DNA of 32,000 nt from Synechococcus elongatus PCC 6301 (GTDB taxonomy: Bacteria > Cyanobacteriota > Cyanobacteriia > Synechococcales > Synechococcaceae), in contig NC_006576.1 of assembly GCF_000010065.1 (NCBI RefSeq), positions 210,001-242,000 of the forward strand. Direction: 5' to 3'. Positions 1 to 32,000 of this stretch are shown one piece after another; within the stretch, counting starts at the first letter, position 1; each line of letters starts with the position of its first letter. The translations under genes and the position numbers were made by a program. Under the pieces are notes generated by a model. That model did no database searches. It saw nothing but the letters and a program-made list of their open reading frames with translations, and had not been told where the DNA came from.

Positions 1-1240
1 ATACCAACTCGCCCATATCGCGCTCGCCATCGCGACCGACGTAATCGACGTTGACGTCAAGAACGTGCGCCCCTTCCTTGACTTGGCTGCGGGCGATCGC
101 AACCAGTCCATCCCAATCCTCTTCGTTCAACAGTTCCCGTACTTTTTTAGAACCACTAGCGTTGAGTCGCTCACCAATGATCAGGAAAGAGTTGTCTTGA
201 ATGTAGGGCGTAGTGCCGTAGATCGAAGCCGCCGAAGGAACGTAGTTAAACGGTTGCCGTTGTTGATGGTCACGATCGCGGCGAACTGGACGATCTTTCG
301 CTTGTAATTGCGTTGCAACTTCCGCCAATTGGGCGATGTGTTCTGGTTTTGTACCGCAGCAACCGCCAATCACTTGCACGCCTAAATCTTCGACAAAGCG
401 ATGCAGCGCCATCCGCAGCTCCATCGGTGTGAGGCGATAGTGCGCATGGCCGCCCACGTTCTCGGGAATGCCAGCGTTGGGAATGCAGCTGATCACGAAC
501 GGCGAATGTTCGCTCAGGTATTTGATGTGCTCCACCATGCGATCGGGGCCGGTGGCGCAGTTTAGCCCCAAGATATCGATCGGATAGGGTTCCAGAATCG
601 CCAGCATTGCGGCTACATCCGAGCCAACCAGCATGGTGCCGGTCGTTTCCATCGTCACCGAGACCATCAACGGTCGGCGATCGCCCTTTTCCGAAAAGAT
701 TTCTGCAATCCCGTTCAGTGCCGCTTTAATTTGCAGCACGTCTTGACAGGTTTCAACAATAAAGAGATCAACGCCGCCTTCCCATAGACCTCGCGCCTGC
801 TCAGCAAAAGAGGCTTTCATCTCGTCGTAGCCGATATGTCCCAAGGTCGGCAGCTTGGTCGTTGGCCCCATCGACCCAGCCACAAAGCGCGGTTTCTCTG
901 GCGTCGAAAATTCCGCCGCGATCGCCTTAGCGAGCTTGGCCGCTTCCACATTCAGGGCGTAGGCGTGATCTTCCAGTCCATATTCCGCCAGAACAATCGT
1001 AGTTGCCCCAAAGGTGTCAGTCTCGATGACATCTGCGCCCGCTTCCAGAAACTGGCGATGTACCGTCGCGATTGCCTCTGGTTTGGTGCGAATCAGCCAC
1101 TCATTACAGCCCTCGGTTTCCGGGCCCCCGAAATCCTCAGCGGTCAAATTCTGAAACTGCAACGTCGTTCCCATGCCGCCATCAAAAACCAGCACGGGCC
1201 GCTCAGGGCTATGCAGACGGTCGAGGAAGAGGCTTTGCAT
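1..1240 (-). CDS. metH: Cobalamin-dependent methionine synthase MetH, N-terminal ~413 codons; the gene continues past the left window edge
   Basis: My own translation of the minus strand from the ATG (cat at 1238-1240) gives [28 protein letters not shown]...ETDTFGAT...LGLNCATGP...VIGGCCGT, the homocysteine S-methyltransferase domain motifs. It continues with ...[20 protein letters not shown]...[11 protein letters not shown], the start of the pterin-binding domain. This frame has no stop down to base 1. The ORF is missing from the supplied track because it is open at the edge. Confidence 0.9.
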
Positions 1241-1431
1241 GGTCAGAGTGCAATGGGAAGCAATCTTTTCCAGTGTACGGAGGATTGTCAGTCTTCCTGA
1301 GTTGGGGCAAGCGCCATGCACTGAATGGCTCTGCGATCGCCCCAGCAGCAGTGCCCGCGTTACACCTTGTGAAAAACTGGCAGCCCCGCGATCGCCACCG
1401 TCAGAATAGGTCGGCCTCCAGACTGACTGTC

Positions 1432-2595
1432 ATGGGTTCCCGCCGCAACAATCATCGACACCCTCGCAAGACCAAGCGCCAGAATTTTCGCCACCGCCTG
1501 ACCAGTACGGTCTACCAAGCCCCAGGAACCTTGCGACAGCCACTCGAGGCCAGTCCAACTCAACTGCGGCAGATTGAGTACAGCGCCAACCAGATCGTTA
1601 GCCGCCCGATCTCGGATCCCTTGGACTTGGTTTCTGCGCGGATGGGGGAAACGGGCACCACTTGGTTACAGATGCAAGGCTTCTCGGATTTGGAACAGTT
1701 GCGGAGTTTGGGGGAGGTGCTGGAGCTGAATCCACTCACTCTTGAGGACCTGATTGGTCATCCCCAGCGGCCCAAGCAGGAACGCTATCCCCATTACCTA
1801 GAGGTGATTTTTTATCGACCTGACCTGCAGCCTGGCGATCGCCTCCGCCTCGAACAGGTGGGGCTCGTTCTGGGCGATCGCTGGCTCCTCACGGTGGAAG
1901 CAGACGAAATTGGCCCCAATTTCTCTGGTTTGGAACAGCGGCTGGCCAATCGAACGGCTTACCCCAGACTGGAAGCGGATACTTTGGCCTACCTCGCGAT
2001 CGATTGGATTATCGACACCTACTTCCCGGTGCTTGAGGTCTTGGGTGAGGAACTGGAGCAACTAGAGGATGCAGTGGTAGCCCAACCAACTCAGGCGCTG
2101 CTGTCAGATATCTATGAGCTACGGCGCGAACTGATGGTGTTGCGGCGCGTCGTCTGGCCGTTGCGGGATGTGATCAATGCCTTGATTCGCGATCGCACAC
2201 CCCTGATTCGGGAGGAAGTGCGCATGGATCTGCGGGACTGTGCTGATCACGCCTACTTTTTGCTGGATACCCTAGAAACCTATCGGGATCTGGCTAACAA
2301 CTTGATGGAGGTCTATCTCTCGTCGATCAGCAACCGCCTCAACCAAGTCATGAAGCTGTTAGCCATCCTTTCGACCGTATTCATGCCCCTGACCTTGATC
2401 GCCGGAATCTACGGCATGAATTTCAATCCTGAGGCGTCTCGCTGGAATATGCCAGAACTAAACTGGCCCTACGGTTATCCGGCTGTGCTGCTGGCGATGG
2501 TGGCGATCGCGATCGTCTTACTGTGGTTGTTTTGGCAGCGCGGCTGGTTTGAAGACTGGAGCAGGCCCAGCTTCCGCTCTAGGCAAGACACCTGA
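1432..2595 (+). CDS. corA: CorA-family magnesium/cobalt transporter (387 aa)
   Basis: The C-terminus has the YGMNF (GMN) signature followed by two TM helices (LLAILSTVFMPLTLIAGIYGMNF ... YPAVLLAMVAIAIVLLWLF). I chose the in-frame ATG at 1432 (MGSRRNNHRH...) because it gives a typical CorA length. The track ORF start at 1072 would overlap the metH 5' end. Confidence 0.85.
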   Translation: MGSRRNNHRHPRKTKRQNFRHRLTSTVYQAPGTLRQPLEASPTQLRQIEYSANQIVSRPISDPLDLVSARMGETGTTWLQMQGFSDLEQLRSLGEVLELNPLTLEDLIGHPQRPKQERYPHYLEVIFYRPDLQPGDRLRLEQVGLVLGDRWLLTVEADEIGPNFSGLEQRLANRTAYPRLEADTLAYLAIDWIIDTYFPVLEVLGEELEQLEDAVVAQPTQALLSDIYELRRELMVLRRVVWPLRDVINALIRDRTPLIREEVRMDLRDCADHAYFLLDTLETYRDLANNLMEVYLSSISNRLNQVMKLLAILSTVFMPLTLIAGIYGMNFNPEASRWNMPELNWPYGYPAVLLAMVAIAIVLLWLFWQRGWFEDWSRPSFRSRQDT

Positions 2596-2597
2596 CC

Positions 2598-2837
2598 CTA
2601 CCAACGCCAGACCCGGAAAGAAGCCCCGTAACGGGCTAAATCACCAAACGTCAGCTCAACCTTGACCCCACCCAGTAGTTCTTCCAGGGTGGAATAGCGG
2701 GGCTCTTGATCTGCGGGCGGTGAATCGGCCTGAATTTCTAGCTTGGGCTGCTCAATGGGGAAACGCAGCTGATCAGCGGCATTGATCGGTTCGACAGGAG
2801 CTGTTGCAGCCTGGGCCAGCAAGATCATGGACCACAT
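2598..2837 (-). CDS. Small hypothetical secreted protein (79 aa from the ATG at 2837)
   Basis: This is the ORF 2598..2876, whose track start is a TTG. The internal ATG gives MWSMILLAQAATAP..., a short signal-peptide-like N-terminus. I recognise no family. It converges on the corA stop with a 2-nt gap. Confidence 0.4.
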   Translation of the reverse strand: MWSMILLAQAATAPVEPINAADQLRFPIEQPKLEIQADSPPADQEPRYSTLEELLGGVKVELTFGDLARYGASFRVWRW

Positions 2838-2962
2838 CAGACTGCCCTCACGCTGCTCATAGCTTAGGCAGTCCAAGAGCGATCGGCTAGCAGGAATTGA
2901 GGTTCTGTCTGCCTAATCCGTAGTGAGGGTTTCGGGAATCAATGCTGCCTGCGATCGCTCCT

Positions 2963-3562
2963 CTAAGTCAGATCGCGGCGACCCTCCAGCGCTCGAGCCA
3001 GCGTCACTTCATCGGCGTACTCCAAGTCACCCCCCATCGGTAAACCAAAGGCAATGCGCGTCACACGGGTGAAGGGTTTCAAAAGCTGCCCTACATAGAG
3101 CGTCGTTGTTTCGCCCTCAACGCTGGGGCTAATCGCCATAATCACCTCCTGCGTTTGCTCCTGAGCGACTCGCCGTACCAGCGCCTGCACCGTTAGCTGC
3201 TCAGGACCGATGCCATCCATGGGCGAAATCAACCCACCCAGCACGTGATAGAGCCCCTTATATTCGCGGGTTTTCTCAAGGGCGATCACGTCGCGCGGAT
3301 CAGCCACCACGCAGATGGTTTGGGCGTCGCGCTTGGGATCTCGGCAGATGTTGCAGAGGTCTTCCGAAGAGAGATGAAAACAGCGCTGACAGTGCCCCAC
3401 TTGTTGCTTGGCTGCTAGCAATGCTTCCGCAAAGGCTGCGATTTCAGCTTCGGGTCGTTGAATGAGGTGCAGTGCTAACCGTTGAGCCGTTTTGGGGCCA
3501 ACACCTGGCAGTTTCTGTAGGTGCTCAATCAGGCGGGCCAGCGGACGGGTATAAACAGACAC
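2963..3562 (-). CDS. recR: Recombination protein RecR
   Basis: The sequence contains [30 protein letters not shown] (helix-hairpin-helix) and [16 protein letters not shown] (a Cys4 zinc finger), followed by a Toprim-like region. The track start (3598) is a TTG. The GTG at 3560-3562 gives 199 aa, the usual RecR size. The exact start is uncertain. Confidence 0.85.
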
Positions 3563-3807
3563 AATCGCATTGACGCAATTTTTCGATCGTAAACCCAAGC
3601 CTGCTTAGCGCGACAGTAACCGGCTACTGTTCAACTCTCGATTCCCCAGTCACCACGATTTGGAAACGGGTCAAGCCGATCGAGGCCTGCGGTCGCTATC
3701 CCGAAAATTGAGATCACGCCAGCTACGCCAGCCTTGAGATTCAGTCGTGAAAATGCGCTGCAATCCTCGTCGAGGGGGCCCAGCAGCCAAGCCTTAGTTC
3801 CAGTTGC

Positions 3808-4143
3808 TCAGGGGGTAGCCACAACGCCACAGTGCTGACCAGCGAGGTAGTCACTGCGAATCCAGCCCTGATATTGGTCGTTGGCTCCCCGTGTGAATTC
3901 GACCAAGTACCAGAGTTCTTGGTTGACTTCCTGTTCTTGGAGAACCATGCCGGATCGCCCGTTGAGGATAGAGCCTTTGATATTGCGCCAGTCTTTGCGA
4001 TCGGGACTCGACCGCAGGAAAACGCGCGAACGATCGTAGTAGGTTGTCACCCGTGCGGGGTAGTTCACCAGTGGGGCACAGGCAGTTTTGGGCGGTTCTG
4101 GCACCGAGGCCAGCAGGGTTGAGAGGAGCAGAGTGGACAGCAT
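3808..4143 (-). CDS. Hypothetical secreted protein, possibly with a bacterial SH3-like fold
   Basis: It starts at an ATG with a hydrophobic N-terminus (MLSTLLLSTLLASVP). The C-terminal half (LWYLVEF...YQGWIRSDYL) resembles SH3b-type domains. That family call is from memory and is weak. Confidence 0.5.
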   Translation of the reverse strand: MLSTLLLSTLLASVPEPPKTACAPLVNYPARVTTYYDRSRVFLRSSPDRKDWRNIKGSILNGRSGMVLQEQEVNQELWYLVEFTRGANDQYQGWIRSDYLAGQHCGVVATP

Positions 4144-4170
4144 GGTGCGTTCGGTGACGAGATGACTTGA

Positions 4171-5538
4171 TCAGACAGAGGCGATCGCAGTCTGTGCAGA
4201 GGGATTGTGCCACTGCTGCACCTGGATCCGGAAGTCTTGGGAGGGGACAAACGTGATGCCGCGCCGTGCCGGTCGGACTGGACGTTGGCTGACCTCAGCG
4301 ATTTGGCACTGGCGGAGCAAAGTGGCTAGCACCATTTTCATTTCGATCAGCGATAGAGCCATACCAATACAACTGCGCTGACCGCCACCAAAAGGTAAAA
4401 ATTCGCCATTGGAAAATCGTCGTTCCAAAAAGCGATTGGGCTGAAATTGGTCTGGGTTGGGATAGGTTGCCGCTCGACGATGGGCCGTCAGGACGCAGGG
4501 CACCAAAATCGTGCCACTCGCAAAGTCATACCCACCCAAGGAAAGCGGCGAAGCCACCCGTCGTGGCTGGGCAATCAGGGCGATCGGTTGGAGGCGCAGG
4601 GCTTCGCGGCAAACGGCATCCAGGTAGGGAGCTTTCGCGATCGCGCGATCGTTGTCACCGATGGCGACCAGTTCGGATTGGAGCCGGTTTAAGCAGTCGG
4701 GATGGCGCAGCAACCAAAACACGGCCCAGGTCAAGGCAGAAGCCGTCGTTTCATGGCCTAGTAAGAGTAAGGTCATCAACTGATCCCGCAGTTCTTGATC
4801 GCTCAGCGGGTTGCCATCGCGATCGCGGGCCGCTAATAGCAGTTCCAGCACATCCTGACGGGGCTGCTGACTTTGGCGACCCTCTTGAATTTCTGCAGTA
4901 ATCAGGGCATCGATCGCTTCGCGTTGCCGACAGAAACGCCCCCAAGGGCTCCAGTTACCCCAGTCTTGTTGCAGAGCAGGCCAGAAGAATTGAAGGGAGT
5001 AGAGGGGATCGGTGATCGCTTCCAGTAATTGATCGAGGCGTTGGTAGAGATCGCGGTAGCGCGGTCCCGGCGTTAGGCCAAAAACCACTTGCAGAATCAC
5101 TGCCAGGGAAATCTGCGACATCTGCCGCCGTAAATCTAGGGGTTGACCTAGCGGCCACTGGGCGATCGCGGCTTGGGTAATCGCGGTCATAGCGGGTGTG
5201 TAGTCAAATAGCCGCTCACCCTGCAGGGCGGGCATTAGCAGTTGCCGCTGCTGACGATGGCGATCGCCGTTTTGCATAATCAGCGACTCGTTGCCGACCA
5301 AGGGCCGAAACACATCAGCAATCCGCCCTAGTTCCAGTTGGTCGGCCAGACTACTAAAAATCGCCAGAATCGCCTCGGGATCGCTGACAAAGACCACCGG
5401 CGGAGACTGAGGTCCCAACACCCGCAAGGTGAACCAGTCCCCGTAGCGATCGGCGCAGCTGAGCAGAAATGAAACTGGTTGAGTGATGATGCGCAGGGTT
5501 TGCAGTAGCGCCAGTTGCGACGGTCCAGGAGGCAGCAT
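4171..5538 (-). CDS. Cytochrome P450 (CYP110-like, 455 aa)
   Basis: It carries the heme-ligand motif FGGGQRSCIG, an ExxR motif (CREALRL), an I-helix LLLGHETT, and an N-terminal LPPGP. I chose the ATG at 5536-5538 (MLPPGPSQ...). The longer track ORF (to 5673) would overlap menA. Confidence 0.85.
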   Translation of the reverse strand: MLPPGPSQLALLQTLRIITQPVSFLLSCADRYGDWFTLRVLGPQSPPVVFVSDPEAILAIFSSLADQLELGRIADVFRPLVGNESLIMQNGDRHRQQRQLLMPALQGERLFDYTPAMTAITQAAIAQWPLGQPLDLRRQMSQISLAVILQVVFGLTPGPRYRDLYQRLDQLLEAITDPLYSLQFFWPALQQDWGNWSPWGRFCRQREAIDALITAEIQEGRQSQQPRQDVLELLLAARDRDGNPLSDQELRDQLMTLLLLGHETTASALTWAVFWLLRHPDCLNRLQSELVAIGDNDRAIAKAPYLDAVCREALRLQPIALIAQPRRVASPLSLGGYDFASGTILVPCVLTAHRRAATYPNPDQFQPNRFLERRFSNGEFLPFGGGQRSCIGMALSLIEMKMVLATLLRQCQIAEVSQRPVRPARRGITFVPSQDFRIQVQQWHNPSAQTAIASV

Positions 5539-5596
5539 GATTGCTAGGCAGGGGTCAGCGCTAATCCTAAAATGAGTCTGGCCTTGCGCGATTGCC

Positions 5597-6508
5597 ATGC
5601 AGACTGCTCCGCCCCGCCCCAACAAGCTTTGGCTCGCAGCCCTGAAACCCCCCATGTACAGCGTGGCCATCATGCCTATCGTGCTGGGCAGCGCTGTCGC
5701 CTACTGGGAAACCAGCCAAATTAACTGGGCAACAGCAGTGCGTTTTGGCCTGGCAGCGGTGTTAATCCTGCTCTGGGAGAACCTCTGCAACGACGTGTTC
5801 GATGCGTCCACCGGCATCGATCGCCAGAAGCATCACTCGCTCGTCAACCTCACGGGTCACCGTTGGCTGCTGTTTTGGCTGGCCCAAGCCAGCTTGATCC
5901 TAGGGTTGGCCCTGATTGCCGCGATCGCCCAAACCCAAGGTTGGTTGATTCTGGGGATCATCCTCGTCTGCTGCCTCCTGGGCTACCTCTATCAAGGCCC
6001 GCCCTTTCGCCTTGGCTATCGAGGTCTGGGGGAATTTCTCTGTTTTCCGGCGTTTGGGCCCTTGGCAGTCTCTGCTGTTTACTTCAGCCAAACCGGGAGC
6101 TTTTCGAGCACGGCTTTGTGGGCTTCGATCAGCTTGGGAATCAGCACCAGCTTAGTGCTCTTTTGCTCCCACTTTCATCAAGTTGATGACGACCTCGCCG
6201 CAGGTAAAAAATCACCGATTGTTCGACTCGGCACAAGACGGGCAGCCCAGCTTTTGCCTTGGGCTTGTGGACTGACATTAGCCACGATCGCAATCCCAAT
6301 TCTGTTCCAAGTTTTTCCTTGGGCCACCGCGATCGCCTTGATTAGCATTTTCCCTGCGCGATCGCTCTGCCGCTTTGTGCGAACCTCGCATTCACAACCA
6401 GCAGTGGTCAGCCGGTCGAAGTTCCTCGCAATCCATTTTCAGTTTTGGAGTGGGTTGCTCTTTAGCTTGGGTTTTGTACTAGCCGACCAACTCTCATCGA
6501 GTCTTTAA
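5597..6508 (+). CDS. menA: UbiA-family prenyltransferase, most likely 1,4-dihydroxy-2-naphthoate phytyltransferase (phylloquinone pathway)
   Basis: The N-terminus KLWLAALKPPMYSVAIMPIVLGSAVAY and the NDVFDASTGID (NDxxD) motif are present, together with multiple TM helices over 303 aa. The pattern matches cyanobacterial MenA as I remember it. Confidence 0.75.
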   Translation: MQTAPPRPNKLWLAALKPPMYSVAIMPIVLGSAVAYWETSQINWATAVRFGLAAVLILLWENLCNDVFDASTGIDRQKHHSLVNLTGHRWLLFWLAQASLILGLALIAAIAQTQGWLILGIILVCCLLGYLYQGPPFRLGYRGLGEFLCFPAFGPLAVSAVYFSQTGSFSSTALWASISLGISTSLVLFCSHFHQVDDDLAAGKKSPIVRLGTRRAAQLLPWACGLTLATIAIPILFQVFPWATAIALISIFPARSLCRFVRTSHSQPAVVSRSKFLAIHFQFWSGLLFSLGFVLADQLSSSL

Positions 6509-6739
6509 CTGCCTAAATCAGACGCAAGCTACCGCGAGCCGCCGACAGGTTGACTGCTGATTGAGCTTGTCTTGGCAATGGGCTGGAGCGATCGAGCTTC
6601 TCAACGGAGGAGGAGTCATTGACAGGCCCAATGGCATTACAGATTACGAGTGCCAGCTAGCAAAAATGCGCTTACTCTGGCTGTGGGTGTTGAGTTTCGA
6701 CTCCCAGGTATCACATTAGTGCCACAGAGTACTAGCTCC

Positions 6740-7438
6740 ATGAGTTTTCCGTCCCAGGCTGCCTTTGCGACAACCCTGTTTGCAATGCTCAATCCCTTGG
6801 GGATGCTGCCTGTTTTTATTAGCTACACCGAGAGTGAGCGCCGACAAGTACAACGCTGGGCTGCGCTCTTTATCTCTCTGACAGTCTTTGCCCTTCTCAT
6901 CTTATTCCTGCTAACAGGATCCACGCTACTAAGATTCTTTGGGATCAGCCTTTCATCATTCCGAATTGCCGGAGGTATTTTGTTGCTATTGCTCGGCATT
7001 AATCTCACAATTGACAACACTGCTAAACAGACACGGGCCATCGTCAAGCATGAACAGGAAAGCAGTCTGCGGGCGGCAGAGTCCGTCTATAAAAAGATTG
7101 TGATTCCCTTGGCCGTACCCCTTTTGGTTGGTCCAGGAGCGATCGCTAATGTCATTCTCCACGGCACTCTGGCTGAAACCGAGCAACAGTATGGGCTATT
7201 GGCTGAGTTTGCGTTAATCATTGCCCTGATATCTCTGCTCACGTTTATCATTTTTCAGTCGGGGCGCTGGTTTCAAAAGGTGATCGGGGATGTTGGACTC
7301 TCGATTCTGACCCGTATTCTGGGCCTACTCGTAGCAGCGATCGGAATTCAATTTCTAGTCGCTGGGGTGGCAGATGTTGCTGCTACTGTCGTTACGCCCG
7401 CTGTGCTCCAACAGCTGCAGCGATCGCCCATGCCTTAG
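6740..7438 (+). CDS. MarC-family (UPF0056) integral membrane protein
   Basis: From the ATG at 6740 the protein reads MSFPSQAAFATTLFAMLNPLGMLPVFISYT, the NP.G..P.F signature of the MarC family, and has about 6 TM segments. The track start at 6650 is a GTG in a non-hydrophobic leader. Confidence 0.75.
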   Translation: MSFPSQAAFATTLFAMLNPLGMLPVFISYTESERRQVQRWAALFISLTVFALLILFLLTGSTLLRFFGISLSSFRIAGGILLLLLGINLTIDNTAKQTRAIVKHEQESSLRAAESVYKKIVIPLAVPLLVGPGAIANVILHGTLAETEQQYGLLAEFALIIALISLLTFIIFQSGRWFQKVIGDVGLSILTRILGLLVAAIGIQFLVAGVADVAATVVTPAVLQQLQRSPMP

Positions 7439-7503
7439 ACAGGCAACCGGCGATTAGGGCCTCTTACGACCTATTTTCAGTTTTTAGAGTGCATTGCCCC
7501 CTA

Positions 7504-7522
7504 AGAGGGTCTTAGAGGGTCT
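7504..7522. repeat. Tandem direct repeat AGAGGGTCT-t-AGAGGGTCT
   Basis: Read directly from the sequence at 7504-7512 and 7514-7522, next to the stop of the 44-aa ORF. Confidence 0.9.
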
Positions 7523-7523
7523 G

Positions 7524-7658
7524 TTATTGATAATTGACCGCCAGAAAAATAACATCGCCCTGCTCAGGGCCACGGGTCGTAAAACCAGCGATACCGTGCT
7601 CCAAGCAAAGGCGATAGTTGCTCAGGGACTTACCGCAATGAAGAATGCGATAAGCCAT
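7524..7658 (-). CDS. 44-aa ORF below the track cutoff, possibly the N-terminal remnant of a PUA/EVE-like protein
   Basis: My translation is MAYRILHCGKSLSNYRLCLEHGIAGFTTRGPEQGDVIFLAVNYQ*. An AGGA lies 9 nt upstream of the ATG. The ORF sits 38 nt downstream of the preceding minus-strand gene. A tandem 9-10 bp repeat follows the stop immediately. Confidence 0.25.
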   Translation of the reverse strand: MAYRILHCGKSLSNYRLCLEHGIAGFTTRGPEQGDVIFLAVNYQ

Positions 7659-7696
7659 TGGCTTAAATCCTGAGGATGGGGATTGGCGATCGATCG

Positions 7697-8113
7697 CTAG
7701 TATTTGCGGGGATTAAAAATCTGCGCGATTCTCTCACCGATCGCCGTCAGAGGATTGGGAATCTTCAGCTTCGGCTCTTCGTAGGCCTTGATCGGCTCGT
7801 CTTTGAATTCCTTCAACCGATAGCCAAATTCCAACACCTCTTGCTTGCGCAGCGGCGGGAAAAGACGACCTGCTGCCTCTTGGAGTTGCGCTTGGTTATC
7901 ACGAATGGCGTAGTTGACTAGGTCAACCCGTTTGACGGCAATCACACCGACAGGAAACCATTGCTCTTTGCCAGGAATTCGCACATAGATCTCGAAGTCC
8001 GGAGTTCCCTCACGGGTCATGCGATCGTAGGTTTGCGCCGCTTCGGCTCGCTTGCGGGCTGCCTTAGAAGGCTGCTTTTTTTGGGGTTGTTCCGGCGCAA
8101 ATCCTTTGGCCAC
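7697..8113 (-). CDS. Conserved hypothetical protein, possibly related to plant HHL1 (unverified)
   Basis: This is the ORF 7697..8131, whose track start is a TTG. The GTG at 8111-8113 gives (M)AKGFAPEQPQKKQ.... The core PDFEIYVRIPGKEQWFPVGVIAV...NYAIRDNQAQL...RLFPPL resembles a cyanobacteria/plastid-conserved family. That assignment is from memory only. Confidence 0.5.
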   Translation of the reverse strand: MAKGFAPEQPQKKQPSKAARKRAEAAQTYDRMTREGTPDFEIYVRIPGKEQWFPVGVIAVKRVDLVNYAIRDNQAQLQEAAGRLFPPLRKQEVLEFGYRLKEFKDEPIKAYEEPKLKIPNPLTAIGERIAQIFNPRKY

Positions 8114-8159
8114 GCATCGATCCTGTCGCAACTGGCACTGATCCTATCGCGTTGCTTCC

Positions 8160-8360
8160 CTAGCCTGGAAGCAGACAGGCCTCAACATGGCAAATGTGAC
8201 TGAGGGTGACGGGAAAGACAGGGTTGCTTTTTGGACGGAGGGGCCACTGACGCACCCAACAAATGCCGCCTTCCTCCTGCACACTGATGACTTGGTAGAG
8301 ATGTGCCGCTGAATCTTGCAGTCGGACACAATCACCTTGATGGACGGGTTTGTTCTTCAT
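8160..8360 (-). CDS. Small hypothetical protein (66 aa from the ATG at 8360)
   Basis: The track ORF 8160..8447 begins at a TTG. The first ATG gives MKNKPVHQGDCVRLQD...ICWVRQWPL.... I recognise no family. Confidence 0.35.
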   Translation of the reverse strand: MKNKPVHQGDCVRLQDSAAHLYQVISVQEEGGICWVRQWPLRPKSNPVFPVTLSHICHVEACLLPG

Positions 8361-8642
8361 AGGGGACCGTGCGTGATCCTGCCACTGTTTTAGGTTAGAA
8401 AGCTGGTCTTGGTTGGCATACAGGATACGAAATCTCAGGATTTTCAAGGACTCCTGACAGAACTCACATCGCCAAGTTCCGCACCCACCGTACCGCAGCT
8501 GTCGAGTCTGGCGTCAGATTGTGCCAAGGCTGCTGAGCCAATCTCGAGAGCGATCGCGTTAGCAGGCAATCCTGGATTGGAGGGTCATACCTCTACCGCA
8601 AGACCTAGCGATCGCTGAAGTCCTGGCTAGGGGCGATCGCAG

Positions 8643-9128
8643 TTAACGACAGATGGTTTGCAGACCGTTTTCCACCACTTCGGGATAGTTCTCCAGCCAG
8701 CGGGCTTCCAGCTCGAGCAGTTGATCTTCGGGGGCATATTGACTACGGACAATACGCAGATCCGATCGCCGAGTTTCTCGCAGCATTTTGGGAACTAAGT
8801 CTGGCCGAAGGCGAGCAATCGGACGACTGCGGCGTGTCCCAACTCGACCTTGATTTGCAAGGCAATTCTGAACAACGTGCCAGCTTTCATGTACCAAGGT
8901 GCGAAACACCTCGTCATCACTGTCGTGGGCTTCGGGGCAGATGCGAATTTCACGACGGCGATCGCTAAAACTGCCCAACAATCCAGGTTCACAGGCCTGA
9001 GTGACCCGTACGCCGACTCGACGCAGTTCAGCCAAGAGACTTCGGGCGTTATTGAACTGACCCCAAGCGGGTGCCTCTAACAGCATCACAAGAAGGATAG
9101 GAAGGGGAAGCCAGCGCGACGACACCAT
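8643..9128 (-). CDS. Hypothetical secreted protein with an HExxH motif
   Basis: It starts at an ATG with a signal peptide MVSSRWLPLPILLVMLLEAPAWG. It has a single HESWH motif and four Cys residues. No family is recognised. Confidence 0.55.
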   Translation of the reverse strand: MVSSRWLPLPILLVMLLEAPAWGQFNNARSLLAELRRVGVRVTQACEPGLLGSFSDRRREIRICPEAHDSDDEVFRTLVHESWHVVQNCLANQGRVGTRRSRPIARLRPDLVPKMLRETRRSDLRIVRSQYAPEDQLLELEARWLENYPEVVENGLQTICR

Positions 9129-9211
9129 GAGAGCCCTGCCCGGGGTAATCAGAAAATTGCAATCAGCCCTACCACAGCAAGACGTGATCGCTTCCCACTA
9201 GGTTTCCCGAA

Positions 9212-9715
9212 TCACACACAACCCAGACTATCTCGGGTGGCTACCCCTGTTTTGGGGTTAACGCCGTCGGCCCGCAGGCAAAGCTGCTTCTGCTCGTAGC
9301 GATCGATGATTGCATCTGTGAAATCGGCACCTGTGATCTTGACATCTTGAAAACTGGTGCGAGTAGCAGTCACGTCTACCAACAGGGCATCGGTCAAATC
9401 AGCGCCCACCAAAAAGACGCGATCGAGTAAGGCACCGCTCAGATCTGCTCCATGGAAATTGGCATCCAAGAAGACTCCTAGAGTCAGAATCGCATTGCGC
9501 AAATTCGCCTCTTCTAGATTGGCTTTGCGCATCTCGGTCGACACGAACAACATCCCCGACAAGTCTTCGTGGGAGAGATCGATGCCGTTGCGAATCAAGT
9601 TGCTGTAGTTATTCGTTTCGGGCTCTGCGATCGCAGGGTGAGCTAACCCCAAAACTAAAACCAGCGCCAGCACCATCGAGAGCCATCGCCAACCGAATCG
9701 ACGGGGCAAAACCAT
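9212..9715 (-). CDS. Pentapeptide-repeat protein with a signal peptide (thylakoid-lumen or periplasmic type)
   Basis: The N-terminal signal is RWLSMVLALVLVLGLAHPAIA. Tandem A(D/N)LxX repeats follow (ANLEEANLRNAIL...ANFHGADLSGALLDRVFLVGADLTDALL). Confidence 0.85.
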   Translation of the reverse strand: MVLPRRFGWRWLSMVLALVLVLGLAHPAIAEPETNNYSNLIRNGIDLSHEDLSGMLFVSTEMRKANLEEANLRNAILTLGVFLDANFHGADLSGALLDRVFLVGADLTDALLVDVTATRTSFQDVKITGADFTDAIIDRYEQKQLCLRADGVNPKTGVATRDSLGCV

Positions 9716-9747
9716 AGAACCATTCTCGGAAGGAGATCCCCTTCAGC

Positions 9748-11058
9748 TTAAGGCTTGGGGCTGGGGGTCGGTTGCCAGTCTTGGCCAATCCGAATTGTCA
9801 GGTCGGAGCCAATATCGCCATCAGAGCTTGCACGGACCTCACCCAAATTCAGCTGCTGTTGCAACCCTTCCGCTTGGATTAAGTCCCCCCGCTGGGCAAT
9901 AATTTGTGTCTTCTCGAGGGGCTCTGGCCAGTCTTCAATGATGTAGACGCGACGAATTCCCAACTTAGCTAAGGATTCAGCAAGGGCTTGGGCTGCTTCG
10001 GGTTTCCCCGATGAGTCTTGAATGGCAACGCGCAGGTCTTCAAAAGCCAAGCGATCGATTGGCTGGATACTGATCTGGTTGAAAAAGTCACTGACTAGGC
10101 GATCGCGAGCGCCTTCATCCAAGCGCCAGTAGCTGACGTCGTCCTGCATAATCGGGCGACCGGGCAGCATCACCATGCGGATATTGGCCAAATCCTGTTG
10201 CAGCCCAATACTGACCAGAGCCATCAGTTCTTCAAAGCTGAGGTTGGTATCGACGTACTTTTGCAGGACTTTGACCAAGTCGGGTGCCTTCGTCAGAATC
10301 AGCGGATTGGCCAGCTTTTCCCGTAGGGCCCGTAGCAACATTTGCTGGCGCTGCACCCGCCCAATATCCCCCAGCTCGTCGTAACGGAAGCGGGCGAACT
10401 GTTCTGCCTGATCGCCATTCAGGGTTTGGCGCCCCGCTGGGAGATCGATGTAGAGCTTTTGGGTGTTGTCGGTATAGCGCATCGGCTTGGGCACATACAC
10501 CTCAACCCCACCGACCAAATCGACCAGCTCCTTAAAAGCAGTGGTGTCAATCCGCAGGTAGCGATCGATCGGTACGTCATTGAGGGTGCGACTAACCACA
10601 TCCGCCGCCAGAGCCGGCCCCCCAAAGACGTTAGCCGCATTAATTTTGGTGGTGCCGTAGCCAGGGATTGCGACTTGGGTGTCGCGGGGAATCGAGAGGA
10701 GGCTGGTTGTCCCTTCCAGGGGGTCAAACCGCAATAACAGCAGGGTATCGCTGCGAGTGTCAAACTTCTCTGCTTGTTCACCGGTTTCCGACTGATCCAA
10801 GCCCATGACCAGAACATTGATCGGCCGATTGAAGCTGTAGGGCAGCAGGGCCATCAAGGGCGAGTTGGGCGCAACCGGCTTGGCAGAACGGCTGAGGGGG
10901 AGGGCATAAACAAGACCTGCCGTAGCGATCGCGGCAGCGCTGGCGATCGCAGCCATCAACCCGACTTGGGGCCAAAGCCGTCGGGGTTTTGATGCTGGCG
11001 ACGAGATCCGCTTCACCTTTGTTTGAGTCGCTGGTCGAGAGATGGGTGAAGCCCCCAC
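9748..11058 (-). CDS. LytR-CpsA-Psr (LCP) family cell-envelope protein with a C-terminal LytR_C-like domain
   Basis: It has an N-terminal basic tail plus a TM helix. The LCP core reads NVLVMGLDQ...RSDTLLLLRFDP...SLLSIPRDT...KINAANVFGG...RFRY. The start codon is a GTG (11056-11058), and an alternative internal ATG exists. Confidence 0.85.
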   Translation of the reverse strand: MGASPISRPATQTKVKRISSPASKPRRLWPQVGLMAAIASAAAIATAGLVYALPLSRSAKPVAPNSPLMALLPYSFNRPINVLVMGLDQSETGEQAEKFDTRSDTLLLLRFDPLEGTTSLLSIPRDTQVAIPGYGTTKINAANVFGGPALAADVVSRTLNDVPIDRYLRIDTTAFKELVDLVGGVEVYVPKPMRYTDNTQKLYIDLPAGRQTLNGDQAEQFARFRYDELGDIGRVQRQQMLLRALREKLANPLILTKAPDLVKVLQKYVDTNLSFEELMALVSIGLQQDLANIRMVMLPGRPIMQDDVSYWRLDEGARDRLVSDFFNQISIQPIDRLAFEDLRVAIQDSSGKPEAAQALAESLAKLGIRRVYIIEDWPEPLEKTQIIAQRGDLIQAEGLQQQLNLGEVRASSDGDIGSDLTIRIGQDWQPTPSPKP

Positions 11059-11087
11059 AGGTTTACCTCAGGCAAAATTGCGCAGAA

Positions 11088-11116
11088 TTGACGGATTATA
11101 GGCGACTCTTTACGCT
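11088..11116 (+). promoter_or_regulatory. Candidate sigma70-type promoter (TTGACG-17 nt-TACGCT) upstream of the BciB/HCAR-like gene
   Basis: TTGACG lies at 11088-11093 and TACGCT at 11111-11116, with a 17-nt spacer. This is a pattern match only. Confidence 0.25.
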
Positions 11117-11300
11117 CGGCAAGGTCTGCTGGCGTGCAGTTGTAGCAGCGGCTGCGATCGCATACAGCATTTATACCTAATTTCTGTCCTTCTCTGGGGT
11201 CAGAAGACGCTCTTCTATCTGCCCCATTGGCAAGCGGTGATTCCGCGAGTTTTCCGGCTCCGGTAAGGTGGAAACATTGGCTTTGTCCCCTTGGTTTGGC

Positions 11301-12506
11301 ATGACTGCAGCACTTCCCCACCGTCGCGCCCGCGCCCTCAAACCCGGAAGCCGTCGGCCCGCCAAAGATCTCTGCAGTGAGTGTGGTCTCTGCGATACCT
11401 CCTATGTCCATTACGTCAAAGAGGCCTGTGCCTTTTTAAATCAGCAGTTTGAGCCGCTGGAACAGCAGGTTCATGGGCGATCGCGGGATCTGGAGAATCC
11501 TGATGAACTCTACTTCGGAGTTCATCAGTCGATGACGGCTGCCCAAAAGCGAGAACCCATCGAAGGCGCTCAGTGGACTGGGATTGTTAGTGCGCTGGCC
11601 TGCCGGATGCTAGAGCAGGGCTGGGTCGAAGGCGTAGTCTGTGTCCAAAATAGCCCTAGCGATCGCTTCCAACCCATGCCTGTGATCGCGCGCACAACCG
11701 ATGAAATTTTGGCCGCGCGAGTCAACAAACCGACCCTGTCGCCCAACCTCAATATCCTTGATCTGATTGAGCAATCAGGACTGAAACGACTGCTGGTGAT
11801 TGGCGTCGGTTGCCAAATTCAAGCTCTGCGCGCCGTTCAAGACAAACTGGGGCTCGACAAGCTTTACGTCTTGGGCACCCCCTGCGTCGATAATGTCAGT
11901 CGCGCCGGTCTGCAAAAGTTCTTGGAAACCACCAGCCGATCTCCCGAGACAGTGGTGCACTACGAGTTCATGCAGGATTTCCGCATCCACTTCAAGCATG
12001 AAGACGGCAGCATCGAAATGGTGCCCTTCTTTGGCCTCAAGACTAAGGAGCTTAAAGATGTGTTCGCACCTTCCTGTCTGAGCTGTTTTGACTACACCAA
12101 TGGCCTTGCTGACCTCGTTGTCGGCTACATGGGCGCGCCCTTTGGCTGGCAGTGGTTAGTGGTGCGCAATGAAATCGGCCAAGAAATGTTTGATCTCATC
12201 CAAGACGACCTACGGCTACAACCTGTCCAGAGCAGTGGCGATCGCCGGGCTGCGGTACAAAACAGCATTCCGGCCTACGAACAAGGTGTGCAGCTGCCGA
12301 TGTGGGCGGCCAAATTGATGGGCCTCGTGATCGAGCGGATCGGTCCCAAGGGCCTTGAATATGCTCGCTTTTCGATTGACAGCCACTTCACCCGCAACGC
12401 GCTCTACGTGCGGCGCAACTATCCCGAGAAAGCTGAGACGCACATTCCGGAGTTTGCCAAGCGGATCGTCAGTCAATATCAACTCCCACCGATCGAGGAG
12501 AAATAA
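11301..12506 (+). CDS. F420 hydrogenase/dehydrogenase beta-subunit family protein; likely ferredoxin-dependent 8-vinyl reductase (BciB) or 7-hydroxymethyl chlorophyll a reductase homologue
   Basis: The N-terminal Cys cluster reads CSECGLCDTSYVHYVKEACAFLNQ. The rest is a FrhB-like body (LLVIGVGCQIQALR, LYVLGTPCVDN, CLSCFDYTN). I prefer the ATG at 11301 to the GTG at 11268. Confidence 0.75.
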   Translation: MTAALPHRRARALKPGSRRPAKDLCSECGLCDTSYVHYVKEACAFLNQQFEPLEQQVHGRSRDLENPDELYFGVHQSMTAAQKREPIEGAQWTGIVSALACRMLEQGWVEGVVCVQNSPSDRFQPMPVIARTTDEILAARVNKPTLSPNLNILDLIEQSGLKRLLVIGVGCQIQALRAVQDKLGLDKLYVLGTPCVDNVSRAGLQKFLETTSRSPETVVHYEFMQDFRIHFKHEDGSIEMVPFFGLKTKELKDVFAPSCLSCFDYTNGLADLVVGYMGAPFGWQWLVVRNEIGQEMFDLIQDDLRLQPVQSSGDRRAAVQNSIPAYEQGVQLPMWAAKLMGLVIERIGPKGLEYARFSIDSHFTRNALYVRRNYPEKAETHIPEFAKRIVSQYQLPPIEEK

Positions 12507-12597
12507 TTCTGCTGTAGAGCCACCGATCTCTTAGGCAAACCCTTGGTTCGGCTTTCCCCCTTGCTGCACCTGATAGGATGCCAATATCCCTTTATTT

Positions 12598-12630
12598 AGC
12601 GCTTGCTGGCGCTTGACCCGCCGCTTTTTT
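12598..12630 (+). terminator. Weak candidate intrinsic terminator after the BciB/HCAR-like gene
   Basis: Short GC stems (AGCGC..GCGCT and GGCG..CGCC) are followed by TTTTTT at 12625-12630. The stems are only 4-5 bp. Confidence 0.3.
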
Positions 12631-12921
12631 ATGGAACCTGGCAGTAGTAGCCGCGCCAACGCCCCCGCCCCGCCTGCGCAACGGTGGTCTGAACGGGTCG
12701 GTATCGCAATTGCGTTGGCAACCTTAGTCATCCCTTTTTGGGTTATTAGTTTTTACTCAACCTCGCGGACCAGTTCGTCACCTCCTGCTTCGCTGCAGCT
12801 GCGAAGTGACTGATCCGGCGATCGCCCGACTCTTCCGTCTACGATTTTGCTTTCCTCCTTTCGGGGGTGGCAATCGCAAGGTATGGCAGGCTAGGGGAAC
12901 AAGTTGTCGGAGCCACCTGCG

Positions 12922-13713
12922 ATGAATACAGCCTCTGATCCCTGGTGGGTTCAACAGTGGCTGGATTTGATCAATGCCTATCGCTTCAAGAAACGCTTGG
13001 AGCGAGGTTGGCGCTATGCCCGCGAAGGTCATGTCCTCAGCATTTGCTTCCAAGGGCAAAAAGTGGAGGCGAAGGTTCAAGGGACTGAAGCGAAGCCCTA
13101 TCGAGCCTCGCTTTGGCTGGATCCAATCAGTGAGGAGGACTGGGGCTACGTCATTTCAGCCTTGGCGACTGAGGCCCGTTGGTCAGCACTGTTGTTAGCA
13201 GGCGAAATGCCCGCCGACATCGAGACGGTGTTCGCCCGTAATGGTTTGCGCCTTTTCCCGTTTAGCCTCAGTGATGTCCACTCGCGCTGTAGCTGTCCAG
13301 ATAAAGCCAACCCTTGCAAGCATGTCAGCGCTATCTACTACCTGCTTGGCGATCGCTTTAGTGAAGATCCCTTCGTGCTTTTTCAGCTCCGGGGACGGCA
13401 ACGACAGCAGCTACTAGAGGAATTGCGATCGCGTCGCCAAGCTAGCCTTCAACCAACGCCAGAAGTCTCTGCTGCACCAGTTCCTCAGCTGCAGCAATTT
13501 TGGGATTACGCCGATCCCCTTGACCCAGAGCTGGTGATTATCACGCCCAGTCTCGGCGACACAGTGCTTGGACAATTGGGTTCTTTGCCCCTTGCGAGCG
13601 ATCCTCGTTTAGAGACCAGCGCTGCGCAGCTACTAGTGCAATTGCGGCAGCTCTATGAGGATGTTGCTCAGTCAGTTTTCTTGGAATCTATGGCATCAGC
13701 AGGCGATCGCTGA
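12922..13713 (+). CDS. SWIM zinc-finger family protein
   Basis: It carries the CSCPDKANPCKHVSAIYY motif (CxCx(n)CxH SWIM signature) and an N-terminal WWVQQWLDLI...RGWRYAREGHV region typical of COG4279-like proteins. I prefer the ATG at 12922 to the TTG at 12904. Confidence 0.8.
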   Translation: MNTASDPWWVQQWLDLINAYRFKKRLERGWRYAREGHVLSICFQGQKVEAKVQGTEAKPYRASLWLDPISEEDWGYVISALATEARWSALLLAGEMPADIETVFARNGLRLFPFSLSDVHSRCSCPDKANPCKHVSAIYYLLGDRFSEDPFVLFQLRGRQRQQLLEELRSRRQASLQPTPEVSAAPVPQLQQFWDYADPLDPELVIITPSLGDTVLGQLGSLPLASDPRLETSAAQLLVQLRQLYEDVAQSVFLESMASAGDR

Positions 13714-13736
13714 GCCATTTTTCAGGATCAGCAGTA

Positions 13737-13746
13737 TAGTCATTGC
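13737..13746. repeat. Left copy of the 10-bp direct repeat TAGTCATTGC, at the left composition boundary
   Basis: Exact 10-mer read directly from the sequence, 24 nt after the SWIM gene stop. The second copy is at 24462-24471. Confidence 0.9.
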
Positions 13747-13989
13747 AGCTAATCCGCTATTCAACGGCTTTCCTCTTTCCCTGTCTTAAGCAAAGGCTTC
13801 TAAAGCTCACAATAAATAGACAGCAGCTAACTGCGTAACAAGCAAAAATGAGTGCGGTTAGACATGCGGACTTTACACAAAGTATTCCAAACTACCTAAC
13901 AGCAGCTCTTTGGTGTCAATTTTTGTTGATGGGGTGGAATTGGCTAGCGATCGCTCCAACCCTAGCAGTTAAACTCCCCCTAAGCACCT

Positions 13990-14009
13990 TCTAGCTCAGC
14001 AGAGCTAGA
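13990..14009 (+). promoter_or_regulatory. Perfect 8-bp stem with a 4-nt loop (TCTAGCTC-agca-GAGCTAGA), 20 nt upstream of the sensor gene ATG
   Basis: The inverted repeat was read directly from the sequence. Its function is unknown; it could be a 5' leader structure or an operator. Confidence 0.4.
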
Positions 14010-14029
14010 TATGTGAACTGTTAGCGAGA

Positions 14030-15940
14030 ATGTCAAGAATCATGAGCATACGTTTTTTAATTATCGAGGCGTATCTGCATGTATTGGCCTTTGCGTTAAT
14101 CATCACAGGCCTCATTGGGTTAGTCGGCTACCCTGATGTCCAACACTTAACCTTTCATAGTTTAGTTCTGCCATTAGATAGTTCACTCTTATTACTATTA
14201 CTTGGTGGGCTGCTACTTAGCGCAGTTTATCGCGCAGGAAAGCTGCTAAAAGCCTTGATGTTCTTGTTGATAATCACCGTAGTGTACGGCACCACAAGGA
14301 ATTGGTTGGTTGGAGAGCCAGAAACAAATTTCTCGTTTATCAGTGAATTTATTCGGGTTAGAACTGCTTTTGTTATCACGTCCTTGATAAGTAGTCTTGC
14401 TTTTTCTTGGAGTCTAGAATCACGTCTAACTAAGCGACGAGCTTACTTTACTGGTGTTGGTATTATTTTGCTTTCAAGCACATCATTGCTGTCTGACTTA
14501 TTTTGGGCTCCAGAAGCTACTAGCTTGAGATATGATTTTTCGTCAATTTATGTTGTCAATTTCTTGAGTATTTTACTGAGCATTAGTGTTATTTTATTGG
14601 CGCCTAGATCACATCAGAGTCTCAGCAGCCCCGGAAGAATTCCTGTTTTAGCAGGCTTATTGGGAGTGATGTTAACCTGCATCACTTGGTATTTGCTCAG
14701 CTTGCAAACTATTAGCTTTATCAATCAGCAAAGTGACATTTTACTGGCTAAAGTCCAGAGCAGCACCGAGCGGGCATTATCCAATCGACTAGCACTCATT
14801 CAACGAATGAGCGAGCGCTGGGAAGCGCTAGGAAGCTTACCCACTCAAGCCTATTGGCAGCAAGAAGCCAAGAGTTACCTTCGTGACTTCCCGAATCTAC
14901 AGTGGGTGGGAGTATTCGATTCTGAGATACAGCCCTACTGGCTGGTGGGACGTACAGATAAGGCTGCAGAGTGGTTGCCTCGGTTCAGAGCTGAACAGAA
15001 TCAACAAGTTTGGTTCCAGCAAACCTTAGCCTCTAGGTCTACCTCACTCAGCCCGGTATTCACTCTTCCTGACAACCCAAGTACCTATGTCTTGCTTGCT
15101 AGCCCGCTGAACTTACCGAATCACCCCCCCCGCTTAATTGCTGCCGGCCTCAGTCTTCAGGGCATTATGCGTGACCTTATTGGGACAGATTATGACCAGT
15201 TTGTTCTGGCTCTATTTCAAGGCGATCAACCAATCTACCGCTCAGCTCTCCTATCTAATCAAGACTTGAAGAGTAGGCCTATTAACGATCGCAATATTAT
15301 TTTGAGCAATGGGAAAAGTTGGAAATTAGTGGCCTATGTCAGTAACCCAGCCGCATTTTCAACGGCACGTTTACTATCTGTCTTGGTGATGGCATTTGGC
15401 TTGTTGCTGAGCTTTTTTCTCATGCTTAGTCAACGATTAGCAAGAATTGCTACAGAACGTGCAAAATATCTACAACAAGCGAATAAAAACTTGCAAGCCA
15501 GTCTGGAAAGCCAAGCCTTTGCTCAAGCCCTCAACCAGCGCATCATGGAATTCACTATGGATGTGCTTTGTTCCTTTGATCGCGAGGGGCGCTTTCTCGA
15601 AGTTAGTCCATCGTGTCTTAAGTTATTTGGCTATAGTCCAGAAGAACTGAATGGCCGCCCCTATTTAGAACTAGTCTTGCCTGAAGATCGGGATTTAACA
15701 ATTCAGGAAGCCCAGCAGTTGATGACCGGTCGGCCAACCTATAACTTTCGCAATCGCTATCGTCATAAAGATGGTCATGTTATACACATTCTTTGGTCTG
15801 CTGACTGGTCTGAAACTGATCAAGTGTTATTTGCAGTTGCTCATGATATTACGCCACTTGTTCAGAACGAAGCCTTTGCTAATCGTCAACGCGATATTTT
15901 GAGCTTGATTTCCCTTGATCGCCCCCTGACAGAAATATAG
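14030..15940 (+). CDS. Multi-pass membrane sensor protein: about 7 TM helices, an extracytoplasmic domain, a TM helix, a coiled coil, a PAS domain and the first helix of a GAF domain (636 aa). It ends at an in-frame TAG.
   Basis: Hydrophobic segments occur through residues ~7-224 and ~449-468. The PAS domain reads MDVLCSFDREGRFLEVSPSCLKLFGYSPEELNGRPYLELVLPEDR...HKDGHVIHILWSA...AVAHDIT. The tail RQRDILSLISLDRPLTEI looks like the start of a GAF domain. This is the most AT-rich gene in the window. Confidence 0.75.
   Translation: MSRIMSIRFLIIEAYLHVLAFALIITGLIGLVGYPDVQHLTFHSLVLPLDSSLLLLLLGGLLLSAVYRAGKLLKALMFLLIITVVYGTTRNWLVGEPETNFSFISEFIRVRTAFVITSLISSLAFSWSLESRLTKRRAYFTGVGIILLSSTSLLSDLFWAPEATSLRYDFSSIYVVNFLSILLSISVILLAPRSHQSLSSPGRIPVLAGLLGVMLTCITWYLLSLQTISFINQQSDILLAKVQSSTERALSNRLALIQRMSERWEALGSLPTQAYWQQEAKSYLRDFPNLQWVGVFDSEIQPYWLVGRTDKAAEWLPRFRAEQNQQVWFQQTLASRSTSLSPVFTLPDNPSTYVLLASPLNLPNHPPRLIAAGLSLQGIMRDLIGTDYDQFVLALFQGDQPIYRSALLSNQDLKSRPINDRNIILSNGKSWKLVAYVSNPAAFSTARLLSVLVMAFGLLLSFFLMLSQRLARIATERAKYLQQANKNLQASLESQAFAQALNQRIMEFTMDVLCSFDREGRFLEVSPSCLKLFGYSPEELNGRPYLELVLPEDRDLTIQEAQQLMTGRPTYNFRNRYRHKDGHVIHILWSADWSETDQVLFAVAHDITPLVQNEAFANRQRDILSLISLDRPLTEI
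15938..15940 (+). other. The only stop codon (TAG) separating two same-frame ORFs of the sensor kinase
   Basis: The ORF starts 14030 and 15956 are both 2 mod 3. The reading is ...ACA GAA ATA TAG ACG GCC ATT TGC GCA ATG GTA.... Confidence 0.95.
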
Positions 15941-15955
15941 ACGGCCATTTGCGCA

Positions 15956-18900
15956 ATGGTAGAGGAGTTCAATCCGAGCACTTACTGCTCAATTTTGCGC
16001 CTCGATCGGGAGACTCAACAGATTTGGACAGTCGTAGCTCCCAGCCTGCCCAAAGAGTATTGCCAAGCGATTGATGGCGCCACAGTGGGGCCAAACACGG
16101 GAAGTTGCGGGGCAGCTATTTTCCGGCGGCAACCTGTTCTCGTTGCGGACATCGAATCGGATCCGCTTTGGGCAAACGACCGCGATACTGCTCTCATCCA
16201 TGGCTTGCGGTCTTGCTGGTCGTTTCCCTTGATTGCTCATAATGGGCAAGTTCAAGGGACATTAGCAGTCTATCAACCATTTCCACAGACACCCTCGGAA
16301 GATCAACTGCAGCAGTGTCTCACCGTGGCACAGTTAGCAGCGATCGCGTTCGCCCGATCACTCGACCGCCAACAACTTCAAGATAGTGAGCAGCGTTTTC
16401 GATCCCTGTTTACCTTCAACCCTGATGCCGTCTACTCATTTGACTTGCAGGGTATCTACCAGAGCATGAATTCTGCTGGCTTCGAAATTTTGGATCGACA
16501 AGCTGATCAAATCATCGGTAAGCATTTTTCAGATGTTGTTATCTCAGAAGACCTTGAAAAATGTCAACAGCATTTTGACCAAGCTTGCAAAGGAGAGGCG
16601 CAGCACTATGAAATAAGGATTAACGGCAGAAACGGTCAACTCTTTTACTTAGATGTTAGTAAATTTCCGATTGTTGTAAACAACAAGATTGTTGGAGTTT
16701 TTGGTATTGCCAAAGATATTACTCAGAGAAAGCAAATTACTGCTGATTTACAACAGGCTTTGATGCAGAGTAATAAGCAGACAGAGCAGCTTCGTCGTTT
16801 AGGAAATGCTGCGATCGCTACTGCAGAGCTCCAAGACCATCAAGAATTGGTCAAATATCTTGTGGAACAAGTTCGGCTTACCATTAGGGCTCACCAAGCC
16901 GTTATTAGTTTAACTCGATGTGATGACTGGAGTCAGTCAATCAATGCTATCTCTCTCTCTGATAAATATGCTGCTTGGAAGAACTATGATGAACTATCCA
17001 CTGGCGAAGGTATTTACACCCTCATTTGCGAAACGAATCAGCCCTTGGTTCTAACTCAAGAAGAGCTTGAAAAACACCCTCGCTGGCGAGGATTTGGCGA
17101 CCAAGCAGATAAGCATCCTCCCATGCGAGGCTGGTTGGCTGTACCTCTGTTCGATCCCAATGGCCGCAATCTCGGTGTCCTTCAGCTCTCTGATAAAGAG
17201 GAAGGCGAATTTGATGATGATGATCTAGCGATCGCCCAGCAATTTGCACAGATGACAGTGGCGGTTTTGGAAAATAACCGGCTCCTCAATGAGGTGCTCA
17301 CTGCTGAACAACAACTGAAGGAGCAGTTGAGCTTCAACTCTACAATCACGGACTGTATGGCTGAGGGACTGTTGGCCGTTGATGAACGTGGCAAATTAGC
17401 TTTTGCCAATCCAACGGCGCAGGAGTGGCTGGCAATCGACAAGTCAGAACTTTCGCAACAATCCCTCGACCAACTCCTACCACTAGATCTGACTGCTTGG
17501 AATCAAGGAGGAGTTGGCAATCAAGGGGAGTTGAAGCTTAAAGGACGGATTTTGCAGTACGAAGCCCGTCCCTTAGTAGGCCCCGTAGCAGAGAGAGGTT
17601 GGGTTTTAGTCCTCCACGACGTTACAGCCCAGCGTCAAGTTGACCAAGCCATGCGGGAGCGAGACCAGTTTTTTAGCCTTTCCCTCGAGATGTTCTGCAT
17701 GGTCGATTTACGAGGGCGTTTCATTCAGGTCAATCCAGCCTTTGCTGCAACCCTTCGCTACAGTACCGCTGAGCTCGTTGGTCGCCCCTATCTCGAGTTG
17801 GTCGATTTGGGCGATCGCAGTCAGATCGCGACTACAATTCGCCGGTTGAAAGCCGGGCTTCTCATCCACGATCTAGTCATCCGCGTCTGGGACAAAGCAG
17901 GTGAGTTACACTGGCTACAAATCAGTGCAGCCCTCGGGGACGATCGCGTCATCTATTGCGTAGCCCGCGACGTTACAGAGCAACGAGCTATTCAAGAGCA
18001 AATCCTTCAGCAAAACCTACTGCTAAGAATGGCTGGGCAGACTGCCAAGCTGGGCGGCTGGAGCGTTGAGCTACCCAGTCGAGAAGTGATTTGGTCGCCA
18101 GAAACCTTTAGTTTGCTGGGTTTTACTGATGAAGATGAACCCGATTTGGAGGAAGCCCTTAGCCTCTATCCCCCTGCGGAGCGAGCCCTAGTCACAAAGG
18201 CGCTAGAGGACTGTATTCAGCAGGGAATTAGCTTTGATTTTGATGTAGCTGTTCACAATACTTCTGGCTTCCTGCTCGATGCACGAGTGACGGGGCAAGC
18301 CGTTCGTGATGAAACTGGAGCGATTGTAAGAATCTCGGGGGCATTTCAGGATGTTAGCGATCGCAAACGGGCCCAACGTGAGGCTCAGCGACTGGCGGAT
18401 CGGCTACGAACCACGCTTGAAAGCATTACTGATGGCTTTTATACCCTCGATGAAAACTGGCGATTTAGCTACCTCAATCAGGAGGGTGCTCAGCAGCTGG
18501 GCGTCAATGTAGAAGAAACGCTAGGCCAAATGGTCTGGACTGCTTTTCCTGGGTCCTACGAGAGCGAACTCGGCCATATTTATCGGCAAGCGATTGCTAC
18601 GGGCGAAGCCGCTCATTTTGAGACCTACTATGAACCCTTCGGCCGGTGGTTTGAAGTCCATGCTTACCCTTCTGAAGACGGTTTGGCAGTCTACTTCCGC
18701 GATGTTTCAGAACGTCGGCAAACCGAACAAAATTTACGGATTACGCTGCGAGAGCTAGAGCGCAGCAACCAGGAGCTGCAGGAATTTGCCTTTGTTGCCT
18801 CCCACGACCTTCAGGAGCCACTGCGCAAAATTCAGGCTTTCTCGGATCGCCTCATTGCTCGGACCAGCAACCTAGATGATGAATCTCAGGATTATCTGAG

Positions 18901-19453
18901 GCGTATGGCCTCTGCAGCAGGACGAATGCAGACCTTGATCATCGATTTGTTGAACTACTCCCGTGTCAACACTCGGGGTCTGCCCTTACAGCCCTTATCC
19001 CTCGACCAAGTACTCGACGATGTCTTGGTCGATATGGAAGCTAGTCTCGATCAGGCCTCTGCGATCGTGGAGCGGCAGCCCTTGCCAACTATCCAGGGTG
19101 ACGCCGGTCAGTTTCGCCAGGTTTTCCAGAATCTGTTGAGTAATGCCCTGAAATTTCAGTCAGCAGACAACCAACCATTAATTCAGATTTACAGTGAGCT
19201 GACAGAGGCTGGGCAATTGAGGTTGTGCATCGCTGATAATGGCATTGGATTCGATGAGAAGTATCTAGACCGAATTTTCAACCCCTTCCAGCGCTTACAT
19301 AGTCGCGATGCCTATGCTGGTACAGGGATTGGACTAGCGATCGTCAAAAAAATCATTGAGCGCCACGGCGCGACGATTACTGCAAAGAGTATCCCCGGAC
19401 AAGGTAGTGTATTTTTCATTACTTTTCCTGTAACTGAAAAAGATTTCCGATGA
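15956..19453 (+). CDS. Multi-sensor histidine kinase: (partial) GAF, PAS, GAF, four PAS domains, HisKA, HATPase_c (1165 aa)
   Basis: GAF1 reads APSLPKEYCQAIDGATVGPNTGSCGAA...DIESDPLW...GLRSCWSFPL. GAF2 reads RGWLAVPLFDPNGRNLGVLQLSDKEEGEFDDDD. Several PAS cores end in D(V/I)T/S..R motifs. The H-box is FAFVASHDLQEPLRK with the His codon at 18803-18805. The ATPase N, G1 and G2 boxes are LLSNALKF, DNGIGF and GTGIGLAIV. Confidence 0.88.
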   Translation: MVEEFNPSTYCSILRLDRETQQIWTVVAPSLPKEYCQAIDGATVGPNTGSCGAAIFRRQPVLVADIESDPLWANDRDTALIHGLRSCWSFPLIAHNGQVQGTLAVYQPFPQTPSEDQLQQCLTVAQLAAIAFARSLDRQQLQDSEQRFRSLFTFNPDAVYSFDLQGIYQSMNSAGFEILDRQADQIIGKHFSDVVISEDLEKCQQHFDQACKGEAQHYEIRINGRNGQLFYLDVSKFPIVVNNKIVGVFGIAKDITQRKQITADLQQALMQSNKQTEQLRRLGNAAIATAELQDHQELVKYLVEQVRLTIRAHQAVISLTRCDDWSQSINAISLSDKYAAWKNYDELSTGEGIYTLICETNQPLVLTQEELEKHPRWRGFGDQADKHPPMRGWLAVPLFDPNGRNLGVLQLSDKEEGEFDDDDLAIAQQFAQMTVAVLENNRLLNEVLTAEQQLKEQLSFNSTITDCMAEGLLAVDERGKLAFANPTAQEWLAIDKSELSQQSLDQLLPLDLTAWNQGGVGNQGELKLKGRILQYEARPLVGPVAERGWVLVLHDVTAQRQVDQAMRERDQFFSLSLEMFCMVDLRGRFIQVNPAFAATLRYSTAELVGRPYLELVDLGDRSQIATTIRRLKAGLLIHDLVIRVWDKAGELHWLQISAALGDDRVIYCVARDVTEQRAIQEQILQQNLLLRMAGQTAKLGGWSVELPSREVIWSPETFSLLGFTDEDEPDLEEALSLYPPAERALVTKALEDCIQQGISFDFDVAVHNTSGFLLDARVTGQAVRDETGAIVRISGAFQDVSDRKRAQREAQRLADRLRTTLESITDGFYTLDENWRFSYLNQEGAQQLGVNVEETLGQMVWTAFPGSYESELGHIYRQAIATGEAAHFETYYEPFGRWFEVHAYPSEDGLAVYFRDVSERRQTEQNLRITLRELERSNQELQEFAFVASHDLQEPLRKIQAFSDRLIARTSNLDDESQDYLRRMASAAGRMQTLIIDLLNYSRVNTRGLPLQPLSLDQVLDDVLVDMEASLDQASAIVERQPLPTIQGDAGQFRQVFQNLLSNALKFQSADNQPLIQIYSELTEAGQLRLCIADNGIGFDEKYLDRIFNPFQRLHSRDAYAGTGIGLAIVKKIIERHGATITAKSIPGQGSVFFITFPVTEKDFR

Positions 19454-19905
19454 GGCCCAAGACCGTGCACATTCTGATTGCAGATGATGATCAAGACGAT
19501 TGCTTGATGACACGGGAGGCCTTTAAAGAGTGCAGGATCGCCAACCCCCTCCACTTTGTCCATGATGGCGAAGCCCTCTTGGATTACCTCAAACGGCGCT
19601 CTCCCTATACTGATGACCAGCGTTTTCCTTTGCCGGGGCTCATTCTTCTCGATCTCAATATGCCGCTGAAAGATGGCCGCGAGGCACTCGCTGAGATCAA
19701 ATCCGATCCAGAATTACGATCAATTCCAGTCGTTATTTTAACGACCTCATCAGCTGACGAGGATATTTTGCACAGCTACAACATTGGTGTTAATTCTTTC
19801 ATCACGAAGCCTATTAGTTTCTCGGGCTTGATAGAGGTAATCTGCGCTTTGGGTCGTTACTGGCTAGATATCGTTGAGTTGCCAAGCGAGAACCGCGGAG
19901 CATGA
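19450..19905 (+). CDS. Single-domain CheY-like response regulator (Rcp1-like receiver)
   Basis: It carries HILIADDDQDD, LILLDLNMP (phospho-acceptor Asp codon at 19651-19653), ILTTS and FITKP. Its ATG overlaps the kinase stop (ATGA at 19450-19453). Confidence 0.9.
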   Translation: MRPKTVHILIADDDQDDCLMTREAFKECRIANPLHFVHDGEALLDYLKRRSPYTDDQRFPLPGLILLDLNMPLKDGREALAEIKSDPELRSIPVVILTTSSADEDILHSYNIGVNSFITKPISFSGLIEVICALGRYWLDIVELPSENRGA

Positions 19906-22691
19906 CCTATAGCGAAGTTCACTGGCGGTTGCTCTTGGTCGATGATGATGAGGATGATTTCATCATCACCCGTGACTTACTGCGCGATGCTCAACAGGCA
20001 CAGATCCAGTTGGACTGGTGCTCCGACTTCCAAGAAGCATTGGCAACAATGGGCCGCCAAGAGCATGACGTATATTTGGTGGACTATCGACTGGGTGCTG
20101 AATCAGGATTAGACCTGATTGACCAAGCAATTCAGGCTGGGATTACCCGACCTATTATTTTGCTGACGGGGCAGGGGAATGAACAGCTTGATGCCTCTGC
20201 AATTGAACTTGGGGCTGCCGATTATCTGGTCAAAGGACAGCTAGATTGTCAGCAATTGCTGCGCAGCATTCGCTATGCCATCGATCGCAATTTAGCAACG
20301 ACTCGTCTGGCGGAAAGTGAATCCCGTTATCGGTTGCTATTTGAAGCTAATCCAGAACCGATGTGGGTTTTTGCCAAACAAGGGTTGCAGTTTTTGGCGG
20401 TTAATCAAGCAGCTTCTCAATTTTTTGGCTACAGCCAGCAAGAATTTCTTGCCATGACGGTTTTAGATATCCAGAGTGAGGAGGAAAAAACACGTTTTTT
20501 GCAGTTTTTTGAATCGTTAATCTGCAATCAAATTGTTGATCCTGCTGTGGGAGTTTGGGCTTATCGACATAAACAGGGGCATCTAGTATTTGCTGATGTT
20601 CTCATCCATGACTTTGAGTTTGACAACCAACCCTGCTGCCTTATTTTAGCAATTGATATCACCGAAAAACAAGCTGCACGGGAGTTAGCCCATCAGCGCG
20701 AACAGGCTTTTCGGAAGCTACTGAATGACAATCGGGATCCACTACTAGTGATTTCAGGCGATCGCAGGATTTGCTATGCCAATCCTGCAGCCCAAAAATT
20801 ACTAAAGTTGAATTTAGAACAATTAGAATCTCAATCTTTAGATCTACCGCTACTGAGTGACAAGCTTACTGAGTGGGCCTTGACGTTGCCTGATGGCAGC
20901 GTAGCAGAGGTAGAGATTCATCGTTCAGAAACTGATTGGGAAGGACAGCCTGCAGACCTGCTCTCACTTCGAGATATTGCTGAGCGTAAGGCATCAGAAC
21001 AGCAGCTTCGTTTGCTCAAAGAAAGTCTCGAAGCGAGCTTCAACGGTGTTGTTATTGTAGATGCAATCGAACCTGACATGCCTGTGATCTATGTCAATCC
21101 AGCCTTTGAGCGAATCACGGGTTATTCTGAAGCTGAAATGCTAGGCAGAAACTGCAGAATATTACAAGGCAATGAGCGTGACTCTCTCCAAATTGAAGAA
21201 ATTCATCGCGGTCTCAGTCAGGCTGAAAATGTTCATGTAGTCATCCGTAATTTTCGAAAAGACGGCCAACCATTCTGGAATGATCTCTATATTTCGCCTA
21301 TTTTTAATGCACAAGGTAATGTCACTCATTTCATTGGAGTACAAAACGATATTACAGAGCAAAAACGCTACGAGGAAGAACTAAGCTTCAGTGCTAGCCA
21401 CGACGTTCTCACAGGTTTACCAAATCGTGCTGTGCTCGAAGACCGCTTACGGCAGGGTTGCAAGATGGCCCTTCGCCAAAAGCATAGCCTTGCCATCCTC
21501 TTCATTGACTTAGATGGATTCAAATTAATCAATGACTCTATTGGCCATCGCTCAGGTGACTTGCTACTTGTTGAAGTCGCTCAGCGCATGTGTGAACAAG
21601 TGCGGGCGGGTGACACAGTTGCACGTATCGGAGGAGACGAATTTATCATTCTTTTAGTTGATTTAAAACTTGAAAATGATGTTATTTCAATTGCCGATCG
21701 CCTACTTGCTAGTGTTGCTCGTCCCTATCATATTCAAGGAATTTATCTGCATGTAACGGCCAGTATGGGGATCACCCTGAGTGACGGTGATATTGAACAA
21801 CCCACTCAGTTGATCCAACAAGCTGATCTGGCAATGTACAAGGCTAAGCAAGAAGGTCGCAATAATTATCAGTGGTATACCAACGACCTAAACCTACGGC
21901 TACGCGAACGAGTTCATCTACGCAATGAGCTGCAAAAGGCAATTGAGACAGAAGCCTTTGAGTTGTACTTTCAGCCCAAAATAGAGGGTTGTAGTGGGCA
22001 AGTGATCGGTCTGGAAGCCTTGTTGCGTTGGCAACATCCCCAAATGGGATTTATTTCTCCTGCCACATTTGTACCGATCGCCGAGGATACTGGGCAAATA
22101 ATTCCCCTGAGCCAATGGGTTTTGGAGACTGCTTGTCGACAGCTCCGAGACTTATTACAGCAAGGAATAGCAGCCCCATCCGTAGCAGTTAATATCTCAA
22201 CCGTTCAATTTCGACGCATTAACTTCGTTAAGAGTGTTCAATCTGCTTTGCAAAAGTATCAGCTTAAGTCAGAACATTTAGAGATAGAGATTACTGAGAA
22301 TGTTTTGTTTGACAACACCGAGAAAGCGATCGAGAAATTGCAGCGACTCAAAGAATTAGGAGTAAATATTTCGATCGATGACTTTGGAACTGGATTTTCA
22401 AGTCTGAGCTACCTTAAAGAACTACCCATTGATACTGTCAAAATCGACCGCTCATTCGTCCAAGAGATCAACACTGACTCTCGTGATGCAGCTATCACCC
22501 AAGGAATCATTTCGATGGCTCACCACCTGCGACTCAATGTTGTTGCGGAAGGGGTTGAGACTGAGCAACAGTTCAAGTTTCTCCAGCAGAGCAACTGTGA
22601 CCAATACCAGGGCTATTATTTTGCCAAACCGATGCCCTTCGAAGCATTGAAGCAATATTTAATGGATGAAGCTGCGCGCGAACTTCCATAA
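19902..22691 (+). CDS. REC-PAS-PAS-LOV-GGDEF-EAL protein (929 aa); c-di-GMP turnover enzyme gated by phosphorylation and blue light
   Basis: The receiver has LLLVDDDEDD and VYLVDYRLG (Asp codon at 20082-20084). Two PAS domains follow. The LOV motif is GRNCRILQG. The GGDEF motif RIGGDEFIIL is intact (21630-21644). The EAL motif GLEALLRW is intact (22014-22022), with a downstream DDFGTG. Its ATG overlaps the preceding stop (ATGA at 19902-19905). Confidence 0.9.
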   Translation: MTYSEVHWRLLLVDDDEDDFIITRDLLRDAQQAQIQLDWCSDFQEALATMGRQEHDVYLVDYRLGAESGLDLIDQAIQAGITRPIILLTGQGNEQLDASAIELGAADYLVKGQLDCQQLLRSIRYAIDRNLATTRLAESESRYRLLFEANPEPMWVFAKQGLQFLAVNQAASQFFGYSQQEFLAMTVLDIQSEEEKTRFLQFFESLICNQIVDPAVGVWAYRHKQGHLVFADVLIHDFEFDNQPCCLILAIDITEKQAARELAHQREQAFRKLLNDNRDPLLVISGDRRICYANPAAQKLLKLNLEQLESQSLDLPLLSDKLTEWALTLPDGSVAEVEIHRSETDWEGQPADLLSLRDIAERKASEQQLRLLKESLEASFNGVVIVDAIEPDMPVIYVNPAFERITGYSEAEMLGRNCRILQGNERDSLQIEEIHRGLSQAENVHVVIRNFRKDGQPFWNDLYISPIFNAQGNVTHFIGVQNDITEQKRYEEELSFSASHDVLTGLPNRAVLEDRLRQGCKMALRQKHSLAILFIDLDGFKLINDSIGHRSGDLLLVEVAQRMCEQVRAGDTVARIGGDEFIILLVDLKLENDVISIADRLLASVARPYHIQGIYLHVTASMGITLSDGDIEQPTQLIQQADLAMYKAKQEGRNNYQWYTNDLNLRLRERVHLRNELQKAIETEAFELYFQPKIEGCSGQVIGLEALLRWQHPQMGFISPATFVPIAEDTGQIIPLSQWVLETACRQLRDLLQQGIAAPSVAVNISTVQFRRINFVKSVQSALQKYQLKSEHLEIEITENVLFDNTEKAIEKLQRLKELGVNISIDDFGTGFSSLSYLKELPIDTVKIDRSFVQEINTDSRDAAITQGIISMAHHLRLNVVAEGVETEQQFKFLQQSNCDQYQGYYFAKPMPFEALKQYLMDEAARELP
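21027..21365 (+). other. LOV (flavin-binding, blue-light) PAS domain with the adduct-forming cysteine
   Basis: The domain reads VVIVDAIEPDMPVIYVNPAFERITGYSEAEMLGRNCRILQG...RNFRKDGQPFWNDLYISPIFN..GNVTHFIGVQNDITE. The Cys codon TGC is at 21153-21155. The canonical LOV motif is GRNCRFLQG. Confidence 0.85.
21390..21880 (+). other. GGDEF (diguanylate cyclase) domain; boundaries are approximate
   Basis: It contains HDVLTGLPNR ... FIDLDGFKLINDSIGH ... RIGGDEF ... ADLAMYKAKQEGRN. A possible RxxD I-site was not assessed. Confidence 0.85.
21918..22647 (+). other. EAL (c-di-GMP phosphodiesterase) domain; boundaries are approximate
   Basis: It contains FELYFQPK...GLEALLRW...EITE...DDFGTGFSSLSYLK...KIDRSF...AEGVET...QGYYFAKP. 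The catalytic motifs appear intact. Confidence 0.85.
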
Positions 22692-22716
22692 TTTTTGCTG
22701 AACACCTATCTTAGGG

Positions 22717-24213
22717 TCATTGGGCAGTACCCGAACTCTTTAGCGAAGCGGCAGTTGGCGCTCTTCTGGGGCGGAGCACTGAAATTACAGCACCCACCAA
22801 TCCTAGTGTTGCAGCCAATTGAAAAGCAGACCGCTGTGCACTCAAAAATGCCTCTAATTGAAACCCGCTCAGCCGCACGCCTGCTGCTCCTGCTAGAGCA
22901 TCTCCCGCACCAGCTGCACTGAGCCCTTGGGCTAGGAGTGTTGCTGCGATCGCTGCTCCAATCGCCTGCCCAAAGTTGCGTGATGTCGACAAGAATCCGT
23001 TAGCAACGCTGAGATTTTCCGGTGGGACCTGATTGAGCGTGGCTGTGTTGTTAGGGGGATTGAATAGACCGCCACCCATGCCTTGCAGTATCAACGGCGC
23101 AATGATTGCAGTCGAGGATGCGTTGGCGCCCAATGAGGACAAGCCGAGCAAGGCAACGCTAACGCAGAGCAGACCTATGGTGCTGAGAGTCCGAGCACTA
23201 AAGCGATTACCTAGGCGACCGATCGTTAAACTTGTAACCGTAATCGCCACTGAGAGCGGGATCAGCAGAACACCCGCCATAACCGGCGATAGCCCCAACA
23301 CGAGCTGAGCGTATAGGGGTAGGAAAAAGTAGCAGGATACTGCCGAAACAAAGTAAAAAGCAGCCGAAGCAGAGCCGCACGTAAATGCTCTAGATCGAAA
23401 TAGGCTGAGGTTTAGCAGAGGCTGCCGGACACGCTGTTCTACAAACACGAACAAAAGCAGCGCGACCACTCCTACCGCCAAGAGCAGCAAGCTGGAGGGG
23501 TTTAGCAAATTCTTTGAGAGTTCTTCAACGAAGATAAAGGGTGCACTTGTAGCCCCAATAGCAAGGAGAGCTCCTATCCAGTCCAATGATGCTCGGCCTT
23601 GAGTTCGGGAACGCAATTTTAGAATCCCTATGCTCAAGATCAGTCCGAGCAGGCTCACCAGCAGGATGATTAGAAAGAGCGATCGCCAGCCAAATTGAAC
23701 AATAAAGAGTCCGCCAAGAACCAGTCCTGTGACCTGAGAAAGAGCCAAGACCGAAGCATTAACAGCCATTGCCTTACGTTGATCTTGCTTGGGAAAGACA
23801 GCAGTGATTTCAGCCATCACGTTTGCTAAAACTAGCCCGCCACCAATGCCTTGAATGACTCGGCAAGCAATGAGTATCTTGACTGTCGGCGCCAGCATGC
23901 AGAGCCAAGCGCTGATGAAAATAACACTCATGCCGATAACAACGATGCGTTTACGGCCCCAAATATCCGCTAGTCGACCAGCGGGTAGCAGCGTCACCGT
24001 CACCGCGAGTAGGTAAGCAACAACCACCCATTTAAGAATGGGAAGGCCAACATCGAAATGACGCGCCATCGCAGGCAGGGCCAGGGTGACAATGAACCCA
24101 TCCATGTACACTACGAAGTTGCCGCATTCCACTGCTGCTAACGCCCACCAACAGTGATTCTCACCTTGGGTACCGCTCCAAAAATCCCGGATTTTTTGAA
24201 TGATTTGATTCAT
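22717..24213 (-). CDS. MFS transporter, DHA2 (EmrB/QacA-like, ~14 TMS) drug:H+ antiporter family
   Basis: The protein is 498 aa and hydrophobic throughout. MFS motif A reads GRLADIWGRKRIVVIG. The length and TMS count fit DHA2. It converges on the GGDEF-EAL gene with a 25-nt gap. Confidence 0.85.
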   Translation of the reverse strand: MNQIIQKIRDFWSGTQGENHCWWALAAVECGNFVVYMDGFIVTLALPAMARHFDVGLPILKWVVVAYLLAVTVTLLPAGRLADIWGRKRIVVIGMSVIFISAWLCMLAPTVKILIACRVIQGIGGGLVLANVMAEITAVFPKQDQRKAMAVNASVLALSQVTGLVLGGLFIVQFGWRSLFLIILLVSLLGLILSIGILKLRSRTQGRASLDWIGALLAIGATSAPFIFVEELSKNLLNPSSLLLLAVGVVALLLFVFVEQRVRQPLLNLSLFRSRAFTCGSASAAFYFVSAVSCYFFLPLYAQLVLGLSPVMAGVLLIPLSVAITVTSLTIGRLGNRFSARTLSTIGLLCVSVALLGLSSLGANASSTAIIAPLILQGMGGGLFNPPNNTATLNQVPPENLSVANGFLSTSRNFGQAIGAAIAATLLAQGLSAAGAGDALAGAAGVRLSGFQLEAFLSAQRSAFQLAATLGLVGAVISVLRPRRAPTAASLKSSGTAQ

Positions 24214-24425
24214 GGTGAGTGATGATTGGATGATGGACTTTGCAAATCGTGCAAGAGCGGCTACGACAGAAAAAGCGTAGGCAACTTAGAACAATAAAAC
24301 CTCCAAGCTCTTTAGTTATTGAATTGCTATCAAGAACTAAAATACTGAGATTTCGTAGCGAATATAACTAACCCAAAGCTAGCCACTTTAACTATCTAGC
24401 AACCCTAACTCTTACCAACAAACTG

Positions 24426-24439
24426 GAAGAAATTTCTTC
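24426..24439. promoter_or_regulatory. Perfect 14-bp palindrome GAAGAAATTTCTTC in the AT-rich region upstream of the MFS gene
   Basis: Read directly from the sequence, about 213 nt upstream of the MFS ATG. It could be an operator, but no regulator gene lies adjacent. Confidence 0.3.
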
Positions 24440-24461
24440 AGAAAGATCTCGTGCTTGGTCG

Positions 24462-24471
24462 TAGTCATTGC
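24462..24471. repeat. Right copy of the 10-bp direct repeat TAGTCATTGC, at the sharp right composition boundary
   Basis: Exact 10-mer. G+C by hand count jumps from 21/60 (24301-24360) to 36/60 (24481-24540) across it. Confidence 0.9.
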
Positions 24472-24719
24472 TCTATCAGCAACAAGGAGCTTCACTGCGT
24501 CAGGCCCAACAGGCTGCCCCGATCCTCAGACTTCACCAGGATGGAATGAGGATTCTCGAACCGCTGCGATCGCTAGACATAGCAGTTCTTCGTTTTGAAG
24601 AGAGCTCAGTTATCGATGACGACTGGTCCCGCTGGAGTCAGCCAAGGATTTCGGCATGGAGGATGCGATCCCTGAGCAGGCAGGGACTGAGGATGTGTCG
24701 CCTAGTCGTGGTGTGGAAA

Positions 24720-25388
24720 TTACAACTGGGTGAGGCTGAAGCGATCGCTGACAGCAACGAGACCAAACAGGGCATCAACGAGAAGAGTACCGAGCAGGGC
24801 ACCCGCAAAGGCCCAATGGGCAGGATGGGTGCGGCGCAACGCCCAAATGCCAGCTCCGCAGAGGAGTGAGATCAAGGCGATCGCCCCAATAAGAGCGTTG
24901 GGTGTTTGCAAACAGGCGATCGCTTGCTGAGCAAGGGGCAGAGCTTCCGCAGGGGTACTACGAGCGATTTCGCGCCAGAACGGTACTGCACCAATCCAGT
25001 AGAAGTAACCGTCGGTGATCGCTGTCCCAATCAAAGAACCCAGGTAGAAGCCATGACCGACCAGGCCTTGCTGGCGGCGTAAACCTGCAATCACAAAGGG
25101 CAGGGCGATCGCTTCAACGGGTAAATGAAGATAGGGCTCCCAACGCAACCAGCCCCAGTAAATCGAACCCGCCAGCCAGCTCCAAGCGAACCCCTGGAGT
25201 AAGTCTCCCCAGCCCTGCCAGCGCGACTGGCGCTGCAATAGGCCTGCGATCGCGAACCAGAGCACACTGATCAGCAAACTGGCTTCGGGACAAACTCGAA
25301 CTAAGGGAGCTTGAACGAAAACAGGGACGGAGACCAGAAAGGTTGCGGCCCAAAGTTTTGTCCAAGGGCGCGGCGCAGCCAAAACCAT
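24720..25388 (-). CDS. Conserved cyanobacterial integral membrane protein (I recall this as DUF3120-like; unverified)
   Basis: From the ATG at 25386-25388 the protein reads MVLAAPRPWTKLWAATFLVSVPVFVQAPLVR..., with 6 or more TM segments. The track start at 25445 is a TTG. Confidence 0.55.
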   Translation of the reverse strand: MVLAAPRPWTKLWAATFLVSVPVFVQAPLVRVCPEASLLISVLWFAIAGLLQRQSRWQGWGDLLQGFAWSWLAGSIYWGWLRWEPYLHLPVEAIALPFVIAGLRRQQGLVGHGFYLGSLIGTAITDGYFYWIGAVPFWREIARSTPAEALPLAQQAIACLQTPNALIGAIALISLLCGAGIWALRRTHPAHWAFAGALLGTLLVDALFGLVAVSDRFSLTQL

Positions 25389-25543
25389 GTCCCGTGACAG
25401 CAGCCGGACAAGGGTATCGGCAGGTGGACGGGACGTGACAACCAAGGGAAGCAGACGCCTTCTAAGAAACTTTATTTTTATTCACATTAGCAGAGATTAT
25501 CGCGACGAAAAGACCCACCAGAGCGTCTTTGGGACTGAGCCTT

Positions 25544-25565
25544 GTCCGAGGCGATCGCCTCGGAC
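25544..25565. repeat. Perfect 22-bp palindrome GTCCGAGGCGATCGCCTCGGAC centred on a HIP1 site, 73 nt downstream of acs
   Basis: Read directly from the sequence. It could form an 11-bp hairpin on either strand, but no U-tract follows. Confidence 0.85.
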
Positions 25566-25637
25566 TGTCATCGCAGATCAATCAACTACCTGCAGGAATT
25601 GTGCTCTAGGAGCGATCGATTGCTCCAACCGCGCTTC

Positions 25638-27608
25638 CTAAGTGCCTTGACGCAGCTTATCGAGCACCGAGCGATCTTCCAAGGTGGAAGTGTCGCCCGA
25701 AACTTCTTGACCAGCGGCGAGACTGCGCAACAGACGGCGCATAATCTTGCCCGATCGCGTTTTGGGCAGCGCCTCACTGAAGCGAATTTCATCGGGACGA
25801 GCGATCGCGCCAATTTCTTGGGCGACGTGTTTCTTCAGGTCTTTAACTAACTCATCGCCAGTCTCAATGCCCGATTCCAGCGTGATGAAAGCAACAATGC
25901 CTTCACCTTTGAGATCGTCAGGCCGACCGACAACTGCAGCTTCGGCAACTGCCGGATGGGAGACCAAGGCCGACTCAATTTCCATCGTGCCGAGACGGTG
26001 ACCTGAGACATTGATCACGTCATCGACGCGCCCCATCACCCAGAAATAGCCATCGGCATCGCGGCGCGCGCCATCGCCGGCGAAGTAGAGATACTGGCCA
26101 TTTTGCGGAGGAATATGCTCCCAATAGGTGCGACGGAAGCGATCGGGATCGCCGTAGACCGTGCGCATCATGCCTGGCCAAGGATGGCGAATCACCAAGT
26201 AGCCACCTTCGTTATCCGGCACCGATCGCCCATCCAGATCGACAACGTCTGCCAAGATGCCCGGGAAAGGTTTAGTGGCAGAGCCCGGTTTGGTCGGCAC
26301 GGCTCCCGGCAGCGACGTAATCATATGGCCGCCCGTTTCGGTCTGCCACCAGGTATCGACAATCGGGCAGCGATCGCCACCAATGACGCGGTGATACCAG
26401 ATCCAAGCTTCGGGATTGATGGGCTCTCCGACGGTGCCCAACAGTCGCAATGAGGAGAGGTCGCGAGCGGCGGGATGCTGCTCACCCATTTTGATGAAGG
26501 CGCGGATCGCTGTTGGGGCTGTGTAGAAGGTCGTAACGCCATACTTTTCAATCACATCCCAGAAGCAACCGGGATTAGAAGCGCGGGGGGCACCCTCATA
26601 CATCAGTGTGGTCGCACCGTTGGAGAGCGGCCCGTAGACGATGTAGCTGTGACCGGTAATCCAGCCGACGTCCGCCGTACACCAGTAGACATCGGTATCC
26701 TGCAGGTCAAAAGTCCACTGGGTGGTGATGTGGGCGTAGAGGTTGTAACCGCCGGTGGTGTGGACGACACCCTTGGGTTTGCCGGTGCTACCGGAGGTGT
26801 AGAGCACGAAGAGCAGATCTTCGCTGTCCATCGGCTCCGCCGGACAGGTAGCGCTGACGGTCTGTTGCAGCTCATGCCACCAATGGTCGCGCCCCGGTTC
26901 CATGTGGATGTCTTGCTTCGTCCGTTCCACCACGAGGACATGCTGGACGCTGGGGCAGGCATTGCCTTCCAGGGCTTGATCAACAGAATCCTTGAGGGGC
27001 ACGATCGCATCTTTGCGCCAGCCACCATCCGCCGTGACAACCAGCTTGGCTTGGCCATCCACCAAGCGATCGCGCAGTGCTTCCGCACTAAAGCCCCCAA
27101 AGACAACGCTATGCACTGCGCCAATCCGCGCACAGGCCAGCATGGCGATCGCCGCTTCGGGAATCATCGGCATGTAAACGCCAACGACATCACCTTTTTG
27201 AATGCCCAAGGATTTGAGCACGTTGGCGAACTGACAGACCTCGCGATGCAGTTGCGCGTAGGTCAGCGTCCGTGAGTCACCGGGTTCGCCTTCCCAGATA
27301 ATCGCCGCTTTATTTTTGCGCCAAGTCGTCAAGTGGCGATCGAGGCAGTTGTGGGAAATATTGAGTTTGCCACCGACAAACCACTTCGCAAACGGCGGAT
27401 TGCTCCAGTCCAGCGTCTGTTGCCAAGGCTCAAACCAGTCCAGCTCCTGAGCTGCCAATTCGCCCCAAAAAGCCACCGGATCGGCCGCCGCTTTCTGGCA
27501 GAGCGCTTCGTACGCTTCGGGATTGATTCGCGCCGCACTGGCAAATTCTGCCGAGGGAGGAAAAACCCGCTTCTCTTGGAGGATCGACTCGATCGTTGGC
27601 TGGCTCAT
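25638..27608 (-). CDS. acs: Acetyl-CoA synthetase (acetate-CoA ligase), 656 aa
   Basis: It carries [18 protein letters not shown]..., the AMP-binding motif [19 protein letters not shown], and a C-terminal [11 protein letters not shown]. The match to the Acs family is full length. Confidence 0.95.
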
Positions 27609-27721
27609 GGGAAGTGGCTGAAACGTGCTTGAATACGGGCGAGAAGGCGCGATCGCCCCCTGAAAACCATACCCAATCCCTTTGGGGGACGGGTAGGCAC
27701 GTAGTGTTTTTTGACAGACCC

Positions 27722-28414
27722 ATGCCCCAAGCCGTTATTTACGATCTCGATGGTCTGCTGCTAGACACGGAGCCGATCCACGCCCAGGTCTACGACGAAG
27801 TTGCTCAGCAGTTTGGTGTTCAGCTCGATCCCGCCTTTCAGGCCAAATTGCGCGGTCGTCCCTCCCGTGAGACTTCACGCTTGATTGTGGAAACCCTCAA
27901 TCTCCCCGTGACGCCGGCGGAGTTTCTGGCGATTCGCAAACCGATCATCGAAGCGCGAGTCGCCCAATCGCCAGCCCGTCCGGGTGCTGCGGAATTGGTG
28001 CAGGCGTTGCATCAGCGGCAGTTTCCCCAAGCGATCGCCACCAGTTCGACCCAACCGGCATTTGCGATCAAAACCCAGCAGCACCAGCATTGGTTTCGGC
28101 TGATCGAGACTGTTGTTTGCGGCGATGACCCGCAACTGGAACGGCCCAAACCTGCGCCGGATATTTTTTGGCTGGCGGCCAAGCGCCTTGGGGTCAAACC
28201 CGAAGCCTGTTTGGTCTTCGAAGATTCCGTCAGTGGCGTACGGGCAGCCCTGGAGGCGGGGATGACAGTTATCGCTGTGCCTGATCCTGCCGATCGCGAT
28301 CGCTTGCCCTCGGAAGTGCACTACTGCTTAGAAAGTTTGGCCGACCTCTTGGACCGCGATCGCTATCCTGACCTCTTAGCGGACTTGACGGCCCTACCGG
28401 CTTTGCCTCGATAG
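27722..28414 (+). CDS. HAD-superfamily hydrolase, subfamily IA (CbbY/beta-phosphoglucomutase-like phosphatase)
   Basis: From the ATG at 27722 the protein reads [18 protein letters not shown] (motif I DxDGxxxD), with ATSS (motif II) and [22 protein letters not shown] (motif III). The track start at 27596 would overlap the acs start. Confidence 0.8.
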
Positions 28415-28417
28415 CAG

Positions 28418-28750
28418 ATGCGGCGTCAATTCAGAGGCATGGAGATGGATCTGCGATCGCAACTGTTGGCTTGGCAAGTAGTCCTGATAGCCGAGGCGCC
28501 GGATTGGACGGCGATCCAACAGCAGGGCCAAGCAATCACTCAGACCCTTGCGCAGACCGAGGGCGATCGCTACCTCACCTATCGACTTGAAATTGAGAAG
28601 CACCTGCGGCTCTTACAGCTGGATCTCAGCTTTTGGCAGCGCAGCCGCGCTTCCCAGAGCCAACATGTCCGGGTTGCAGCTCTACAGCAACGTCAGCAAA
28701 CCCTCATCCGCTACTGTGAAGCAGTGCTTACTGCGATCGCCCAGGCATGA
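28418..28750 (+). CDS. Small conserved cyanobacterial protein resembling the family annotated as heterocyst frequency control protein PatD (from memory)
   Basis: It is 110 aa. The pattern RLEIEKHLRLLQLDLSFWQRSRASQSQHVR...LIRYCEAVL resembles PatD-family proteins as I recall them. Its stop overlaps the next gene's ATG (ATGA at 28747-28750). Confidence 0.45.
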   Translation: MRRQFRGMEMDLRSQLLAWQVVLIAEAPDWTAIQQQGQAITQTLAQTEGDRYLTYRLEIEKHLRLLQLDLSFWQRSRASQSQHVRVAALQQRQQTLIRYCEAVLTAIAQA

Positions 28751-29433
28751 CGCGCTACTTCTACCTGCATGGTTTTGCCTCGGGGCCAGAATCGGCTAAG
28801 GCCAAGTATTTACGCGGCTGCTTTCAGCGGCTAGGCCTAGAGCTGATCTGCCCAGACTTTAACGAGCCCGACTTTTCCAGCCTGACCTTCAGTCGTCAAG
28901 TAGCCCAAGTCGAAGCGCAACTGACCGATGAGCCGACGATCGTGATTGGATCTAGTCTGGGCGGACTGACGGCTGCTTGGCTAGGGCAGCGCAATCCCCA
29001 GATCCAGAAGCTCGTTTTGCTTGCACCGGCTTTTGAATTTCTGGCTCAGTGGTTGCCGCGTATGGATGACTCCGCTCTAGCGCAGTGGCAGCAAGCAGGG
29101 TTTCGTCCGGTTTACCATTGGCGCGATCGCGATTTTCGTCCTCTTCATTGGCAATTTGTGGAAGACCTGCATCGCTGGCAAGATCAAGATTTAAAGCGAT
29201 CGCTGCCCACCTTGATCCTGCATGGCACGGCGGATGAAGTGATCGATTTTGCCGCGAGCGAGCGATTTGCCGTCCAGCGGCCTTGGGTGACGCTGCAAGC
29301 GCTGACCAGTGATCATGCCTTGGGCAATGTCAGTTCGCAAATTTGGCGCGCCTGCCGGCAGTTTGCCGAACTTTCCGTCTGCGATCGCGGAGCGTTGAGT
29401 CAGAAGAGCATTCCGGGCAATCGCCTATCCTGA
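28747..29433 (+). CDS. Alpha/beta hydrolase, YqiA-like esterase (UPF0227)
   Basis: It has an N-terminal YLHGFASGPESAKAKYL, the nucleophile elbow GSSLGG, LILHGTADEVID, and a C-terminal DHALGN. Confidence 0.7.
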   Translation: MTRYFYLHGFASGPESAKAKYLRGCFQRLGLELICPDFNEPDFSSLTFSRQVAQVEAQLTDEPTIVIGSSLGGLTAAWLGQRNPQIQKLVLLAPAFEFLAQWLPRMDDSALAQWQQAGFRPVYHWRDRDFRPLHWQFVEDLHRWQDQDLKRSLPTLILHGTADEVIDFAASERFAVQRPWVTLQALTSDHALGNVSSQIWRACRQFAELSVCDRGALSQKSIPGNRLS

Positions 29434-29468
29434 GGGGCAGTGACCATCTTCAGAATGTCCTGTACGGT

Positions 29469-29768
29469 ATGACATCCTCGCCACTCACGGATCCGCCTAA
29501 CAACGCCTTCGCGACAGAAATCGAGGCTTTCATTCAGCAGATGGCTCCTCAAGAAGGTCCAGGGATTGTGCTCTGTCGGGGTCATGAACTCTACTACTTC
29601 AACGCTGCTGCGATCGCCCGCTGTCCCGACCCTGCCCTACGGGAAGATATGGCCAGCAGTCTGGCTGATCTCGATTTCGCAGCGGAATATCTGGTGGGCT
29701 GGTTGGACGGACAGAGCTATCAACTCCAGCGCTGCACTTGGTCTCATCCGGTCAGCGATCGGGACTAA
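29469..29768 (+). CDS. Hypothetical protein (99 aa)
   Basis: This is the in-frame ATG at 29469 within track ORF 29343..29768, which otherwise overlaps the esterase. It lies in a co-directional gene string. No family is recognised. Confidence 0.4.
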
Positions 29769-29785
29769 ACCCATTTCCCCCAATC

Positions 29786-30781
29786 ATGAAAGTTGCCTTC
29801 TTCAGCAGCAAAGCCTACGATCGCACCTTTTTTGAGGCAGCCAACGCTGACTATGGCCACGACCTGCAGTTCTTCGAGACGGGGCTCTCTCTAGGAACTG
29901 TTCAACTTGCTACGGGTTTCCGCGCTGTCTGTAGCTTCGTCAACGATCGCCTTGACGCCATCACCCTAGAAGCGCTGGCAGAGCTGGGCGTGGAACATGT
30001 TGCCCTGCGCTGTGCTGGGTTCAATCAGGTCGATTTAAGCGCCGCTGAACGCTTGGGCCTCAGGGTAGTGCGTGTACCGGCCTACTCGCCCCACGCCGTT
30101 GCAGAACATGCGATCGCGTTGATCCTGACGCTCAATCGCAAAATCCATCGCGCCTACGCCCGCACCCGCGAAGGCAACTTTGCCCTGGATGGTTTGGTGG
30201 GCTTTGACCTGAATGGTTGCACCGTTGGCATCATTGGCACGGGACGAATTGGGGCTGTGCTGACGCAAATTCTGCGCGGCTTTGGCTGTCATGTTCTCGC
30301 CCATGACTTGGTGGAAAATCCCGACTGTCTGGCAGCGGGGGCTGTCTACACCGACCTTGATCAGCTCTGGCAAGAGGCTCAAATCATCAGCCTGCACTGC
30401 CCGCTTACACCCCAGACCTATCACCTAGTCAATCGTGAGGCGATCGCCAAAATGCAGCCCGGCACAATGCTGATCAACACCAGTCGTGGCGGTTTAGTCG
30501 ATACCCAAGCGGTGATTGAAGGCCTAAAACTCAAGCGGATCGGGGCGCTGGGCCTAGATGTCTACGAACAAGAAGAACCGCTATTTTTCCAAGACCACTC
30601 GACAGAAATCATTCACGATGACGTCTTTCAGCGCTTGTTAACCTTCCCCAATGTCGTGATCACGGGTCATCAAGCCTTTTTGACGGATACGGCTCTCCAC
30701 AACATTGCCGAAACCACTCTCAGCAATCTGACCGATTTAGAGCAGGGTCGAGCCTGTCCCAATCAGCTGTTCGCTGGGTGA
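29786..30781 (+). CDS. ldhA: D-isomer-specific 2-hydroxyacid dehydrogenase, D-lactate dehydrogenase type
   Basis: The N-terminus [20 protein letters not shown] resembles LdhA. The NAD-binding motif is [10 protein letters not shown], the catalytic region reads SLHCPLT...LINTSRG, and the C-terminal part contains VVITGHQAF. Confidence 0.85.
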
Positions 30782-30788
30782 CGCTACT

Positions 30789-30819
30789 AAAAAGCTGCCT
30801 TGCGGAAACCGAAGGCAGC
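30789..30819 (-). terminator. Rho-independent terminator for the ndh operon on the minus strand; the hairpin may also serve ldhA
   Basis: A perfect 8-bp stem pairs GCTGCCTT (30794-30801) with AAGGCAGC (30812-30819). On the minus strand TTTTT follows it (A-run at 30789-30793). It lies 56 nt downstream of the ndhE stop. Confidence 0.6.
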
Positions 30820-30874
30820 CATTGCTTGCAAGATTCAAGATTTAGTCAAGCTCAGACGCAGATAGGGCGATCGC

Positions 30875-31186
30875 CTACCATTTCAAAAGATTGAACTGTT
30901 CCATATCCACCGTGTTGCGGTTGCGGTAAATCGCTAGCAAGATCGCGAGACCAACCGCCGCTTCTGCCGCTGCTACCGTAATCACAAAAACCGTAAAGAC
31001 TTGGCCGCGAATCAATGTGCCATCCAGATAGTTGGAGAAGGCCATCAGGTTGAGGTTGACGGCATTCAGCATCAATTCGATCGACATCAAGACGCGAACG
31101 GCGTTGCGGCTGGTCACCAACCCATAGACACCAATACAGAACAGGGCGGCAGCCAAGACCAAAAAGTACTCGAGAGGTACAGTCAT
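30875..31186 (-). CDS. ndhE: NAD(P)H-quinone oxidoreductase subunit 4L (NDH-1 subunit E)
   Basis: The 103-aa protein reads [46 protein letters not shown]..., a typical NdhE/NuoK. Confidence 0.9.
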
Positions 31187-31204
31187 GGGATTGTTCCTTA
31201 TCGC

Positions 31205-31810
31205 TTATTTCTTGCCAGCACCTGTCAGCAACTCTTCCCGCGATCGCTCGGGTAGCTGCAAATCTGCGGCCGCACCCGTGATCAGGTCTTCAGGTTCGAA
31301 GTCGCGGCGGGCCAAGACGATCGCCCCAATCATCGCCATCAACAGCAACACCGAAGCCAACTCAAAGGGCAGCAGGTAGTCGCTGAAGAAGTGTTCACCG
31401 ATCAGGTAAATCGCTTCATCGCCACTGGCACCAGGGGTTGGCGTCACCGCCCAAGGGGTCGAAATTACAGTCAGGCTCAGGAGGGCAAAGAGACCGCCAC
31501 AAACCAGAACCGTCAGCCCTTTGCGCAGCCAATTAAACTTGAGTGGTCGGAAGTCTTCCCGTTTGTTGACCAACATGATCGCAAACAGGATTAAGACGTT
31601 GACAGCGCCAACATAAATCAGCACTTGGGCAAAGGCCACAAAGCTGGCATTCAGCAGCAGGTAGAGACCAGCGATGCTGATGAATGCGCCTCCCAGCAAA
31701 AAGGCCGAGTAGACAATGTTGCTGCTGAGTACAACACCTAGGGCTGCCAAAACCACCCCAGCCGTCAGGATGATGAATGTAACTAGTTGAACGCCTTCGG
31801 CAAGAGTCAC
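31205..31810 (-). CDS. ndhG: NAD(P)H-quinone oxidoreductase subunit 6 (NDH-1 subunit G)
   Basis: From a GTG start the protein reads (M)TLAEGVQLVTFIILTAGVV...AQVLIYVGAVNVLILFAIMLV, a typical NdhG/NuoJ of 201 aa. Confidence 0.9.
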   Translation of the reverse strand: MTLAEGVQLVTFIILTAGVVLAALGVVLSSNIVYSAFLLGGAFISIAGLYLLLNASFVAFAQVLIYVGAVNVLILFAIMLVNKREDFRPLKFNWLRKGLTVLVCGGLFALLSLTVISTPWAVTPTPGASGDEAIYLIGEHFFSDYLLPFELASVLLLMAMIGAIVLARRDFEPEDLITGAAADLQLPERSREELLTGAGKK

Positions 31811-31813
31811 GGT

Positions 31814-32000
31814 CTAGTTCTCCTCGTTAGCGGCAGCAGCCTGCTTGTACTGATCGACGAGTTCTTCGGGACGCTGGCCCGCCCGGGGGCGATCGCTCGG
31901 CACCACGTGGGGGTCATACTCGCCTTTGGGCAAGTAAGCGAACTCTCGGAAGGGCGTCACCATTGGATCATCGGTCACTTTGTAGGGCAGACGACCGAGG
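31814..32000 (-). CDS. ndhI: NAD(P)H-quinone oxidoreductase subunit I, C-terminal part; the gene continues past the right window edge
   Basis: My own translation of the minus strand gives ...[61 protein letters not shown], with the stop at 31814-31816. Its position upstream of ndhG-ndhE matches the conserved ndhA-I-G-E order. Confidence 0.8.

Follow-up and report, generated by a model that had tools for sequence, protein, structure and literature searches.

Does the AT-rich, HIP1-poor segment found in Synechococcus elongatus PCC 6301 represent a single island inserted at a short direct repeat, or DNA of other extent and ancestry? The window analysed here, a stretch of 32,000 nucleotides, is 99.95% identical to PCC 7942 (CP000100.1). 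A first-pass annotation of the window had proposed that positions 13737-24471 form an acquired segment of about 10.7 kb, bounded by the exact 10-bp direct repeat TAGTCATTGC and lacking mobility genes. The foreign core, an empty site in relatives, the suspected mosaic structure and the lack of mobility genes were all borne out; the repeat as the junction was not. Very probably, the locus carries a two-part lineage-specific insert in the spacer that separates SWIM from DUF3120, two convergent genes; it is composed of a Pseudomonadaceae-type signalling module and a major facilitator superfamily (MFS) transporter gene, and the repeat is coincidental.

The compositional anomaly was readily confirmed. 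In 1-kb windows, G+C is 0.43-0.53 between 13.5 and 24.5 kb, compared with 0.55-0.60 on either side, and the earlier hand counts of G+C per 60 nt (35, 23, 21 and 36) were reproduced at all four positions. Counts of HIP1 (GCGATCGC) also agreed with those annotated: 36 sites left of 13737, 9 in 13737-24471 and 27 to the right, with 0 sites in 14030-15940 and 1 in 19902-22691. The genome-wide rate in PCC 7942 is 7402 sites per 2.70 Mb, or 2.75 per kb (PMC3025956), at which 29.5 sites would be expected in the segment (Poisson P = 1e-5); the deficit therefore exceeds chance. The genes of the segment and its flanks are as follows.

12922-13713, + strand: SWIM zinc-finger gene, probably Synpcc7942_1358 (Pfam SWIM); native left flank
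13714-14029, no strand: left junction intergenic region, G+C 0.44, lineage-specific
14030-19453, + strand: multi-sensor PAS/GAF histidine kinase gene, probably Synpcc7942_1357 (Pfam PAS, GAF, HisKA, HATPase_c); first gene of the module
19450-19905, + strand: stand-alone receiver-domain response regulator (RR) gene, 151 aa, probably Synpcc7942_1356 (Pfam Response_reg); second gene of the module
19902-22691, + strand: REC-PAS-GGDEF-EAL protein gene, 929 aa, probably Synpcc7942_1355 (domains from Pfam); third gene of the module
22717-24213, - strand: MFS transporter gene of the EmrB/QacA type, 498 aa, Synpcc7942_1354 (Pfam MFS_1)
24214-24719, no strand: right junction intergenic region, in three parts, entirely absent from the empty-site lineage
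24720-25445, - strand: DUF3120 gene, probably Synpcc7942_1353 (Pfam DUF3120, E = 1e-79); native right flank

The RR gene overlaps each of its neighbours by 4 bp, and the MFS gene is convergent with the GGDEF-EAL gene at a distance of 25 bp. The three-gene module has 6 HIP1 sites versus 23.8 expected (P = 1.6e-5; 0.7 per kb), G+C of 0.47 and GC3 of 0.42-0.55, compared with 0.56 and 0.55-0.66, respectively, in the flanks. Within it, the kinase gene has G+C of 0.478, GC3 of 0.466 and 0.92 HIP1 sites per kb, the RR gene G+C of 48.9%, and the GGDEF-EAL gene G+C of 0.451 and GC3 of 0.416. The kinase has 1807 aa in PCC 7942; in the window, an in-frame TAG at 15938-15940, arising from a TTG to TAG change at 15939, splits it, leaving one ORF of 636 aa and another of 1165 aa, and inactivating kinase mutations are present in two strains. 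The GGDEF-EAL protein retains intact catalytic motifs (GGDEF and the RxxD I-site, EALLR, DDFGTG, EGVE, KID and QGY). Together, the kinase, receiver and REC-PAS-GGDEF-EAL enzyme resemble a phosphorelay that would set c-di-GMP levels. All Pfam domains detected in the ORFs of the segment are of signalling or MFS type; neither tRNA genes nor convincing terminal inverted repeats were found, in agreement with the first-pass annotation, nor was near-identical plasmid DNA. Rfam gave zero matches in either junction. The left junction presumably provides the kinase gene with its promoter and 5' region; the left repeat copy lies in it, as does one HIP1 site, at 13947. The right junction consists of an AT-rich part (24214-24461, G+C 0.40), presumed to be the MFS promoter, followed by the other repeat copy and a spacer (24472-24719) of normal G+C (0.55) with one HIP1 site; zero genes are called in it in PCC 7942 or UTEX 3055.

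The claim that the core was acquired is supported by both the GGDEF-EAL phylogeny and the gene order of the module, each pointing to a foreign origin. The best matches of the GGDEF-EAL protein are proteins from Pseudomonas, Halopseudomonas and Stutzerimonas, with 66-73% identity over 99% of the length. S. elongatus is the one cyanobacterium named in the best 120 homologs, and all named ones among the 118 listed matches outside S. elongatus, a minority of these, are gammaproteobacterial. In a neighbour-joining tree of 107 GGDEF-EAL-type proteins, the phylogeny of the module being based on this protein only, the S. elongatus clade (200/200 bootstrap replicates) falls inside a Pseudomonadaceae-type clade; nesting with 12 Pseudomonadaceae-type proteins was recovered in 195/200 replicates (97.5%) and the specific sister group in 147/200.

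The module corresponds to the tail of a longer Pseudomonadaceae operon, exemplified by Pseudomonas sp. MOB-449 contig JAMXMA010000045.1 (L089) and by L090, which encodes in order an RR, a small Arf-like GTPase, a histidine kinase (377 aa), an RR-MshEN-T2SSE ATPase, a histidine kinase (~1800 aa), an RR (151 aa) and a REC-PAS-GGDEF-EAL-REC protein. MshEN is described as binding c-di-GMP. The last three genes agree with those of S. elongatus in their order and orientation, in the 4-bp overlaps and in the domains encoded, with protein identities of 47-84%. Compared with the same-position proteins of L089/L090, the two kinase parts of the window are 47-52% and 64-65% identical, the RR 82-84% and the GGDEF-EAL protein 72%. 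The gene order and the overlaps are kept in all four sister-group loci (L089, L090, L095 and L096), and in 4/4 the RR-MshEN-T2SSE gene lies upstream. S. elongatus has the last three genes only, without the MshEN-domain ATPase, of which the left junction bears no relic, and without the terminal REC. The relatives' GGDEF-EAL proteins carry this extra second REC at the C-terminus (residues 942-1052 in P0125); in tblastn, the match to their C-terminus stops at window position 22661, just past the EAL domain, with no relic of the REC beyond. No study addressing the function of this operon was found. By these comparisons the module is foreign, from a Pseudomonas-like bacterium; the fragment, ~14030-22661 (8.6 kb), would have been excised from the longer gammaproteobacterial operon, leaving the upstream ATPase gene and the terminal receiver domain behind.

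It is very improbable that no transfer occurred and that these are native signalling genes, large and weakly expressed, whose G+C and HIP1 content was lowered by relaxed or unusual selection. The nonessential nature of the region, the inactivated kinase in two strains and the net GC-to-AT drift shared by the flanking genes would fit such an origin, and HIP1 scarcity can also come from selection (PMC3025956). It is nevertheless at odds with the gammaproteobacterial identity of every named homolog among the best 120 outside S. elongatus, with the 97.5% nesting, with a gene order, gene sizes and overlaps of the Pseudomonas type, and with the absence of the module genes from the sister clade, that of PCC 11801. 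Transfer in the opposite direction, from the S. elongatus lineage to Pseudomonadaceae, is hardly more credible. Sequence similarity alone gives no direction, and nothing specific favours this reading; the module is spread over Pseudomonas, Stutzerimonas, Halopseudomonas, Metapseudomonas, Halomonadaceae, Oleiphilaceae and Alteromonadaceae with deep internal diversity, in which S. elongatus, the sole cyanobacterium among the named matches listed, is one tip cluster. In the proteobacteria, moreover, the three genes close a longer operon of co-oriented genes, and the last one has an extra domain; the S. elongatus fragment is the shortened one.

Acquisition from a Pseudomonas-like source has to accommodate the low G+C of the module, since most of the best relatives are G+C-rich (0.58-0.65 for the module in L089/L090). 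In two metagenomic contigs, L095 and L096, module G+C is 0.49-0.53, with close relatives put at 51-53%; on the basis of these two contigs, the low value in the window probably reflects a donor of moderate G+C. The best relatives, only 72% identical, are not the donor itself. Additional GC-to-AT drift may have contributed. Polarised changes at codon positions 1+2 numbered 129 GC-to-AT versus 47 AT-to-GC on the window branch and 70 versus 34 on that of L088, a related lineage also bearing the insert, an excess that may be inflated by the G+C-rich outgroups. It is not significantly above the excess in native genes of the flanks (Fisher P = 0.30 and 0.12), which show net GC-to-AT drift too.

The MFS gene differs from the module in ancestry, as had been suspected from its near-host composition. 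Its G+C is 0.523, and its HIP1 content (2 versus 4.1 expected, P = 0.22) is not abnormal. Outside the 7942 clade, its best matches are proteins of Cyanobium and freshwater Synechococcus, at 70-76% identity; the 11801 clade has no ortholog. The segment is thus a mosaic of the module (14030-22691) and a cyanobacterial-type MFS gene (22717-24213), the latter together with its promoter region constituting the second part of the proposed insert.

The sister clade lacks the segment and has a clean empty site. There, in the two PCC 11801-like loci L001 and L002, SWIM is followed directly by DUF3120, their stop codons ~17 bp apart; the expected join of SWIM to DUF3120 was thus present, but with zero copies of TAGTCATTGC, and narB-nrt-nirA rather than acs follows DUF3120. 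The SWIM protein is 100% identical to S. elongatus P0001 and 83% to its 11801-clade ortholog, and the DUF3120 protein is 89% identical to the L001 ortholog that directly abuts SWIM. Homology to L001 in blastn breaks at 13711 and resumes at 24722. With breakpoints at 13711/13714 and 24719/24722, that is, at the two stop codons, comparison with the empty site places the true indel at 13714-24719; neither L001 nor L002 has a counterpart of 13714-14029. The jump in G+C at 24471 was reproduced in value, but it marks the edge of the AT-rich MFS promoter region and not the border of an island.

These breakpoints bear directly on the repeat. The window has exactly two copies of TAGTCATTGC, both on the + strand (13737-13746 and 24462-24471), and the first indeed begins 24 nt past the end of the SWIM stop codon. 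Lineage-specific DNA nevertheless extends outside the copies, by 23 nt on the left and 248 nt on the right. The empty-site loci lack the word, as does the left junction of L088, although that lineage bears the island; the L088 contig ends inside the MFS gene, so the comparison covers the left side. L088 is alignable to the left junction only at 13861-13936 and from 14004 on. The significance claimed for the 10-mer (about 0.01) did not hold up. For two 100-bp zones the empirical chance of a shared 10-mer is 0.02, but when the real junction zones (316 x 506 bp) were shuffled, 11% of the shuffles gave a shared word of at least 10 bases, as did 28% of zone pairs taken at random from the window, for a chance P of about 0.11-0.28; direct exact 10-mer pairs number 1588 in the window. 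The repeat thus looks like a coincidental match. A target-site duplication or att-like repeat is contradicted by the right copy lying 249 bp inside the indel and by the missing word in L001, L002 and the L088 left junction. Site-specific or transpositional insertion of one ~10.7-kb island (13737-24471) at TAGTCATTGC, with later loss of the recombinase gene, is accordingly very unlikely. Two direct copies in 32 kb, each near a low-G+C end, and the 0.02 for 100-bp zones speak for it; apart from the displaced breakpoints, the word-free loci and the higher chance estimate, it faces contents of two ancestries, for which insertion as a single unit is not required, and the lack of integrase, transposase, tRNA gene and terminal inverted repeat.

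The L088 lineage provides a minimum age for the two-part insert. Its SWIM protein is 92% identical to that of the window, versus 83% for the 11801 clade, and it carries the module and the MFS C-terminus at the same site. Five of the six module HIP1 sites are common to L088 at orthologous positions. Entry of the module thus very probably predates the split of the PCC 7942 and L088 lineages; a few HIP1 sites would have been gained after entry, the module staying low in G+C and HIP1. Gain may possibly have been earlier still, with the module, alone or together with the MFS gene, entering the ancestor of the S. elongatus group and an 11-kb block being deleted in the PCC 11801-like clade, so that the empty site is a scar; we consider this a lesser but serious alternative. 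On ((7942, L088), 11801), gain or loss costs one event each, and the five shared HIP1 sites make the module not very recent. If S. elongatus has picocyanobacteria as its sister group, as in the established species tree, the Cyanobium-type affinity of the MFS gene fits vertical descent, under which it would be native here and lost in the 11801 clade. The host-like spacer 24472-24719 is also missing from that clade, and further nearby rearrangements separate the two clades. However, the module composition is still far from that of the host, although flanking genes diverge by ~18-26% in nucleotides between the clades, a long time for amelioration, and the deletion must run exactly from stop codon to stop codon. 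The local gene order around SWIM is conserved in 0/80 outgroup loci.

For the preferred two-part insert, the most likely route, assigned by exclusion, is that foreign DNA was taken up and then integrated in the neutral spacer by illegitimate (or homology-facilitated illegitimate) recombination, since there is no recombinase, tRNA gene or inverted repeat. S. elongatus is naturally transformable. Inserts from natural transformation and illegitimate recombination are alike in occupying a neutral spacer between convergent genes, without recombinase or target-site duplication, and here the ends of the insert cut across operon and gene limits in the source. Integrase islands, ICEs and prophages with att repeats share with the segment a strain-variable block of foreign composition between conserved genes and a short direct repeat near the ends, but the segment has no integrase, excisionase or tRNA/tmRNA target, its repeat copies lie off the breakpoints, and the repeat is missing from the empty site. 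The foreign ancestry, the gene order in common, the lost domain, the empty site, the HIP1 sites shared with L088 and the chance level of the 10-mer are shown by these comparisons, from which we infer the timing relative to the 11801 clade, the integration mechanism and the function of the module.

Clusters of xenologs in S. elongatus PCC 7942 were described previously (Delaye et al., 2011; BMC Genomics 12:25; PMC3025956). On the G+C scale of its gene table (45.2% = -2 SD, 47.6% = -1, 52.8% = 0), the GGDEF-EAL gene (45.1%) would score about -2, the kinase (47.8%) and RR (48.9%) genes about -1 and the MFS gene (52.3%) 0. That study predates the 11801-clade genomes and hence has no empty-site comparison, and its accessible text names neither a donor lineage nor an operon truncation for this cluster. 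The region 1354-1358 has been deleted experimentally with full segregation and is nonessential (PMC10217888). Most GGDEF genes of PCC 7942 are already classed as foreign in published work, and the insert described here is a real but ordinary case of foreign DNA.

Recounting reproduced the compositional pattern from which the first-pass annotation had delimited an AT-rich, HIP1-poor segment at 13737-24471. The four 60-nt G+C counts were exact (35, 23, 21 and 36 at 13381-13440, 14041-14100, 24301-24360 and 24481-24540, respectively), and G+C in 1-kb windows fell from 0.55-0.59 to 0.43-0.53 across ∼13.5-24.5 kb. HIP1 sites (GCGATCGC) numbered 36, 9 and 27 to the left of, within and to the right of the segment, with none in 14030-15940 and one in 19902-22691, again as claimed. 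A published genome scan gives 7402 HIP1 sites per genome, or 2.75/kb (PMC3025956); at that rate 29.5 sites would be expected in the segment against the 9 seen (P = 1e-5), so the compositional anomaly is real. The deviation was found in the three signalling genes, hereafter the module (G+C of 0.47 vs 0.56 in the flanks; 6 HIP1 sites vs 23.8 expected, P = 1.6e-5), but not in the MFS gene taken alone (G+C of 0.523; 2 HIP1 sites, not different from expectation, P = 0.22). The genes of the segment, with domains assigned by Pfam, are:

14030-19453, forward strand: multi-sensor PAS/GAF histidine kinase, 1807 aa as a single ORF in PCC 7942
19450-19905, forward strand: stand-alone receiver protein (RR), 151 aa
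19902-22691, forward strand: REC-PAS-GGDEF-EAL protein, 929 aa
22717-24213, reverse strand: MFS transporter of the EmrB/QacA type

Positions 2922-23713 aligned without gaps to PCC 7942 (CP000100.1, 1387087-1407878, reversed); of the 20,792 bases, 11 differ. From the PCC 7942 coordinates and two papers we infer the locus tags Synpcc7942_1352 (acs), 1353 (DUF3120), 1354 (MFS), 1355 (REC-PAS-GGDEF-EAL), 1356 (RR), 1357 (histidine kinase) and 1358 (SWIM). The SWIM gene on the left flank (12922-13713) encodes a protein that matches one from Synechococcus elongatus at 100% identity.

A SWIM ortholog with 83% identity was found in a second lineage labelled S. elongatus (GCA_036630115.1 and GCA_050422935.1, PCC 11801-like; loci L001 and L002). 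At both loci a convergent DUF3120 gene directly follows SWIM, the stop codons being ∼17 bp apart, and all four segment genes are missing. Homology between the window and L001 (blastn) ends at 13711 and restarts at 24722; the indel is therefore 13714-24719 (11,006 bp), the entire stop-to-stop space, which displaces the borders first proposed. The G+C jump at 24471, earlier taken as the island border, is the edge of an AT-rich region upstream of the MFS gene (24214-24461, G+C of 0.40), beyond which lies a lineage-specific spacer of normal G+C (24472-24719) with no gene called in PCC 7942 or UTEX 3055. A forward-strand ORF at 24468-24869 (133 aa, with a TTG start at the right copy of the 10-mer TAGTCATTGC) is probably spurious, since just one assembly out of four has a gene call for it (107 aa); it is uncalled in PCC 7942 and UTEX 3055, has no Pfam match and overlaps the 3' end of DUF3120 in antisense orientation. 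No structured RNA was detected in 13000-25600 (Rfam, E ≤ 1), and promoter-like and terminator-like sites at the junctions showed no excess, being at or under shuffle expectation.

The block is present in PCC 7942-type strains, UTEX 3055 and a third lineage represented by the contig L088, and missing from the two PCC 11801-like genomes at the same site. An 11801-clade ortholog of the GGDEF-EAL or MFS protein located anywhere in those genomes was not among the protein matches listed; one of 80-90% identity would be expected near the top of either list. An empty site had been predicted in which SWIM joins DUF3120 and acs through a single copy of TAGTCATTGC. The SWIM-DUF3120 junction exists in L001 and L002, but the 10-mer is absent from both loci on either strand and acs is not the next gene. 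In the 11801-like clade DUF3120 is followed by narB, nrtABCD and nirA (L001:11699-20722), compared with acs in the window (25638-27608), and upstream the recR region shows inversion and rearrangement with respect to the window; thus the neighbourhood has been reshuffled between the clades besides the indel. Elsewhere in the window, a second, milder G+C dip (0.51-0.52) was seen at 6000-8000, with strongly negative AT skew at ∼6.0-7.5 kb; the 6.0-7.5 kb stretch covers a MarC-family gene and small ORFs nearby and is not alignable to L001.

The 10-mer does occur in the window only at 13737 and 24462, and it had been likened to a target-site duplication or att-like repeat, expected by chance ∼0.01 times in a figure acknowledged as post hoc and flattering. 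Its copies lie 24 nt (left) and 249 nt (right) inside the breakpoints, and it is also absent from the left junction of L088. When the real junction zones (316 and 506 bp) were shuffled, 11% of trials gave an exact shared word of at least 10 bases; the figure was 28% for random window zone pairs and 2% for the 100-bp zones used earlier, and the window holds 1588 direct exact 10-mer pairs. Since the copies are off the breakpoints and missing from the empty sites and the L088 left junction, and since the chance probability is 0.11-0.28, the 10-bp repeat is coincidental and the duplication or att reading is not supported.

Neither a gene nor a remnant of a tyrosine or serine recombinase was found in the segment: the ORFs gave only PAS, GAF, HK, REC, GGDEF, EAL and MFS domains (Pfam), and six-frame translations of the intergenic regions contained stop codons throughout. 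ARAGORN predicted neither a tRNA nor a tmRNA anywhere in the 32 kb of the window. The earlier statement that the segment lacks tRNA genes and mobility genes is upheld. Insertion at a tRNA or tmRNA gene is common, though not universal, for integrase-type islands, ICEs and prophages; of the three marks of such an element with att repeats (a recombinase, junction repeats with an empty-site copy and a tRNA/tmRNA target), the segment shows none. It also differs from a transposon or IS insertion with a target-site duplication in having no transposase domain and no terminal inverted repeats; the end zones match in inverted orientation only through words centred on HIP1 (CTAGCGATCGC), which are generic in this genome. 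Between the true edges of the module (13714-14060 and 22640-22740) no shared repeat exceeded 8 bp, and by megablast none of 72,556 plasmids matched the 11-kb indel at near identity.

Phylogenetic conflict was found for the GGDEF-EAL protein. Its closest homologs outside S. elongatus share 66-73% identity over 99% of the length; among the best 120 matches, the minority that carry a name belong to Pseudomonas, Halopseudomonas, Stutzerimonas and related Gammaproteobacteria, and none to other cyanobacteria. Neighbour-joining of 107 full-length homologs placed the three S. elongatus-type sequences together, as one tip cluster deep in a Pseudomonadaceae-type clade. Bootstrapping (200 replicates, 48 taxa) recovered the cluster in 200/200, its nesting with 12 Pseudomonadaceae-type proteins in 195/200, and its pairing with a group that includes Pseudomonas sp. 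MOB-449, Pseudomonas sp. RW405 and Halopseudomonas aestusnigri in 147/200. For the kinase and RR, the same origin is supported by gene order and 47-84% identity. All four sister-group loci examined for the Pseudomonas-type operon (L089, L090, L095 and L096) encode a ∼1800-aa kinase, a 151-aa RR and the GGDEF-EAL protein in the same order and with the same 4-bp overlaps. The window proteins are 47-52% (kinase N-terminal part), 64-65% (kinase remainder), 82-84% (RR) and 72% (GGDEF-EAL) identical to those of the operon. The three-gene set is preceded in all four loci by a gene for an RR-MshEN-T2SSE ATPase; in L089:1-4144 and L090:1-4147, loci that reach further upstream, the co-oriented genes before the module are four, encoding an RR, a small Arf-like GTPase, a 377-aa kinase and the ATPase. 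This upstream set, on which no literature was found, resembles a secretion or pilus ATPase system linked to c-di-GMP. The nesting in the tree, together with the gene order and identities of the operon, shows that transfer was from a gammaproteobacterium to S. elongatus, which has only the operon tail. The proposal of an acquired island thus holds for the three signalling genes, on phylogeny, gene order, composition and the empty site, but not in its att or target-site duplication part.

Homology also delimits the foreign fragment. Pseudomonas-type GGDEF-EAL proteins are ∼1065 aa long and have a second receiver domain at residues 942-1052. Homology of the S. elongatus protein to them ends at 22661 (…KQYL), just past the EAL domain; next come nine unrelated codons and a stop and, 25 bp beyond these, the MFS stop codon. 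Searches by tblastn for a relic of the C-terminal REC domain or of RR-MshEN-T2SSE at both junction zones, in the window and L088, gave only noise past 22661. At the other end, the kinase N-terminus is conserved from residue ∼3-8, and the 316-bp upstream spacer shows no trace of the T2SSE gene. These limits place the proteobacterial DNA at ∼14030-22661, with a right end that cuts through a gene, as random breakage and illegitimate joining would produce.

The nearest relatives of the MFS protein outside the 7942 clade come from Cyanobium or freshwater Synechococcus (70-76% identity), and planctomycete matches are scattered and lower-ranked; with its best relatives cyanobacterial, the gene shows no phylogenetic conflict. 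The initial suspicion of a mosaic was therefore correct, a cyanobacterial-type MFS gene with normal HIP1 content standing next to a Pseudomonadaceae-type module. As picocyanobacteria generally group as sister to S. elongatus, the affinity of the MFS gene is compatible with vertical descent; the alternative is a second transfer within cyanobacteria.

The L088 contig (11.2 kb, run SRR27453603) encodes FrhB and SWIM proteins 97% and 92% identical to those of the window and is therefore nearer PCC 7942 than the 11801 clade is. At the same site it carries the kinase, the RR, the GGDEF-EAL protein (931 aa, likewise without the extra receiver domain) and a convergent MFS gene, of which only the C-terminus is visible, the contig stopping 114 bp past the GGDEF-EAL stop codon. 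Five of the six HIP1 sites in the window module are orthologous in L088, indicating that the module was resident long enough to gain HIP1 before the two lineages split; with five extra sites in L088 and one in the window, HIP1 accumulation is continuing. Nucleotide identity between the window and L088 was 86% in the flanks and 79.5% in the module (14004-22691), and protein identity was 92-97% and 77-93%, respectively, which suggests that the acquired genes are evolving faster or under less constraint.

Module G+C was 0.45-0.49 in the window, 0.49-0.50 in L088, 0.58-0.65 in L089/L090 and 0.49-0.53 in L095/L096. Pure AT decay after transfer would fit a module lying below both the host and Pseudomonas relatives in G+C, but a donor of moderate G+C is simpler, as two closer relatives stand at 0.51-0.53; the L095/L096 values indicate that such a donor accounts for most of the AT-richness. 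The module is not climbing toward host G+C. Changes polarised with Pseudomonas-type outgroups at codon positions 1 and 2 ran GC-to-AT vs AT-to-GC at 129 vs 47 on the window branch and 70 vs 34 on the L088 branch. The drift test is suggestive, but flank genes showed the same bias, the module-flank difference not being significant (P = 0.30, 0.12).

On sequence grounds the module would form a phosphorelay feeding a potentially bifunctional c-di-GMP enzyme, with a kinase core (HisKA and HATPase_c, with a normal H-box, SHDLQEP), receivers, and GGDEF and EAL domains whose catalytic motifs are retained. In the GGDEF-EAL protein these are GGDEF, accompanied by an RxxD I-site, and, in the EAL domain, EALLR, DDFGTG, EGVE, KID and QGY. 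The kinase gene of the window strain is broken by an in-frame TAG at 15938-15940, where the codon is TTG (Leu) in PCC 7942 and CTA (Leu) in L088. A 1.8-kb stretch of the kinase 5' part (14123-15939) holds seven of the 11 differences from PCC 7942 in 20.8 kb; L088 has the PCC 7942 allele at six of these seven, and hence the window strain has the derived base. This may reflect relaxed selection, a tract of recombination or errors in the sequencing of an older assembly. Another S. elongatus assembly, L003 (Logan SRR19568448), has a 1-bp deletion at the equivalent of window position 15124 that leaves the kinase as two ORFs, of 364 and 1428 aa; unless it is an assembly error, the kinase would have been inactivated independently a second time. 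The physiological roles of the 20 S. elongatus c-di-GMP genes were stated in 2026 to be unclear (PMC13001216).

Under the topology ((7942, L088), 11801), gain on the stem of the first two and loss in the third lineage are equally parsimonious. None of 80 SWIM loci from other cyanobacteria has FrhB, DUF3120, MFS or the module adjoining SWIM; nothing around SWIM is conserved outside S. elongatus, which makes these loci uninformative on gain or loss. If the MFS gene were native, it would, together with the host-like 24472-24719 spacer, point to some deletion in the 11801 clade. Late gain is nevertheless favoured over loss as the probable history, because the module is still strongly unameliorated. 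By exclusion, the likeliest route would be that S. elongatus, which is naturally transformable, took up the DNA and joined it by illegitimate recombination into a spacer between two gene ends, where it did no harm: integrase, transposase, tRNA gene, junction repeat, terminal inverted repeat and near-identical plasmid DNA are all missing. We consider it doubtful that the SWIM/DUF3120 spacer is a recurrent landing site, which the truncated c-di-GMP phosphorelay and a Cyanobium-type MFS gene would have entered independently and without a recombinase, the module since decaying through GC-to-AT drift, greater protein divergence than the flanks and independent kinase-inactivating mutations in different strains. 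If true, it would offer a datable case, in a model organism, of genes captured across phyla by transformation and then slowly lost.

The segment is an ordinary genomic islet in a well-studied genome, and its significance is modest, revealing neither a new mobile element nor a new integration mechanism. Delaye et al. (2011) scanned PCC 7942 by G+C, HIP1 and phylogeny and classed GGDEF genes as xenologs, so the general pattern was already published (PMC3025956). Agostoni et al. (2013) likewise attributed cyanobacterial c-di-GMP genes to both vertical and horizontal inheritance, and 1354-1358 is one of 23 nonessential PCC 7942 regions of >10 kb, deleted with full segregation (PMC10217888). New here are the donor clade, the operon and domain truncation, the 11801-clade empty site, the HIP1 sites shared with L088 and the dismissal of the 10-mer as a junction repeat. 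The module provides a worked example of HIP1 gain in place in foreign DNA, with five sites before the split and more after. One of the 20 S. elongatus c-di-GMP genes, with its cognate kinase and receiver, is a recent, dispensable import from a Pseudomonas-like bacterium. This origin, and the absence from the fast-growing PCC 11801/11802 clade, are relevant to c-di-GMP, biofilm and circadian phenotypes, to strain comparison and to genome reduction.

What the first reader, a model, noticed from the sequence alone, without database searches (positions are those of the whole stretch)
14030..19453. A single in-frame TAG splits an ~1,807-codon membrane sensor kinase in the middle of a GAF domain
ORF 14030-15940 (636 aa: multi-TM region, extracytoplasmic domain, PAS) and ORF 15956-19453 (1165 aa: GAF/PAS array plus kinase) are in the same reading frame. 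Only one stop lies between them, TAG at 15938-15940. Read through, the junction is ...RQRDILSLISLDRPLTEI*TAICAMVEEFNPSTYCSILRLDRETQQIW.... That string looks like the first helix and first strand of the GAF family, which continues APSLP..Y...IDG..VGP..GSCG. The upstream ORF therefore ends with a piece of a GAF domain, and the downstream ORF begins without it. No purine-rich Shine-Dalgarno-like element precedes the ATG at 15956. Three readings are possible. One is a recent nonsense mutation, which could be a pseudogene or a strain-specific allele. The second is a split that uncouples membrane sensing from a now soluble kinase through termination and reinitiation 16 nt downstream. The third is low-level amber read-through that sets the ratio of two isoforms.
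Basis: partly seen in the sequence, partly recalled or inferred. Interest (0 to 1): 0.7.

Follow-up and report, generated by a model that had tools for sequence, protein, structure and literature searches.

The report
Sequencing-error stop codon in old genome
The stop codon that seems to split this large cyanobacterial sensor kinase occurs only in the error-rich 2007 genome record of Synechococcus elongatus PCC 6301, and a resequencing of the same strain reads an ordinary leucine codon and an intact gene, so it is almost certainly a sequence artefact.

Summary
ORFs 14030-15940 and 15956-19453 share one frame, are separated only by TAG 15938-15940, and a GAF domain straddles the stop. The window is the original 2007 S. 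elongatus PCC 6301 genome; its two products are exactly BAD78387.1 and BAD78388.1.

In the 2022 resequencing of the same strain (CP085785.1), in PCC 7942 (CP000100.1), in CP130602.1 and in the other Logan assemblies that cover the junction, the codon is TTG (Leu). The gene is one 1807-aa ORF in the three GenBank records and two of those assemblies; the other Logan lines carry separate frameshifts. Nineteen of 20 distant homologues also have Leu there.

The TAG is one of 15 substitutions private to this window:
- 14 of the 15 are at A:T pairs.
- The 12 coding changes are 9 non-synonymous and 3 synonymous.
- 7 cluster in the 1.9 kb before the stop.
- Several destroy conserved residues.

Their density extrapolates to about 1,260 per genome. 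This matches the more than 1,000 PCC 6301 "SNPs" that Adomako et al. 2022 attributed to sequencing errors. There is no evidence for read-through or reinitiation.

Side note: real lab lines carry four independent frameshift alleles of this gene, including -1 and +1 changes in a C8 tract.

The parts
14030..19453 (+). One gene: a membrane-anchored multi-sensor histidine kinase (N-terminal multi-TM/extracytoplasmic region, PAS, GAF, PAS, GAF, several PAS, HisKA, HATPase_c). It is the orthologue of PCC 7942 ABB57387.1 (1807 aa). In this record it is annotated as two proteins, BAD78387.1 (636 aa) and BAD78388.1 (1165 aa).
   Evidence: domains; intact 1807/1803-aa gene in CP000100.1, CP130602.1 and Logan contigs; exact identity of the window products to the PCC 6301 accessions.
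15938..15940 (+). The in-frame TAG. It reads TTG (Leu637) in resequenced PCC 6301 (CP085785.1), PCC 7942, CP130602.1 and the other Logan assemblies that cover it. The difference is a single T>A at 15939.
   Evidence: Homologue column is Leu in 19 of 20 and Ile in 1.
15920..16351 (+). First GAF domain (Pfam GAF_2, profile 2-135 of 136 on the read-through). It begins about 6 codons upstream of the TAG, so neither half-ORF holds a complete domain.
14123..15651 (+). Six further substitutions private to this record within the same gene: 14123 I32V, 14133 L35P, 14237 R70G, 14288 S87G, 14443 synonymous, 15651 I541N. With 15939 they make 7 of the 11 differences found in the 22,099-bp comparison with PCC 7942, all in 1.9 kb (binomial P = 9e-6). 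The 3.5 kb downstream part has none.
   Evidence: L35, S87 and I541 are conserved in homologues.
19450..22691 (+). Downstream, translationally coupled partners (start codons overlap the preceding stops): a single-domain response regulator (19450-19905, 151 aa) and a REC-PAS-GGDEF-EAL c-di-GMP enzyme (19902-22691, 929 aa). Both are identical to PCC 7942.
15124..15131 (+). C8 homopolymer tract inside the gene (codons ~366-368). It is intact here but found as C7 (SRR19568448) and as C9 (product P0046, 2 Logan contigs) in other S. elongatus samples. Both are frameshifts.
15922..15926 (+). C5 run, 12 nt upstream of the TAG. It is shortened to C4 in SRR23869311, a PCC 7942-type background that has TTG at 15938-40. 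That frameshift gives CGC CCC TGA and, by coincidence, the same 1165-aa downstream ORF.
15091..15098 (+). CTTGCTTG tandem repeat. One unit is deleted (a 4-nt frameshift) in SRR13787047 and SRR13787052.

Best explanation
The TAG at 15938-15940 is an error in the deposited 2007 PCC 6301 chromosome sequence, not a feature of the organism. The true sequence is TTG (Leu637). The locus encodes one ordinary 1807-aa membrane multi-sensor (PAS/GAF) histidine kinase, co-transcribed with a CheY-like receiver and a REC-PAS-GGDEF-EAL protein.

Shown: the error is a single T>A. It is one of many record-private substitutions.

Inferred: their A:T-targeted spectrum and local clustering suggest misincorporations fixed in a cloned or PCR-derived sequencing template that covered about 14.1-15.95 kb.
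For: (1) Source identified. The window's 636-aa and 1165-aa products are exactly BAD78387.1 and BAD78388.1 of S. elongatus PCC 6301, on a 2,696,255-bp contig.

(2) Same strain resequenced. CP085785.1 is 100% identical to PCC 7942 CP000100.1 over 20,912 bp. It reads TTG at the TAG position, with the gene called as 1807 aa.

(3) All 15 differences between the window and PCC 7942 over 32 kb are private to the window. Resequenced PCC 6301 and CP130602.1 lack every one of them in the spans compared (window 1-16508, and the whole window, respectively), as do the Logan contigs where they overlap. Two other window-specific protein variants (SWIM V>A, NdhG V42A) are on record nowhere else, whereas the neighbouring unmutated 929-aa protein is listed in 275 blocks of the collection.

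(4) Spectrum. 14 of 15 changes are at A:T pairs (9 A:T>G:C, 5 A:T>T:A). P = 2e-4 given 47% A+T.

(5) No sign of selection. The 12 coding changes are 8 missense, 1 nonsense and 3 synonymous. In the kinase they replace residues conserved in homologues: L35P, S87G, I541N, L637*.

(6) Density. 15 per 32 kb extrapolates to about 1,260 per genome. This matches the '>1,000 SNPs and indels' of the published PCC 6301 sequence. Many of those are nonsense or frameshift changes in essential genes, none of the SNPs in essential genes recurred on resequencing, and the authors call the majority 'unfortunate sequencing errors' (PMC9239245).

(7) Seven changes in 1.9 kb of one gene (P = 9e-6) is far too many for decades of laboratory culture. 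The paper counts only about 120 differences among all the other legacy strains.
Against: The resequenced PCC 6301 came from a different laboratory stock (Golden lab, frozen 1988) than the one sequenced in 2007. A real mutation private to the 2007 stock is therefore not formally excluded.

I could not read the 2007 paper's methods, so the cloned-template or PCR origin of the errors is inference. The link between an A:T-biased spectrum and Taq-type misincorporation rests on my own background knowledge, not on a tool result.

The gene does suffer genuine frameshifts in other lab lines, which shows that its loss is tolerated.
Confidence: 0.86

Rival explanations
1. The TAG is a genuine nonsense mutation that arose in the particular PCC 6301 laboratory subline sequenced in 2007. 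In that subline the gene is a young pseudogene, or a split gene making a 636-aa membrane fragment and perhaps a 1165-aa soluble kinase.
For: The gene is dispensable enough to carry independent frameshifts in other lab lines: C7 and C9 at the C8 tract, C5>C4, and delCTTG. The resequenced stock has a different custody history.
Against: The TAG travels with six other private substitutions in 1.9 kb and eight more nearby. That rate is far above what culture time allows, and the substitutions have an A:T-only spectrum. Relaxed selection after pseudogenisation would also affect the 3.5 kb downstream part, which has no change. No independent dataset contains the TAG or any linked variant. The published assessment of this record is that such SNPs are errors.
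Confidence: 0.11
2. The stop is functional. Either termination at TAG is followed by reinitiation at ATG 15956, making a membrane sensor plus a soluble kinase, or low-level amber read-through sets the ratio of two isoforms.
For: Only the geometry: an ATG lies 16 nt after the stop, in the same frame.
Against: The stop is absent from every other record of the species, including the same strain. The split cuts a GAF domain, leaving both parts with an incomplete fold. There is no ribosome-binding motif. TAG is an ordinary terminator for 4 of 17 genes in the window. A designed split would be conserved, and it is not.
Confidence: 0.02

Closest known systems
Sequencing errors in the original S. elongatus PCC 6301 genome (Sugita et al. 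2007 record), as documented by Adomako et al., mBio 2022 (PMC9239245)
   Same: Same record. Same kind of lesion (an apparent nonsense SNP absent on resequencing). Same genome-wide density (about 1 per 2 kb here, against more than 1,000 per 2.7 Mb reported).
   Different: That paper argues from essential genes. This gene is probably non-essential, so the argument here rests on direct comparison with CP085785.1, on the substitution spectrum and on clustering. I found no mention of this specific locus in the text or in the stored parts of the supplements.
PCC 7942 ABB57387.1 (UniProt Q31NI2_SYNE7), a multi-sensor PAS/GAF histidine kinase. Probably Synpcc7942_1357, a locus tag I inferred from recalled gene order and did not verify.
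   Same: 100% identical to the window's downstream ORF. Identical to the upstream ORF except for the five private missense changes and the stop.
   Different: It is one continuous 1807-aa protein.
Pseudomonas PAS/GAF sensor kinases (P0001-P0019, e.g. P. benzenivorans SAMN05216603_11528)
   Same: 42-49% identity (P0001-P0017; 36-37% for P0018-P0019) over the whole 902-aa query: membrane sensor, PAS, GAF, PAS. All are contiguous across the junction, with Leu or Ile at the stop position.
   Different: They are shorter (1137-1559 aa), with fewer PAS modules.

Membership tests
Sensor histidine kinase (HisKA + HATPase_c) with PAS/GAF input modules | HisKA phospho-acceptor domain and HATPase_c catalytic domain | tested here: met
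   Pfam HisKA 1.4e-9 (residues 941-1005 of the 1165-aa ORF) and HATPase_c 7.4e-26 (1048-1160).
Sensor histidine kinase (HisKA + HATPase_c) with PAS/GAF input modules | Complete GAF domain within a single polypeptide | tested here: not met
   In the window as deposited, GAF_2 profile positions 2-15 lie upstream of the TAG and 16-135 downstream. The feature is met in CP085785.1 and CP000100.1, where the codon is TTG.
Programmed stop-codon read-through or termination-reinitiation gene pair | The stop codon is conserved at the same position in orthologues and sister strains | tested here: not met
   TTG in resequenced PCC 6301, PCC 7942, CP130602.1 and the other Logan contigs that cover it. Leu or Ile in 20 of 20 homologues.
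Programmed stop-codon read-through or termination-reinitiation gene pair | A ribosome-binding or reinitiation signal, or a read-through context, at the junction | tested here: not met
   No purine-rich motif in the 30 nt before ATG 15956. TAG is used as a normal terminator by 4 of 17 window genes.
Genuine pseudogene (fixed nonsense mutation in a strain) | The lesion is reproducible in independent sequencing of the same strain | tested here: not met
   CP085785.1 (PCC 6301 resequenced) has TTG and an intact 1807-aa gene. The 636/632-aa product is recorded only from the 2,696,255-bp original record.
Database sequence artefact (errors of the 2007 PCC 6301 record) | The difference is private to the record, absent on resequencing, and shows no signature of selection and a non-biological spectrum | tested here: met
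   15 of 15 differences are private. 14 of 15 are at A:T (P = 2e-4). Coding changes are 9 non-synonymous to 3 synonymous, and conserved residues are hit. Literature statement in PMC9239245.
Database sequence artefact (errors of the 2007 PCC 6301 record) | Weak or single-clone support for the base in the original reads | not testable with these tools
   The original traces are not available, and the 2007 paper is not held.

The most novel reading that the evidence does not exclude
The TAG itself is an artefact, but the gene may be a genuine recurrent target of inactivation during laboratory domestication of S. elongatus. Four independent frameshift alleles occur in its sensor-encoding 5' third in PCC 7942-type samples, including both -1 and +1 changes in a C8 tract (15124-15131). 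That tract could act as a slippage-prone on/off switch, like a contingency locus, for a kinase that feeds a c-di-GMP (GGDEF-EAL) output. This could bear on the loss of biofilm and phototaxis behaviour in lab strains.
Probability: 0.15. Interest if true: 0.45.

Novelty: not a real feature. Interest (0 to 1): 0.08.

Why it matters
Mainly as a caution. The old PCC 6301 record still supplies RefSeq and UniProt entries: WP_011242512.1 and WP_198407990.1, with the 1165-aa fragment labelled 'phytochrome'. These present a split kinase that the organism does not have. Genome scans that flag in-frame stops, read-through candidates or split sensors will keep hitting this record, and CP085785.1 should be used instead. 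If the TAG had been real, it would have been an ordinary young pseudogene. The only item of possible biological interest is the recurrent frameshifting of this gene in laboratory lines.

Tried and rejected
- The protein database search returned only homologues at 49% identity or less and no S. elongatus proteins. It was useful for polarity but not for strain comparison.
- The search for related loci on genome contigs found no relative.
- The exact look-up of the 636-aa product failed. Look-ups of the UTEX 2973 and FACHB truncated annotations (P0042, P0041) also failed. So I could not determine whether those shorter annotations (starting at M214, L488 and M260) reflect lesions or start-codon choices.
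- One search used mis-trimmed minus-strand coordinates for acs and is ignored.
- P0050 (571 aa) looked like another truncation, but the contig ends in an Illumina adapter (AGATCGGAAGAGCA), so it is an assembly artefact.
- In the mBio 2022 supplements, the SNP table and the annotation table are truncated in storage and do not reach this locus. Data Set S3, part 1 of 3 read, showed no legacy-strain SNP list.
- Two papers on S. elongatus evolution and domestication do not mention this gene.
- The Sugita 2007 paper is not held.
- I found no precise citation for the Taq error spectrum, so that link is marked as background knowledge.
- I considered -1 ribosomal slippage on CGC_CCC_TGA in the SRR23869311 allele, which would restore the ancestral protein. 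I rejected it as programmed, because that allele is a one-off deletion in a single sample.
Full report
**Observation.**
- ORF 14030-15940 (636 aa) and ORF 15956-19453 (1165 aa) share a frame. The only stop in the 1807-codon span is TAG at 15938-15940.
- On the downstream ORF alone, Pfam GAF_2 aligns only from profile position 16 of 136. On a conceptual read-through it aligns from position 2, beginning about six residues upstream of the stop. So the stop cuts the first GAF domain.
- No Shine-Dalgarno-like motif precedes ATG 15956.
- The upstream part has a PAS domain and an N-terminal region without Pfam matches. The downstream part has GAF, PAS, GAF, several PAS, HisKA and HATPase_c.
- The gene is followed, with overlapping stop and start codons, by a 151-aa receiver protein and a 929-aa REC-PAS-GGDEF-EAL protein.

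**Distant homologues.** A search of the large protein database with the 902 residues spanning the junction found contiguous sensor kinases of 1137-1559 aa. The named ones are from Pseudomonas. They share 42-49% identity (36-37% for the two most distant) and cover 99-100% of the query. In their alignment, the column under the stop is Leu in 19 of 20 and Ile in one. TTG (Leu) is one base from TAG.

**Identifying the source.** Exact-sequence look-ups showed that the neighbouring 929-aa protein is encoded in Synechococcus elongatus PCC 7942 (CP000100.1) and in many other S. elongatus assemblies. There the kinase is a single 1807-aa gene, or 1803 aa from Met5. Cluster membership identified the window's two products as BAD78387.1 ('unknown protein', 636 aa) and BAD78388.1 ('phytochrome', 1165 aa) of S. 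elongatus PCC 6301, on a 2,696,255-bp contig. They are exact matches. The window therefore comes from the original PCC 6301 chromosome record of 2007.

**The decisive comparison.** A look-up on menA returned CP085785.1 (locus L010). According to Adomako et al. 2022 this is the resequenced PCC 6301. Over 20,912 bp, L010 is 100% identical to PCC 7942. At window 15938-15940 it reads TTG, with the kinase called as an intact 1807-aa product. So the same strain, sequenced again, does not have the stop.

**The company the TAG keeps.** Against PCC 7942, the 32-kb window has 15 substitutions and no indels. None appears in any other record compared. Resequenced PCC 6301 was compared over window 1-16508, where it is identical to PCC 7942.
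- *Private.* Two other window-specific protein variants (SWIM V>A, NdhG V42A) are on record nowhere else, whereas the unmutated neighbour is listed in 275 blocks of the collection.
- *Spectrum.* 14 of 15 changes are at A:T pairs: nine A:T>G:C, five A:T>T:A and one G:C>A:T. P = 2e-4 given 47% A+T.
- *No selection.* The 12 coding changes are 8 missense, 1 nonsense and 3 synonymous, about the ratio expected with no selection.
- *Clustering.* Seven of the 11 differences in the 22,099-bp comparison with PCC 7942 fall in the 1.9 kb from 14123 to 15939. They are I32V, L35P, R70G, S87G, one synonymous change, I541N and L637*. Binomial P = 9e-6. The 3.5 kb after the stop has none.
- *Conserved residues hit.* L35, S87, I541 and L637 are conserved in the homologues, and the PCC 7942/CP085785.1 residues match the consensus.
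- *Density.* 4.7e-4 per bp extrapolates to about 1,260 per genome.

**Published context.** Adomako et al. (mBio 2022, PMC9239245) report the following:
- The published PCC 6301 sequence shows more than 1,000 apparent SNPs and indels against the other legacy strains.
- Many of these are frameshift or nonsense changes in genes essential in PCC 7942.
- The resequenced genome contains none of the SNPs in essential genes.
- All the other legacy strains together differ at only about 120 sites.

The window's private differences have the density and character of that error population.

**Explanation.** I conclude with about 0.86 confidence that the TAG is an error in the deposited sequence.

How the error arose is inference. 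An A:T>G:C and A:T>T:A spectrum is, to my knowledge, what non-proofreading Taq-type polymerases produce. A clump of seven changes in 1.8 kb suggests that one cloned PCR product or a single poor template supplied the consensus there. The membrane-spanning 5' part of the gene could have been hard to clone in E. coli, which would favour mutated inserts. I could not check the 2007 methods.

The main rival, at about 0.11, is a real mutation in the 2007 laboratory stock, which had a different history from the resequenced 1988 stock. Several facts count against it. The mutation load is implausible. The spectrum is A:T-only. The downstream part is untouched, although a dead gene should decay throughout. 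No independent dataset shows the allele.

Functional read-through or reinitiation (about 0.02) has nothing in its favour. The stop is not conserved even within the strain, it bisects a domain, and TAG terminates 4 of 17 ordinary genes in the window.

**A coincidence that needed explaining.** The 1165-aa product is also encoded in Logan contig SRR23869311_649. That contig is of PCC 7942 type and has TTG at 15938-40. It lacks one C of the C5 run at 15922-15926. This creates CGC CCC TGA and leaves the same first ATG downstream. It is an independent frameshift and gives no support to the TAG.

**Side finding.** Genuine frameshift alleles of this gene recur in PCC 7942-type assemblies:
- C8>C7 at 15124-15131 in SRR19568448.
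- C8>C9, whose simulated product equals P0046 exactly; seen on two contigs.
- C5>C4 in SRR23869311.
- Loss of one unit of CTTGCTTG at 15091-15098 in SRR13787047 and SRR13787052.

Shorter annotated products also exist for UTEX 2973 (from M214), FACHB strains (from L488) and WP_238154210.1 (from M260). I could not retrieve their DNA. All four resolved lesions are slippage events in the sensor-encoding 5' third.

This could mean that the gene is lost repeatedly under laboratory culture, or that the C8 tract is a slippage hotspot. It could also be chance, because this gene is a large 5.4-kb target sampled in hundreds of runs. I did not test it against a genome-wide background.

**Verdict.** The one-gene reading is correct, and the biological readings are not supported. 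The feature is an artefact of a known error-rich record, so interest is low.

Noticed in passing
window 15124-15131 (C8 tract); L003 ~5216-5223: The C8 homopolymer inside the kinase gene occurs as C7 in SRR19568448 and as C9 in two other Logan contigs (product P0046, 377 aa, reproduced exactly by simulation). So independent samples carry both -1 and +1 frameshifts at one tract.
   Followed up: partly
window 15922-15926 (L001 ~1592-1595) and 15091-15098 (L014, L015): Two more independent frameshift alleles in PCC 7942-type samples: C5>C4 (SRR23869311) and loss of one CTTG unit (SRR13787047 and SRR13787052). Four slippage alleles in the sensor-encoding 5' third suggest recurrent loss in lab lines. 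I did not test this against a genome-wide background.
   Followed up: partly
cluster of P0036: P0042, P0041, P0043: UTEX 2973 (AJD58107.1, 1594 aa from M214), FACHB-1061/-242 (1320 aa from L488/TTG) and WP_238154210.1 (1548 aa from M260) are annotated with N-terminally shortened versions of this kinase. Whether upstream lesions or start-codon choices cause this is unresolved.
   Followed up: partly
window 1000, 2842, 3518, 7498, 12534, 13106, 26748, 31686: Eight further substitutions private to this record lie outside the kinase: metH S81T, recR synonymous, three intergenic, SWIM-protein V>A, acs synonymous, ndhG V42A. They show the same A:T-biased spectrum and are probably errors of the 2007 record as well.
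   Followed up: yes
window 14030-16700 versus P0001-P0019: The closest relatives returned outside S. elongatus for the membrane sensor + PAS + GAF part of this cyanobacterial kinase include annotated Pseudomonas proteins (most hits are unannotated metagenome sequences). The closest 17 share 42-49% identity over the full length. This hints at horizontal transfer between lineages. The search appeared not to return S. elongatus proteins at all, so other cyanobacterial relatives may also be under-sampled.
   Followed up: no
window 19450-19453 and 19902-19905: The kinase, the 151-aa receiver and the REC-PAS-GGDEF-EAL genes overlap by 4 nt at each junction (ATGA-type coupling). This implies one operon linking the kinase to c-di-GMP turnover. 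The third protein also scores against LOV/YtvA-type blue-light PAS models (NCBIfam YtvA_fam 1.7e-43, below that model's cut-off).
   Followed up: no
L013 7706-7730: Logan contig SRR8237707_33 ends inside the kinase gene with an Illumina adapter sequence (AGATCGGAAGAGCA). This produces a spurious 571-aa truncated product (P0050) in the protein collection.
   Followed up: yes
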